The notes: a model not told the origin generated them from the sequence alone. A DNA stretch of 64,000 bases from an uncultured Clostridia bacterium (GCA_948891265.1 CAQUBD010000004.1:4223-68222), one strand, 5' to 3'. Shown: positions 1 to 64,000, numbered from the stretch's first letter. Program-made: numbers and translations.

Positions 1-43
1 CTGTTATTCCATTATCTAATTCTATTATTTTTTGTATAGCCAT
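1..43 (-). CDS. 5' end (14 codons, MAIQKIIELDNGIT..) of an unidentified gene continuing beyond the window edge, directly downstream of the tail-fibre gene
   Basis: ATG at 43-41 with GGAGGG 5 nt upstream on the minus strand; too short to assign. Confidence 0.3.
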   Translation of the reverse strand, partial: MAIQKIIELDNGIT

Positions 44-53
44 ATTTTCCCTC

Positions 54-2471
54 CTATTTATATCCTAAAATTTTTATTACCTTCATATAATTTGAAATTC
101 CTCCTACATGGGATCCTGAGCCATGATTTAGATTCACATATGCATTATTTTTAAATGTAACACTAGTTCCGCTAATGGTTAGCATAGTAAAAATGAATTG
201 CATTACATTTGATGCTGTAAAAATATCAACACAAGCATGAGATGCAGTTTTTCCATTAGGATTTATAACTCTACAAGTTGAAATATTGCCATTTCTACTT
301 AATATACTTATATCTAAATAAGCAAAGTTAGCTGCTGTTTGAGATAGTGTTATTGTTCCTGTTGTTCCAGATGTGTTATTATATAGTGTAGTAGGTTTTG
401 CTTGTATCTCGCCTTGATGACAATACGTTAAGTTTGAATTATTACTACTATTATAAGCACCATTCCAATATGTTAAAAAGCTCATTGTAGGAAAATAGCT
501 TTGATTTGTATTATAATTAGTATGTGTTTTTGAAGATGCACTTTTTATACCATCTATCGCACAGTTATTTACATATACTTTTGATCCGTCCGAATATACT
601 AACCATTTTTTTAATTTATCACTATATACTCCATGATTTGTTCCACTCGCTCCAACTCCAAATGCAACTTGAGTACCAGTATCACTTCTCTTTGAGTAGT
701 AAAAAGTATCTGTATCAGAATCGTTTCTTATTATACTTACGCAACTTTTAAACAAAGCCTTCCCATTAACTTGCAATTTACTTTCATCATCTGCATTATA
801 TTTTTGTCCTATCGCTATATTATTTTTATATACTGCAATAGCTGGATTTCCACTACCTAAGGTAATTGTATATGTTGCTGATGATAATTCATCTGCTAAA
901 ATTAATTGTATATTATATGAATTTGATACATTAAATCCCTCAGCGCCTAAATCTCCTTTTATAACCACATTTCCTGTAATCTTATTTCCAGAAATTGTAT
1001 ATGTAAGAGTTGTTCCTCCATCTATATATTCTGAACTCGTTGTATTTTTATATTTATATACACATGATTTAATAGTATTTGTCACTGATCCAAAGTTATC
1101 ATTCCAGAATTGACCTTCAAATTTTAATGTCACTTTTGCTCCTATATTATTTTCTCTTATTGCTTGCATAGAAACAATTTTTATATTTGAATAGTTTTTT
1201 ATAGTTGCGTTTTTGCTAATTTTAGTACTGTTTACTCTACTATCTGTTGCATACATATCTATAACATTACTGTCAATTGCCTTTATTGTTAAATTTACAT
1301 CTGTATTGCTACTATAATCTTCTTTCTTACTTTGGTTTCCTATTGACATTCTATAACTCTTCATTGTAGAACTATTTTTAGCAATAGCTTTATTTTCTGT
1401 ACTTATTGTACCTTTTACATTTGAATATCCTTTTATTAATATCTGACTATTTCCTGTTAATAATGTAGTTTTACAATTAGTATCTTCATATGTAAAGTCA
1501 CTAAATGTTGGGTCACTATTTATTACTGTAAATACACAATCTTTATAATTTGTATAACTTATATTGTTTGCAGTTGTTGTAATAATATATCTTAGTGTTA
1601 TATTTTTAGAGTCTGGTACTAATGCATATATTGCACTTGCTGTTGGTGTAATACTTTTACTTGTTCCTGTAACATTTCCATAATTTATTACCTGTGTTCC
1701 ATCTGTTTTGCATAGTTTTAATGAAGTTGTGCTACCACTTGGGTTATTCCAATTTATTGTGTGATTATTTCCTATATCTATATTTGGAGTAGATATTAAC
1801 CTTGCTATATCATAAGTTGTAATAGAAATTGCATTAGTTTCTGTCCATAATTGATTATCTGTTCTTTTTAATCTTATTTTTATACTATATGTAGTATTTG
1901 GAGATAAATTATAAATTGTAAAATTTCCACTTTTATTATCACTTGCAACAGTATCCCCAGCAGGTGTCCAATTCCCACCATTAAGACTATATGCCGTAAA
2001 ATCCCTTGGATGGCTTGAGCTCCATGAAAATGTCAAACTATTTACAGTTTTACTTTTTAAGGAAAAATTATTTATTGATAAATACCTTTGTATTGTTGTT
2101 AGTGAGACATTTGCACTAGCAGAGCCAGACTTAGGTCCCCATCCACTGCCATTTGGTAGTGCTGATGAAGAACTAATATTAATAGTTTTAGAACCATTGT
2201 TATTATGAGTAACAGTTGTGCTTCCACTCACTAATGCTACTGTAGTACCTGGTGCTAAGTTTATATTTAATGTATTACTAAATGTTTGTCCGTTTATTGA
2301 TAGTGTTGATGTTTTATTATTCTCATATGATGTATGTGAATTACATTTAACATATACTGTAGCAGAAACAATAGAGCTATTATTAGCAATACTTACATTG
2401 CTTTCATTCCAATCAATCCAATACTCATATGCATCAGATTTTTGAGTTACACTTCCATTAATTCGTCCCAT
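54..2471 (-). CDS. phage tail fibre / receptor-binding protein (~805 aa) with an FN3-like segment
   Basis: Long last ORF of a tail module. S/T/N/G-rich beta-type composition; FN3-like stretch LTFSWSSSHP..TTYSIKIRLKR. ATG at 2471 (MGRINGS..) preferred over the track start 2498 because AGGAGG lies 6 nt upstream and it abuts the stop of the preceding gene. Confidence 0.6.
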   Translation of the reverse strand: MGRINGSVTQKSDAYEYWIDWNESNVSIANNSSIVSATVYVKCNSHTSYENNKTSTLSINGQTFSNTLNINLAPGTTVALVSGSTTVTHNNNGSKTINISSSSALPNGSGWGPKSGSASANVSLTTIQRYLSINNFSLKSKTVNSLTFSWSSSHPRDFTAYSLNGGNWTPAGDTVASDNKSGNFTIYNLSPNTTYSIKIRLKRTDNQLWTETNAISITTYDIARLISTPNIDIGNNHTINWNNPSGSTTSLKLCKTDGTQVINYGNVTGTSKSITPTASAIYALVPDSKNITLRYIITTTANNISYTNYKDCVFTVINSDPTFSDFTYEDTNCKTTLLTGNSQILIKGYSNVKGTISTENKAIAKNSSTMKSYRMSIGNQSKKEDYSSNTDVNLTIKAIDSNVIDMYATDSRVNSTKISKNATIKNYSNIKIVSMQAIRENNIGAKVTLKFEGQFWNDNFGSVTNTIKSCVYKYKNTTSSEYIDGGTTLTYTISGNKITGNVVIKGDLGAEGFNVSNSYNIQLILADELSSATYTITLGSGNPAIAVYKNNIAIGQKYNADDESKLQVNGKALFKSCVSIIRNDSDTDTFYYSKRSDTGTQVAFGVGASGTNHGVYSDKLKKWLVYSDGSKVYVNNCAIDGIKSASSKTHTNYNTNQSYFPTMSFLTYWNGAYNSSNNSNLTYCHQGEIQAKPTTLYNNTSGTTGTITLSQTAANFAYLDISILSRNGNISTCRVINPNGKTASHACVDIFTASNVMQFIFTMLTISGTSVTFKNNAYVNLNHGSGSHVGGISNYMKVIKILGYK

Positions 2472-2473
2472 TT

Positions 2474-4373
2474 TTATCCTCCTATTCCTGTTAACCATAT
2501 TTGGTTTCCAACTTTTTGAATAAATAAATCATTAATTTTTGCTTCGTTTTTTACTTCTAAGTTCTTTGCATAAACGCCTTTATCTGTCATTTCTGCAACT
2601 CTTTCATCTGTTGTTTCATTAAATGTTTTATTTCCATTTGCATCTATTCTTGTATATACATTTGAAGAAGTACTTTCTACCTTTATACCTTTTCCTATTG
2701 TTACTGTTTCTGTTATTGTTTCATTAGGGTTTTGGCTCCATACTACTTTGTCTGTACCATTTGCTACCATTAAATCTGCTATTAAAAATGAGTTGTCTGT
2801 ATCTGTTCCAATTTTAATTTCTATAGCATTTGATGTTACTTCTATTGTATATACTTTTTCTTGCCACTCATTTATATTTTCTGTATCTAAATTATATTGT
2901 GTTTCATTTATTTCTATATATCCTGCTGCTAATTCAATAAGTTTTTTATACAAAAAGCTTATTGTGTATGTTCCATTTTTTACAACTTGTTTTTGAGTTG
3001 CTATTCCATTTTTTGTCTTATATGCCATTTTACTTACTGTATTTTGATCTACATCTGTATGTGTATATTTTTCTATTCCTAAATTTCCATTTTCTTCTGT
3101 ATTCCAATAGTCCAAATTACAATAAAATATATTATTTCCACCTGTTATAGTAAAATTATTTATTGTACCATTTATTGTTTGTTTTAATTCATTTATTTGT
3201 TCTTTAACTTCATCTTTACTTGCTACTGTTGATGTAAAACTATCAATTGTTTGTTCATGTTGACTTAATTTTTCTTCATGTTCTGTTGTTTCTTGAACTA
3301 ATTGTGCTATTTTTCCATCCACTTCATTAATTCTACTTTGTACTTTTCTATTTATTACATTTTGTTTTTCTTTTTTTACTGTTGTTTCTTGCTTTTGCTT
3401 AATATTTATTTTACTTTTTATACCTGCAATAAATCTTCCTGCTAAACTCATTTCTCCTTGATATATTATAGCTTTTCCATCTATTACAATTTTATCTCCT
3501 ACATCTATTGTAGGGTCTATAATAGCTTCTCCTTCAAAACTATTTATTACTAATCCATTTATTTCATTATAGATATTTTCTATTTGTTCTTCATCTACTA
3601 TGTATATATTATCTTGATTTATCCATAAATTATTTCTTGTTTCATCTCCATATTTAAAGCTTCTTATTCCATCTTCATAAGATACTTTAGAAATTTTAAA
3701 TTCTTCTCCCCATTTGAATGTTTTAAATAATTCTAATGGTATTGTAGCTTCATCTTCACATATCTTTTTAAAATAAAGTTTTCCATCTCTCCCTATAACA
3801 GCGAATCCCCCAGCACATTCGGCAATATACCCTATATATTCTCTTGCTGTTATTTGATTATCATATACTGTTATTTGACTGTCAGAATTAAGAAAAGAGT
3901 TGGAACCGCAATTTTAACCCTTTTTTGTTACATATATCTTGTGCAATTTGTTTTAATGTTGCATATCCATTTTCATTAATTACTTCACTAGCATCATAAT
4001 ATCCATCATTTGCATTTAATTTAATCATATTATCTAATGCTTTAATGTTTATTATATTTTCATCTTCTTCATCAAAGTCATCTACATTGTATATTCCAAT
4101 AGGTATTATTTCAAAGTCTTCACCTATTAATACTCCATATTCTACCCTTATTTGTTTTGGAACCCCAATATTTGCTTTTTTATGTATTTGTAATTCTATA
4201 TATTGACATGGCGTTACTCCTAATTCCAATTCGTTATCAAATAATGTATTGCCCACTTTAAAACTGGTTATATAATTTGAATTTACTAATATCTCATCAA
4301 AATATACATTTATTATGGATTGATTGTTTTTATATATATTTTCATACCAATTATCACTTACATTTTTATACAT
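2474..4373 (-). CDS. Tal-like phage minor structural / tail-associated protein, ~632 aa if the break at the in-frame CGG (3906-3908) is bypassed by +1; otherwise a pseudogene
   Basis: Track ORFs 3888-4373 and 2474-3451 plus the ATG-less open stretch 3452-3905 become one frame when the C of TTG-CGG-TTC is skipped (..KKGLKL-G-SNSFLNSDSQITVYDN..). Frame arithmetic checked (3907 and 3451 are congruent mod 3). N-terminus resembles the siphovirus minor structural protein N-terminal region. Confidence 0.6.
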
Positions 4374-4786
4374 TATTTGCCCCCTGTACTGCTTGTTTTT
4401 GAGATTGAGTTAACTTTTTTTGTACCATATTAAAAGATACTTGCCAATATGATTTGGAAGTATCTTCATCTAATCCTGTTCTATGCATTTTTGATTTTCT
4501 TTTACTCACTCTAAATTCAGCGTTTTCTAAAATTCCTCCGTGGAATACTTGGTGTCTTTATTGTAATTATCATTGGATTTTGATATGTAGCTTGTAATAA
4601 TTCTTCTGCTTCTTCTTCTGTTAAGTAATCCCAACTCATATTACAATTTAACATTCCTATTGCTATTGGGTTATCTATTAATGAACCATCTACTATTGAT
4701 GAATAACTATCTTTGTCTGTATCTTCTATATCATCATCATAACTTGATGGTGTTTTCATTACTTTTCCATTTAATTTCCATAACAT
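4366..4786 (-). CDS. small phage tail component in the Dit position, ~139 aa if the in-frame CGG at 4538-4540 is bypassed by +1
   Basis: Track ORF 4517-4786 terminates a few codons after CCA-CGG-AGG. Skipping the C gives ..TPSIP-G-GILENAEFRVSKRKSKMHRTGLDEDTSKSYWQVSFNMVQKKLTQSQKQAVQGANNV, whose TAA overlaps the ATG of the next gene (ATGTATAA). Confidence 0.5.
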
Positions 4787-4843
4787 ATTTTTAACCTCCC
4801 TTTTACAAATTTATTTAATAAAAAATGAAGGGCTGTAAAAACT

Positions 4844-4885
4844 AAAAAATCATTGAATTTACATATGTATTTTCAATGATTTTTA
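4844..4885. terminator. bidirectional hairpin terminator after the 4914-5393 gene
   Basis: Stem ATCATTGAA (4849-4857) / TTCAATGAT (4872-4880), flanked by an A-run and a T-run. Confidence 0.55.
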
Positions 4886-4913
4886 TTATTTAATTTACAA
4901 CCGTACTTCATTT

Positions 4914-5393
4914 TTATAATAATTCTTGTTTCTTTTTATCAAATTCATCTTGTGAAATTATTCCTTCATCTAATAATTTCTTAAATTTCATTATTTCATC
5001 TGCGCTAGAAATATTATTTACATTTGCATTTTTTCCTTTTTGTATCTTTTCTAGTATATAATTATATATCTCTTCTGATTTTTTTGGAATTTCTTTATTA
5101 AATGCTCTTAATATTAATGTATTTGGGTCTTTAGCTGCATTAGCTGTTGTCATTCCTAACTTTCCAACCCCCTGATTTATTTCTTGTGTTCCTGCAGCAA
5201 TAAATTTTATATATCCATTTGCCATAATAGTCGGTTTTCTATATTCTATCGCTGTTAGGTCATTATAAAAAAATGTTTTATCTCCTTTTAGACTTTGTGA
5301 AATAAATCCTCCAAATGTATTTCTTGATATAACTACCTTATCTTCATATACCTTTAATATCCCATTAGTACATTTTAATATAAAAGTTTCCAT
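4914..5393 (-). CDS. PH-like/SHOCT-domain protein; non-structural cargo (moron) inside the tail module
   Basis: C-terminal SHOCT-like motif SADEIMKFKKLLDEGIISQDEFDKKKQELL. GGAGGG precedes the ATG at 5393 (METFILK..); the track start 5429 lacks an RBS. Flanked by non-coding gaps and its own terminator. Confidence 0.5.
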   Translation of the reverse strand: METFILKCTNGILKVYEDKVVISRNTFGGFISQSLKGDKTFFYNDLTAIEYRKPTIMANGYIKFIAAGTQEINQGVGKLGMTTANAAKDPNTLILRAFNKEIPKKSEEIYNYILEKIQKGKNANVNNISSADEIMKFKKLLDEGIISQDEFDKKKQELL

Positions 5394-5440
5394 ATATAAT
5401 CCCTCCTGATAGAATGATACCACACTCATCTATCAAAATT

Positions 5441-5457
5441 TGTCGAAATTTGTAATC
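5441..5457 (+). promoter_or_regulatory. tandem Spo0A-box-like direct repeat TGTCGAA-ATT-TGTAATC, 48 nt upstream of the 4914-5393 gene
   Basis: Exact 0A-box heptamer TGTCGAA followed after 3 nt by a degenerate second box; same architecture at 8849-8865 and 42504-42520. Confidence 0.35.
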
Positions 5458-5547
5458 TCTTAATTTTTTAGTTTAAATATTATAACTTATCTTTAAATAA
5501 ATCTAAAACATTACAAAATGTAGTCACTTTTTAATGTATATTCTCAA

Positions 5548-5787
5548 TTATCTATATACTATTAAAGTTTCGTATGAAAGCCCTTGAGTTCCACCTATTT
5601 CTAATTTAATATCTAATATTTCATAACCTTCATTTTGTATAAATTCAATTACTTCATTTACTTTTTCAGTATATGCTATTTCTGGTTTATTACCATTTGT
5701 AATTCCCGTATGTATTAGAATTATGTGCTTATTTCCATCTTTAGGTTTTAAGTTTATTTCTGTATTAGAATTCTTTTTATCAAACAT
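5548..5787 (-). CDS. hypothetical 79-aa protein (second cargo gene between tape measure and distal tail genes)
   Basis: ORF only; no recognisable motif. Confidence 0.35.
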   Translation of the reverse strand: MFDKKNSNTEINLKPKDGNKHIILIHTGITNGNKPEIAYTEKVNEVIEFIQNEGYEILDIKLEIGGTQGLSYETLIVYR

Positions 5788-5884
5788 ATAATATCACCTC
5801 TTTTTTAAGATACTATACCGCAAATTATTTGTCAAGTTATATTCAACAATAATATTTAAATTTTATTATAATGTTGTAAAACAT

Positions 5885-7852
5885 TTAAGTTGCCCTTATT
5901 ACACATTTTCCAGTTTTTCTGGTCTTCTCATTTATATAGTCTATTGTATCATCAAATATTTCTTTCCCCATATAATAAATACTTAAATGCTGTTGACTAT
6001 TACTATTATAGAAGTTAGTATCTTCTATTGCTTTTCTCATTGTATCATACATTATATTTTGTGGAGTTACAATTTCAGGATTACTTCTAGCTCCTAAATA
6101 TTCTCCTGCTAATACTGCTGTTGGTCGTGTTATTACGCCACCTTTAGCTAATCTTGGTAGTGAGATTGTACTTATTTGTAAATTTATTGGATCTAACCCT
6201 ATTAAAGAACCTATTGCATTTGCTACATTACTAATACCACTTAATAATTTATTTATTCCTCTAATTGTTCCATTTACAAATCCTTCAATTCCTCCTAGTA
6301 TAAAGTTTATTACTGTTCTAATCCCATTCCAAATGCCATTCCATACTTTATTTACAACATTTGAAATTGTATTCCATACTGTTGACCATATTTCTTGTAT
6401 TTTTGCTAAAACAAACTTTATTGTTTCCCAAACTTTATTTATTATTGGCGATATAATATTCCATATTCCCTGAAATACTTTTGAAATCAATTGCCATATC
6501 CAATTAAATATCTGTGAAAATATATTCCAAATTGAATTTAATATAGATGATATTATATTCCAGATAGCTTGAAATATAGTTGATATAACTTGCCAAATTT
6601 CATTCATAATTGATGATATTATATTCCAGATTGTCTCAAATACTTGAGATACTCTCTCCCACAATTGTATTAAATATTGTTTTATTGGTTCAATCGCATT
6701 TGAAACAGCATTTTTTATTGTTTCCCATGCATTTGAAATTGCATTTTTTATTTCGTCCCAATGAGTTATACATAATACTATTATTGCTATTAATGCCATA
6801 ATTGCAATAATAATCCATGTAATTGGTGAACTCCAAATCTCCATATTTAATATCTGTTGAGCTGCACTCCATATTCCTATTGCCACTGATACTATTCCTA
6901 TTGCGGTCGCAATAGCTAGCAATATCTCTGCAACAATTGGATTTTCTGCTAACCATTTAAATATATTTACTAATCCATCTAAAATGCCTAGTGCTACATC
7001 CCCTATGTTTTGCCCAACATTTGATAATACATCTATTAATGGTTGCCAATTAACTTGCGATATTTTTTCTGATATCTCTCTAAATTTATCTGAACAAGTT
7101 TTTAACCAATTTTGAAATCCTTCACTTTTAACTACATTATCAATAGCTCCTAATAGATTATTTAGAGAATCTGATAGATTTTTTACAATTGTATCTCCAT
7201 TTCCATTATAATCTAATGCAAGAGTAAAAGAACGATCAAAAATTCCCGTTACTGATGTTTTTAATCCATCCATTTGCCCTGATGTTAGTTTTACTTGTTC
7301 TATTATTCCACTAAAGGAATTTTTGCAACTATCTTTTAATGGACTAAAAATCCCTGACAATTTTCCCGTTAGTGGCATAATTTGACTTGTTATAGCTCCT
7401 GATATATTACTTATTTGAGAAAAAATATCTTGTCCTGAATTTTCTTTTTCTCCTAATGCATCTCCTTTTAGTTTTTCTGAAGGTAAGATTATTTTATTTG
7501 TATCAACCTCTACCTCACCTTTTATTTTTAATTTCATTTCTCGAGAATTTATTTTTTCTTGTAAACTATTAATTTCTTTTTGTACTTGACTTATCTGTTT
7601 TTGAGCCTCTTTATTATTAACTGTTAATTTTATAATATTATTCTGATTTGACTTTTTCAAGTCTTCCATTTTATTTCTTATAATTTGTACAGCATTTTTT
7701 ACATTATTTGTCATTCCTTTAGTGTCCATTTTATTAAAACTTTCTTGGACTTCTTGTACAATTTTTTGGACTTCTGGTACTATTTTTTTGAACTCTTTAA
7801 TGGCATTTTCTACTTTTGCTGTTACAATAATTTCTATATTTTCTTTACTCAT
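5885..7852 (-). CDS. phage tail tape measure protein (~655 aa)
   Basis: N-terminal coiled coil, central hydrophobic segments, long W-x10 hendecad repeat region, position after the chaperone pair. ATG at 7852 (MSKENIEI..) follows AAAGGAGG. Confidence 0.8.
   Translation of the reverse strand: MSKENIEIIVTAKVENAIKEFKKIVPEVQKIVQEVQESFNKMDTKGMTNNVKNAVQIIRNKMEDLKKSNQNNIIKLTVNNKEAQKQISQVQKEINSLQEKINSREMKLKIKGEVEVDTNKIILPSEKLKGDALGEKENSGQDIFSQISNISGAITSQIMPLTGKLSGIFSPLKDSCKNSFSGIIEQVKLTSGQMDGLKTSVTGIFDRSFTLALDYNGNGDTIVKNLSDSLNNLLGAIDNVVKSEGFQNWLKTCSDKFREISEKISQVNWQPLIDVLSNVGQNIGDVALGILDGLVNIFKWLAENPIVAEILLAIATAIGIVSVAIGIWSAAQQILNMEIWSSPITWIIIAIMALIAIIVLCITHWDEIKNAISNAWETIKNAVSNAIEPIKQYLIQLWERVSQVFETIWNIISSIMNEIWQVISTIFQAIWNIISSILNSIWNIFSQIFNWIWQLISKVFQGIWNIISPIINKVWETIKFVLAKIQEIWSTVWNTISNVVNKVWNGIWNGIRTVINFILGGIEGFVNGTIRGINKLLSGISNVANAIGSLIGLDPINLQISTISLPRLAKGGVITRPTAVLAGEYLGARSNPEIVTPQNIMYDTMRKAIEDTNFYNSNSQQHLSIYYMGKEIFDDTIDYINEKTRKTGKCVIRAT
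6320..6727 (-). repeat. degenerate 33-bp (11-aa) tandem repeats inside the tape measure gene
   Basis: WNIISSIMNEI WQVISTIFQAI WNIISSILNSI WNIFSQIFNWI WQLISKVFQGI WNIISPIINKV ..: Trp recurs every 11 residues about ten times. Confidence 0.8.
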
Positions 7853-7932
7853 AATATTTCCTCCTTTCATTATTTTTGTTTGCTCTTAAAAAATTGCTTA
7901 GCAATTTTTATCCAGAAAACTTTCATATTAAT

Positions 7933-8060
7933 AGAACAAATCGGAAGGCTAATAAATTTGTAGTATGTTATTTAAAACTATAAATTTTAATTAATAATAA
8001 ACTATAAATAGCAAAGCTTTCCGTAAATTTGTTCATGTGCGAATTTTTCGTTAGAAAATT
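7933..8060. repeat. 128-bp palindromic intergenic element, copy A (MITE/REP-like)
   Basis: Matches 27842-27969 with about 5 mismatches. Imperfect terminal inverted repeats GAACAAATCGGAAGGCT / AGCTTTCCGTAAATTTGTTC enclose an AT-rich ~70-nt core. Confidence 0.8.
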
Positions 8061-8223
8061 TCTGTACAATTAAGTTTTATATAATATGAAAGTATGACTT
8101 TTCTATTATATAAAAAAACACCTACAAAAGTAAGTGCTTCTTATTCATAGATTTCTTAGATTTTCATATAAATTTTCTGATGATTTTTCATATTCTTTAT
8201 CAAATAATCCCATACTATCTTCT

Positions 8224-8787
8224 CTATAATTTAATTTTCAATTCTTTTGAACTCCAAATGCTATCGCTATATACTAATGTTAAATTAGTATCTCCTATAG
8301 GTTGTTCAAATGCTATTGTTCCTGAAACTTTACCACCTGGAATCAATTCTCCACTTTGTAAAGAACTGTCACTATTTACAGTTGTAAAAGTCATACTTTC
8401 TTGTTGTCCTTGTGAATTTTGCATTTTGAAATAATATGGATTGTAACTTAAATTTTTACTTCCTTTATTTTCAATTGTTACATTCACTATAACAAATTCT
8501 TTTCCACTTTTAGGTTTATCAAATTGAGTTCCTTGTGATATTTGTACATCAGTTACAGTAATAGCACCATTACCTAATATAGCTTCTTCTCCTTTGTTAA
8601 ATTCAGTTTTCTCATTTTGCTTTTTATTTTCTGTCGAAGATGATGGTGCTGATGATGTTGATGGTTCTGTTGAATTATTATTTGAACTATATACGACTGC
8701 AACTATAATAATTATTAATATTACCCAAAACCACCATTTCTTGTAAATTGGTTTCTTTTGTTTTTGATTCCCTTGTTCTTTCTCCAT
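8224..8787 (-). CDS. membrane-anchored DUF4352-like protein (cargo gene between chaperones and tape measure)
   Basis: N-terminal TM helix (WWFWVILIIIIVAVV), Ser-rich linker, then a beta-rich domain of the DUF4352 type (..FVIVNVTIENKG..GKVSGTIAFE..). Confidence 0.5.
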   Translation of the reverse strand: MEKEQGNQKQKKPIYKKWWFWVILIIIIVAVVYSSNNNSTEPSTSSAPSSSTENKKQNEKTEFNKGEEAILGNGAITVTDVQISQGTQFDKPKSGKEFVIVNVTIENKGSKNLSYNPYYFKMQNSQGQQESMTFTTVNSDSSLQSGELIPGGKVSGTIAFEQPIGDTNLTLVYSDSIWSSKELKIKL

Positions 8788-8848
8788 AAATTTTTCCTCC
8801 TTCTATTTTTATTATATTAGGAGTATACCATTTTTATTTGTAATATTT

Positions 8849-8865
8849 TGTCGAAAATTGTCGAT
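8849..8865 (+). promoter_or_regulatory. tandem Spo0A-box-like direct repeat TGTCGAA-AAT-TGTCGAT, ~62 nt upstream of the 8224-8787 gene
   Basis: Two near-perfect 0A-box heptamers separated by 3 nt. Confidence 0.4.
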
Positions 8866-8878
8866 TGGTTAAGGTTTT

Positions 8879-9085
8879 TTAATTTTTTTTAAACAGTTGA
8901 TTAAAAACTTTCTTTAATGGTACAATTTTAGGTTTTTTATTCATACTATCAGCTTGTATCATTTTATCAGTAACTGCTTCTTGTAAAATAATATTTCTTT
9001 TAAAATCATCTTGAAGTTTTATTAAATTTGCTTGGCAAAACTTATTTATTTCTTTATATGTCATTCTCCAAAAATTATTTGGCAT
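8879..9085 (-). CDS. distal (T-like) part of the tail assembly chaperone, probably expressed as a -1 frameshift extension of the 9172-9624 product
   Basis: The frame of this ORF stays open upstream, without an ATG, across the stop of the preceding ORF and is its -1 frame. Location immediately upstream of the tape measure region. Confidence 0.4.
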   Translation of the reverse strand: MPNNFWRMTYKEINKFCQANLIKLQDDFKRNIILQEAVTDKMIQADSMNKKPKIVPLKKVFNQLFKKN

Positions 9086-9171
9086 TAAACCAAAATAATA
9101 TGAAAGAAGCTCTAGAGAATAAATTAAATCACTTAAATATTTAGCCTCTTTTATATTATTTATAATATCGT

Positions 9172-9624
9172 CTATGCCATATATCCCCTGAATACTTCTT
9201 CTTCCGCTACTTTGCTTATTGCCTTCTCTGCTGAAGATTTTATTATTTCGCTCATATTGACTCCTGATAAAGGATTTGATATCTTCTCTTGTAGCTGTTT
9301 TTTGTTCATTTTTGTTTTGAAAAAACCCTCATCATTAATTATCCCCGCAATTTCATTAAAAATATCTTGGTATGTTTTTTTATTTTCTATTTTATAATCA
9401 TCAATAAAATCATATACATCTTCACTTGATTTAAATGATTTCATTCCTGCTTCATCTTCTGCAAAAACAAATACTATTTTAGACAAAGCATCTAAGTCAT
9501 TTTCATTCATTGCTTTAAAATATAAATCTTCAAAATCTTTTCCTTTTAATATATTTGATATGTTTACTATTTTTCTTGTTGTAAATACTAAATTAATTTT
9601 TTTACTTTTTGTTTCTAATATCAT
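9172..9624 (-). CDS. tail assembly chaperone (G-like), ~150 aa
   Basis: Position between major tail and tape measure genes. ATG at 9624 (MILETKSKK..) follows AAAGGAGAG; the track start 9726 has no RBS. Confidence 0.45.
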   Translation of the reverse strand: MILETKSKKINLVFTTRKIVNISNILKGKDFEDLYFKAMNENDLDALSKIVFVFAEDEAGMKSFKSSEDVYDFIDDYKIENKKTYQDIFNEIAGIINDEGFFKTKMNKKQLQEKISNPLSGVNMSEIIKSSAEKAISKVAEEEVFRGYMA

Positions 9625-9733
9625 CTTTCTTCTCTCCTTTACAAAAGAGAGCAAGCTTTTAACTTGCCCCTTTTTCATGTTATAGGAAAAATCGCAGATT
9701 TTCCTATAATATAAAACATTATACACAGTTTTA

Positions 9734-10189
9734 CTATTGTTCCTCTTGTACTACTGGGAAACCATCAGTTTCTTCAACATCACTTGTTTTGTAAATTGTT
9801 AACTTATCCTTTAAGAATTCTCCAGCTGTAATTGCATCTGTTGTTAATACGCAATTTCCTTGTAAAATTCTAACAAGTGGTTTGCCTTCTGTTGCAGCAG
9901 TGTTAGAAGGCATTTCAAAGAACCAATAAAGTGCTTTTCCTTTTAAAGCTCTTAATGTTTTATGTTGTGTGTGTGTAAATAGAATTGGTATTTCTACTGT
10001 ACCTGCTTTTTTGATACCTGGTCTTGCAATTTCATAATCTAAGTCCAAAACTGTTGCTGTAATTTGTTCTGGTGCTTCTTCTAATGCTGGTATCTCCTCA
10101 GTAAATGCAACTTGTGTCCTTTCTCCTGTTTTTGTTTCTGAATAATACACTTTTGCTAAAGTGCTAATGTCTGGTGTTTCTCCTGCCAT
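9734..10189 (-). CDS. major tail protein, TP901-1/phi13-like (non-contractile tail)
   Basis: ..EEIPALEEAPEQITATVLDLDYEIARPGIKKAGTVEIPILF.. resembles the major tail protein family. ATG at 10189 (MAGETPD..) follows AAAGGAGG. No sheath gene nearby. Confidence 0.6.
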   Translation of the reverse strand: MAGETPDISTLAKVYYSETKTGERTQVAFTEEIPALEEAPEQITATVLDLDYEIARPGIKKAGTVEIPILFTHTQHKTLRALKGKALYWFFEMPSNTAATEGKPLVRILQGNCVLTTDAITAGEFLKDKLTIYKTSDVEETDGFPVVQEEQ

Positions 10190-10209
10190 TTTAATTCCTC
10201 CTTTATTTT

Positions 10210-10617
10210 TTATTTTATATATATAAATGAGTTTGTTAGTGATTCCCAACGCACTCCATATATAACTGTTAAATTATATTTTTTTAATGTGTCATCATAA
10301 ACTATTGATTGAGTACTTGTCCTTAATATATTTCTTTCTTGTAATATCTTATCTGTATCGTCTAATATTTGCATACACTTTTCTTGATTGTCTGCCCAAT
10401 GCTCTATTGAAATCTTAAATTCCTTCAATAGTGGCTTTCCATCTTCTGCTTTTAATACACTATCTAATGGTGTATTAATGAATTTACATGGAAATGTACT
10501 TTCTACATTTGGCTTTTGTAAAATTACTTCTGTAGTATTGTTAATACCTTCTTGTATTTTTGATAAGTCTTCATATAATAAATTCCACATATCTTTTGTT
10601 GTAAATTCTTCTTTCAT
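10210..10617 (-). CDS. hypothetical phage protein in the tail-completion/terminator position
   Basis: ORF immediately upstream of the major tail gene; no motif recognised. Confidence 0.3.
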   Translation of the reverse strand: MKEEFTTKDMWNLLYEDLSKIQEGINNTTEVILQKPNVESTFPCKFINTPLDSVLKAEDGKPLLKEFKISIEHWADNQEKCMQILDDTDKILQERNILRTSTQSIVYDDTLKKYNLTVIYGVRWESLTNSFIYIK

Positions 10618-10728
10618 TAACTTTCCTCCTTAAAATAAATCTTTTTATCTTATCCACTTTTACTGTTTGAATTATACTATATATATCTATAGATTAATAT
10701 GTACTATACTATGAAATCTTTATGAATT

Positions 10729-11208
10729 TTAGATATTTATCATATTGTTAGTTGCTTTTTCTATTATTTTTTGTATATATCTTGGTGTACATATTCTTTC
10801 ATACATTTCATAATATAATGTTCTACTAATATTCTCTGCTGTTCTTCCATCTATATAATATGCTACTAACAATTCTCTTTCTTTGTATTTTAATCCTATT
10901 AACCTATCTTCAACTGTTTCTACTTTTTCTTTTAATTCTTGTATTATCTTTTCTATCTCATCTATTTCTTTTTGTGTTTTTATTCTCTTTTCTTCATTTT
11001 CTTCTACTATTTGTAATACTTTATCACTTATTTGATTATTGCTATGTATTTCTCCATTTTGTTCGTATGAACTTATTAATTTCGTTTCTTTACCTTCGTA
11101 ATTTTCTATAAAAAGCTTTTTCTGATTTAATTCTTTTTGCTTAATTTTTAATCTTGCTTTGTTTTGTTTATATTCTTTTAATAATTCAATTATCGTTTCT
11201 CTTGTCAT
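10729..11208 (-). CDS. ArpU/RinA-like late-gene transcriptional activator (sigma-70 region-4-like HTH)
   Basis: Coiled-coil N-terminus and C-terminal ..RELLVAYYIDGRTAENISRTLYY.., typical of phage late activators; heads the structural operon. Confidence 0.45.
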   Translation of the reverse strand: MTRETIIELLKEYKQNKARLKIKQKELNQKKLFIENYEGKETKLISSYEQNGEIHSNNQISDKVLQIVEENEEKRIKTQKEIDEIEKIIQELKEKVETVEDRLIGLKYKERELLVAYYIDGRTAENISRTLYYEMYERICTPRYIQKIIEKATNNMINI

Positions 11209-11346
11209 TTTTTCTATACTCCTTTATTTTAGATTTTCTATTCTTAAGTCACTTAATACTTGACACTTTTACGGAATATTCTTAAAATCTTTATATATAA
11301 TATTTAAGAAGCATCTAAGCTCTTACACTGTTAGATCTTGTTTATA

Positions 11347-11595
11347 CTAATCCTCTAATTCTTCTTGAATGTCATAATATAAGTCATTAATTAGTGTTTC
11401 TAATATGTCTAACATTCTTATATTTTTATGAATATCATTTGATTCTCCTAAATCTCTTAAGTTTGATAATTTTTCATATATATCTTGCTTTAATTCATAA
11501 TTTTCTTTTTGTAATAACTTTATTATCTTTTCCTTTTGTTCTATTACTTCCTTCTGTTCTTCACTTTGTCTTCTGTAATATGCTAACAGGTCCAT
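11347..11595 (-). CDS. hypothetical 82-aa coiled-coil protein
   Basis: ORF only; divergent from the XRE gene. Confidence 0.3.
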   Translation of the reverse strand: MDLLAYYRRQSEEQKEVIEQKEKIIKLLQKENYELKQDIYEKLSNLRDLGESNDIHKNIRMLDILETLINDLYYDIQEELED

Positions 11596-11827
11596 TATTA
11601 TTCATCTCCTTTTTCACTTTTAGTGATATCTTTGATAAAAAAAATATCTTTTATTTTCATATTATTGCAACTTTCCTTTTTATCTTCTTCATCTCCTTTC
11701 TGTAATTTCACTCATAGTATATATAACTTTTCAAAATTTGTCAACACTTAGAGTGAATTTTTTATTATTTTTCTTACTTAAAGTCATGTATTCATTGATA
11801 CTCTAAGCAAGATTTTTTCAAAAAATG

Positions 11828-11856
11828 TTTACAATAATGCACCTAAAGTGTATAAT
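11828..11856 (+). promoter_or_regulatory. sigma-A-type promoter for the XRE regulator
   Basis: TTTACA (11828-11833), 17 nt spacer, TATAAT (11851-11856); 30 nt upstream of the ATG. Confidence 0.5.
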
Positions 11857-11885
11857 ATATATAAGATTTTTTAGGAAGTGATTTT

Positions 11886-12212
11886 ATGAATAGAATAAAA
11901 CAATTAAGAATAGAAAAGTCCTGGACTCAAACAGAGTTAGCTGATAGACTATCATGTGCAATTAGTAGTATTGCAATGTATGAAACTGGAGCTAGAAAGC
12001 CTAGTTTAGAAGTCCTTATAAAATTATCAGAAATTTTTAATTGCAGTATAGATTATTTATTATACAAATCTGAAATAAGAAATTATGATAAAGATGAGCA
12101 AGAGTTTCGTTCTTCTTATCAGAAGGAAATGGATGGATTAACAGAACAAGAAATTGCTGATGCTTTACGTTTCTATAAAGAAATGAAAAAAAGAGTTAGC
12201 GAAAAAAAATAA
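11886..12212 (+). CDS. XRE-family helix-turn-helix regulator (cI-like, no peptidase domain)
   Basis: MNRIKQLRIEKSWTQTELADRLSCAISSIAMYETGARKPSLEVLIKLSEIFNCSIDYLL is a canonical HTH_XRE domain. Confidence 0.8.
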   Translation: MNRIKQLRIEKSWTQTELADRLSCAISSIAMYETGARKPSLEVLIKLSEIFNCSIDYLLYKSEIRNYDKDEQEFRSSYQKEMDGLTEQEIADALRFYKEMKKRVSEKK

Positions 12213-12250
12213 CATATATCAATTGTTTGATATATGTTTTTTTACATATT

Positions 12251-12327
12251 TGGTAGCGAAGGGGAGATTCGAACTCTCGACCTGCCGGGTATGAACCGGA
12301 TGCTCTAGCCAACTGAGCTACTTCGCC
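12251..12327 (-). tRNA. tRNA-Met (CAT), elongator type, CCA-encoded
   Basis: Reverse complement GGCGAAGTAGCTCAGTTGGCTAGAGCATCCGGTTCATACCCGGCAGGTCGAGAGTTCGAATCTCCCCTTCGCTACCA folds as a cloverleaf with loop UUCAUAC. Could also be tRNA-Ile2 if lysidinylated. Confidence 0.85.
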
Positions 12328-12475
12328 ATTTTGAATTACGTTATTTATTATACATTGTGTTTGGTGTTTTGTCAAGATAAAAATACAATAAATTGTAATT
12401 CTTTTTTCAAATTTCTGTTATAGTTTACAGTTCATATACTTTAAAGATTATACTAAAAAATATTTTACATTACTG

Positions 12476-13177
12476 TTACTTTAATAATTCATTCAAGATG
12501 ATAGCACATCTTTTAGAGGCTAACTTTACAAATTCATCAAAAACAATTGCATTATTTCCATTTGGCGAATCTGAGATACTTCTAATAACAGCAACAGGAA
12601 TTTTATCTAAATAACAAACTTGTGCTATCGCTGCGCCTTCCATTTCTACACATTCTGCATTAAATTTTGAATATATCTTGTTTTTCATATCTATATCTGT
12701 ACAAAATATATCCCCAGATGCAATTGTTCCTATTTTTGCCTTGTATGCTTTATCGTCTATTTTCTTTATTATTTTCTCCAATTTTTGTACTATTTCCTTA
12801 TCACAACTGATATAATCTCCTACACCTGTAATAAAACCTTTTTTGTGATTAAATGCAGTTATATCAAAATCATGTTGTATTACCTTATCTGCAATTACTA
12901 TATCTCCTATATCTAATAGTGGATTTAATGCTCCTGCAGATCCTACATTTATTACATATTCTACATTTAATTTGTCAATTAATATTTGTGTTATTCTTGC
13001 TGCATTTACTTTACCTACTCCACATTTTACAGCTACTACATGATGTTCTCCTATATTCCCTTCAATAAATAATATATTATATATTTCTTTTTCCTCTATA
13101 TCTTCCATTATATTAAGTACTTCATCAAGTTCCTCTTGCATAGCTACAATTATTCCAATATTATTCATAATTCCCAT
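12476..13177 (-). CDS. mtnN: 5'-methylthioadenosine/S-adenosylhomocysteine nucleosidase
   Basis: IGIIVAMQEE.., VGSAGAL, ECVEMEGAAIAQV motifs of the PNP_UDP_1/MTAN family. Confidence 0.85.
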   Translation of the reverse strand: MGIMNNIGIIVAMQEELDEVLNIMEDIEEKEIYNILFIEGNIGEHHVVAVKCGVGKVNAARITQILIDKLNVEYVINVGSAGALNPLLDIGDIVIADKVIQHDFDITAFNHKKGFITGVGDYISCDKEIVQKLEKIIKKIDDKAYKAKIGTIASGDIFCTDIDMKNKIYSKFNAECVEMEGAAIAQVCYLDKIPVAVIRSISDSPNGNNAIVFDEFVKLASKRCAIILNELLK

Positions 13178-13198
13178 TTCCTCTTTATTATATACTAT

Positions 13199-13226
13199 AA
13201 AAGGTCGTAATAATACGACCTTTTAA
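13199..13226 (-). terminator. rho-independent terminator after rplL
   Basis: AAAAGGTCGTA-TTATT-ACGACCTTTT on the minus strand. Confidence 0.7.
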
Positions 13227-13232
13227 AAATTA

Positions 13233-13601
13233 TTATTGTAATTCAACAACAGCTCCAACTTCTGTAAATTTAGCTTTTAAGTCTTCAGCTTCGTCTTTAG
13301 AAACGTTTTCTTTAACTGTTTTTGGTGCTCCGTCTACTAATTCTTTAGCTTCTTTTAATCCTAATCCTGTAGCATCTCTAACTACTTTGATTACTTTTAT
13401 TTTTTGATCTCCAGCTTCTGTTAATACAACATTGAATGATGTTTTTTCAGCTGCTGCTTCTCCTCCAGCTACTGCTCCAGCTGCTGGTGCAGCTGCTGCT
13501 ACTGCAGATACTCCAAATTCTTCTTCTATAGCTTTTACTAAGTCTGCTAATTCTACTACTGTCATTTTTTTGATTTCTTCAATCATTTCTTCTTTACTCA
13601 T
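13233..13601 (-). CDS. rplL: 50S ribosomal protein L7/L12
   Basis: ..[21 protein letters not shown].., Ala-rich hinge, ..[16 protein letters not shown].. Confidence 0.97.
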
Positions 13602-13663
13602 TTTTTAATCCTCCTATTTTTTACTTTTTACGATATAAGTTCGCTACTCTAATTATTTTTTAA

Positions 13664-14197
13664 TTAAGCTTCTGCTTCTGTTGCAGATCCTTCTTCTTTT
13701 TGAATTCTTACTTGATCAATTGCAACTGCAAATTTTTGAATATTTGCAAGTAATGCTCCAGCAAGCATAGATAGTAAAGTTTCTTTTGATGGTAATTTTG
13801 CTAAAGTTATTATTTCTTCAGCTGTCATTACTTTACCTTCTACAACTCCGCCTTTGATTTTGTAATATTCATTTTTCTTTGTAAATTCATAAATTGCTTT
13901 AGATGGTTCTAAGTAATCTTCACTACTCATTATAACAGCTGTTGGTCCTACTAATTTGTCTTCTAACCCATTAATTCCAGCTTCTTCTAATGCTCTTTTT
14001 GTTATGTTATTTTTTATAACTGTATATTCTGTATTAGATTTTCTTAATTCAGCTCTTAATCCAGTAACATCTTCAACATTTATTCCTCTGTAGTCTGTTA
14101 AAAGTACTAATTTAGCTTCTTTGATTTTGTTAGCTAATTTTGTTACTTCTTCTTTCTTTTGATTTAATATTTTTTCACTTGCCATTTTTGTTTTCAC
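13664..14197 (-). CDS. rplJ: 50S ribosomal protein L10
   Basis: Homology pattern and position upstream of rplL. Confidence 0.95.
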   Translation of the reverse strand: MKTKMASEKILNQKKEEVTKLANKIKEAKLVLLTDYRGINVEDVTGLRAELRKSNTEYTVIKNNITKRALEEAGINGLEDKLVGPTAVIMSSEDYLEPSKAIYEFTKKNEYYKIKGGVVEGKVMTAEEIITLAKLPSKETLLSMLAGALLANIQKFAVAIDQVRIQKEEGSATEAEA

Positions 14198-14421
14198 CTC
14201 CTAGGGTTTTATTTTATATATGTATACAAAATCACTTTGTAATTTTGTATAAGTTATCTGTATCTTGCAGTGCTTCGAACAGCTAACTTAATAGCACTCT
14301 TTATATCCAATCCGAGATTATAAAGAGTGCCTTTTATTACACTTTATTATATAACCTCGGTAGGACTTAATTTTTGCCTACTGTCTTTGGCTTAATATTA
14401 TATTAAATTTGTATTTATTAA
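14198..14421 (-). promoter_or_regulatory. probable L10 (rplJ) autoregulatory leader
   Basis: A 224-nt relatively GC-enriched gap upstream of rplJ. 12-bp stem GCACTCTTTATA (14294-14305) / TATAAAGAGTGC (14319-14330) and a GTAGG/CCTAC hairpin. Not checked against a covariance model. Confidence 0.45.
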
Positions 14422-15108
14422 TTATTTTTGGTTAATAAATATACTTGGTCCCATTGTTGTTGTTATAGCAACACTTCTTATATATTGACCTTTAGCTGCT
14501 GCTGGTTTCGCTTTTATTATAGCATTCATTATTGTGTCATAGTTTTCAGCTAATTTTTCTGTTCCAAAAGATACTTTTCCAAATCCTAAGTGAATTATAT
14601 TTGTTTTATCTAATCTATATTCAACTTTACCAGATTTGATTTCGTTTATAGCTTTTGTAACGTCCATTGTAACTGTTCCAGATTTAGGGTTTGGCATTAA
14701 TCCTTTTGGTCCTAATACTTTACCTAATCTACCTACAACTCCCATCATATCAGGTGTTGCAACTACCACATCATAATCAAACCATCCATCATTTTGAATT
14801 TTTGGTATTAATTCTTCTGCTCCAACAAAGTCTGCTCCTGCTTTTTCAGCTTCTTCAGCTTTTGGTCCTTTTGCAAATACTAAAACTTTTTGTGTTTTAC
14901 CTGTACCATTAGGAAGTACTACTGTACCTCTAACTTGTTGATCAGCATGTTTTGAATCTACACCTAATTTAACATGTAATTCAACAGTTTCATCAAATTT
15001 TGCTTTAGGCATTTTTTCTATTAATTCTAAAGCTTCTTTTACTTCATATTCTTTGTTTTTCTCAACTAATTTTGAGCTTTCAGCATATCTTTTTGCTAAT
15101 TTTTTCAT
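14422..15108 (-). CDS. rplA: 50S ribosomal protein L1
   Basis: Full-length L1 pattern (..[13 protein letters not shown]..). Confidence 0.97.
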
Positions 15109-15184
15109 TTTTTACCTCCTTTGGTTCTAACGAGTTTTACTCTCCCAATTAATTATATTTATTTTAAAACAATTCAAAATTGTT

Positions 15185-15613
15185 TTAGTCAACAACTACT
15201 ACACCCATAGATCTAGCAGTTCCTTCTACCATGCTCATCGCTGTTTCTAATGTTGCTGCATTTAAATCTGGCATTTTTTGTTCAGCTATAGCTTTAACTT
15301 GTTCTTTAGTTATTTTAGCTACTTTGTCTTTATTTGGTTTTCCTGAACCTTTTTCAATTTTTATTGCTTTCTTTATTAAAACTGCAACTGGTGGAACTTT
15401 TGTTATAAATTCAAAAGATTTGTCTTTATATACTGTTATAACAACTGGTATTATCATTCCAGGTTGATTTGCTGTTCTATCATTAAATTCTTTTACGAAT
15501 TGCATAATATTAACACCACTTGATCCTAATGCAGGTCCTACTGGTGGAGCTGGTGTTGCTTTTCCTGCTTCTATTTGTAATTTAATTATATTTGAAATTT
15601 CTTTTTCTGCCAT
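15185..15613 (-). CDS. rplK: 50S ribosomal protein L11
   Basis: ..[21 protein letters not shown].. Confidence 0.97.
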
Positions 15614-15654
15614 TTTATTGGCACCTCCTCTAAATTTTCATAATCTTGTTTTTA

Positions 15655-16191
15655 TTATTGAATTTTTTTAACTTGTGAGAACTCAAGTTCTACTGGTGTT
15701 TCTCTTCCAAACATTGATACTAAAACTTTTACTTTGTGTTTTTCTTTACTTATTTCTTGAACTGTTCCTACAAAACCTTCGAATGGTCCATTCATAACTT
15801 CTACTTGTTCATTAAGTTCATAATCAACATTTATTTCAGACATATCAAATCCCATATTTCTTATTTCATCATCTGTCAATGGTATTGGGTCTGTTCCTGA
15901 ACCAACAAAACCTGTTACTCCTCTAGTATTTCTTACTATGTACCATGTTTCTTCAGTTACTATCATTTTTATTAAAACATATCCTGGAAAAACCTTTTTC
16001 AAATTTGTTTTTCTCTTTCCATCTTTAATTTCTATTTGTTCTTCCATTGGAACGATGATTTCAAAAAAATATTCTTCAAGTTCTCTATTTTTTATTGTAT
16101 TTTCTAAATCTGTTTTTACTTTGTTTTCATATCCTGAATATGTATGTACAACATACCATCTAGGATTCATATCATAATCTTTTTGAGACAT
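15655..16191 (-). CDS. nusG: transcription termination/antitermination factor NusG
   Basis: ..[14 protein letters not shown].. NGN domain and C-terminal KOW. Confidence 0.95.
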
Positions 16192-16252
16192 TTTGCTTTA
16201 AGCCTCCTTCGATATTTATTTAGACCTCTAAAATTATTCTTCTATCTTATCT

Positions 16253-16579
16253 TTATTCTACACTATTATTAGTTTCTTCTATATTTTCTGAAACTTCGTT
16301 ATTTGAGTCAATTGTTTCATTACTTGAATTAGTTACTTCATTATTAGATTGATTAGTAACCATTGTTTTTACCTTGTCAATTCCATATTTATTCATTGAT
16401 TCAAATGTAACGTCTAGTATGAATACTATTATTGCTGTAATAATAACTATTGATAATACAGCTATTGTATTATTGAATAATTGTTTTGGTGTTGGCCAAA
16501 TTACTTTTTTTAATTCTGCTTTAAAGCTTTTAATGAAACTTGTTTTATCTTTAATATTTTTTTCTTCTTTTTTAGCCAT
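16253..16579 (-). CDS. secE: preprotein translocase subunit SecE with an acidic Asn/Ser-rich C-terminal tail
   Basis: ..FKAELKKVIWPTPKQLFNNTIAVLSIVIITAIIVFILD.. and position between rpmG and nusG. Confidence 0.85.
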   Translation of the reverse strand: MAKKEEKNIKDKTSFIKSFKAELKKVIWPTPKQLFNNTIAVLSIVIITAIIVFILDVTFESMNKYGIDKVKTMVTNQSNNEVTNSSNETIDSNNEVSENIEETNNSVE

Positions 16580-16614
16580 TTCATTTCCTCCCTAAAATAG
16601 CTTTTATCCTATTT

Positions 16615-16779
16615 TTATTTTGTTTCTTTATGTGTTGTACGTTTCTTACAGAATTTACAATATTTAACTATTTCTAATCTATCAGTATTATTTCTTTTGT
16701 TTTTTGAAGTCATATAATTTCTTCTTTTACATTCTGTACATTCTAATGTTATATTTTCTCTTGGTCCTTTTGCTGCCAT
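16615..16779 (-). CDS. rpmG: 50S ribosomal protein L33 (54 aa; below the ORF-track size cut-off)
   Basis: Own translation: [54 protein letters not shown], with two CxxC pairs; GGAGG upstream. Confidence 0.9.
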
Positions 16780-16917
16780 TTTAATACACCTCCGAATTAC
16801 CTTACTTTTTTATTTTTAAACGATGTGAGCATATGTCCGTAATATACATATGCTAAAGTATTTTATCACTTTTTATTTTCCATGTCAATGGATTTATGTA
16901 AAAAATATGCAAAAAAG

Positions 16918-16946
16918 TTGCAATTTTATGTTAAACATGCTATAAT
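16918..16946 (+). promoter_or_regulatory. near-consensus sigma-A promoter for the 17028-17249 gene
   Basis: TTGCAA, 17 nt spacer, TATAAT. Confidence 0.55.
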
Positions 16947-17027
16947 AAATATAATTCTTTTAATAATTCCTCGCTTTTTCAGGAGGTCTCACTGGCAATT
17001 ATCAAAAAAATGAGGGAGGAAAAAATT

Positions 17028-17249
17028 ATGATGTATAACGAATTAGCAATGGACAAAGCTATGGAACTGTCAGGAAGAAACACAGAATGTTTAATTATCT
17101 TATGCAAGCTCATAAAATTCGTTTCAGGCCTTGAAGTTTTTTTCCTTCAGAAGTTGGAAAACTTAGGTCTGGACGATACAGAGATTGTCACTCTCTTTAA
17201 CACTTGTAACAATGACATCAGCACATTAGCACAGAACTTACTCAGTTAA
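17028..17249 (+). CDS. hypothetical small protein (73 aa from the MMYNELAMDK start); locally GC-richer than surroundings
   Basis: GAGGGAGG 8 nt upstream of the ATG at 17028; followed by a terminator; no recognisable family. Confidence 0.4.
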   Translation: MMYNELAMDKAMELSGRNTECLIILCKLIKFVSGLEVFFLQKLENLGLDDTEIVTLFNTCNNDISTLAQNLLS

Positions 17250-17270
17250 TTGCTAATCATAATCAGAAAG

Positions 17271-17300
17271 AAATGGGTTCCTGAATAGGGACCCATTTTT
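17271..17300. terminator. hairpin terminator between convergent genes
   Basis: AAATGGGTTCC-TGAATA-GGGACCCATTTTT. Confidence 0.7.
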
Positions 17301-17328
17301 AAAATAGTTTTTAGTATTTAGGTTGTTT

Positions 17329-18984
17329 TTATATATGTTGCAATATTTTCCCTTTATCTATAGCTATTGTTTCATCAGCTATATCAATCAATTCTTTTTT
17401 GTGAGTTATTACAATAATTGTATGATTATTTTTTAATTCTTTTAATAAATTAATAACACTTTTAATTTTCTCTCTATCTAATGATGATGTTGCTTCATCA
17501 AAGATTAATATCTTAGATTCTTTCAGCAAGGTTCTTGCTAGTGAAAGAAGCCTTTTTTGACCACCAGAGATATTATGAGAGTTTTCATCTATTATTGTAT
17601 CATATCCTTTTGGTAAACTTTTAATAAATTTATCTATTCCCACAAACTTACATATTTCTTCTTGTTTCTTTATATCTTTATTTATCAAATTAAAGTTTTC
17701 TCTAATGCTTATATTAAACAAATATGTATCTTGGTTTAGAATTGATATTTCATTTAAATATGATTTTTTATCGATATTATTAATATTAATATCATCTATT
17801 AATATTTCTCCTTTTTTTGGACAATATAATTGTAATATCAAATTAATAATTGTTGTTTTGCCAGCTCCATTAGTGCCAACTATTGCTGTTATTTTATTAG
17901 GCTTAATTGTAAAATTTAAATTTTCTAAAAATTTTTCATTGTTATAAGAAAAGAATACATTTTTAAATTCTATTTTTCCTATTGTATTCTTTATCTTCTT
18001 TAGTTTTGTTTCTTTTATATTATTATATTCTAGTATATCTCTAATTCTATTTACAGATATATTTTGTTCCCTAATTGATTGATTTGCATTCATAATAGTT
18101 TCGCTGGATGAAAATAAAGAATCAAAATATGAAATTATAATTAGCATTACGCCTATAGTCATATGATTGTTTATTATTAAGTTCATACATAAAAAATAAA
18201 CTATTGTCTTAATTATAACTAAAAAACATTTTAAAATTGCTCTTCTATGCCTTTCATATTTCTTTTTATTATTATATATTTTTCTCCACTTCTCATATAT
18301 TAAATTATATTTTTCATTTATCGAATCAGAAAAATCTAAAGTTTGAATATCTCTTAATCCCAACAAAGTTTGATTTGTTAATCCAATTAATTTATCATTT
18401 TCATTTTTTTGTTTTTTTGAATACTTAATAATCATATTATTTAAATAATTGCTTCTTGCTATATAAATTATATTAACTATAATTATAAACATTGCTAAAA
18501 AGATATTTATTTTAAAAAAATAAAACAAAACTACAATACATTCTAAAGTATGAAAAATAATCGCTAAAATATTGTCAGCCATTTCTCCAATATTTACAAT
18601 ATCACTTATTAAACTATTAATCATTTTACCTGTTGATATCTTCTTTTTATAATCTTCATCAAAACAATATATTTCTTTAACTATTTTTTTATATATAGTT
18701 ATATAATTGTTTTGATAAAAATCTTGATACGCATACATAGTAAAATAAGATGTTATACTATTAATCATCTTTAAAATAAAATATATTATAATACTAACTA
18801 TAGAAGCAATGTACAATGAATCTGTTACAGATTCTGTTATTTTAGCAACAAATATAGGAATCACTAATTCCAATATAGCATTTAGAAAATTCCCTATATA
18901 ATATGGAATAAGTTTTTTCTTATCTTCATTTATTAAATTATAATAATTTTTTACTATTTCTTTAAATTCATTTATCATTTTCAT
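17329..18984 (-). CDS. ABC exporter, fused permease/ATPase (551 aa)
   Basis: Six-TM N-terminal half, then Walker A GTNGAGKTT, signature LSGGQKR, Walker B ILIFDEATS. Confidence 0.85.
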   Translation of the reverse strand: MKMINEFKEIVKNYYNLINEDKKKLIPYYIGNFLNAILELVIPIFVAKITESVTDSLYIASIVSIIIYFILKMINSITSYFTMYAYQDFYQNNYITIYKKIVKEIYCFDEDYKKKISTGKMINSLISDIVNIGEMADNILAIIFHTLECIVVLFYFFKINIFLAMFIIIVNIIYIARSNYLNNMIIKYSKKQKNENDKLIGLTNQTLLGLRDIQTLDFSDSINEKYNLIYEKWRKIYNNKKKYERHRRAILKCFLVIIKTIVYFLCMNLIINNHMTIGVMLIIISYFDSLFSSSETIMNANQSIREQNISVNRIRDILEYNNIKETKLKKIKNTIGKIEFKNVFFSYNNEKFLENLNFTIKPNKITAIVGTNGAGKTTIINLILQLYCPKKGEILIDDININNIDKKSYLNEISILNQDTYLFNISIRENFNLINKDIKKQEEICKFVGIDKFIKSLPKGYDTIIDENSHNISGGQKRLLSLARTLLKESKILIFDEATSSLDREKIKSVINLLKELKNNHTIIVITHKKELIDIADETIAIDKGKILQHI

Positions 18985-19044
18985 ATCAATCTAATTATCT
19001 CAAAGAAGTAATAAAAAAACTTGATATTTTAACATTAAAAAATA

Positions 19045-19825
19045 TCAAGTAATTGGTATTAAAATCTCTACAAAATCATCATAATATATCTCAATCCTAG
19101 GCATATCTAATAATTTATAATTTAATGACTTAATGTATTCTTTTATGCCTTTATTTATATTATTAATTATGTCATTAGAATTAAAATTAGTTGTTTTTAT
19201 TGCAAAATAATCACATTTTTTTATATTTATTTTTTTAGAACTGCCAAATTTCTTATCTAATAAACAATAATATGAAATATCTCCGTCTTTTATCTAAGAA
19301 ACCATATCGCTTATTATTAGTAAATTCAGGGTACTTTAATTTTATATCTTTCCAAAAGTCAATTATTTCTTTACTTCTATTATTATAATCAACCTTTTTT
19401 GCAACAAAGTACAAATTAAACTCTTTATTTTTATAAATTTTATAGTTTATATTATAATTTTTTATACTTTCTCTAAATATAATTTTATTAAACAATTTAA
19501 GTTCTTTACTATTTTTTAAATCTTTTGGAGTAACTCCCTCAAATTTTTTAAATGCTCTATTGTAACTAGATGGCGAACTATATAGATATTTATAAGAAAC
19601 ATCTGTTATACTTTCTCCATTTAATATATCAGTAACTGAAAGACTTAATCTGCGTAATCTAATATATTCATTTATCGTTGTACCTGTTAAACAAGTAAAT
19701 ACATTTTTTAGAGCATTATTATTTAAACCTATAAGATGTGCTAATTCTGAAATAGTTATTTTATCTAAAATATGTTCTTCTATATAATCAGTTACCCTAT
19801 TTAGTTCATTATAAATATTGTACAT
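19045..19825 (-). CDS. AraC-family regulator with GyrI-like effector domain, 259 aa if the in-frame CGG at 19283-19285 is bypassed by +1
   Basis: N-terminal AraC HTH (..ISELAHLIGLNNNALKNVF..YIRLRRL..). The track ORF ends 10 codons after AGA-CGG-AGA. Skipping the C adds 79 aa (GDISYYCLLDKKFG..IEIYYDDFVEILIPIT) and the stop then falls inside a hairpin plus T7 terminator (19013-19048). Confidence 0.6.
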
Positions 19826-20051
19826 AAGTATTCACCTCGCATTCATGATATAATGATTATATCAGATTTTTTTATAATATGATATCACTTTCTTTGATTT
19901 TTTGTCTATGAACTTTGGATTTGCTACAAGTCCTAACCCAGTAAGATTAAATTAAGTAGACTTTATTAAAAATAAAAAAACGATCGTCTAAAATAAAGAA
20001 TATACTTAATTTGATAGATACTACTAGTGGTAAATGATAGTAAATTTGAAA

Positions 20052-20141
20052 AATACTGATCCTTTAAAATGGACAGGACTTATGAATAATTATAAGCATA
20101 CAGCTGAAGAAATTATATTTAGAGAGTTTATTTATGATTAA
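20052..20141 (+). pseudogene. 3'-terminal relic of a TnpV-like transposon gene
   Basis: NTDPLKWTGLMNNYKHTAEEIIFREFIYD* resembles the conserved C-terminus of TnpV proteins of Tn4451-type elements. Stops immediately upstream; hairpin follows. Confidence 0.4.
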
Positions 20142-20169
20142 AATAGAGCAGTTTTAATTCTACTCTATT

Positions 20170-21038
20170 TTAATTATATGTTATTCTTATTATTTCATTT
20201 GATATTTCTTGAATAAACTTTAAAGTAAGATAATAAGTTTCTAATGTGTTTTTATCAATTAATTTTTTAAATATGTGTTCTTTAAACATATTTCCAGAAA
20301 AGATTCTAAAATATATTTTGCCATTTCTGATTACTACATCAAAATCTAATAGAGTATCCTTACCAAATGTTTCTGCAAGATTTTTTATTTTAATATCATT
20401 TAATGTACTATATGTTTTTATAAAACCATTATTTCCTTCTATAGATAAATCGAATTTTTTATTAATATTTGTTTCAATAACTGCAAATATACCATTAAAT
20501 AGTTTTTTTATTTTCCTATATCGTCCATATCCTATTATATCTATTGAACTTATTTGATGAATTAGTATATAATATCTATATTGATTTTTCCACTAATAGA
20601 TTTTTCATTAAACAATCTGTCAATATTAGCCTCATAAAAACCTGATAAAATAAATTCTCTCATTATTTCTGCCATATTACTTTTGTCTAAATATGTCCAA
20701 TTAGCATTAACTTCTCTTATTATTGGTAACATTATTATATCATAATAATTAGTTTTAAATTTTGCTTTATTTCTATTTATCAACTTTGAAATAAGAAAAA
20801 ATATTAGTATTGCAAAAAGTCCACTAGTAGATGATATGATATTTAAAGTATCCATTGATGATGCTTTATAATTTCCAATAATATAAATAATAGATATACC
20901 AATAATAATTAAGCAAATAAACTGTATAATAATCATAATTTTAAGATTATTTGCTTGTTTTTCTAATTTTTTTAAATTATTTCTGTTTTCTATATTCTTA
21001 AATTCTTTATCGAACACTAATTTTATACCTTCTTTCAC
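20170..21038 (-). pseudogene. DUF3137-like membrane protein, frame broken at an A5 run
   Basis: Track ORF 20562-21038 stops shortly after GGAAAAATC (T5 at 20585-20589 on the plus strand). The -1 frame continues open to 20170 (..HQISSIDIIGYGRYRKIKKLFNGIFAVIETN..ITYN*). One extra A would fuse them. Confidence 0.45.
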
Positions 21039-21189
21039 ATTATATCTATAAATATATCACATTTAAAAAAGATTATCAATTTTATCTTAAATGGTAAAAT
21101 ATTCTAAAAAATTACAAAGGTCACAAAAAAATCAACCTTTTACAGTTGATTTATCAATGCTTTCGTCTGGTGCGACGATTTTACTTGGG

Positions 21190-21263
<74 letters not shown>

Positions 21264-21411
21264 ATTTGCTTTAACAATTATAGATTATAAATTATTTTGT
21301 CTTAACTGTCAATAGTTTTTTAATTTTTTTATTTTTTGCAAATTAGGACATTACAATTCTCATCTATATTATTTTGGGCCCATATTTCACAATTATTTAT
21401 TGAAATTACAG

Positions 21412-21646
21412 TTAAATTTCAACAAGTATTAAATCATCCCCTATACATTTTATGTTTTTCCATGGAATTACTATATCATTATTGGAAGAAAAAATATTAA
21501 TAAGTTTATTACTACCTGGAACAATTATAGAGGTAATATTTCCACTTTCTAAATCTGCACATACATCTTGAACATATCCGAAGTCTTCTTCCATCTTTTA
21601 TATTAATTACTTCTTTATGTTTAAAATCTAATCCTTTTTGCCCCAT
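21412..21646 (-). CDS. ylmC: YlmC/YmxH-family sporulation protein (PRC barrel), 77 aa if the in-frame CGG at 21578-21580 is bypassed by +1
   Basis: ATG at 21646 (AAGGAG upstream) reads MGQKGLDFKHKEVINIKDGRRL, then CTT-CGG-ATA. Skipping the C joins GYVQDVCADLESGNITSIIVPG..ILVEI (track ORF 21412-21594). The paralogue at 25692-25856 has RLGYVQDV uninterrupted. Confidence 0.75.
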
Positions 21647-21868
21647 AACATTTTCTCCTTTCTACTATTATATTATATTAGTAGGAAAATATTGCATATT
21701 TTAAAATAATTGACGCAAAATGGACAGATGACGCTATTAGGGAAACGTCCTAAATAGCGTCATCTCTCATTTTCATCTTTTTTTCTATTTTTATCACATA
21801 TTTCATTTATTTCTTTAGAAACTTTATAAGCCTCATATATAATTTCTTGTTCTTTTACATTTTTATCA

Positions 21869-22637
21869 TTAATCATTACTAAACTCCTTTTCTGATTTAT
21901 CTTTCATAATTTCTGTAAGAACTTCTGTTGCTTCTCTTCTTTCTTTTTCAGACACTCTATTATTATTCTCTTTAAGCTCATCTTCATCAATAATATGGAT
22001 TACTGATTTTTCTTCATTTTGTTCATCTAGTTCTTTATATCTTTCATTTATTCTTCTTGCTTCTTCTATTAATGATTTTGCAGTATCTGTTCTTAAATAT
22101 ATTGGGTTTAATGAAGCTTTCCCTTTAAATCTAGCTCTATCTAAAGCATCTGCATCTTTTAGATATTTACACATAAGTCGAGTATTTTCAATATCTTCCT
22201 CTTCAACTCCAAATCTTAAACACATTCTTTGAAATTCTTTTTCATCAAATTCATTTATATTTTCTTCATTATGTTCGTGATACAAAATTGCTACATTCAC
22301 CATAGCGATTTTACTATATTCTACTCCTTGCTCTCTTAGATATTTCTTTGCAACACTAGTACTGTATATAGCATGTTCATCTTTTCCATCTGCTCTTCTT
22401 CCATTATGAAATTCTTTATCTCTTCCTGAATCATGATATTTTGCTGCTTGTAATAATAAACCTTTAGTTTCATCATCTAGCTTACCTTCTCTATTTGCTA
22501 TCATATATGAAAATAATACTACATCTAAACATTGTTTTCTAAATTCTATTATGTTATTAGGTTTATTGTATTCTTCTATCCATTTATTAAGATATTCATT
22601 ATGATTATATCCTCTTTCTGCTTTTAATTTTTTGCAT
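21869..22637 (-). pseudogene. HD-domain phosphohydrolase, 5' end out of frame at an A4 run
   Basis: ..AAKYHDSGRD.. HD motif. The frame stays open upstream of the track Met to 22630 without an ATG. The only ATG (22637, MQKIKSRKRI*) is in the adjacent frame; removing one A of ATTAAAAGC (T4 at 22622-22625) fuses them. Confidence 0.5.
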
Positions 22638-22685
22638 AAAAATAGAAGGTATAGATTACGCTATATCCTTCTTATATTTATAATT

Positions 22686-23168
22686 TCATTTATCATATTC
22701 ATAATAATATAAAATATTATTATCCATATCTAGTATTCCCAAAGATATGGCATAGTACATTCTATCTTCTAATAATTCATCAATACTATGTTTATCATTT
22801 ACGCCATTACTTCTATTCGTAAATATCCAATAATAATTTTCAATTTTAGGAATTTCATAATATATATTTTCTCTAGTATGAAATTCTAATCTTTCTTCTA
22901 GTCTCTCATCTAATTTTGTGTTTTTCCAATTTTCATTTTTTTCAATTTTTTTTATCATATTTTCTTCTTGAGTTTTTGATAAATATATTTTTATTACTTC
23001 TTCATCGTTAAATAAATCACTATCTTGTAATTCACATACTTCTCTCTTTGTTAACTTTGGTACTCTAAATTCTAAACACTCATTCATTTGCATATCATTA
23101 AAATATAATACTAAACAAACCAATATTAAGATAATAGCAATACTGAAAATTGCAAAAATTCTTTTCAT
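22686..23168 (-). CDS. hypothetical secreted/membrane-anchored protein (160 aa)
   Basis: N-terminal hydrophobic signal/anchor MKRIFAIFSIAIILILVCLVLY; start overlaps the upstream stop (ATGA). Confidence 0.4.
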   Translation of the reverse strand: MKRIFAIFSIAIILILVCLVLYFNDMQMNECLEFRVPKLTKREVCELQDSDLFNDEEVIKIYLSKTQEENMIKKIEKNENWKNTKLDERLEERLEFHTRENIYYEIPKIENYYWIFTNRSNGVNDKHSIDELLEDRMYYAISLGILDMDNNILYYYEYDK

Positions 23169-24241
23169 TATTCCACCACCTTAAAATTGTTCCATTCAAA
23201 TTGTACATCTATTTTATATTCTTTCATTACTTTAAATTTCATAGAGTAATATGCAAAATTATATAGAGTACTTGAAAATATACTTTTAAGAACACTATTT
23301 GTATCAAAATAATAATCACTAATATTTTTAAAATCTGAATAGTCATATGTATCATGCAATTTAAGATCTAAATTCCAATTTTCATTTTGTTTTTTTCCTA
23401 TCATCTTCAATTCTGCTTTATTGATTGCAAAGTATAAATCCTTATCACTAAAACTTACTGGAAAATCTTCATCTACATTACTATCAAACACAAATTTATT
23501 ATTACTTCCATATTTTTTTATTATTTTACTTATCGTTTTCTGAAATTGTTCTTGTTTCTTTATTTCTTCAACAACCTTTCCTTCTGTAAAAAATAATTCT
23601 TCTGGTTTTTCTTCTAACGAATGTTGTAAAAATTCTGCTGCTATTTTAAAATTTGCGTATCTTCCTCCAACTTCAATTACTGTTTGCCAAAATGCATATT
23701 GCATTTCTTTAAACTTATTCTTTTCATACTGATTTTTATTTCTATACATATTGAATATATAACTAAAACTTGTAATTAATAATTTTAGTTTTTCATCATC
23801 TTCTTCATAATTACTATTTTCTAATTTAGAAAGATTATTCTCAAATTTTCTTTCCTTTTTATATAAATCGTAGGCTTCTTTTAGTTTCATTTTTCTTGTT
23901 GTTATCATTTCTTCAAATTTTTCTACTTGATTAATATTATCAATATCTGTATTTATCTGTTCTTTTAATTTATCAAAATTCCCATAATGTAATTTGTCTA
24001 AATATTGATATGTTAAATACCTATCAGCTAACCAAATTTTTTGTTCTTTATTAACTCCTGAAATATTTGTTTTATTCATAATGTTTCTATATAAAAATTG
24101 TTCCTTATTTTTTCCTCTAGCTGGTTTCTTCATATCTAAAAATTTGAATATATTATTAATACAACCATTCTCAAATTGGCTTTTAGATTTTTTCATATCT
24201 CTTTCACATAACATACATTCATGCATATTCATCGCCTCCAA
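23168..24241 (-). CDS. hypothetical 357-aa protein
   Basis: ORF only; translationally coupled to the downstream gene. Confidence 0.4.
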   Translation of the reverse strand: MEAMNMHECMLCERDMKKSKSQFENGCINNIFKFLDMKKPARGKNKEQFLYRNIMNKTNISGVNKEQKIWLADRYLTYQYLDKLHYGNFDKLKEQINTDIDNINQVEKFEEMITTRKMKLKEAYDLYKKERKFENNLSKLENSNYEEDDEKLKLLITSFSYIFNMYRNKNQYEKNKFKEMQYAFWQTVIEVGGRYANFKIAAEFLQHSLEEKPEELFFTEGKVVEEIKKQEQFQKTISKIIKKYGSNNKFVFDSNVDEDFPVSFSDKDLYFAINKAELKMIGKKQNENWNLDLKLHDTYDYSDFKNISDYYFDTNSVLKSIFSSTLYNFAYYSMKFKVMKEYKIDVQFEWNNFKVVE

Positions 24242-24290
24242 TCTTACTACTATTTTACCATATTTTCCTATTTCAGCAATATTTGATATT

Positions 24291-25120
24291 TTATTTGTCT
24301 AACTGTCTTATTTCTTTTGCATTTTTATTAGAAATTACTTTTTTTCCTGTTTCTTTTTCCAACTGTTCTCTAGCAAGTTTAGCAATGTTGCCACCTTTTA
24401 TAACTGATTGTTCTGCACCTTTGATTCCTTTTTCATTCGTACTTTTAGATATTTCTGTAGAAGATGTTTCTGCTAACATATTTAAAACTAATTCCATATT
24501 AGTCATGTTATCACGTAGATTCTCTTTTTTCAGTCCTTTCAAATTTTTATATTCTTTTACAGAATATCCACTCCAAACCTCAGTCAGCATATTTGTTAAT
24601 ATCGCAAAATCTTTATTTTTACTAACACCTACTCTTTTTAGTTCATCTGTAAATTCTTTTCTTACATCAATTGTTTTTAATCTTTGGTTTATCCATTCTT
24701 CTGAATATCCTTTTTTTCTATAAGTATCTAATGCTCTATTTATTGTAATTTCTGGATCATAAGCTTCATCTATTCTTTCTTTTCCAACTTGTGCCAGCCA
24801 TAGTTTAAATGGTTCTGCTTTTCTTGATGGAATTGATTGTACTAATCTCAAAATTTGTTCTGTATTCATTACATCTGTATCTCTTAATTTTCCATCATAT
24901 GCTTTCATTTTCAACTGGTTAGTATTACTAACCAGTTCACTTCCTTCTTGAATTAACTTGTTTTTTAACCATTTCCAATAATTTCTCGATTTTTGATAAT
25001 CATTATCAGTAAGAATTCCAACCACATCTACTACTGAAAAGTACCAATTTTCTTCATCTTCATTCCATGCCACCCTAATATTTTTATCTTCAAATAATTT
25101 AATATATTATTTTGTTCCAT
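24291..25120 (-). pseudogene. Bro-N/DinD-like (phage antirepressor-type) protein, 5' end out of frame at an A-run
   Basis: ..NWYFSVVDVVGILTD.. Bro-N-like domain. The ATG with GAGGT RBS at 25120 reads MEQNNIL in the +1 neighbour frame. One extra A in TTAAATTA (25098-25100) would give MEQNNILKLFEDKNIRVAWNEDE.. Confidence 0.5.
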
Positions 25121-25551
25121 TTCTTACCTCTTTTCCAACTTTCGCTATTTAAAATTTCTAAATAGTAAAAGTTTATCTTTATCTTCTATATTTATATCAC
25201 ATCTCAAACATATTTTCAATAGCTTTTGCGAATTTTTGTTCTTTTATTTTTGTATTTTGTTATTGCTCATCCTTAAATTTATAGAGTAGCCATGCGTTTG
25301 GGAACACTTTTTATTTTATGTAGCGGATTGTGGGGACCGTTCTAGAAACTGTTAATATAACTTAAAACAGTCTCTATATTTTAACGATTTCAAATTTAGA
25401 ATAAAGCAGAAAATTAAAATACAGTTTCTTGAATGGGGATAGTGGAATAAAATAAAAAGTTTTACCAAAGGTAGCTTGGCGGACTATTTTTATGCCAAAG
25501 CTGACTGGTACTGCATTTTAAAAGAGCATATTTTCTTATGCTCTTCTTAAC

Positions 25552-25677
25552 CTATAATTCCACTTTACAAACCACATCATAACAATATTTTTCTTTTACT
25601 GTATAGCCTGTCCTTTTTTGATTCTTTTTTGTAACGTAGGTATTTTTCCTACGAACTCTATCAAATGCAAAACTCAT
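25552..25677 (-). pseudogene. possible relic of an IS3-family OrfA N-terminus (41 aa)
   Basis: MSFAFDRVRRKNTYVTKKNQKRTGYTVKEKYCYDVVCKVEL* loosely resembles the ..YT.EFK..AV.. start of IS3 OrfA proteins; weak. Confidence 0.2.
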
Positions 25678-25691
25678 ATATCTGCTTTCTA

Positions 25692-25856
25692 TCAAACTTT
25701 TTTCAAACTTATATCTATTCTCTTTCTTGCAACCATGATAGATGTTATAATTCCTGTTTCTAAATCAGCACAAACATCTTGAACATATCCTAATCTCTTT
25801 CCGTCTTTAATATTAACTACTTCTTTATGTTTAAAATCTAATCCTTTATCTTGCAT
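25692..25856 (-). pseudogene. truncated ylmC paralogue (54 aa; native 5' part left next to sigG)
   Basis: Own translation MQDKGLDFKHKEVVNIKDGKRLGYVQDVCADLETGIITSIMVARKRIDISLKKV*. About 85% nt identity to 21520-21646 over ~125 nt, then diverges. Confidence 0.6.
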
Positions 25857-25955
25857 ATATACCTCCATAAAAAGTAATTAGAATTATATATTTTATATAA
25901 TTCTAACTTAAATATCATCTTTATAACAATATATTCAATAACTTTAAAAAATTAA

Positions 25956-26729
25956 CTATTTATATAATCTTTTTATATGTTCAATAGCATTTTTTTCTAG
26001 TCTAGAAACTTGTGCTTGTGATATTCCGATTTCATTGGCAACTTCCATTTGAGTCCTTCCATCAAAAAATCTTTTATTAATTATCATTTTTTCTTTGTCA
26101 TTTAATTTTGTCATTATTTGCATTATTGTCATATTTTCAGTCCAGATTTCATCTGTATTCTTACTATCTCTTACTTGATCCATTATATATATACTTTCTG
26201 CTCCGTCATTATATACTGGTTCTTGAAGTGATACTGGGTCTTGAATCGCATCAAAACTGAAAGCTATACTTTCTCTTTCTACTCCTAATTCTTTTGCTAT
26301 TATATCAATAGTTGGCTCTTTTCCATTTTCTTTTGTATACTTTTCTTTAAATTGCATAGCTTTATATGCTAAATCTCGTACTGATCTACTAACTCTTATA
26401 CTATTATTATCTCTTAAATATCTTTTTACTTCCCCTATTATCATTGGCACTGCATATGTTGAAAATTGAACATTTTGACTCAAGTCAAAATTGTCTATTG
26501 CTTTTATTAATCCTACACAACCTACTTGAAATAAGTCATCAGCATTTTCTCCTCTTCCATAAAATCTCTGAATAACACTTAATACTAATCTTAAATTTCC
26601 ATTTATAAATGTTTGTCTTGCTTCTTCATCTCCTTGTTTTATTTTCACAAATAATTCTTCTTTTTCTTCTCTTGTAAGTAAAGGTAACTTTGATGTGTTT
26701 ACTCCACATATCTCAACTTTGTTTAACAA
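25956..26729 (-). CDS. sigG: RNA polymerase sporulation sigma factor SigG
   Basis: NKVEICGVNTSKLPLL.., NGNLRLVLSVIQRF, FSTYAVPMIIGE, EIGISQAQVSRLEK closely follow SigG; position after sigE. Confidence 0.9.
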   Translation of the reverse strand: MLNKVEICGVNTSKLPLLTREEKEELFVKIKQGDEEARQTFINGNLRLVLSVIQRFYGRGENADDLFQVGCVGLIKAIDNFDLSQNVQFSTYAVPMIIGEVKRYLRDNNSIRVSRSVRDLAYKAMQFKEKYTKENGKEPTIDIIAKELGVERESIAFSFDAIQDPVSLQEPVYNDGAESIYIMDQVRDSKNTDEIWTENMTIMQIMTKLNDKEKMIINKRFFDGRTQMEVANEIGISQAQVSRLEKNAIEHIKRLYK

Positions 26730-26996
26730 AAGAAAACCTCCTTTGAAATTTGTTTAGTTAAAGTATTTCCAAATTTGGTTTTTTTATGCTTCTTGTTTTT
26801 CTATAGTTGATATTATAAGAAAATTTTTGTTTTCCTATTGTATAACAAAAGGGACATGATTAAAATTTTTTAACATTTTAGCTTACTTACATGCCCCGTG
26901 TTTGTTCACCTGCGAAAATTGCATTGCAATTCCCTGTAGAATGTTTTTTTATTGTGTAGGAAAAATTTATTTTTCCTATACAACAAGAAACTGCTC

Positions 26997-27614
26997 TCAC
27001 TCTGAGAGCAGCTCACTTATTTTTTCATTTCTCTTTTTTATTAATTCTTTAAAAAATTCTTCTACTTGTTTAGGATTTTTTGCATTTGTAATGCTTCTTT
27101 CTTTAATTGCATATACAATAATATCTTCTACTATCGCTTCTTCGATAGCCTTTTTTAGAAGTAATTCTAACACTCTTTTTGATATTTCCTTTTCTTTTGC
27201 AAATTCACCCTTTGACATTTTAGAGTATGAAAATTCTATTGCTACTTTTTCAATCTCATCATCTGAAAATTGAGAGAATATATATAAATCTCTTTCTTTT
27301 CTCATTTTGTAATATTTGAGATGAGTTTTTGCTCCTGCTGTTGTATCATGTACTTTCTGATTATTAATAGATTTCCTTTCCATCTTCTCTATTAATTCTT
27401 CTGTAATCAGATTTTTTATAATAGCTACTTCTAAACATTTATAGAAGCAACTTTCTTTTATATCATATTTATTCATAAAATATGATCTTGCATACTCTTC
27501 AGGAGAATTTGCGTATTCTGTTGCAATTTTTTTACATAACTCTAAAAGTTCTCTTTCTTCCATCGTCTTTTTTAACTCTCTAAAAGACCGCTTCCACCTC
27601 TTACTAGTTTCCAT
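26997..27614 (-). CDS. hypothetical 205-aa protein inserted between sigE and sigG
   Basis: GAGGAGG 5 nt before the ATG. Contains an in-frame CGG at codon 9 (27588-27590, AAG-CGG-TCT) that does not need a shift. Confidence 0.45.
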   Translation of the reverse strand: METSKRWKRSFRELKKTMEERELLELCKKIATEYANSPEEYARSYFMNKYDIKESCFYKCLEVAIIKNLITEELIEKMERKSINNQKVHDTTAGAKTHLKYYKMRKERDLYIFSQFSDDEIEKVAIEFSYSKMSKGEFAKEKEISKRVLELLLKKAIEEAIVEDIIVYAIKERSITNAKNPKQVEEFFKELIKKRNEKISELLSE

Positions 27615-27841
27615 TTTTTACCTCCTCAAAATAAGATTTGGTTAATACACTTTTTTACTTTTTATATTATATAACATTTTCTCATTTATTTCAATACTTT
27701 TATGTTAATCACTATAAGAACAAAAGAAGCATAATTAAAATTTATTAACATTTTAGATTACTTTTAATGCGTTGTCTTGGTCTATACAGTAATTTTATAT
27801 CTAACAAGGCTAGACAAAATATAAAAAACAAATTAAACTAA

Positions 27842-27969
27842 AGAACAAATCGGAAAGCTAATAAATTTGTAGTATGTTATTTAAAACTATAAATTTTAAT
27901 TATTAATAAATTATAAATAGCAAAGCTTTCCGTAAATTTGTTCATGTGCAAAATTTTCGTTAGAAAATT
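27842..27969. repeat. 128-bp palindromic intergenic element, copy B
   Basis: See copy A (7933-8060); lies 15 nt downstream of the repaired sigE stop. Confidence 0.8.
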
Positions 27970-27983
27970 AATATACATAGCAG

Positions 27984-28731
27984 TTATCCTGTCTTACTCA
28001 TAATTTCTTTTTTCATCTTATTTATAATCTTTTTTTCTAATCTAGATATATAACTTTGTGATATTCCGAAGTTCATCTGCAACTTCCTTTTGGGTTTTTT
28101 CTTTTCCAGTTATAAAACCAAACCTCATTTCCATTATATTTTTTTCTCTATCATTTAGCTTAAGAATTGAAGCTCTTAATAATTTTTTATCAACTTCATC
28201 TTCTAAATTTCTTGAAGTAATGTCAGGGTCTGTTCCTAATATATCTGATAATAGTAATTCATTTCCATCGCAATCTTTATTTAACGGTTCGTCTATTGAA
28301 ATTTCTCCCTTTATTTTATTATTTTTTCTTAAATACATAAGTATTTCATTTTCAATACATCTTGAAGCATATGTTGCAAGTTTGATATTTTTATCAGCAT
28401 TAAAAGTATTAACTCCTTTCATTAAGCCTATTGTACCTATAGAAATTAAATCTTCTATTCCTATACCTGTATTTTCAAATTTTTTTGCTATATATACAAC
28501 AAGTCTCAAATTTCTTTCAACAAGAATTTGTCTTGTTTTCAAGTTATCTTCTTCTGATAATTTTTTTATTAGTTCTTCCTCTTCCTTTGTTTCTAAAGGT
28601 GGCGGAAGTGTTTGGCTTCCTGCTATGTAAAATATCGGTAAATATTCTACTTCATTATCATCATTTATGTACTTTGCACACACACTTGTTATGTTATCGA
28701 TCCCATTCTTTAATAATTCAATAATATTCAT
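27984..28731 (-). CDS. sigE: pro-sigma-E sporulation sigma factor, 248 aa if the in-frame CGG at 28066-28068 is bypassed by +1
   Basis: ..[12 protein letters not shown].., [51 protein letters not shown]. The zero frame ends ..[14 protein letters not shown]. Skipping the C of CTT-CGG-AAT gives [33 protein letters not shown], the conserved region 4.2. Confidence 0.85.
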
Positions 28732-28766
28732 TTTGCACCTCCATTATTATTTATGAATTTTATATT

Positions 28767-29663
28767 CTAATATAATTCCATTCCTATTAAAGCATTATAT
28801 TCTCCTCGTTTTGTTAGAGATTTATTATATATTCCTATTATTGCATTATCTTTCTTTTCTATTTGTTCATTTATTATTTCTATACTTTGTGGTTTTATTC
28901 CTATTAGCATACCATTTTGTTTACCTAATGATGAAAATGGTATCATTTTTAATTTAGAAATATATTCTTCTTTTATATGTTCTGGTATTTTTTCAAAATC
29001 ACCTCCTAATATAGCTTCAGTGTTATTTAATATCTCTTTTGGAACTAAATCATACAACGCTACCTTTTCTACTACTATTACAGGATTTCCTGTAATAGGT
29101 TCTTTAAGCATATTTCCTGTATCGACCATTGCTGTTAAATCTTTTTCTTTTCCGTCTAATTTTATTTTTATCTTACATATCATATCTTTCTTAGTTATTT
29201 TACTTTTGGCTAATTTAAAAGCTATAATTAATATGATTGTTCCTATTATTGCACCAATAAATATAACTTTTAATACATATGTTCCCACATACATGCCATT
29301 TTTTATAATTATATTTTGTGGTTTTAATACATAAATTAAATATGTTGCAACTCCCCCAAATGTAAATGTTGTTAAATAAAATAATACTAATTCTTTACAC
29401 ATTTTCTTTATATCTTGTGGATTAAATGCTATATATACAATAATTATTGACAAAATTAATTTTATTATTGAATTTGCATATATATCCAACTTTGATATAT
29501 ATTGAATTGCTACATATATTGCACCTATAAGACTTGAAATAAAAATTTTCAGATAATATATTTTTACTTTTGAAATTATTCCAGTTGCATATAGTATTAT
29601 ATAATTCATTATTAAATTTTCTATAATTATAATATCTAAATAAATTGTTATTTTAATCACCAC
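28767..29663 (-). CDS. spoIIGA: sigma-E processing aspartic peptidase SpoIIGA
   Basis: Five N-terminal TM helices and the DTGN active-site motif (AMVDTGNMLKEP); upstream of sigE; GTG start. Confidence 0.9.
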   Translation of the reverse strand: MVIKITIYLDIIIIENLIMNYIILYATGIISKVKIYYLKIFISSLIGAIYVAIQYISKLDIYANSIIKLILSIIIVYIAFNPQDIKKMCKELVLFYLTTFTFGGVATYLIYVLKPQNIIIKNGMYVGTYVLKVIFIGAIIGTIILIIAFKLAKSKITKKDMICKIKIKLDGKEKDLTAMVDTGNMLKEPITGNPVIVVEKVALYDLVPKEILNNTEAILGGDFEKIPEHIKEEYISKLKMIPFSSLGKQNGMLIGIKPQSIEIINEQIEKKDNAIIGIYNKSLTKRGEYNALIGMELY

Positions 29664-29782
29664 TTTTTTCTATAGATAGTCTATCTTAATACTCTATATT
29701 TTTTATATTAGCTACTATTATATAAAAATTTTTATTTATTTTACTATATTAAAATTACGAAGTCTGTCTTTTCTTATTGTAG

Positions 29783-29817
29783 AAAAAAAGAAATAATCGA
29801 ACTTAATCGATTATTTC
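29783..29817 (-). terminator. rho-independent terminator after ftsZ
   Basis: Minus strand GAAATAATCGA-TTAAGT-TCGATTATTTC followed by T7. Confidence 0.7.
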
Positions 29818-29884
29818 TTCTATATTTATGTAAGATATGTCTCTTTTGGACATTTTGTCCAAATAGAACCGTCCCTTTTGGACA

Positions 29885-31006
29885 TTACATATTTTTATTT
29901 CTATTTTTTCTTAAAAATGGTGGAATATCTAAATCATTTTGTGATGAACTTATTTCTGAATTTGATGGTATTGAATTGATTTTTTTCTCCCATGTTTTTG
30001 ATACTATGTTATCTACACCTATACTTGATATATTATTTTCTGGTTTTTCAAATCCTGTTGCTATAACTGTTATTTGAATTTCATCTTGCATTGTAGGGTC
30101 TGTAACTGTACCAAATATAATATTAGCTTCTGGGTCTACACTTCTTTGTACTAGTTCTGCAGCTGTATTTACTTCATGTAATCCTAAATCTTCTCCACCT
30201 GTAATATTTATAATTACTCCTCTTGCTCCTTCAATTGATGTTTCTAATAATGGACTTTGTATAGCTTCTTTTGCTGCGTCTTCTGCTCTATTTTCTCCTG
30301 ATGCTCTACCTACACCCATATGTGCCATTCCTGTGTTTAGCATTATTGTTTTAACATCTGCAAAATCTAAATTTACTAATCCTGGTACTGCAATTAAGTC
30401 TGATATACCTTGTACACCTTGTCTTAATACATCATCTGCCATTTTAAATGCTTCTATTATAGATGTTTTTCTATCTATTATTTGTAATAATTTATCATTT
30501 GGTATTACAACTAATGTATCTACTTTTCCTTTTAGACTTTCAATTCCTCTTTCTGCTTGTGAAAGTCTTTTCTTTCCTTCAAATGTAAACGGTTTTGTAA
30601 CAACACCTATTGTTAATATTCCCATTTCTTTTGCTATTGATGCAACTATTGGTGCAGCTCCAGTACCTGTTCCTCCACCCATTCCGGCAGTAACAAATAC
30701 CATATCTGCTCCTCTTAATATTTCTGCAACTTCTGCTTTACTTTCTTCTGCTGATTGTGCTCCTATATCAGGGTTTGCTCCAGCTCCTAATCCTCTTGTT
30801 ATTTTTTCCCCTATTTGAATTTTAGTACTTGCTTTTGATTGTTGTAATGCTTGTCTATCTGTATTTACTGATATAAAATCTACACCTTTTATTCCAGATT
30901 CAATCATTCTATTTACAGCATTATTTCCTGCTCCTCCAACACCAATTACTTTTATTGTTGCTGTTCCATCCATCATTGTTATATTGTTATCTTCATATTC
31001 CATCAT
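29885..31006 (-). CDS. ftsZ: cell division protein FtsZ
   Basis: [10 protein letters not shown] tubulin signature, ..[17 protein letters not shown].. Confidence 0.98.
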
Positions 31007-31145
31007 TTTGTTTTATCCTCCCTTATTAATTTAGCTATTATTGTATTTTAGCTACTTTTATTTATATATTTTGTATAAAATTAAAAACTTTTTTATGAAT
31101 GTTGAAAAACTATATTTGCTTATATCTCAAATTTCCAACTTATTA

Positions 31146-32375
31146 CTAACTATAGAAAAATTCTTTTATTCTCTCTACAATATTCTTTAATATATTTTCA
31201 TTCGTTTTTGTATCTATACTACTTGATACTGTTTTTGTAAATGGTCTTGATGCTATATATCTAACCAAAGCATAGCTCGTCCTATATGCTGGTCTTGTTA
31301 CTCCTATTAGTCTTCCTGTAGATATTTTTACAGGTATATTTAAGTTTATTTTTCCTGCTACATCGCTTTTACTTATATTTATTATTCCTTGCCCTGTTAA
31401 AATAACATTATTTATTCTAGATTTAATTCCTTGATTGCTTAAGTCTTTATTTATTATTAAGAACATTTCTTCTATTCTTGCTTCTATTATTTCTATTAAT
31501 TCAGAACTTTTTATTATTTTATTTTTATTATTATCTTTACATGTGTTTAATATAATATCATTGTCATTATCTATGAATGATTTTAATGCTAGTCCATACT
31601 GTCTTTTTAATTTATCAGCTTCTTCCTGTGCAATATTTAATACCAATGCAATATCATTTGTTATATTTTCTCCTCCTAATGGTATTGAATTAGTATAAAT
31701 ATATGTTGAACCTTCAAATACTCCTATGTCAGTGTTTTCTGCTCCTACATCTATAATTGCTATATTATCATGCAATTCGTTTTTATCAAGTATTAAATTT
31801 CTTTCTGCCAAGGTTATAGGAACAATTCCGTCTACTTCTAAACCTGCCTTTTTGAATATGCTATTTATTTGCCTTACATAGTCTTTGTCTGCTAAAATTA
31901 TTTGTGCACTTATTGTAAAACTAGAACTTAAACTTCCTATAGGGTCTGTAACTACAGTTCCATTGTCCAATACTATTTTATCTGGAACTATATCTATTAG
32001 AGTTTTTCCCTCTGGTATTTCTATATCTTTTACTTGCATAATGGCATTTTGTACATCTCTCATTGAAATTCCAGAATATTTGTCTCTAGCTTCTTTAGTT
32101 ACGCTGTTTTGTACTATTGTAACATATTTCCCTGGAATTGTTACATATGCTGAATTTATTTTTAAGTTAGTCTCATCCTCTGCATCTTTTATGGTCTTCG
32201 CCAGACTTAGACTTATTTCTTCTTCGTTTATTATTTTTCCTTTTTTTAATCCACTACATTTATATGATGTATTACATATAGTCTCTATCTGCTCAAAATT
32301 ATTAACTTCTCCTACAACTGTTGCTACTTTTGTTGTTCCTATATCTACACCAACTATTATATCACCTATTGCCAA
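31146..32375 (-). CDS. ftsA: cell division protein FtsA
   Basis: ..IVGVDIGTTKV.. actin-fold ATPase; upstream of ftsZ; TTG start. Confidence 0.9.
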   Translation of the reverse strand: MAIGDIIVGVDIGTTKVATVVGEVNNFEQIETICNTSYKCSGLKKGKIINEEEISLSLAKTIKDAEDETNLKINSAYVTIPGKYVTIVQNSVTKEARDKYSGISMRDVQNAIMQVKDIEIPEGKTLIDIVPDKIVLDNGTVVTDPIGSLSSSFTISAQIILADKDYVRQINSIFKKAGLEVDGIVPITLAERNLILDKNELHDNIAIIDVGAENTDIGVFEGSTYIYTNSIPLGGENITNDIALVLNIAQEEADKLKRQYGLALKSFIDNDNDIILNTCKDNNKNKIIKSSELIEIIEARIEEMFLIINKDLSNQGIKSRINNVILTGQGIINISKSDVAGKINLNIPVKISTGRLIGVTRPAYRTSYALVRYIASRPFTKTVSSSIDTKTNENILKNIVERIKEFFYS

Positions 32376-32513
32376 GTTAATTCCCCCATCTCTATGTTAA
32401 TAAATTTCTAGTTGTATTTATATTACATTTTTTTTAAATTGTCAATAGGATTTGTTATATTTTCGTAATATTTTTGTAACAATTTTGTAATAATGTTTTA
32501 AAACCCTTATTAA

Positions 32514-32900
32514 TCAACTTTCTTTACTTTTATTCTTATTACTTTTTATTTTTTCAGTCCATTTTTCGACATAATACCTTCTTATTATTCCTAAATTCAT
32601 AAACATTCTTCCAACAAATACTACTATCGCTGCCAAATAAATATCAACATTCAATTTTTCTCCTAATAGCGTTAATAAAATTGCTAATATTGCATTACCA
32701 AAAAAGCCTGATATAAAAGTTTTCATATCAAATTTTTTATTTATTACAGAAGCTATCCCTCCAAAAACTGTATCTAATGCTGCAATTATTGCAATAGCTA
32801 AATAACTTGAATATGTATATGATATCATTGGTGCATTTAATCCTACAATTGTCCCTAATATACATGCTATTATCATAATTAAAATAATCATTTTTCTCAT
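32514..32900 (-). CDS. sbp: small basic protein Sbp (DUF1290)
   Basis: 128-aa four-TM protein with a basic tail, in the conserved ylxW-ylxX-sbp-ftsA position. Confidence 0.7.
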   Translation of the reverse strand: MRKMIILIMIIACILGTIVGLNAPMISYTYSSYLAIAIIAALDTVFGGIASVINKKFDMKTFISGFFGNAILAILLTLLGEKLNVDIYLAAIVVFVGRMFMNLGIIRRYYVEKWTEKIKSNKNKSKES

Positions 32901-32939
32901 TCCTCTTCTTCTATTTTCAATCTTTTCTGTTATAATATT

Positions 32940-33651
32940 TTATTGCATATATTTATAACCTATTTCTTTGTTATATCTAGGTATTGTAATTTTATTTTGT
33001 CTATCTATATTAATGTCAAATCCGATAACTTTTTAACTCTTCGATATATCCTCCATTTCCTAGCAGAGTACTTTCTAAATTTGTAGCATCTCCTATAGCT
33101 CTTATTATATATGGAGGTAATATTCTATTCTGATTTATCCTTATTATTGTATTATTTATATCCACTATATCAGACATATTTATTATTCTATTTTCATTTA
33201 TTGATATTGCTTCTGCTCCTGCAAGTTTTAGGTAGTCTACAATTATTAATAAATCTTCTGATGAAATTGGATTTATATTTTCATTTTTTCTAGTATCATT
33301 ATCTATATCTTTTATTTTAATCTCTATTCCTTGTCCTTGCACATCAGTTTTTCCTAAATACATATTCGTTTTCTCTAATTCTTGCTCAACTATTTTATAT
33401 GATTCTTGTGTTGACTGCTGTTTTTCCTTGTATTCATTAAGTCTTGCCAATTTTTCTTGATATTGTTCTTCAGCTTCTCTATACAATTGTCTCCAATTAG
33501 CAAGTTCTGATTTTAATTCGTCTTCTCTCATAGTTTCTATTGAAGTAATATCTGTTTGATTTACTATTTTAAATTGCATGCTCATAATAGTAGCTAGAGC
33601 AAAACATGATATTGCAATTGTTACTCCAACCGTTATCTTTCCTTTTTTCAC
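32940..33651 (-). CDS. DUF881 (YlxW/YlxX-like) division-cluster protein, 236 aa if the in-frame CGG at 33022-33024 is bypassed by +1
   Basis: The zero frame ends ..ELKSYRI* one codon after TAT-CGG-ATT. Skipping the C gives ..ELKSY-G-FDINIDRQNKITIPRYNKEIGYKYMQ*, which parallels ..IDVKLKKDNNITIPKYSGVLNFKYL.. of the neighbouring paralogue. GTG start. Confidence 0.75.
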
Positions 33652-33729
33652 ACTTTTATCTCCCCTCTATAATTTAAAATGTCAAAGTTATTTTTCAAAT
33701 TTAAATTTTAACAAATATTATATGTATTT

Positions 33730-34455
33730 TTATTTTATTACATTTAAATATTTGAAATTCAATACTCCAGAATATTTAGGTATTGTTATATTATTATCTT
33801 TTTTTAACTTAACATCTATCGTTCTATCTTTTAAAATTCCTAATATTCCATCTGGTCTATCTAAATTTGCTAACGCTTCTGGTGACCCTATTGCTTTTAT
33901 TTCAAATGGTGATCCTATTCTTTCTCCATTTATATTTATAATGTTTCCACCACATATTATAGGAGTTGTTAATATAAGTCTTTGTTCATTTATTGATATT
34001 GCTTCTGCTCCTGCATTTTTTAGTTCATTTACTATTTTTAATATATCTAAATCATGTATTAATAAAAGGCTTGAATTTACTACTGTATTCGGATCTATTG
34101 TACTATCTGCAACACGAATAATAATTCCAGCCCCATTTACTTCTGTTAATCCAATTATTTTATTACCTTCATTTATTTGATTTGTATATTGTTCTAATTC
34201 TGAGTTGTTTTCTGTTGCTTTTTTTATTTGATATTGTAATTCTCCATCAATTCTCTCTGTTTCTTTTAAAAGATTATCATATTTTTCTTTATATTTTAAT
34301 ACTTCTGATCTTAAATTATTTTCTTTATAATTTTTGCTTATTGTCGTACTATATTTTTTTACAGTATTTATTTGGATACATATCCCTGCTGTTAAAGCAA
34401 AACACATGATCCCTAATACTAAACCTATTGTTTTTTTATTTATCATAAAAATCAT
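33730..34455 (-). CDS. DUF881 (YlxW/YlxX-like) division-cluster protein
   Basis: N-terminal TM, coiled coil, DUF881 core (..GAGIIIRV..LLLIHDLDILKIVNELKNAGAEAISIN..). Confidence 0.8.
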   Translation of the reverse strand: MIFMINKKTIGLVLGIMCFALTAGICIQINTVKKYSTTISKNYKENNLRSEVLKYKEKYDNLLKETERIDGELQYQIKKATENNSELEQYTNQINEGNKIIGLTEVNGAGIIIRVADSTIDPNTVVNSSLLLIHDLDILKIVNELKNAGAEAISINEQRLILTTPIICGGNIININGERIGSPFEIKAIGSPEALANLDRPDGILGILKDRTIDVKLKKDNNITIPKYSGVLNFKYLNVIK

Positions 34456-34463
34456 TCCTTTAT

Positions 34464-35456
34464 TTATACTTTTTCTCTAAATATAGCTTTAAATTTATTT
34501 CCATTGTCTTTATCTATATATATTTCTCCTTCTTTTTTCTGATTTTCCTCTAAAACTGTCGGTAAATATAACATTTTATTACTTAAATTACTTTGGTCTC
34601 CTAGATATATTGTTTTTTTCTCTTCTTCCATATATATACTATAATTATTCTTATCACTTATATCTATAATAGATACTTTTTTATCTAGTTCATAATTTCT
34701 ACAAATATTCATTATTTGTATTACTGTTTCTAATTTATTTAAATCTTGTTTATCTAGTCTATTTCCTTCTACTATTTTTTCAGATTCAGTAGAAATTCCT
34801 TTTAATATAGGTAATTCTATCTTTTGCTCTGAAATTTCTAATATATATCCTTGATTATTTATATATGCATATCCATTTAAAAATTCTACATTATAATTTC
34901 TATCTCTTTCTTCTACTATAATTTCTACTTTATTTGGAATTTTCCTTTTTACCTCCACACTCTCTATATATGGATTTGTTTTTAATTGTTTTTTTATTTT
35001 ATTATTATTAAATCTAAATATATTTTGTCCTATTTGTAATTGTGATAAACTTATTATTGTATCTTCTGATATTTTTTTATTATTTGCTACTTTTATGTCT
35101 TTTATATTAAATATTGGTGAAACTAACGCAAAAATAATTCCTCCTATTATTAATAAAAGCAATGTTGTTAGTTTGATAATTTTATTTATTTTTTTCTTTC
35201 TTTTTAACATTTGGGCTTGCTTTTTACTTATTTTTTCTTGTATTTCTTTTTTCTTTTTTTGATTATTTTTATTTGTCATTCCTATAACTGTTTCTGTATC
35301 AAAGTCAAATTTATCGTTTTGTTCTACTTTTCTTTGTTTTATTCTTTTCTCTCTTTCTTTTATTTTTTGTTTTTTTTCTTTATCATTATTCATTTTGTTA
35401 GAAAAATTATATAAATTATCAATTTCATTTTTTTGCTGTTTAGTCAAATTTTTCAC
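34464..35456 (-). CDS. divIB: cell division protein DivIB/FtsQ with a Lys-rich N-terminal extension
   Basis: Single TM followed by POTRA-like ..IKDIKVANNKKISEDTIISLSQLQIGQNIF..; position upstream of ftsA. Confidence 0.8.
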   Translation of the reverse strand: MKNLTKQQKNEIDNLYNFSNKMNNDKEKKQKIKEREKRIKQRKVEQNDKFDFDTETVIGMTNKNNQKKKKEIQEKISKKQAQMLKRKKKINKIIKLTTLLLLIIGGIIFALVSPIFNIKDIKVANNKKISEDTIISLSQLQIGQNIFRFNNNKIKKQLKTNPYIESVEVKRKIPNKVEIIVEERDRNYNVEFLNGYAYINNQGYILEISEQKIELPILKGISTESEKIVEGNRLDKQDLNKLETVIQIMNICRNYELDKKVSIIDISDKNNYSIYMEEEKKTIYLGDQSNLSNKMLYLPTVLEENQKKEGEIYIDKDNGNKFKAIFREKV

Positions 35457-35596
35457 CTCCAGATTTTCTATTATTCATTTTATCAAAAAAAAATCAATTT
35501 TACAACATAAAATTGATTTTTTAAAGTTTAATTTCTATTCATGCTTTATGTATTTTCTATTATTAGTACTTCTTCTATAATGTTCTAAATTTATAA

Positions 35597-36424
35597 ATTT
35601 TAAAACTATCTAAAATAACACAACTCTAAAACTGTATGTAATATCTATCTAGCAAATCTCTTGTTTTACTACTATCTAAAATAACGCAACTATAAAACTG
35701 ATTAGCACTTGCTTTTATAAAAATACTAGTTTTATTACTATCTAAAATAACACAATTCTAAAACATTGATAATACTACTAAACCAATTGGAATTGTTTTA
35801 CTACTATCTAAAATGACACAATTCTAAAACCTTAATATTTTTTTGATATTTGATATATTAGTTTTACTACTATCTAAAATAACACAATTCTAAAACAGTG
35901 GCGGAAGCAATGGGGATATTTATATAGTTTTACTACTATCTAAAATAACACAATTCTAAAACTTTGGATTTAATTTTCTAAATGCAAGTATTGTTTTACT
36001 ACTATCTAAAATAACACAATTCTAAAACATACAGCAATTGCTAATTGGGAATCTGGATGTTTTACTACTATCTAAAATAACACAATTCTAAAACAACATT
36101 CAAGCGTTTAACACAAGAAATATAGTTTTACTACTATCTAAAATAACACAATTCTAAAACTAACCGTATTTGATACCACTTTCTAATGTTGTTTTACTAC
36201 TATCTAAAATAACACAATTCTAAAACGGTTCGATAATAAACTCATCAAAAATAATAGTTTTACTACTATCTAAAATAACACAATTCTAAAACTATTTTCT
36301 TTCCTTTCTATCTATTATTTTGGTTTTACTACTATCTAAAATAACACAATTCTAAAACACTACATTAAATTCAAATATTTTATTCTTTGTTTTACTACTA
36401 TCTAAAATAACACAATTCTAAAAC
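35597..36424 (-). CRISPR. type II-A CRISPR array: 13 repeats of 36 nt, 12 spacers of 30 nt; transcribed on the minus strand from the csn2-proximal leader
   Basis: Repeat (minus strand) GTTTTAGAATTGTGTTATTTTAGATAGTAGTAAAAC. All 12 spacers counted as exactly 30 nt. The four repeats furthest from csn2 (35597, 35663, 35729, 35795) carry 1-4 mismatches, marking the old end. Confidence 0.97.
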
Positions 36425-36485
36425 CTCAAATTTGCTTTAGATTTTTTCGGTCAATGACTCCGTCATGTTACTTTAGACTTACACT

Positions 36486-37166
36486 TTAAATTATTTCATC
36501 ATTAAACATCTCATCTACGCTAAAAACACACTCATATTTTAGTTTACTTGTGCACTCTCTTTCAATAACCAACAATTTTACATTATTATACAATGAATAT
36601 TTATATAATTCAACCAATTCTTCATCTGACAAATACATTTTCAAATTTGGCACAACTAAAATCTGTGAAATACTCAATACAGACAGTAAATCTATTAATA
36701 TTTCTATCCTTTCTAAAATATTTGTATAATTCGACTTATCAATCCTTAAATCAAACAATTTCAACACTTCTGGTATACTAATATCACTTTTCATAACAAA
36801 CTCAAAAGGCAACTCATTTATCTCTTGTATTAAATAATTTCTTAATTTAAAAACCATTTCATATATATCTAGTTCTTGTGTATTCTTAATACTTCTATTT
36901 ATTAATTCATATATTTTATTTAATATCTTTTTATTATTATAATCTATATTAAATAAATCAAATACTAAATACATTTCTTTTTCTATTTTCAATTCATCTT
37001 CATTTTCATCTAATAAAAATATCTCATTATTTTCAATTCCGTTAATTTCTTGGTTTAATATATCTATAATATGTGTAAAACATTTTGCGTCTTTAATTTC
37101 TAATACATTAATATTTTTATCACCAAAAATAATTTCATTTTCAAATCCATTTATTCTTAATTTCAT
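36486..37166 (-). CDS. csn2: CRISPR-associated protein Csn2 (short type)
   Basis: 226 aa, position after cas2 and before the array; MKLRINGFENEIIF.. typical Csn2 start. Confidence 0.85.
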   Translation of the reverse strand: MKLRINGFENEIIFGDKNINVLEIKDAKCFTHIIDILNQEINGIENNEIFLLDENEDELKIEKEMYLVFDLFNIDYNNKKILNKIYELINRSIKNTQELDIYEMVFKLRNYLIQEINELPFEFVMKSDISIPEVLKLFDLRIDKSNYTNILERIEILIDLLSVLSISQILVVPNLKMYLSDEELVELYKYSLYNNVKLLVIERECTSKLKYECVFSVDEMFNDEII

Positions 37167-37483
37167 AGTACAATCAACCTTTCAGTGTTATCTAAAACAT
37201 CTTGTGTTTTATCTCCTACAACATATTCTATACCACTATATTGTTTTTCTGTTATTACAAGCATCTGAACAATTCCTTTTGGTGGTTTGTTTTTGTATAT
37301 CTTTTCTCTTATTGATTTTACTATTGAATTATTAAGTGCTAATTTTGAATATACAGATTCTTGTAACATTATGAACCCTTCATTTATTAAGTCTTTTCTA
37401 AATCTTGCATATATCTTTCTATCTTTATTTGTTTGTGTTGGTAAATCAAAAAATACTATAACTCTCATATATCTAAAACTCAT
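37163..37483 (-). CDS. cas2: CRISPR-associated endoribonuclease Cas2
   Basis: MSFRYMRVIVFFDLP.. ferredoxin-fold Cas2 start; overlaps cas1 and csn2. Confidence 0.9.
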   Translation of the reverse strand: MSFRYMRVIVFFDLPTQTNKDRKIYARFRKDLINEGFIMLQESVYSKLALNNSIVKSIREKIYKNKPPKGIVQMLVITEKQYSGIEYVVGDKTQDVLDNTERLIVL

Positions 37484-38339
37484 AATTTAATATTTTACTT
37501 TCTTCATTATTTTCTAAAAATTTGAATACGCTAGCCATAAATATAGGGACTGCATTTGATATATATTGTTCTTTATTTTCAATATTAACTATTTTATTAC
37601 ATACATCTATTAATTTATATTTATATGATTTATCAAATGCAAATTCTCTATTTTTATATACTATTTCATCAACCAATGGTCTAAAAATTTCCATCAAATC
37701 ACACGATAAATTAAATTGATTAAACTCACTTTTGTGATTTATTCCTAATGGTGTTATATATCCTTTACTTACTACTTCTCTGTTCATTACTGATAACAAT
37801 ATTGAGTAACCATAATCTAATGCTATATTAGTATTGTCATCTACTCCTCTAATAAAATCTTGTCCAAATAATAAGTTGAAATATACTTTTGCTGCATGAC
37901 CTTCTCTATTAGTTTTGTCTCCATTTTCTACTTGTTCTTCATATCCTAATAATTTTTCATATCCTTCTATTTCTAGTTTTTTTAATAACATTGCTTGATT
38001 ATGTATTTTGTATTTTACTATTTCTTTCCATACTCTGTCCTTTTTGTCTTGTTCCCATTTTATTTGATTTAATATTTTTTTACTTGTGTTAAACGAACCA
38101 TAATAGGGCATTATTTCGCAGGATGGATTATGTTTTTCATCACAAAATATTATTTTTATTTTCTTATTTGCTAATTCATTTATTAAATATGATGTTATTG
38201 ATATCATACAATTTTCTACTATCACCATATTTATTTCTGATAAATGTATCATTTTCAATTCTTCACTTCTAATTATTAAGTAGTCATTTTTATAACTTAA
38301 TTTACAATTTTTGCTAACTATTACAGTTCTCCATCCCAT
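37473..38339 (-). CDS. cas1: CRISPR-associated endonuclease Cas1 (type II)
   Basis: 288 aa, ..NALDYGYSILLS.., ..GINHKSEFNQFNLSCDLMEIFRP.. Confidence 0.92.
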   Translation of the reverse strand: MGWRTVIVSKNCKLSYKNDYLIIRSEELKMIHLSEINMVIVENCMISITSYLINELANKKIKIIFCDEKHNPSCEIMPYYGSFNTSKKILNQIKWEQDKKDRVWKEIVKYKIHNQAMLLKKLEIEGYEKLLGYEEQVENGDKTNREGHAAKVYFNLLFGQDFIRGVDDNTNIALDYGYSILLSVMNREVVSKGYITPLGINHKSEFNQFNLSCDLMEIFRPLVDEIVYKNREFAFDKSYKYKLIDVCNKIVNIENKEQYISNAVPIFMASVFKFLENNEESKILNYEF

Positions 38340-41300
38340 TTATTTTACCCTTTCTTTCGTACATTCCTGTTACTGATTTATCTATAAATGTCATTTTCAA
38401 TAATTTATCTGTTTTAAAGCTTTGTCCTGATTTTCTTCCTTCTCTATCAGTTAATCCCATTGCTTTTAAATTTCCTTGTCCTGTTGCCATTAAATCTATC
38501 ATCCCATTTATTGTAGACTTTTTATCCTTTTCTTCTAATTTTTTGAACTTGTTTATATTTTCTTTTAGTTTAATATATATACTATTAAATATTTTGTATT
38601 CTTTTTGAATCTTTTCTAATAGATATTCATACATATATACATATTCTGATTGCAATTTTTCTTTTTGTTCATCTGTTATTTTTTTGTCTTCTGAATTCAT
38701 TATATATACTAATTCTTGTATTTTAGGAGATACTATTAATTCTTTTGATGCTCTTATTTCTTTATCACTACATAATCTCATATTTTCATTGTTTTCGTCT
38801 AAATATTCTTGATTAATAAGTATTTTATTTCTAACTATTTTAAATTCACTGTATTCTTTGTCTTTTAAGCTTGTCTCTTTTATATATGTTTCTAAGTCTG
38901 TCTTTTTATTTTTTATATCATATGAAATTTTAATTGGTATTCCTATTAATTCATACTCTTTTTGTCCCTTTTTATTTATATATTCGTAAATAGCTAAGTA
39001 AGCTTTCTTTTCTCCTGAATATCCTCCATATTTCTCTACTTTTCTATTGTTTTTTAATGCTATGAGTTTACTTTTATTGCTATTAGGGCTGTATATTGTT
39101 TGTTCATAAAATTGTCCTGTTTGTTCTTCTAGCATTCTACTAATAAAACAATCTTTATAATTTATACACTTTTTTACTTGTTCTATATTAACACGATTTT
39201 TAATAAATCCCATTATCATTCCATGTTTTTCCTTTGGATCTCTATTGTCTTTCATGTATTTTTTTACATATTCTCCATATTTGAATTCTGCTTTATCTCC
39301 ATGCCATTCATTATTTAGAATATTTCCTATAACAGATATGATGTATGCATCTTGTGCATGATGATAATTGTTTATATTTCTGTTTTTATATATTTTATAT
39401 TTATCTCTAAAGTCATGTGTTAATTCTGCTCTTAAAGAATATATGTCTGTATCTTTATATTCATTTTTCAATAAATTTGTAACATATTTTGTTATTTGCC
39501 TTGTTTCTACTAGTTGTCTTTTTACAAATTTTTCTCTGTCATCATCTGTTTCAAACATTTTTCTTCTTATTAATTTATAATATTTGCTTTGTGTCATCAT
39601 GTCATTATGTAATAAGCTTTTCCACCATTCCATTTGTTTATTAATGATGTCATCTTTTAATAATAAACTATCAGTTTTTCTTTGATTTTCTTCTCTTAAA
39701 ACAAGTGCTTTATTATCTAAACTATCATCTTTTATATATGATCTTGGAATTATATGATCAACTTCATATAAACTTAAATTTTCTATATCTAATTTTTTTC
39801 CACTATATAGACATTTTCCATTTTGCAAGCAATATAAATACATTTTTTCAGTTAATGTTTTATCATTTTGATGTTTCTTCAACTCTTTATATACATTTTT
39901 ATCATAATTTTTTAAATCTTTAATTTGATTTTCTATTTCGTCATATTTTAATAATAATTGTTTTATTCTTTTATCAGTTATCTTTTTCTCATAATCTTCT
40001 GCTCTTGCAAATTCTATATATATGTTTTGGGGTTGTTTTTTCATTATTTTTTCTATTTCTCTTACAATGCAAATAGATTGCCAAATTGCTCTTTTATTTG
40101 CTGGTGATGTTGGTATTTCTTCTATATCTTTATATTGAATTTTTTCTGATGTTTTTGGCATTAAGTCTTCTAGTTTTTTATCAAATCCAAAACTTTTCTC
40201 ATTTATTATTTGCATGAAATTAAAATTTGTTTTTTCAAGTTTGTCCATGATGGTATCTCCATCATTCGCTTTTAAACCTGCTATTAGCTTTTTAGATAGT
40301 CTTGACCATCCTGTGTATTTAAGTTTGCATATTTTGTTTATTTGTTCATCTGTTAGCTCTTTATATTTTTGTTTTAGTTTTCTTTTTAAGATTTTCTTTT
40401 CTTCAAATATTGTTACCCAATATATTATTTCTTCACATTGTTCTATATTGCTTTCATCAACTTTTCCTAAGATATTTTTCATATCTATGTATGATGCCAT
40501 ATTTGAATTAAAATTTGTTTGGTCTGTTAGTCCTGTTATTGTTTTTATTTCATACCCATTCAATTTGTAATAGTTTCTTAGTGTTTTTTCTGTTACTTTT
40601 TTAGTGTTTTTGAATATTTTTTCTACAATATCTTTTTTCTCGTTTTTTCCTAATCTGTGATTATCTATTTTTATATTATTTAGTTCATTTAAAACACAAT
40701 ATTTTGAATATAATATTGATTGTTTTGGCATTACATCTTCATTTATTAAGTATGTACATTTATTAGTCATTCTTCTTATAAATTGTTCTGCTGTTGCATC
40801 TATATCTATAATATTTTCAAAATTCCATGGTCTTATTTTTTCTTCACTTTTTCTTATAACCCATGAATATTTTTTATCTTTATTATTTGCTAGTGGTCCT
40901 ACATAATAAGGTATTCTAAATTCGAATAGTCTTAGGATTTTGTCTTTATTTTCTTGTAATGTTTTATAATATTTTGATTGATTTTCTACTATTTTTTCTA
41001 ATTCTTTTTTATGTAATTGGTTTGGTATAGCTCCATTGTCAGTTACATTTATTTTTGATAAGAAATTGTGTTCTTCAATTTGTCTTAATATTATATCTTT
41101 ATATTCACATTGATCTGGTAGAGTATTAATTTTCTTTTTTAATTGATCAAAGAATTCTTTTGGCTCGCATTTTTTATATTTTTTCCCTGAACTTTTTCCA
41201 TTATATGCAACATAATTGCATTTTCCTTCTTTTCGGAACATTTCTGTATATTCATCTTTGAAATATTTTTTATATACTTTTTTAAGAATTTCTAAATCAT

Positions 41301-42250
41301 TTTGGTATTTTTCATATTTATCAATCATTGCTTCTGATATATATGTTTTTCCTTTTAATATGTCTTGCAATATGAACCAACTATACAAGCTACTTATACA
41401 ATCATATATATTTGCATCTTCTTGTAGTTCTATTTTTATTTCTTCTTCATTTTCTATTTCTGTTGCAAAACTTATTTTTGATTTTTCAATATTTGTTCCA
41501 AATATTTTATTTATGTCTGTTGAGTATCCTAAAATTCCATTAACAACATTTGTTATTATTGTTCTATCTATTTTGTCAAAGTCAAATAATGATATAATAT
41601 TGTCTTTTTTATTTGCTCTAGAAGTATTTTTTTGTTTTAAAATATTTAATATTTCTTCTTTATTTGTTTTTAAAGTAATCTCATATCTATCTTCTAAAAA
41701 TTCAACTATTTCTTCTAGTTTTTCAGTTATTTCGTTAGAATTTTCTGAAAAATCTCCTTCATATAAGAAATTACCCCTATATTTTATTATATGGTGCATT
41801 GCTAAATAGACTAATCTTATATCAACTTTTTCAGTTGTATTAATTAGATATTTTCTTAAATGGTATATTGTTTTAAATTTTTGATAATAGTCTATATCTG
41901 TTTCTTTTTCATCAGAAAATAAATTGTGTTTTTTTCCTAAAATTTGTTTTGAAATATTTTTGTCTTCATAGTCTAATGATGTTTCTCTTAGCATAGGAAA
42001 GAAGTTTGGATATTGTTTTTCTACATCTTCTATTATTAGACTTTTTAACATGTTTATTCTTTCTCTTCTTCTGTCTATCCTTCTTCTGGTTCCTCTAAAT
42101 ATTCTCCTTTTTTCTGCTGTTTCTGCTTCTTTGAATATTCTTGATCCCCACATGTTTCTTTTGCCTTTTTTTAATATTTCATTATTGTTATTTGTTACAC
42201 ACCATCCTACTGATGCTGTTCCTATGTCTAATCCGAATATTGTATTCCAT
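38314..42250 (-). CDS. cas9: Cas9, ~1311 aa if the in-frame CGG at codon 6 (42233-42235) is bypassed by +1
   Basis: The track ORF (1279 aa) lacks RuvC-I. The ATG at 42250 reads MEYNI, then ATT-CGG-ATT. Skipping the C gives MEYNI-G-LDIGTASVGWCVTNNNNEILKKGKRNMWGSRIF.., joining the long ORF. HNH motif YEVDHIIPRS..DNKALV present. Confidence 0.9.
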
Positions 42251-42309
42251 ATTTTTTAAATTTTTTTGATTTTTCACTTGACTTCTTTTCCTTTCTATGT
42301 TATTTTTAA

Positions 42310-42436
42310 ATTGCTATTATATTACTATCTAAAATAGCACAATGAGTTAAAATAAGGTTTAACCTTAAATGCCAAGAAATTGGTTTTCACTTAGGTGATT
42401 TAAAGTTCTACTTGTAGAGCTTTTTTTATTTTTTTT
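42310..42436 (+). ncRNA. tracrRNA, divergent from cas9
   Basis: Anti-repeat TTACTATCTAAAATAGCACAAT matches the plus-strand repeat. It is followed by GAGTTAAAATAAGG (nexus-like), hairpins and the terminator GTTCTAC-TT-GTAGAGC plus T-run. Candidate promoter TTGACT (42278-42283), 17 nt spacer, TATTTT. Ends approximate. Confidence 0.8.
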
Positions 42437-42503
42437 AAATTTCTCATAATATAACTGCTTTGTTTATCTTTTGGTAATTGTATCATTCTTTTATTGTTTG
42501 CTT

Positions 42504-42520
42504 TGTCGAATTTTGTCATA
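42504..42520 (+). promoter_or_regulatory. tandem Spo0A-box-like direct repeat TGTCGAA-TTT-TGTCATA upstream of the cas9/tracrRNA region
   Basis: Same 7-3-7 architecture as 5441-5457 and 8849-8865. Confidence 0.3.
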
Positions 42521-42640
42521 ACAGATAAAAAATTGTAAACTAAAAGAAACTTTTTTAGTATTTATAGATCAATATTAAAAAGTAAACCTCAATTATTAAA
42601 CTTCTTGTCTAATAATTGAAGTTTATATCATACTTCTACT

Positions 42641-43552
42641 TTATTTTTCTATTCTTATATTTGCCCCTAATTTTCTTAATTTGTCATCTAAATTTTCATA
42701 TCCCCTTAATATATACTCAATATTATCAACCTTTGTTTTCCCCTTAGCAATGAGTCCAGCCAATATTAATGCAGCTCCTCCTCTTAAATCTGTTGCCTTA
42801 ACTTCTGTTCCATATAATTTCCTCACACCACGTATTATTGCACTTTTTCCCTCTATAGTAATTTTTGCTCCCATTCTATTTAATTCTTGTGTATACTTAT
42901 ATCTGTTTTCAAAAATATTTTCTACTATTATAGATGTTCCTTTTGCTGTTGTTAGCATTGATGCTATTACTGATTGCATATCTGTTGGAAATCCAGGATA
43001 TGGCATTGTTTTTATATCTAAAGCTTTTAATTTTTTTGGAGCTATTAGATTTATTTTATTTTTCTCTATATTTATTTTACAATCGGCTTCCTCTAATTTA
43101 TTTATTATTGGAGTTATATGTGTACTATTTACATTTTCTAATAAAATATTTCCTTTATTTGCTGCTGCAAAACATAAAAAAGATCCTGCTTCTATTCTGT
43201 CTGGCATTATATTATAACTTACATCTTTTAATTTTTTTACTCCTTCTATCTGTATTTTATCTGTTCCTGCTCCAATTATTTTAGCCCCCATTCTGTTTAA
43301 CATATCTTGTAAATCTGTTATTTCTGGTTCCCTTGCTGCATTTGTTATTATTGTTGTGCCTTCTGCTAACACACTTGCTAATATTATGTTTTCTGTTGCT
43401 CCTACACTTGGAAAATCTAAATCTATTTTTTCTCCTTTTATTTTCTCTGTAGAACATTCTATTCTTCCATGATTTTGATTTACTTCTATTCCTAATCTTT
43501 CAAAGCTTTTTAGATGTAAATCTATTGGTCTTGAGCCAATATCACACCCTCC
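42641..43552 (-). pseudogene. murA: murA 3' segment (residues ~115-418 of UDP-N-acetylglucosamine 1-carboxyvinyltransferase), separated from its 5' segment by an inserted element
   Basis: Open frame ..GGCDIGSRPIDLHLKSFERLGIEVNQ..SVLAEGTTIITNAAREPEI..DLRGGAALILAGL.. without its own start. Confidence 0.9.
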
Positions 43553-45185
43553 TGTTTGTGATAGTTTGTGGGTACATGAATTTCAAGTGCAATGCTAGCC
43601 CCCCATTTTCGTACAGCTCTTGATACATTTCATTGTTTAAGTTATATTCTTGTTTGATATCTTGAGTTATTTCGTGTTGGTCAAATACTACGATTTTATC
43701 AAATAATCTTGATAATTCTTCTTTTGTTAAACCATTATTTTTTATATCATCTATTGCTTTAAATATCAAATCTTCTTTGTCTTCTAGCTTATTTAGAGTA
43801 TTAAATTTGCTTTCCGTTTCTTGCAATTTTTCTTTTTCCTTTTTTATTTTCTTTTCTAATTCCTGCTTTTTATCTTTGTATATGAACTCTGGAATTAAGT
43901 CATTTAACTTATCTTCATAAACTTGTTTAAATTGTTTTTCCAATTTTTCTAAAACTTGTTTTGATTTATTCACTTGTTTTTCTAGTATTACTTTGTTAGT
44001 ACTAATTGATTTTACATTATCCATAACAAAGTTTTTAAATTCTGGGTTACTTACTAAATTGTCTATGTAAGCATTTACGATCTGGTCTAGGTATTCAATT
44101 CGTATTCTGTGTGGTTTACACCCATAATCTGGCCTTATCTCTTTTATGCTTCCTTCGTTACTGTATTTTTTACACAAATAACTATCTGGTCTTTTCCTTG
44201 TTCCAGTACTTCCTTTTCTTTTATACATGGCTGTTCCACATCTTCCACAATATAAAAGTCCTGAATACAAGTTATTTTCTACATCTACAAATTTAAAGCC
44301 ATTATTATATTGATCACTTTCTTTTTTTCTTTTCTTCCTAATTTTTTGTACTTTTTCAAATAACTCGTTTTCAATAATTGGTTCGTGATGATTTTCTATT
44401 ATAGTCCATTCTTCTTGTGGCTTTACCATTGTTTTTTTAGATTTAAAACTTATCTTTTCTGTTCGCCCACCTACATAATCGCCAATATATCTTCTATCGT
44501 CTAAAATTCTCACAATGTGTTGTGCTTTCCAATTTGCTGTTTGTTTTGCATTTATAAAATTTCTACTTTGAGATGGTGTTAGTATTCCTTTTTTATTTAA
44601 GTGTGTTGCTATCTTTTGATATCCCCAGCTTTTAGAATATAACTCAAAAATTTCTTTTACTACTAGTGCTGTTTCCTCATTAATAACTAGATTTTTTCCA
44701 TCTTTGTTATATCCATAAATTGCTTTTACTAATAAGTCACCTTCTTCTATCTTATGTCTTAAATTTCTTCTTATATTTTTGCTATCATCTCTTGCTCTTC
44801 TTTCATTAAACCATGCATATAAACCAAACATTTCCTCATTATATTGCTCATCTTCAAATATGATTTCTACACCCTGTTCTTCTAGATATTCTACAAATTC
44901 TAATGCTTCTCTCTGATTTCTTCCAAGTCTTGCAGAGTTCTTAAAAACAATTACATCTATTTGCTTTTTTTGAGCTCTTTCTCTTATATCATCAAATCTA
45001 CTAAAGTCAGTTCCACTTTTGTCATCGTCCATTATAATATCTACTATATTTGTATATCCATGACTTTTACAGTATTTTACTAGCAAATCTCTTTGTGTTT
45101 CTATTCTCTCATAGTTTTCGCCATAGTCATCTCTACTTTCTCTGCAATAAATTACTACTCTTTTTTCCTCATTAGACTTTTTCAT
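43542..45185 (-). CDS. large serine recombinase (547 aa)
   Basis: ..VVIYCRESRDD.. catalytic Ser region, recombinase domain, Cys-rich zinc ribbon (CGRCG..C..C), C-terminal coiled coil. The last ~4 codons and the stop lie in the junction core. Confidence 0.9.
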   Translation of the reverse strand: MKKSNEEKRVVIYCRESRDDYGENYERIETQRDLLVKYCKSHGYTNIVDIIMDDDKSGTDFSRFDDIRERAQKKQIDVIVFKNSARLGRNQREALEFVEYLEEQGVEIIFEDEQYNEEMFGLYAWFNERRARDDSKNIRRNLRHKIEEGDLLVKAIYGYNKDGKNLVINEETALVVKEIFELYSKSWGYQKIATHLNKKGILTPSQSRNFINAKQTANWKAQHIVRILDDRRYIGDYVGGRTEKISFKSKKTMVKPQEEWTIIENHHEPIIENELFEKVQKIRKKRKKESDQYNNGFKFVDVENNLYSGLLYCGRCGTAMYKRKGSTGTRKRPDSYLCKKYSNEGSIKEIRPDYGCKPHRIRIEYLDQIVNAYIDNLVSNPEFKNFVMDNVKSISTNKVILEKQVNKSKQVLEKLEKQFKQVYEDKLNDLIPEFIYKDKKQELEKKIKKEKEKLQETESKFNTLNKLEDKEDLIFKAIDDIKNNGLTKEELSRLFDKIVVFDQHEITQDIKQEYNLNNEMYQELYENGGLALHLKFMYPQTITNRRV

Positions 45186-45313
45186 AGATTACCTCCGCTT
45201 CATAATGTATCAATAACATTAGTTTTATATTATTGTCTTATTGTAGTTATTATATGTTAAAAGTTCTAAAATTTTAAGAATATTCTTGAAATTTTAGAAC
45301 TTTTTCTTTTAAA

Positions 45314-46141
45314 CTACTTTCTTTTTTTCCTATTATGTGCTATATTAAATATGCTAATAATTAATATAATTGAAATGCCTATCATTGCATATAACAAATT
45401 ATTATTTTCTATTATTTTACTTTCGTTTTCACTATTTTGTAGATCCTTCGTTTCTTCACTCCAAATCCCGAGTTTATTATTTTTTGCAGTTTCTTCACTT
45501 TCTTGTAACATTCCAGCATATTTATAATTATTCTGTAACATATAAGTTTCGGCTAATCCATTTTCAACTAATAAATTTTGTAATAATTCATCATCTATCC
45601 ATATCCAAGCTAAATATCTATCATATTTATCTTTTTCATCTGCTGAACTATCAAACTCCAATTCAATTTTAGTAGCATTTTTTAGTTTTTCTTTTGTAAA
45701 ATCACTTGCTTCTTTTCCCCATTCTTCTTCGCCAATTTCTGGATGTACAGTTTCTTTTGTATTTATTCCTAAAAATCTAACAGTTATTTGTGCTCCATTC
45801 ATTTTAAATTTTGCAGTATCTCCATCTACAGTTTCTACTAATTCTACTTCAATTCTATTTGCGCCTTCATCATAATCGTTTTCTATTTTATTAAAATTTT
45901 CATCATAATATACGGCTGGCATAACAATTACCCATTTTTTATTTTCTTCATCCCATTTTACTTGATGATAATGGATTACTCCATTTTCTTTGTGATAACC
46001 ATAATATTTTCCATTATATTCAGTTATATTTTTTGAATCTTTGTCTTTCCAACCTGTAATATTTCCACCATGTGCAAAACTCACATTGCTTACACATATT
46101 AACATCACTATACTTATTATTATATTTCTTACTTTTTTCAT
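45314..46141 (-). CDS. secreted/anchored thermonuclease (SNase-like)
   Basis: Signal peptide MKKVRNIIISIVMLICVSNVSFA, ..VDGDTAKF..VRFLGINTKE.. SNase motifs, C-terminal TM anchor. Confidence 0.75.
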   Translation of the reverse strand: MKKVRNIIISIVMLICVSNVSFAHGGNITGWKDKDSKNITEYNGKYYGYHKENGVIHYHQVKWDEENKKWVIVMPAVYYDENFNKIENDYDEGANRIEVELVETVDGDTAKFKMNGAQITVRFLGINTKETVHPEIGEEEWGKEASDFTKEKLKNATKIELEFDSSADEKDKYDRYLAWIWIDDELLQNLLVENGLAETYMLQNNYKYAGMLQESEETAKNNKLGIWSEETKDLQNSENESKIIENNNLLYAMIGISIILIISIFNIAHNRKKRK

Positions 46142-46291
46142 TATTATCACCAAACAAACGGACTAACAAATTCTAAAAAGCAAAGCTTTTAAGTATTTGT
46201 AACGTTCGCATAATTTATTTGTACGGAAATTGCACTCTTCGAGTTGCACTTTCCTACAACTAAAAAAATTATACCATAAGGAGGAATTATT

Positions 46292-46861
46292 TTGAACGAT
46301 TTTTTAAGCTTTTCATTAAATAGCTTAAATTTATTACATAATAAAATTCATGATAATATCAACGGCAGTTTAGTTGATAACTTTATTCATGAATTGAAAA
46401 GCTATTTAGAATTACAATCAAATGATAAAATATTAGAAAATTTACCTGATAGTACAAATCTGCATTTTGCAAAATTTGAGGGAAATTTCGCTGTTTGCTT
46501 TGATTACTCTTCTAAAACTATATATAATATTCCTAAATCCTACTTAAAAGGAACAACTCCCGAAGTTGGAGAAGCTATAAAAAAAGTTTCTTCAAAAGAT
46601 TTTCGTGTAGATACTACAGGAATTTCAGCAAATGCAAATGATATTGACAAACTTTTAAGTGAATGCAGTTATTCTACTCTTTCTTCAAAAATAAGTATAT
46701 TACCAGAATATTATAAGATTTCTGATATTAGTGTGGATTTTGCTGTTTGCAAGAATCTAACTACTAACAAGCCAGAAAATATCCCCATAGATGACATTCC
46801 CAAAGATGCCAAAAATGGCGATACTTTAGTTTATAAAAATGGTAAGTTTATTATAAAATAA
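46292..46861 (+). CDS. hypothetical 189-aa protein (TTG start after AAGGAGG)
   Basis: ORF plus strong RBS only. Confidence 0.4.
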   Translation: MNDFLSFSLNSLNLLHNKIHDNINGSLVDNFIHELKSYLELQSNDKILENLPDSTNLHFAKFEGNFAVCFDYSSKTIYNIPKSYLKGTTPEVGEAIKKVSSKDFRVDTTGISANANDIDKLLSECSYSTLSSKISILPEYYKISDISVDFAVCKNLTTNKPENIPIDDIPKDAKNGDTLVYKNGKFIIK

Positions 46862-46902
46862 TTACTTTGACTTTCAACACATTACAAATTGTAATGTGTT
46901 AG

Positions 46903-47898
46903 TTAATTATTTTTATTATTATCTTTTAACATTTTTACCATTCTATCAAAATCACTTTCTAATTGTTTCATTTCTCTATCTCTATATATTTCAAATTCTT
47001 TTTCTGCTTTTTCTATTGCTTCTTGATGAGATATTCTTCCTTTTCCTTCAAGAAGTTTTCTTTTATTTTGTACAATTTGATTGTCTAATTCATCTATCCA
47101 ATCATTCATTGTCATTGCTCGTTGTTCTAATGCTTGAAATTCTGCATAATCTAAAAATTGTGAAACCAGCAAACTCAATCTTTGTAATTCAATTTCTGAA
47201 AGATAGTTTTTAGCAATTTTCACATCATCAACTGTTACATAATCTCCTTTAAAATTAGTCATTTCCACAAAAGGCTTTTTATTGTCCACTCTATCATATA
47301 TCAATTCCGCTGCAGTATGTTCATGAACTGCGAAATGAAGTTTGTTTTGTACTGTTGCAAAAAATTTTTTAGTCAAATCAGAACGTGGATCATAATCTAT
47401 TGAAGTTGCATATATATCTGTAACTTGCTGATAAAAATTTCTTTCCGAAGAACGAATATCTCTAATTCTTTGTAATAATTCTCTGAAATATCTATTTCCA
47501 CCTTGTTTTAATCTTTCATCATCCATTGTAAAACCTTTTTGCATATATTCGTGTAATCTTTGAGTTGCCCATATTCTAAATCTTGTTGCAACTTGTGATT
47601 GTACTCTATATCCTAATGCAATTATCATATCTAAATTATAATGATCAATATTTCTCTTAACCTGCCTATTTCCTTCACTTTGAACTAATAAGAATTTCTT
47701 ATTAGTTGAATCATTAGTTAATTCACCATCTTTATAAATATGATTTATATGCATTGAAATATTTTCTTGTGTAGTTTTATATATTTCAGCAATTTAATTT
47801 TGTGTTAACCATATATCTTCATCATTAAATTTTACAGAAATTTTAGTAACACCATCTTCATCTTGATAAATTATTATATTATTTTCATTTTTTTGCAT
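46903..47898 (-). pseudogene. RhuM-family protein interrupted by an in-frame TAA (47794-47796)
   Basis: MQKNENNIIIYQDEDGVTKISVKFNDEDIWLTQN-TAA-IAEIYKTTQENISMHINHIYKDGEL.. is one frame (47796 and 47754 congruent mod 3). The stop sits where family members usually have Gln (CAA). Confidence 0.65.
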
Positions 47899-48574
47899 TT
47901 TTATTTCTCCATTCATTATAAAATATTCTTTTGTAATCATTTTGCAGGTGTTGGCAAAATGATAATTTTTATATAATGTATTCAACTGTTCGGATTTTCC
48001 GAACAACTGAATTTTCTTTAAATTTGTACTATTTCATTTAATATATTAGTTATATCATAAGCCCAAAAATATTTCAACACTTCTGCGAAATTTTGTTTTG
48101 TTTTTATCTGTATTTTTCTTTTATTCTATCAGAAATAATATCAGTGAATATCTGTTTATAATCCTCATCTTCGCCAACATTTGACTTAGGACATATAAAA
48201 ACTGCAAATGGTAATTTATCTTTTGCTTTTTTATTTATATTTGTGTCTTTATTGTTCCTTTTTTCCAGAGTATCCACCTACCTTTTCATTTTTAATTATA
48301 TTGTTATATTGTTTGTACTTATTACTAAAAACCTATAAAAAACTGTAAGTGGTAACTTAAATACTCATATAAGATTTGGTCTCATTCCTCCTTCAGAGAA
48401 TAGCCTCTTTACATCTTGTTAGCCAGACAGAAATTTCATTAAAAGAAAATAAATTTAAAGAATCGTCTGAATTCGTGCACCAATTTTACACATGTAAAAT
48501 TGTGTGAAATTTATTTATAGTATAGGAAAAATGAAACTTCTAGTCGTATTCACAACCAGAAGTTTCATTTTCAA

Positions 48575-48820
48575 TTACTGCTCATCACTGAGCTTTGAAG
48601 GCATTTTCACAACGCGTTTGGCATTTCCATCAACAATAATACGATGCATTTTCCAGCCGATTTCTTCAACGTGACTACGCATCTGGCTCCAAGCGGTATC
48701 GGAGATAGTTCTGTATTCATAATAGCCCAGACCTTTTTTGAGCAAATCTTGTCTCATCTTATCTGCTTCATTGACGTCAGGTGAAGAGTCATGCTTTACT
48801 ATCAAAATTCTTGTATCCAT
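48575..48820 (-). CDS. hypothetical 81-aa protein, conspicuously GC-richer than the rest of the window; candidate recombination directionality factor by position only
   Basis: ORF at the recombinase-distal end of the element, 30-50 nt from the junction core; followed by a hairpin terminator (~48530-48570). Confidence 0.35.
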   Translation of the reverse strand: MDTRILIVKHDSSPDVNEADKMRQDLLKKGLGYYEYRTISDTAWSQMRSHVEEIGWKMHRIIVDGNAKRVVKMPSKLSDEQ

Positions 48821-48867
48821 TCATTTATCTTAAACTTGTCCGATGTATCCACCAAATATCGCAATCC

Positions 48868-49208
48868 CCTGGATGCGTGAACATTGCTTTTTTATATTTT
48901 CCAACTAACGCTCCTGCTAATATTACAGATGAACGCATTTTATGCATCAATTCTGATGAAATTTCATATTTTGTTATATTTGATGTATCTATTATTACTT
49001 TTCCATTTTTCTTTTCTATTTTTGCACCTATTTCTTCTAAAATTTTAAACATTAATTGTGTATCTCTTATATTTGGTACATTATATAATGTACTTTTTCC
49101 AGCATTCAATATTGTTGCTGCAATTATTGGAAGTGAGGAATTCTTTGAGCCTGATATCTTTACTGTTCCTTCTAATCTATTTCCTCCTTCTATTATGTAC
49201 TTTAACAT
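48868..49208 (-). pseudogene. murA: murA 5' segment (residues 1-~114)
   Basis: MLKYIIEGGNRLEGTVKISGSKNSSLPIIAATIL..KKAMFTHPG, then reads into element DNA (DCDIWWIHRTSLR*); RBS before the ATG at 49208. Confidence 0.9.
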
Positions 49209-49278
49209 CTCTCTTCCACCTTTCACTTTTATTTTGCTATATATTATGTTTTCTTTACGTAAAAAGTGAATTCTTATT

Positions 49279-49941
49279 TTATTTTTTAAACATTTTTATT
49301 CTATTTTTAATTTTCTCAACAACTTCATCTATTGTCAAGTCTGTTGAATCAATAATAATTGCATCTTCTGCCTTTTTTAAAGCTCCTACTTTTTTGTGCA
49401 TATCATTATAATCTCTCATCTTTACATTTTCTAATACTTCTTCATATGTCATATCTATACCATTTTGCATATTTTCGGCATATCTTCTTTGAGCTCTTAC
49501 TTCTTCACTTGCATCTAAATAGATTTTTATATCTGCATTTGGAAATACTACTGTACCAATATCTCTACCTTCAACTATTACATTTTTACCTTTTGCTAAA
49601 TTTCTTTGAACTTGTACCATTTTTTCTCTTACAGCAATTATTGATGAAACTTGAGATACCACTGCAGTTACTTCTTTTGTTCTTATTTTATCTGTAACAT
49701 TTTCTCCATTTAATATAACAATATCTTTATCTATTGTATTATTTATTTTGATGTCTATATTATTTGCTATTTCAATTATATTTCTTTCATCATCTAATTT
49801 TAATCCTTTTCTTAAAACTTCTAGTGCTACACATCTATATGTTATTCCTGTATCTAGATTTAGAAAACCCAATTCTTTCTCTATCATTTTTGTAACTGTA
49901 CCTTTTCCACTTCCAGCTGGTCCATCAACTGCTACTATCAT
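49279..49941 (-). CDS. cmk: cytidylate kinase
   Basis: MIVAVDGPAGSGKGTV P-loop; full-length Cmk pattern; ATG at 49941 after GGAGGAG. Confidence 0.92.
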   Translation of the reverse strand: MIVAVDGPAGSGKGTVTKMIEKELGFLNLDTGITYRCVALEVLRKGLKLDDERNIIEIANNIDIKINNTIDKDIVILNGENVTDKIRTKEVTAVVSQVSSIIAVREKMVQVQRNLAKGKNVIVEGRDIGTVVFPNADIKIYLDASEEVRAQRRYAENMQNGIDMTYEEVLENVKMRDYNDMHKKVGALKKAEDAIIIDSTDLTIDEVVEKIKNRIKMFKK

Positions 49942-50137
49942 TTGTACTCCTCCTAACATTTTTTATTAATTATATCAAAGCACATTTTTTTGTCAATTAA
50001 AAAATATGTCCTCGACTAAAAATTTTTTTCTGCAAATCTTTACAAATTTCTACAACTAATATACAATAACATTGAATTAATAAATATCAAAAAAATGGAA
50101 ATACTATAAAGAGGAAAATTTTTTTGGAGGAAAACAA

Positions 50138-52528
50138 ATGAAGAAAAGAAATGAGTTAAATTTTAAAGATCTAAAAATGACATGTGATACAAATATATTT
50201 AACTTTGAAACAACAAAGGAAGTAGAAGATATCACAACAGGAATTGGACAAGAAAGAGGAATAAAAGCATTAGAATTTGGATTACAAGTAGATGTAAAAG
50301 GATATAATCTATATCTTGAAGGTCCTAGTGGTGTAGGAAAAACAATGTATACAAAAAATTACTTAGATAAAATTTCTAAAAAGCAGAAAACACCTTCAGA
50401 TTGGTGCTATATTTATAATTTTGATAATCCCAATGAACCTATTGCTGTTTCTTTACCTGCAGGTCAAGGTAAAGAATTTAAAGATTCAATGGATGGATTC
50501 ATTTTAGAAGTAAAAAAAGATATCAAAAAGACTTTTAATGCTGATGATTTCGAAAAAGAAAAAGCTTTAATAAAACAAGAATTTGAAGAAAAACGTTCAT
50601 ATTTACTAGAAAAATTAAATGAAGATGCCTCAAAATATAATTTTCAGGTAAAGTCTTCTCAAAATGGTATTTATATGATGCCAATAGTTGAAGGTAAAGC
50701 AATAGATGAAGAAGAATTTGATAAATTGGATTCTAATATAAAACAAGAATATGAGGAAAAATCTGTTATTGTTCAAAATCAAATAATGGAAGTTATTGAA
50801 CAAATAAAAACTATTGAAAGACAATCTGATAAAAAGATTTCTGAATGGCAATCAAATATTGCATTACTTACTATAAATGTACACATTAATTACTTAAAAT
50901 CTAAATTCAAAAGAAATAAGAAAATAACAAAATTCTTAAATGATGTTAAGCAAAACATATTAAAAAATGTTTCATATTTTGTTGATGAGGATAAAGAAAA
51001 AGAGAAACAACAACAAGTAAATCCCGCTAATAGAAAACAAGATCCTTCATTAAATTATAGAGTTAACTTATTTGTTGACAATTCTAATCGTGAAGGTGCT
51101 CCTGTTATAATGGACTCAAATTATTCATATCACAATATATTTGGTTCTCTTGAATATGAAAATTATTATGGTTCTTTGAAAACAGATCATACTATGTTAA
51201 AGTCTGGTCTGTTACAGCAAGCAAATGGAGGATATATTATTTTTCAAGCAAAAGATTTATTACAGAATAATATGTGTTATGAAGCTTTAAAAAAGGCTTT
51301 AAGAGTAAAAGAACTAAGTATAGAAAATGCTGCTGAACAACGTGCATCAATGGTTATGGTTTCTCTAAAGCCTGAGCCTATTCCTATTGATTTAAAAGTC
51401 ATTTTAATTGGTAATAGTTCTATTTATCAAACACTTTTAGCTATGGACTCAGACTTTAGAAAATTATTTAAAATAAAAGTAGAATTTGAAGATGATGCTC
51501 CATTTAATAAAGAAAATGCAAATAAATTAGCTTCAATTATACATGGGTTCTGTGAATCAGAGGAACTTCCTCATTTAGATAAAGCTGCAATGTCAAGACT
51601 TATTGAATACGCTTCTAAATTAGCTGGAAGTCACAAAAAGTTGTCAACTAGATTCAATGATTTAATACAAATTACTGGTGAAGCTGCTACTTGGGCTAAA
51701 ATTTCGAAGTCAAAAGTTGTAACTAAGGAATTTGTTGATAAAGCTCTAGCTGAAAGAATTGAAAGAGTAAAAAAATTTGATTCTAAATATATGGAAATGA
51801 TACGAGATAATTCATTACTTATTGATACATCTGGATATGAAGTTGGCACTTTAAACGGTCTAACTGTTATGACAATTGGAGATTATTCTTTTGGTAAACC
51901 TGCAAAAATAACAGTTAATACTTATACTGGCAAAAATGGAATTGTTAATATAGAAAGAGAAGTCGAACTTTCTGGTTCTACACATTCAAAAGGTGTATTA
52001 ATATTAACTGGATATTTAGGCGAAATGTTTGCACAAGATATCCCACTATCTTTAACTGCTAGTATTTGTTTTGAACAATTATATAATGGTGTTGATGGCG
52101 ATAGTGCATCAAGTACAGAGCTTTATGGTTTACTTTCTAGTCTTTCTGGAATACCTATAAATCAGGCAATAGCTGTTACTGGTTCTGTTAACCAAAAGGG
52201 CCAGATCCAACCTATTGGAGGTGTTAATGAAAAAATTGAAGGTTATTTTCAAATTTGTAAAATGCGTGGATTAGATGGTTCACATGGTGTTATGATACCT
52301 GTTCAAAATATTGATAATTTACAATTATCAGATGAAATTGTTGATTCTGTTAAAAATGGTTTATTCCATATTTATGCAATTTCTACAATTGAAGAAGGTA
52401 TTGAAGTTTTAACTGGTGTTCCTGCAGGAAAGAAAGATAAAAGTGGTCATTTCCCAGCTGGTACTGTTAATTATCTAGTTTATGAAAAACTTAAAAAATA
52501 TGCAAAAGTTAGTGAAAAAACTTTATAA
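50138..52528 (+). CDS. Lon-like ATP-dependent protease (COG1067/LonC-type, 796 aa)
   Basis: Walker A GPSGVGKT; C-terminal Lon protease domain with VDGDSASS (Ser) and GGVNEKIEG (Lys). Confidence 0.8.
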   Translation: MKKRNELNFKDLKMTCDTNIFNFETTKEVEDITTGIGQERGIKALEFGLQVDVKGYNLYLEGPSGVGKTMYTKNYLDKISKKQKTPSDWCYIYNFDNPNEPIAVSLPAGQGKEFKDSMDGFILEVKKDIKKTFNADDFEKEKALIKQEFEEKRSYLLEKLNEDASKYNFQVKSSQNGIYMMPIVEGKAIDEEEFDKLDSNIKQEYEEKSVIVQNQIMEVIEQIKTIERQSDKKISEWQSNIALLTINVHINYLKSKFKRNKKITKFLNDVKQNILKNVSYFVDEDKEKEKQQQVNPANRKQDPSLNYRVNLFVDNSNREGAPVIMDSNYSYHNIFGSLEYENYYGSLKTDHTMLKSGLLQQANGGYIIFQAKDLLQNNMCYEALKKALRVKELSIENAAEQRASMVMVSLKPEPIPIDLKVILIGNSSIYQTLLAMDSDFRKLFKIKVEFEDDAPFNKENANKLASIIHGFCESEELPHLDKAAMSRLIEYASKLAGSHKKLSTRFNDLIQITGEAATWAKISKSKVVTKEFVDKALAERIERVKKFDSKYMEMIRDNSLLIDTSGYEVGTLNGLTVMTIGDYSFGKPAKITVNTYTGKNGIVNIEREVELSGSTHSKGVLILTGYLGEMFAQDIPLSLTASICFEQLYNGVDGDSASSTELYGLLSSLSGIPINQAIAVTGSVNQKGQIQPIGGVNEKIEGYFQICKMRGLDGSHGVMIPVQNIDNLQLSDEIVDSVKNGLFHIYAISTIEEGIEVLTGVPAGKKDKSGHFPAGTVNYLVYEKLKKYAKVSEKTL

Positions 52529-52530
52529 AA

Positions 52531-52567
52531 ATAAGATGTTCCAAATCTCTGGAACATCTTATTTTTA
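52531..52567. terminator. hairpin terminator between convergent genes
   Basis: AAGATGTTCCA-AATCTC-TGGAACATCTT followed by ATTTTT. Confidence 0.65.
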
Positions 52568-52589
52568 TATATTTAAATTAATATATTTT

Positions 52590-52997
52590 CTAAAATATAT
52601 TCTTTAAATTTAATTGTGTCTTATTCTTAATATGCTCAAGAATAAAAATGCTTCTATCTATAGATGGAAGTGCCTCAGAAGATTCCTCTTTTTGTATATA
52701 TCCTCGTAACCCTGTTAGTTCTGTTTCTACTTTTTCTAATTCATCATGTTCTATATAATATGCTAATTTTTCATATTTCAAATCCCATTTTTCATGAATT
52801 TGATCTATTTTTTCTTTAGCTATTTTAAAATCTATTTCACTTTCGTCTTTTATTAATTCACTTCTTAACTCTTCTAAACTTTTTGAAGTATTTTCTACTG
52901 ATTGTGTAGTATAATTTTCTGTAAAGATATTACCTACACAAATAAGAACTACAATAAATGTAGATATTACTAATTCTTTTATCATTTTATCCTCCAC
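52590..52997 (-). CDS. DUF4363-family protein
   Basis: Small N-terminally anchored helical protein immediately downstream of a DUF421 gene, the usual pairing in Clostridia. Confidence 0.55.
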   Translation of the reverse strand: MEDKMIKELVISTFIVVLICVGNIFTENYTTQSVENTSKSLEELRSELIKDESEIDFKIAKEKIDQIHEKWDLKYEKLAYYIEHDELEKVETELTGLRGYIQKEESSEALPSIDRSIFILEHIKNKTQLNLKNIF

Positions 52998-53000
52998 ATA

Positions 53001-53681
53001 CTATTTTTTCTTATCATCTTTTTTTTGACAAAAAATTTGTCCCTTTCCATCAAATGTAACTACTAATGCTTGTTCTGGCTTCATTTTAAATTTTTCTACT
53101 TGTTTCTTTAACCATTCTTCATCTTTTCCTATTGCTTTTAAATTATTACTCATTATTTTTCCATCAATAACTAAATCATATGGAATCCCCTCATATTCTG
53201 GAGTAATATTAAAATCTTCTGGAATAGTAGTTCTTTTTTCTGGCTTTTGAATTACCGTAATTTGTCCACTTGTTTCTAATATTGCATACTCTACATCACC
53301 TAAATTAAAAATATTATTTCCTCTAAGTCTTTCTTCTAATTCGTTTATGGTAAATCTTTCTTTTTGTAATGCTTTTTCATTAATTTTTCCTCTATATACC
53401 AAAATTGTGGGCTTGCCACAAATTATTGCTCTTCCATTTATACTCTTCATATTAATTACTGATATTAATAAGTGCATTACTAATAAACCTAAAATTGGTA
53501 TAATTCCATTTGTTATAGGAACACCTGTATCTGTCATTGGTATTGATGCTAAATCTGCTATCATTATTGAAATTGCAAGTTCAAATGGCTGCAATTGTCC
53601 TATCTCTCTTTTTCCCATTAATCTCATAACAACTAATACTAATATGTATAATAATATAGCTCTAAAAAAAATTAATAACAT
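53001..53681 (-). CDS. DUF421 (YetF-like) membrane protein
   Basis: ..VLVVMRLMGKREIGQLQPFELAISIMIADLA.. signature of DUF421. Confidence 0.75.
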   Translation of the reverse strand: MLLIFFRAILLYILVLVVMRLMGKREIGQLQPFELAISIMIADLASIPMTDTGVPITNGIIPILGLLVMHLLISVINMKSINGRAIICGKPTILVYRGKINEKALQKERFTINELEERLRGNNIFNLGDVEYAILETSGQITVIQKPEKRTTIPEDFNITPEYEGIPYDLVIDGKIMSNNLKAIGKDEEWLKKQVEKFKMKPEQALVVTFDGKGQIFCQKKDDKKK

Positions 53682-53866
53682 ATTTATTCTCCTCTTCGTT
53701 ATAATTTAATTTCTAAACATTATATAAAACTTTTTTATTTATTTTTTACAAAAATTAACTTTTTTATACTTATATTTTTGAATATTATTTTTAAATTAGT
53801 TAATAATAATTTTAGAGCCTTAAAAAATTTACATTAAATTTTTAAAAACTAAGGAGGTTTTCTAAT

Positions 53867-54238
53867 ATGTCAAATTCACAAACAAGAAGTGAAAATGGTA
53901 CTTCTACAGTATGGCAAATAATTGGAAGATTAGTTGCTGCAGCTGTTGTTTTAGCAATTACAGCATTTTTTACACCTGGATTTACAATAAATAATATATG
54001 GACTTTGGCTATAGCCGCTGTTGTATTAACAGTTATAGATTATTTAGTTACTAAGTTTACTGGTTTACATGCAAGCCCATTTGGTAAAGGCTTTGTAGGT
54101 TTTGCATTAGCCGCAATCACTTTATATGTTACTCAATTCTTTGTAGCTGGTTATTCTATTTCTTGGATAGCTGCTATAATAGGTGCTTTAATCTATGGTG
54201 TTGTTGATTACTTTATACCAGGAAATCAACAAATGTAG
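53867..54238 (+). CDS. small four-TM membrane protein (holin-IV/DUF360-like)
   Basis: Hydrophobicity pattern and ..FFTPGFTINNIWTLAIAAVVL..; family call tentative. Confidence 0.4.
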   Translation: MSNSQTRSENGTSTVWQIIGRLVAAAVVLAITAFFTPGFTINNIWTLAIAAVVLTVIDYLVTKFTGLHASPFGKGFVGFALAAITLYVTQFFVAGYSISWIAAIIGALIYGVVDYFIPGNQQM

Positions 54239-54240
54239 AA

Positions 54241-54279
54241 AAAGTGTGCCAAAGGGGGCGTCCCTTTTTGGCACACTTT
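54241..54279 (+). terminator. GC-rich hairpin terminator, copy 1
   Basis: AAAGTGTGCCAAAGGGGGCGTCCCTTTTTGGCACACTTT directly after the stop of the plus-strand gene. Confidence 0.7.
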
Positions 54280-54316
54280 GTTACAATTATAATAATTTTA
54301 TAAACTATTAAACAAA

Positions 54317-54355
54317 AAATGTGCCAAAAAGGGACGCCCCCTTTGGCACACTTTT
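54317..54355 (-). terminator. same GC-rich hairpin in inverted orientation, copy 2
   Basis: Reverse complement of copy 1 with one mismatch; directly after the stop of the minus-strand gene. Confidence 0.7.
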
Positions 54356-54356
54356 T

Positions 54357-55604
54357 CTATTTTTGTCTTTCCCAATATTTTTCATACAATTCTTTAGCTG
54401 TTTTAGGACTATCTACACCTTCTTTATTTTTAACTGGTGCAAAGTCGTCCTCTCTTTTTCCTCTAAGTATTGCAATATCGTCAAATATTTCAAAACTATC
54501 AAATATGAATGCTTCAAATTTGTAAGAGTTTGGTTCTTCTGGTATTATTTCTTTTCCATTTTCGTCTATATATGAATTCTTTTTAAATGCACTATGATAT
54601 ATTAATGGTTCTTTGCTTATTTTTTCTATTGCATCTATTGTAAATAAATTACACATTATATGAGATTCTCCATATTTAAGTTCTCCATTATTATCTACTT
54701 CTTCTGCCATTTGCTCTGGTAATTCAGTGTATTCGATGACTTTTGGATGTCCATTCATTTTACAAAATACTCCTACTCTTTCATGTGCATTTGCCTTTAA
54801 TACTGATTTTGATGCTATTTGTACATTTTTTTCTATTGCCATTCCTAATAAAGTAGTATCTACCATTTTTAAAATTGCATTGTCTACTGAGCCTATAAAT
54901 ATCCACTTAATTCCTTTTTCTTTCATGTCTGCAAGCATTCCTGTTTTTCTTAATGATAAGAATAGTCCTCCATTTCCGTCTGATGCTTCTTTTATTTTTA
55001 AGTCTTTTCCTATAAGCATTTTTCCTTCGGTATCTATTAGTGGTAATTCTCCTTGTTTGAATAACATTACATTATTTTTATCATATCCAAAATAATTATG
55101 TTTTTCTAAAAATTCTTGTGTTTCATCATTATTTTCTTTGCTTGTCATTATGTACCATGGAATGGTTGTGTCATATTTTTTGTTTGCTTCTTTTAAATTT
55201 TCTGCTAATATTTCAAACAAGTATTTTCCTTTTCCATAAACATCTAGTTTAAATGTTCCTTTTGGTCCTGTGTGTCCAAGTCTTGTTCCTTGACCACCAG
55301 CCATTGTAACAACGGCATATTGGTTGCTTACAATTATTTTTTGTCCTAGCTCTTCAAATTTTTCTTTTTCATTTTTAGTAAGCTTTTCTTTATCTAAATA
55401 TTTTATAGCTTCTATTTTATTTTCTTTTATTTCTATTTCTTTTTTAGTATTTTCATATAATTCCATCATTTGATGAAAATCTATTTTATTTATCTGGTCT
55501 ACTAATTTTTCTTTTTTTTCTCCTTCTAATTTTTCTAGTAATTGTACTATATGTTCTTGTTCATATGTTTTTAGTAATTGAATAACTTCTTCATTTTTGT
55601 CCAT
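54357..55604 (-). CDS. UDP-sugar pyrophosphorylase (UDPGP/UAP-type uridylyltransferase)
   Basis: ..VVTMAGGQGTRLGHTGPKGTF.. nucleotide-binding loop; 415 aa. Confidence 0.75.
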   Translation of the reverse strand: MDKNEEVIQLLKTYEQEHIVQLLEKLEGEKKEKLVDQINKIDFHQMMELYENTKKEIEIKENKIEAIKYLDKEKLTKNEKEKFEELGQKIIVSNQYAVVTMAGGQGTRLGHTGPKGTFKLDVYGKGKYLFEILAENLKEANKKYDTTIPWYIMTSKENNDETQEFLEKHNYFGYDKNNVMLFKQGELPLIDTEGKMLIGKDLKIKEASDGNGGLFLSLRKTGMLADMKEKGIKWIFIGSVDNAILKMVDTTLLGMAIEKNVQIASKSVLKANAHERVGVFCKMNGHPKVIEYTELPEQMAEEVDNNGELKYGESHIMCNLFTIDAIEKISKEPLIYHSAFKKNSYIDENGKEIIPEEPNSYKFEAFIFDSFEIFDDIAILRGKREDDFAPVKNKEGVDSPKTAKELYEKYWERQK

Positions 55605-55893
55605 CAGTTACATCCCTTTCCTATTATTTATCTTGTAAATAATAACACTTCTATATTTAATATTATATTTTATTCTAATTATATATTTTTGTTATTTTCC
55701 ATATTACTTTATAACATGCTTTTTATTTTTGTATTTTACATTTTAACACATTTTTATAAATTTAGCAATTTTTTTTTAAAACTTGTCATATACTTTGAAA
55801 AGAAGCAATATAAATTAATTAAAGTTATGTGGTACAAACATTTTAAATTTTTAGATTAAAATGAAATTGTAAATTTCAAAGGGAGGTATATAG

Positions 55894-57372
55894 ATGGAAA
55901 ATTCAAATTTATATCAGGACATTGCAAAGAGAACTGATGGCGATATTTATGTAGGTGTTGTAGGTCCTGTACGTACTGGTAAATCGACTTTTATTAAAAA
56001 TTTTATGGATTTACTTGTTATTCCAAATATTGATAATGAATACAAAAAAGAAAGGGCAAAAGATGAGCTACCTCAGAGTGCTGGTGGTAGAACTATTATG
56101 ACAACAGAACCAAAATTCATCCCAAATGAAGCTATAGAAATCACTTTAGATAATAATCTAAAATTCAAAACTAGACTAGTAGATTGTGTTGGTTATTTAG
56201 TTTCGAATAGCATTGGTTATCTTGAAGATGACATGCCAAGAATGGTAAAAACACCTTGGTCAGATGAAGAAATCCCATTTGAAACTGCTGCTGAAATTGG
56301 TACAAAAAAAGTTATAGAAGAACATTCTACAATTGGAATTTTAGTTACTTCTGATGGAAGTATCACAGATATCCCAAGAGAAGATTATATACAAGCAGAA
56401 GAAAGAGTAGTTTCTGAATTAAAAGCATTAGATAAACCTTTTGTAATCTTACTAAATTCTGACAATCCTTATTCAGAATATACTCAAGAACTTGCCCAAA
56501 AGTTAACAGATAAATATAATAACACTGTTATCCCTATAAATTGTGCAAATCTTACTATAAATGATATAAATGATATCTTTTCAAAAATTTTATATGAATT
56601 TCCTGCTCAAAGAATTTCAATTAAATTTCCTCGTTGGATTGATGGATTAGATTTTAATCATCCTATAAAAAGTCAACTATTTAATGAAATTAAAGATGCA
56701 TTTACAGATATTCATGTTTTAAAAGATATTTCAAATTGTACTCAAAAAATAAGCCAAACTGAAATCATCTCAAGAACTACTATTACCAATATCGAACTCG
56801 GCTCTGGAAATGTTAAAGTACAAATTGATGTAAAAGAAGAATTGTTTTATAAAGTGTTATCTGAAATTACTGGTGTATGTGTTGAGAATGAAGGAGATCT
56901 ATTTGGTATTATTTCTGAGCTTTCTATTGCTAAAAAGAAATATGATAAAATTGCATATGCCTTAGAAGAAGTAAATGCCAAAGGCTATGGAATTGTTACT
57001 CCTTCAATTGATGAACTAGAATTAGATGAACCAGAAATGGTTAAACAAGGTTCTAGATTTGGTGTAAAACTAAAAGCAACTGCACCTAGTATACATATGA
57101 TAAAAACAAATGTAACTACTGAGGTCTCTCCAATTGTTGGTTCAGAAAAACAATCTGAGGAGTTAGTAAATTATCTACTTTCTGGATTTGAAAATGACCC
57201 TAAACAAATTTGGTCATCTAACATATTTGGAAAAAGCTTACATGAACTTGTAAATGAAGGCTTACAAACTAAGTTATCTAAAATGCCGGAAGAAGCTCAA
57301 CTTAAACTTCAGGAGACACTTGAACGTATTGTTAACGAAGGTTCTGGTGGATTAATTTGCATTATATTATAA
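55894..57372 (+). CDS. spoIVA: stage IV sporulation protein A
   Basis: ..IYVGVVGPVRTGKSTFIK.. Walker A and full-length 492-aa SpoIVA pattern. Confidence 0.95.
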   Translation: MENSNLYQDIAKRTDGDIYVGVVGPVRTGKSTFIKNFMDLLVIPNIDNEYKKERAKDELPQSAGGRTIMTTEPKFIPNEAIEITLDNNLKFKTRLVDCVGYLVSNSIGYLEDDMPRMVKTPWSDEEIPFETAAEIGTKKVIEEHSTIGILVTSDGSITDIPREDYIQAEERVVSELKALDKPFVILLNSDNPYSEYTQELAQKLTDKYNNTVIPINCANLTINDINDIFSKILYEFPAQRISIKFPRWIDGLDFNHPIKSQLFNEIKDAFTDIHVLKDISNCTQKISQTEIISRTTITNIELGSGNVKVQIDVKEELFYKVLSEITGVCVENEGDLFGIISELSIAKKKYDKIAYALEEVNAKGYGIVTPSIDELELDEPEMVKQGSRFGVKLKATAPSIHMIKTNVTTEVSPIVGSEKQSEELVNYLLSGFENDPKQIWSSNIFGKSLHELVNEGLQTKLSKMPEEAQLKLQETLERIVNEGSGGLICIIL

Positions 57373-57468
57373 AAAGTTCAGAATACTTTAATAATATAAA
57401 AGTATAGAAATTTTATATTGATTTCTATACTTTTTCTTTTTCTCTATTCTTTTATCTACAAATTAAAT

Positions 57469-57813
57469 CTATACTATCTTATCCCCAAATTTCTCACCTG
57501 CTAATATATGGAAATGTAAATGCATCACTTCTTGACCTGCATCTTTTCCACAATTTACAATTACTCTATACCCACTTTCTTTAAAGCCTTTTTCTTCAGC
57601 AATTTTGTTTATAACTCCATAAATTTTACCAACAATAACTTCATCTTCTTTTTCCATGTGAGCCAACGATGTTATATGTTTTTTAGGTATTACTAATATA
57701 TGAATTGGTGCTGCTGGGTTTATATCATTAAATGCTAATATCTCATCATCTTCATATACCTTACTTGAAGGTATTTCACCTTTTATTATTTTACAAAATA
57801 AACAATCTTCCAT
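57469..57813 (-). CDS. HIT-family (histidine triad) protein
   Basis: MEDCLFCKIIKGEIP.. and HLHFHIL triad. The track N-terminal extension (to 57861) overlaps an inverted repeat and is rejected. Confidence 0.88.
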   Translation of the reverse strand: MEDCLFCKIIKGEIPSSKVYEDDEILAFNDINPAAPIHILVIPKKHITSLAHMEKEDEVIVGKIYGVINKIAEEKGFKESGYRVIVNCGKDAGQEVMHLHFHILAGEKFGDKIV

Positions 57814-57834
57814 TTTCCTATATTCCTTTCTTTG

Positions 57835-57920
57835 ATTTGGGGACGGAGGAAAAATCATCATTATTTTTTTCTAATTTTATCTTCTTTTTTGAAATGATGA
57901 TTTTTCCTCCGTCCCCAAAT
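57835..57920. repeat. perfect 27-bp inverted repeat with a 32-nt spacer
   Basis: ATTTGGGGACGGAGGAAAAATCATCAT (57835-57861) and its exact reverse complement (57894-57920). Confidence 0.9.
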
Positions 57921-58050
57921 CATTATATTATAGTTTAAATTAAAAATCAATAAAATTTCATAATTGACTTTTATGTAAAATAATTATATAATCATTTTGA
58001 TACTATGTTAACTTTAGATTCTCTAAATCAAATGATAGGAGGAAAAAATT

Positions 58051-58479
58051 ATGTTATTTTCAAGTAATCAGCGGTTTGAAGTATCTGGTAATTTGAGATC
58101 TTCAGATGAGTTATCATCTGCACTCGAATTTGCATTAAAATTTTCTGGTAATTACGAAAATATGACAAAACGAGAAATTGATAGAGGTGCTAAATTACTC
58201 TATCAAATTACAGAAGATGACAAATATTGTATTGGTTGGGCTTTTGGAGAGGTTCCTTCTGGTTGGTCAGAATATCCTTTCAGATTCGATATCGAGATCG
58301 TTAGTAGAATTATTAAACAATATCTTGAAGACTTTCCAGTAGAAGAACACATAGGTGATGGCTCATATCGTAAAGGTTTTATTATGAAATGTTTAAGTTA
58401 TAGCGATTATGATACCATAAAAGAATCTTTTCATTGCATTGTCTATTTCGAACCCTATACTTGTTATTATGCAAAATAA
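58051..58479 (+). CDS. hypothetical 142-aa protein
   Basis: AGGAGG 8 nt before the ATG. Contains an in-frame CGG at codon 8 (58072-58074, CAG-CGG-TTT) that does not need a shift. Confidence 0.45.
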   Translation: MLFSSNQRFEVSGNLRSSDELSSALEFALKFSGNYENMTKREIDRGAKLLYQITEDDKYCIGWAFGEVPSGWSEYPFRFDIEIVSRIIKQYLEDFPVEEHIGDGSYRKGFIMKCLSYSDYDTIKESFHCIVYFEPYTCYYAK

Positions 58480-58556
58480 TTAATAATTAAAATCAAAGAT
58501 CACTTAAAATGTACCCAATGGAATAACACTATAAAGTGTTTCCCATTGGGTATATT

Positions 58557-60311
58557 TTACTCTAATACAGCCTTTATTCTTCTAATTCCAGCTGAGCTAG
58601 CTTCTTCTTTCTTTATTTTAAATGTTCCTAATTCAGATGTATTTTTTACATGAGGCCCTCCACATAATTCTTTTGAAATAGTTCCTATTGAATATACTGT
58701 TACAACATCTGGATATTTTTCTATAAACATACATTCTGCTCCAGATTTAACAGCCTCTTCTTTGCTCATTTCTTCTATTGTTACATCTAGTCCTTCTTGT
58801 ATCCATTTATTTACTAAATCTTCAGTTTGTTTTTTCTCTTCATCTGTCATTTTATGATCACAGTTAAAGTCAAATCTCATCCTTTCTGCTGTTATATTTG
58901 ATCCTCTTTGATGTGTATCTGGTCCTAATACTATTTTTAGTGCTGCATTTAATAAATGTGTTGCTGTATGATATGCTGTTGTAACTTCATTTTGTTCTGC
59001 AAGTCCACCTTTAAATTTTTGTTCTGATCCTTGTCTTGATTTTTCTTGATGTGCTTTAAATAATTCATTAAATTTTTCCATATCTACTGTCATTCCATTT
59101 TCTTGTGCTAATTCTTTTGTTACTTCTGGTGGAAATCCGTATGTGTCATATAATTTAAATACAACTGGTCCTTCTATCATAGTTTTATTTTGTTCTTTTG
59201 CTTTGTTCATCTCTTTTTGAAATTCTTTTTCTCCATGTGATAATGTTTTTATAAATTTGTTCTTTTCTTCTATTATTACTGATTTTATTAATTCGCAGTT
59301 ATTTTCTAATTCTGGATACATTTCACTTAAGTTTTCCACATTTATATCTATTAAAGTGGATACTTCATCTAAATTTATTTGTAATTTATTCATATGTCTT
59401 ACCATTCTACGAATCAGTCTTCTTAAAACATATCCCCTATCCACATTGCTTGGTCTTCCACCATCACATATTATCATCATACTTGAACGTAAATGTTCTG
59501 CTATTATTCTTCTACTTTCTATTATATCCACTTTTTGTAGTTCTACTAACTTATCCATTACAGGTTTAAATAGTTCTGTATCAAATGGTGTTTCTTTCCC
59601 TTGTAATAACATTGTCATTCTTTCTAATCCTAAGCCTGTATCAACATTTTTTTGTGATAATTTCGTGTAATTTCCATCTTTGTCTTTGAAATATTCCATA
59701 AATACATTATTCCATATTTCAACATATTTACCACAATCACAGCTAGGTTGACAATCAGGTCCACATGCTGGTTTTCCTGTATCATAAAACATTTCTGTAT
59801 CTGGTCCACATGGTCCTTCTTCTCCTGCTATCCACCAGTTATCATCTTTTCCATAATAATAGATATGTCCATCTAGTATTCCAGCTTTCTTCCAACATTC
59901 TGATGCTACTTCATCTTTTGGACAGTCTTCATCTCCTGCAAATACTGTTACTGATAGTTTTTCTACTGGTATTTGTAGCTCTTTGGTTAGAAAGTCAAAA
60001 CTCATTTGAATTGATTCTTCTTTAAAATAATCTCCTAATGACCAATTTCCTAACATTTCAAAATATGTTAAGTGTCTATTGTCTCCTACTTCATCTATAT
60101 CATTTGTTCTTACACATTTTTGATAATCTGTAAGTCTTGTTCCTGATGGGTGTTTTTCTCCTAATAAATATGGTACTAATGGTTGCATTCCTGCTGTGTT
60201 GAATAATACTGATGGATCATTTTCTGGTATTAATGGTGCTGATGGTATAACTGCATGTCCATGATTTTTAAAAAAGTTTATATATTTATTTCTTATTTCA
60301 ATAGCTTTCAT
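58557..60311 (-). CDS. short alanyl-tRNA synthetase-like protein (584 aa; no C-Ala domain)
   Basis: ..FNTAGMQPLVPYLLG.., ..DTGLGLERM.., editing-domain motifs HTATHLL and CGGPHV. Confidence 0.7.
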   Translation of the reverse strand: MKAIEIRNKYINFFKNHGHAVIPSAPLIPENDPSVLFNTAGMQPLVPYLLGEKHPSGTRLTDYQKCVRTNDIDEVGDNRHLTYFEMLGNWSLGDYFKEESIQMSFDFLTKELQIPVEKLSVTVFAGDEDCPKDEVASECWKKAGILDGHIYYYGKDDNWWIAGEEGPCGPDTEMFYDTGKPACGPDCQPSCDCGKYVEIWNNVFMEYFKDKDGNYTKLSQKNVDTGLGLERMTMLLQGKETPFDTELFKPVMDKLVELQKVDIIESRRIIAEHLRSSMMIICDGGRPSNVDRGYVLRRLIRRMVRHMNKLQINLDEVSTLIDINVENLSEMYPELENNCELIKSVIIEEKNKFIKTLSHGEKEFQKEMNKAKEQNKTMIEGPVVFKLYDTYGFPPEVTKELAQENGMTVDMEKFNELFKAHQEKSRQGSEQKFKGGLAEQNEVTTAYHTATHLLNAALKIVLGPDTHQRGSNITAERMRFDFNCDHKMTDEEKKQTEDLVNKWIQEGLDVTIEEMSKEEAVKSGAECMFIEKYPDVVTVYSIGTISKELCGGPHVKNTSELGTFKIKKEEASSAGIRRIKAVLE

Positions 60312-61605
60312 TTTTATCTCTTCCCTTCACTTGGCTATTTTTCTGCTGTAAATTATACTTTATTTTTATGTGAAAATCAAGTTTTTTTTGATTTTCTATT
60401 CCTTTGCACATTCTTCTATTTACAGCAATTTCAATTATGCACAATATTAACAATATAAATTCCACAACTATTAACTCATATTTCATCAAAATTAATGTAA
60501 ATGCTCCACTTAAAACTAATTGTCCTAACTTCCTATATGCTTCAATATCTATCATTATCTCCTGTTGTTTTTCTTTTGGAGTAAGTTTTAAAGCTACATC
60601 TTCTATATATACTTGAAAAGAATCTCTAATTGCTAGTATTAAGAAAAATCCCAAAGACATCATTATCACTTTAAGCGCAAAGCAAAATTGTATAAAATGT
60701 CCTAAAATCAACAATGCAAATGCGATAAATTCTAATAAAGTTAACACTATACTCATTTTATCTTTAATTTTCAAATATATCTTTCCAAAAATAACATTTC
60801 CAAGCACTCTAGCAATTCTTGATATAAATACAATTGTTGTAATATAATATGTTACCATTCCTACAGATAACACTTTTTGAAAATCATATTGCATAAATAA
60901 CTTACTATTATTTTGTCCCAATTTTATTATCGAATAAAAAATCGCATTAGATAATATTACTAAAAAAATTGTAGAAGTTAATGCAACTTTTTTATTGCCA
61001 CTACTAATCTTGCTTTCTTCCTTTTTATCTTTTATTTCTGCTTCACAAAAGTTTAAAGACATAATAAATATTATAAAATATATTATAATTGATATACACA
61101 TTGGCAAGTATTTATTTACATTAAATAAATATCCTGAAACCAAAGCAGTTATCATTGTTACAATTCCATATATTACTTTTGCTTTGTTTCTTATAGTAAA
61201 ATATTTATCTTTTTGATTTAAATAAATTAAATTATTTCTTAATAAAATACTTGACATATTCCAAAACATAAATGCAAGTTCATATATTGTTCTATATATT
61301 ACTAGTGAAGTAAAAGATTTTCCAAATGTTAATATTATTGATGATATTAATATCATTAATGTTCCTAATTTTAGTGAATTTGCATTTCCTATTTTGTTTG
61401 TTATTTTTACTATTATTTTTTGTGTTAATATACAAACTAATAGTCCTATCATTGTAATTGCTGATATTTGACTCGCATTTAACCCTTTTACTAATGTTAA
61501 AAATAGAGTATCTATTGGTATAAAAAATATTAAATCTGCTGAAAACGCATAAAATATAGGATATAATTTTATACTGTTTTTTATGTTTTGTATGCTTTGC
61601 TTCAT
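60298..61605 (-). CDS. polytopic membrane protein, MFS-like (435 aa)
   Basis: About 12 hydrophobic segments; stop overlaps the start of the AlaRS-like gene. Confidence 0.5.
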   Translation of the reverse strand: MKQSIQNIKNSIKLYPIFYAFSADLIFFIPIDTLFLTLVKGLNASQISAITMIGLLVCILTQKIIVKITNKIGNANSLKLGTLMILISSIILTFGKSFTSLVIYRTIYELAFMFWNMSSILLRNNLIYLNQKDKYFTIRNKAKVIYGIVTMITALVSGYLFNVNKYLPMCISIIIYFIIFIMSLNFCEAEIKDKKEESKISSGNKKVALTSTIFLVILSNAIFYSIIKLGQNNSKLFMQYDFQKVLSVGMVTYYITTIVFISRIARVLGNVIFGKIYLKIKDKMSIVLTLLEFIAFALLILGHFIQFCFALKVIMMSLGFFLILAIRDSFQVYIEDVALKLTPKEKQQEIMIDIEAYRKLGQLVLSGAFTLILMKYELIVVEFILLILCIIEIAVNRRMCKGIENQKKLDFHIKIKYNLQQKNSQVKGRDKNESY

Positions 61606-61716
61606 TTTCTTCTCCTACTATTGTTTTCTTATTTTATTAAGGGTTATTTTATCATATGTTTTCATAATTTCCAATACATTGATTATAAAAATTATTCGTA
61701 TTTTATTTATTTTTTG

Positions 61717-61745
61717 TTGAATATTTGCTTTTTTTATTGTATAAT
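61717..61745 (+). promoter_or_regulatory. near-consensus sigma-A promoter for the atypical tRNA-Gly
   Basis: TTGAAT, 17 nt spacer, TATAAT; tRNA 5' end 13 nt downstream. Confidence 0.6.
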
Positions 61746-61758
61746 ATTATTATGATAT

Positions 61759-61832
<74 letters not shown>

Positions 61833-61942
61833 ACGACGTATCTGTTCGAACTTTTTATAGAACAGGTAGATATGAAAATCAATCAGTAAAATGGTTGATT
61901 TTTTTGTTTTGCAAAAAATCATCCTAATTCTATAATGAAAGG

Positions 61943-62224
61943 ATGGTGTTTGAAATGAAGATAATTAAGCAAGAACTAGAATTTGAGGAATGTCTAAAAC
62001 AAAGGCTAGAGTTTATATGTGAGTTTTCAAAAGTTACTCCTACTTTTATAAATGGTAGCATTAGGAAACTAGAAAAAACTAATCTTACATATATTGAGCC
62101 ACATAGAGTGATTATCAAAAATATTACTTTTTTAGTATTTAATTACTCTAATGATGTGTATATCTCTAACTTGACTAAAAAGATTAAATTATCAGAGTTA
62201 GAAGAATATTTGAAGAACATATAA
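61943..62224 (+). CDS. hypothetical small protein (probable start MKIIKQ.. at 61955)
   Basis: ORF only. Confidence 0.35.
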   Translation: MVFEMKIIKQELEFEECLKQRLEFICEFSKVTPTFINGSIRKLEKTNLTYIEPHRVIIKNITFLVFNYSNDVYISNLTKKIKLSELEEYLKNI

Positions 62225-62234
62225 TTGTAAATAT

Positions 62235-62262
62235 TTGACATTTATTAAAATCGTAGTATAAT
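62235..62262 (+). promoter_or_regulatory. consensus sigma-A promoter upstream of a mini-ORF and the recombinase
   Basis: TTGACA (62235-62240), 16 nt spacer, TATAAT (62257-62262). Confidence 0.6.
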
Positions 62263-62305
62263 ATAATCAATAAAAATTTATATTTACTCGGAAAGAGTTA
62301 TATAT

Positions 62306-62377
62306 ATGAGTACTTTGAAAAAATTATATTATATTATATTGCACTATTATATTTTAGCTTATGATAAATGGATTTAA
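62306..62377 (+). CDS. 23-codon hydrophobic/aromatic mini-ORF (MSTLKKLYYIILHYYILAYDKWI); leader peptide or small toxin candidate
   Basis: Lies between the consensus promoter and a hairpin plus T-run (62376-62420); weak RBS GGAAAGAG. Confidence 0.25.
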   Translation: MSTLKKLYYIILHYYILAYDKWI

Positions 62378-62443
62378 GAGATGTCAGTAGTACTCGTATT
62401 GTACTTTGATGTCTCTTTTTGTTTTATTAAGGAGGTTTGAGAA

Positions 62444-64000
<1,557 letters not shown>

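Follow-up and report, generated by a model that had tools for sequence, protein, structure and literature searches.

murA as the attachment site of a widespread, probably mobilizable family of serine-recombinase elements in uncultured gut Clostridia

In a 64,000-nt stretch of DNA from an uncultured Clostridia bacterium (GCA_948891265.1 CAQUBD010000004.1:4223-68222; hereafter the window), murA was found to be interrupted at the Gly114 codon, one residue upstream of the catalytic Cys115, by an element of 5,317 bp (window positions 43551-48867). We hold, with good confidence, that this element is a reduced member of a family of site-specific integrative and mostly mobilizable elements that is widespread in uncultured low-G+C gut Clostridia. 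The interrupted gene is the murA copy at the head of an ftsQ-ftsA-ftsZ-spoIIGA-sigE-sigG cluster with spoIVA nearby; spoIIGA, sigE, sigG and spoIVA are sporulation genes.

All features described below lie on the minus strand, with one exception that is pointed out. The 5' part of murA (48868-49208), from Met1 to Gly113/114, was delimited by the Pfam EPSP_synthase domain, tblastn (residues 1-118) and the sequence itself. Its ORF (48825-49226) matches positions 2-117 of the EPSP_synthase profile and continues into the element up to a stop at 48825 (..HPG-DCDIWWIHRTSLR*). The 3' part (42641-43552) extends from Gly114/Cys115 to the stop codon, as judged from the EPSP_synthase profile (113-417), tblastn (110-416) and the translation, which is an unbroken open reading frame; neither half contains stops or frameshifts. 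Joined, the halves give a 416-aa protein scoring 538.6 bits against the TIGR01072 murA model (cutoff 392.7). A first-pass annotation of the window had proposed a normal MurA split at its P-G-G-C loop by a 5.3 kb serine-recombinase element, and this is borne out by Pfam, tblastn, junction comparison and the TIGR01072 score, the proposed coordinates being correct to about 15 nt. The gene content it listed (a recombinase, an SNase-like protein, a RhuM pseudogene and two unknown ORFs) agrees with the profile searches, and there was, as it stated, no PHROG match to phage structural genes in the element.

The exact junctions were fixed by comparison with 78 intact murA relatives and 20 other attL sites. 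At attL, the boundary between host and element places the crossover dinucleotide GG at 48868-48869, i.e. positions 1-2 of the Gly114 codon. The third base of the Pro codon directly 5' of this GG is host-variable (CCA or CCT, 20 attL sites), and the element arm directly 3' of it is invariant. This attP-derived arm (GGATTGCGATATTTGGTGGATACATCGGACAAGTTTAAGATAAAT, 48825-48867) is shared by 21 attL junctions in different hosts and nearly invariant family-wide; the two arms of the element make up an imperfect inverted repeat centred on the GG. At attR, the crossover GG is found at 43551-43552, with an element arm (CCACAAACTATCACAAACAGG) that is invariant over some 66 loci and host-variable bases that begin immediately beyond the GG. 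The reconstructed attP, CCACAAACTATCACAA-ACAGGGGA-TTGCGATATTTGGTGG, shows imperfect dyad symmetry around the GG, and both arms of the window copy are identical to the family consensus. Exact recombination at this core would restore an intact murA without leaving a scar.

The likeness between element end and target that had been pointed out at the two junctions (HPG-DCDIW versus GGCDIG) does exist in the sequence, and arises because the attP and attB half-sites are alike, sharing TATC(A/G)CAA-type motifs. In two related elements, TAC (Tyr) replaces the Cys codon of the junction motif, and the constraint is therefore on DNA rather than on protein. This bears on the idea that MurA is active as a split enzyme put together from its two fragments, the insertion being phenotypically silent. 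The break does lie in a surface loop, the tail of the N-terminal fragment keeps a Cys in a G-D-C-D-I context, and enzymes with the EPSP-synthase fold tolerate fragment complementation. The Tyr variants nevertheless mark the motif as an att feature at the DNA level, and the 3' part has no in-frame start codon before or soon after Cys115, its first ATG-, GTG- or TTG-initiated ORF beginning 60 codons downstream. We regard a split enzyme as extremely improbable.

Abutting the element end at attR is the gene of a large serine recombinase of 547 aa (43542-45185), whose final two codons and TGA stop are host murA DNA, as seen from the junction sequence. Its three Pfam domains, Resolvase (PF00239, residues 10-150), Recombinase (PF07508, 170-286) and Zn_ribbon_recom (PF13408, 306-374), all score above cutoff, its PHROG integrase match has E=2.7e-90, and residues 388-466 form a coiled-coil-like stretch with a weak PspA_IM30 match. 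This domain order, the coiled-coil region and the dyad att sites with a 2-bp crossover are features of serine integrases. Relatives with 71-93% identity to the recombinase fall into more than 120 clusters, with hundreds to about 1,800 member sequences in single 90%-identity clusters. The nearest relatives of solved structure are recombinases of the conjugative-transposon and TnpX types, these being the only two structure matches. That the enzyme catalyzes integration (attP x attB), and excision with or without a directionality factor, is inferred from population patterns, in particular from hosts that are divergent and yet carry identical recombinases at this one site.

Besides the recombinase, only one gene is present in every element, namely that of a small conserved protein designated F0 (19 of 19 complete elements). 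In the window it encodes 57 aa (..KDKLPFAVFICPKSN..DYKQIFTDIISDRIKEKY., 48104-48277), the range in the family being 54-69 aa, and in a minimal element of 2.6 kb (L084) it lies directly upstream of the recombinase. F0 has 534 homologues, no Pfam or PHROG family was found for it, and its AlphaFold model is of low confidence; it may act as a recombination directionality factor or as a regulator. Upstream of F0 is a conserved structured leader of about 100-120 nt (48313-48436 in the window), which was found in 34 distinct copies and for which RNAalifold predicts 4-5 helices with compensatory changes. In these helices 95% of cells are paired, as against about 45% when the partners are slid, and 31 double changes compare with 11.7 in shuffles. 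There was no Rfam match to the leader. In most relatives it is preceded by a TTGAAT-17-TATAAT promoter, which is not recognizable in the window copy.

The remainder of the window copy is more heterogeneous. Next to attL lies an 81-aa ORF (48575-48820) in a stretch of higher G+C, which belongs to no family shared among the 19 complete elements, has a weak REase_MTES_1575 hit as its sole Pfam match and no PHROG match, and is probably a cargo remnant. Beyond the leader and F0 comes a RhuM-family gene (46903-48006; Pfam Virulence_RhuM, E=1e-105), which is inactivated by one in-frame stop at 47794-47796 and is otherwise 91-93% identical to the intact 331-360-aa RhuM of related elements. A 189-aa ORF with a DUF3006-like C-terminus according to Pfam (46292-46861, the only feature on the plus strand) is paired with the gene of a staphylococcal-nuclease-like protein (45314-46153; Pfam SNase, E=2e-23, and PHROG nuclease), which has a signal or anchor at its N-terminus and a membrane segment at its C-terminus. 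This pair recurs in five other elements (L076, L104, L106, L137 and L150). No relaxase was found among the profile matches of the window copy.

Taken on its own, this copy might be seen as an immobile remnant in a murA that has become a pseudogene, tolerated thanks to a paralogue. The missing relaxase, the RhuM nonsense codon, the unrecognizable leader promoter and the unique terminal ORF fragment all point in that direction, but the recombinase is full length with its three domains, F0 is intact, the att arms follow the family consensus and the murA halves have neither stops nor frameshifts, so that we consider such a remnant unlikely. Our preferred reading is instead that of a member of the mobile family that has lost its relaxase and whose RhuM gene is dead. 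With an intact recombinase, an intact F0 and two intact att arms, it could probably still excise, whereas its transfer would require help; the label mobilizable is owed to its relatives.

The same arrangement recurs widely. Recombinases sharing 71-93% identity with that of the window are encoded on about 70 independent contigs from genomes and metagenomes, and wherever sequence is available the recombinase adjoins the same murA break with the GG crossover. This was seen in two species representatives (L076 and L079), six contigs with recombinases 86% and 71% identical to the window's, some 60 metagenome contigs, and five further contigs reached through F0. Such recurrence in independent assemblies rules out chance or an assembly artefact, and since carrier contigs of up to 1.69 Mb (the longest being CAXVQW010063528.1) continue across both junctions, the integrated form is the majority state in the assemblies. 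Members of the family abound in gut metagenomes of humans and animals, and no related recombinase was found among 2.9 million viral contigs.

Recombinase and F0 are the only parts common to all copies among the 19 complete elements, the sizes ranging from 2.6 to 11.3 kb and the cargo being variable. A Mob_Pre relaxase was identified in nine of the 19 and a MobA/VirD2 relaxase in L105 and L081, while VirB4/VirD4 genes were not seen in any family element. Other proteins include HTH_36/DnaD-like domains (replication-initiator-like HTH), DUF6076 and Bro-N, with RhuM, the nuclease, ABC transporters and defence-like ATPases as further exchangeable cargo. Because the variable cargo often includes a relaxase of the Mob_Pre or MobA type, the most fitting interpretation of the family is that of site-specific integrative mobilizable elements (IMEs), and of the window copy, lacking a relaxase in a family that has them, as a relaxase-less derivative.

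Occupancy of the site differs between strains. Empty and occupied alleles coexist in at least four species, with 3-kb flanks that are 98-100% identical (L077, L048, L015 and L074 versus 16 occupied contigs), a comparison of empty sites in relatives having been suggested by the first-pass annotation. Furthermore, recombinase genes are 100% identical in hosts with 76% nucleotide identity in murA, and only 82% identical in hosts whose murA is 99.8% identical. Presence or absence at one site among strains, together with spread across species, is a trait of IMEs that is seen here. These comparisons indicate that the family is horizontally mobile, and not a fixed developmental element like skin.

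The latter possibility, i.e. that the element is inherited vertically in the germ line and excised only in the terminally differentiated mother cell so as to restore murA for the spore cortex, has several points in its favor. Directly downstream in the same cluster are spoIIGA, sigE and sigG, with spoIVA nearby, the large serine recombinase with a partner of about 57 aa is reminiscent of SprA/SprB, and the murA halves are intact in 59 of 71 carriers. It is nonetheless very improbable in light of the polymorphic sites in four species, the uncoupling of recombinase and host, the relaxases in many members, and the status of murA as a housekeeping gene. The conserved promoter upstream of the Bro-N/RhuM/recombinase module (TTGAAA-17-TGnTATAAT) is moreover sigma-A-like, and inspection by eye gave no evident sigma-E or sigma-K motif before the module. 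Known elements of this kind include skin/SpoIVCA in sigK and SP-beta/SprA-SprB in spsM, and others in spoVFB, spoVR and gerE (PMC4191935). As with the murA element, a coding sequence is interrupted in a lineage of spore formers by an element with a large serine recombinase, exact excision would rebuild the gene, and a small partner protein is possible. They are, however, phage-derived, vertically kept and located in mother-cell genes, whereas the murA family has a housekeeping target, varies between strains, includes relaxase genes and crosses species boundaries. The likeness to sigK-, spsM- and gerE-type elements that was first suggested is thereby disfavored as a model, and membership in the skin/SP-beta type was rejected on account of the target (murA, a TIGR01072 equivalog and not a mother-cell gene) and of the polymorphic, horizontally transferred site.

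A second model suggested at the outset was active lysogeny, as known from the comK prophage of Listeria and SpyCIM1 in mutL of Streptococcus pyogenes, where reversible interruption of a host gene by an integrated element is proposed to act as a switch, much as in one reading of murA treated below. Unlike such prophages, the murA element has no phage genes and no relatives in viral contigs; with no structural or lysis PHROGs, an active-lysogeny prophage was rejected, and strain variability, horizontal transfer and plasmid-type relaxases also make the comK case a lesser model. An SCC-type cassette was likewise rejected, the best NCBIfam match being CcrB at 113 bits (cutoff 900) and the target being murA and not the 3' end of rlmH.

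Closer counterparts exist among site-specific serine-recombinase IMEs, which integrate inside genes and disrupt them, examples being IME_SpnAP200_rumA, Tn6104 and IMESp2907, with rumA, a maff2-like gene, an SNF2 helicase gene and traG as targets (PMC5704250). Like the murA family, these Firmicutes elements are small, disrupt a coding gene by means of a single large serine recombinase with a 2-bp core repeat, and carry a relaxase without mating-pore genes, a replisome-organizer-like HTH and variable cargo. The murA family differs from those listed (PMC5704250) in its target, the catalytic-loop codons of murA, in its uncultured gut Clostridia hosts, in the recombinase stop codon that lies in host DNA, and in the F0 gene and structured leader that accompany the recombinase. 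An IME is defined by an integration/excision module and a relaxase or oriT of its own, without type IV secretion genes; the window copy falls outside this definition for want of a relaxase, and the family agrees with it, having relaxases and no VirB4/VirD4 genes that were seen. Tn4451/Tn4453 (Clostridium perfringens, Clostridioides difficile) are also clostridial, about 6 kb in size, and equipped with a large serine recombinase (TnpX) and a Mob_Pre (MobV) relaxase (TnpZ), strand exchange taking place at a 2-bp core. TnpX requires no directionality factor (PMC5704250). Target specificity is low in Tn4451 and its core is GA, in contrast to the single site and GG core of the murA family; these differences, and a weak TnpX similarity (E=2e-5, N-terminal catalytic domain only), led us to reject membership in this group.

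In the mechanism that we propose for the mobile family, the recombinase would join the attP of the element to an attB in the chromosome, about 40-50 bp long and formed by the codons of the MurA catalytic loop (..S/T-Y/H-P-G-G-C-D/E-I-G..), the strands being exchanged at the GG within the Gly114 codon. What integration would leave of murA is an N-terminal stump of 133 aa and a 3' part with neither promoter nor start codon, so that this murA copy would be off while the element is integrated, and MurA function is presumably lost in that state. Exact excision by the recombinase would restore the gene. Recombinase and F0 would constitute the conserved core, all else being exchangeable cargo. MurA, the target of fosfomycin, is the enzyme with which peptidoglycan synthesis begins. 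The host presumably obtains MurA activity from elsewhere, the likeliest source being a second murA paralogue such as Firmicutes commonly possess, although none was found by tblastn within the 64-kb window or in any related locus examined.

Alternatively, excision and reintegration in response to growth phase or stress could toggle murA, and read-through into the division genes, in a subset of the population. Consistent with this are the scar-less excision expected at the GG core, the conserved structured leader upstream of the core module (with F0 first), which suggests regulated expression, and the purifying selection (dN/dS 0.08-0.19) that still acts on the split halves even in carriers that diverged long ago. 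Intact halves would, however, be expected just as well from a mobile element that is often gained and lost, the window copy has no leader promoter, and neither an excised circle (attP junction) nor a same-sample empty site was seen in the sequences examined for attL junctions; longer recombinase variants, considered as attP forms, proved to be read-through into murA. We consider a reversible switch unlikely, and we give similarly little credence to the corresponding proposal that the interrupted gene is the only or principal MurA of the host, with the element turning the first committed step of peptidoglycan synthesis on and off at the level of the population. If true, it could provide a link to dormancy, sporulation or cell-wall antibiotic tolerance, with the leader and F0 as control input. 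The question of murA redundancy is thereby raised, as an element in carriers without a second murA would control an essential cell-wall step.

As regards novelty, murA was not known to the first-pass annotation as a described target; we too found no paper describing it as the target of such an element, and it represents a new and unusual attachment site for serine-recombinase elements. The att sequences (attB, attP, attL and attR) are naturally validated, at a site conserved across a clade of uncultured Clostridia, and together with the recombinase they could serve in the engineering of these organisms.

Lastly, the best matches of the reconstituted MurA are chains labelled 'transferase 1' (3r38 and 3sg1). 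In both Listeria and Bacillus, the MurA paralogue that is essential is of this type, and the match fits poorly with a view of the interrupted murA as a dispensable copy.

The murA gene is split at its catalytic-loop codons by an insertion of 5,317 bp between crossovers, a feature that is real and precisely defined. The layout described in the first-pass annotation, i.e. a split murA, the interior genes and a recombinase at the extreme end, was accurate on every point that could be checked. The murA 5' ORF (48825-49226, minus strand) matches positions 2-117 of the EPSP_synthase/MurA profile and then runs on in unrelated sequence, its translation crossing into the element as ..KKAMFTHPG-DCDIWWIHRTSLR before a stop. 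The 3' segment (42641-43552, minus strand) begins GGCDIGSRPIDLH and matches profile positions 113-417. Fused at their common Gly codon, the halves make a 416-aa protein whose score on TIGR01072, the murA equivalog, is 538.6 bits against a cutoff of 392.7 and to which solved MurA structures align end to end, bearing out the proposal that joining restores a normal MurA.

Out of the related genomes, 78 carry an uninterrupted murA with the empty site ..TCATATCCAGGAGGNTGTGATATTGG.., while the window has the junctions attL (TTCACGCATCCAGG/GGATTGCGATATTTGGTGGATAC) and attR (CCACAAACTATCACAAACAGG/AGGGTGTGATATTGGCTC). Comparison of the junctions put the crossover at a GG (48869-48868 and 43552-43551, minus strand), giving GCAATGTTCACGCATCCAGGAGGGTGTGATATTGGCTCAAGACC as the predicted attB of this strain and CCACAAACTATCACAAACAGGGGATTGCGATATTTGGTGGATAC as its predicted attP. 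The element arms are nearly invariant over about 66 attR and 21 attL junctions from many hosts, while the bases directly beside the GG differ between hosts, with CCA or CCT to the left and A, T or G to the right; together this places strand exchange at the GG that makes up the first two positions of the Gly114 codon. Around this GG the rebuilt attP forms an imperfect inverted repeat. The resemblance between element end and target, noted from the sequence at the outset, was confirmed and reflects the half-site motifs TATC(A/G)CAA common to attP and attB. Since two related elements show TAC where the "Cys" codon would be TGC, it is the DNA that is constrained there and not the protein. The attP junction expected of an excised circle, another proposal of the first-pass annotation, was present in none of the fetched loci.

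The recombinase is a large serine recombinase of 547 aa in murA orientation, and its closest solved relatives are a "putative conjugative transposon recombinase" and the TnpX N-terminal domain. Its ORF finishes in host DNA (..ACA AAC AGG/AGG GTG TGA). In the window (43542-43552) the host codons for Cys115-Asp116, TGT GAT, read as TGA, supply the stop. In hosts with TGC for Cys115 the ORF continues for another 5-15 codons, and a TGC or a changed next codon results in a recombinase tail of 5-84 residues taken from murA in another frame (see proteins P0003, P0081, P0084 and P0097). In the excised form the ORF would lengthen by about 22 codons. Recombinase variants of 550-631 aa were considered as attP read-throughs, and this was rejected, as they read through into murA with a TGC Cys or a differing next codon.

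The element is widespread in gut Clostridia. A genome scan of species representatives identified two loci, from mouse gut (L076) and human gut (L079), in which the murA match starts only at residue 110 and a recombinase about 90% identical to that of the window lies directly upstream of the murA 3' part. Searching with the recombinase protein yielded over 120 clusters that are 71-93% identical to it, of which some comprise 400-1,800 sequences, and contigs with 86% and 71% identical recombinases showed the order recombinase, 5'-truncated murA, ftsQ, DUF881, DUF881, DUF1290, ftsA, ftsZ, spoIIGA and sigE. Among the 78 loci from a metagenome scan, murA residues 110-416 follow the recombinase wherever the DNA continues, immediately so in all but two loci with 2-2.5 kb of extra cargo in between. 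Five additional loci, found via the small protein F0, have an identical layout. The gene order of the window matches that of its relatives, except for a type II-A CRISPR-Cas locus between murA and ftsQ.

In murA orientation, the interior of the element consists of an 81-aa ORF, F0 (57 aa; 48104-48277, minus strand), a RhuM gene with one in-frame stop codon, a DUF3006-like ORF on the opposite strand, a staphylococcal-nuclease-like protein and the recombinase. Complete elements, with both junctions on one contig, numbered 19 and spanned 3.7-11.3 kb; a more divergent one (L084) measures 2.6 kb. In an all-against-all comparison only the recombinase and F0 were universal, the cargo being modular. 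A Mob_Pre relaxase was found in nine of the 19 complete elements and MobA/VirD2 relaxases in others; further cargo comprises an HTH_36/DnaD-like protein, DUF6076, Bro-N or RhuM proteins, the nuclease/DUF3006 pair, ABC transporter pairs, an AAA_21 ATPase and a radical-SAM enzyme. The elements showed no mating-pore genes. In anatomy they correspond to integrative mobilizable elements (IMEs) with a site-specific serine recombinase, which integrate inside genes and disrupt them (PMC5704250). The murA element does likewise, but its target differs from the known internal targets of IMEs, i.e. rumA, maff2-like, SNF2 and traG (PMC5704250). The window copy is a reduced derivative without a relaxase, with a RhuM nonsense codon and with a leader promoter that is not recognisable, while it keeps an intact recombinase, F0 and both arms.

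A phage origin was rejected. No relative turned up in the viral contig scan, and PHROGs matched only the integrase and the nuclease, in agreement with the earlier remark that phage structural genes are absent from the window element. This also removes the basis for the suggested analogy with active lysogeny, of which only the functional idea of a reversible switch is left, with a low probability.

Whether the element is mobile or developmental was addressed by comparing empty and occupied sites, as the first-pass annotation had proposed; this gave empty-site species representatives whose 3-kb flanks are 98-100% identical to those of occupied contigs. Empty L077 was matched by ten occupied contigs, empty L048 (Clostridium sp. 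CAG:567) by four, L015 by L151 and L074 by L145. Loci L095 and L136 have recombinase genes 100% identical over 1,630 nt and murA 3' parts only 76% identical, while in L081 and L147 the recombinase genes are only 82% identical and murA 99.8%; recombinase and host divergence correlate weakly (Spearman 0.22). This pattern is characteristic of an element acquired repeatedly, recently and site-specifically, and not of a vertically kept developmental element. The initial comparison to skin-type intervening elements of sporulation has in its favor that the host lineage has spoIIGA, sigE, sigG and spoIVA. It does not agree with murA being no mother-cell gene, with an element that is strain-variable and horizontally mobile, or with visible promoters that look sigma-A-like; inspection by eye revealed no convincing promoters for sporulation sigma factors. 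A link to sporulation is nevertheless still conceivable. In the window, spoIVA (55894-57372, plus strand), spoIIGA (28767-29663, minus), a sigE-like gene (28042-28731, minus) and a sigG-like gene (25956-26729, minus) are complete, placing this low-G+C host in an endospore-forming lineage. A full-text literature search found no description of murA as the target of a serine recombinase, IME, ICE, prophage or intervening element, upholding the impression of the first reading. The element is a new member of an established class, the site-specific serine-recombinase integrative elements, and uses an attachment site that is new and unusual.

Judging from the sequence, neither murA fragment would be able to make MurA in the integrated state: the N-terminal stump terminates 19 codons inside the element, and an in-frame start near Cys115 is absent from the 3' part. 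Both junctions are spanned by long contigs, up to 1.69 Mb, so that integration is the prevailing state in those populations, and the cells would thus have to obtain MurA activity elsewhere. In carriers it would most simply come from a second murA, which is reportedly usual in low-G+C Gram-positives. In the 64-kb window and the 169 fetched loci, tblastn with the rebuilt MurA found none, the first-pass annotation having raised the question for the genome. The top structure matches of the rebuilt protein are chains labelled "transferase 1" (3r38, 3sg1), which gives the question more weight; this type is the essential MurA paralogue in Listeria and Bacillus. Should carriers be without a second murA, or excision be regulated, the finding would be of high rather than moderate interest.

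Of 71 murA 3' parts, 59 read through to the natural stop without interruption, and the 5' parts are intact in all 20 seen, which is compatible with either frequent element turnover or selection for a periodically restored gene. Decay of the split gene was rejected, as the 12 interrupted 3' parts are explained otherwise. Six are on contigs with 1.4-7x coverage and look like errors, and the remaining six have in common a particular extra C that is under purifying selection, and are therefore not evidence of decay. This extra C (..GCA GAA C GGA..) lies 66 codons past the element site, in the 3' direction, in L089, L093, L102, L126, L123 and L107 (at about 11830 in both L093 and L102), contigs that represent three or more diverged lineages within a single host clade. 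It moves murA to the +1 frame, both frames being otherwise open to the natural stop. Comparison of these alleles gives dN/dS values of 0.08-0.19, dS reaching about 0.9. In the zero frame the extra C creates the codon CGG, used 0.3 times per 1000 codons in those contigs, and in the +1 frame the codon is GGA, used 35 times per 1000. This has the appearance of a +1 frameshift site that is conserved and selected in murA and has no connection with the element.

Upstream of F0, most elements have a TTGAAT-17-TATAAT promoter and, behind it, a conserved leader of about 100 nt; a conserved ACAAAATTTCG motif lies downstream of F0. A LexA-box-like motif after F0 was dropped, since its GAAC half-site is not conserved. 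Another promoter, TTGAAA-17-TGnTATAAT, precedes the Bro-N/RhuM/recombinase genes. The leader is predicted to form 4-5 helices, two of them with compensatory changes; cells are paired in 95% versus about 45% with partners slid, double changes number 31 versus 11.7 in shuffles, and G-U pairs are frequent on the sense strand. Covariation-supported helices are present at 48313-48436 (minus strand) in the window and in 33 other copies, e.g. L091 at about 8580-8700. With no Rfam matches in the element, the leader is a candidate new cis-regulatory RNA of the murA-element family. F0 is small with a basic N-terminus, has no family in Pfam or PHROG, and its AlphaFold model (37 homologues) reached pLDDT 64 and pTM 0.27. 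Because of where it lies and because every element has it, F0 is a candidate for a directionality factor or a regulator, the former as a hypothesis only, because TnpX-type recombinases act without a directionality factor (PMC5704250).

Several neighboring features were also observed. The type II-A CRISPR-Cas locus of the window (35597-42153, minus strand; cas9, cas1, cas2 region, csn2) has an array of 13 repeats of 36 nt and 12 spacers of 30 nt, and is situated at the point where ftsQ directly follows murA in relatives. None of the 12 spacers matches any murA element at up to four mismatches. Just beyond sigG (23168-25073, minus strand), a Bro-N domain protein and a 357-aa ORF of unknown function may belong to another mobile element. 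In one host (L168, 18-1619) the DUF3006/SNase pair is not part of the element but lies immediately before the murA 5' part, which suggests either module exchange between chromosome and elements or the remnant of a second element. Lastly, two more large serine recombinase genes lie in tandem just upstream of the murA 5' part in L084 (2623-5708), near amidase and M23 peptidase genes, and point to a different element beside the murA site in that host.
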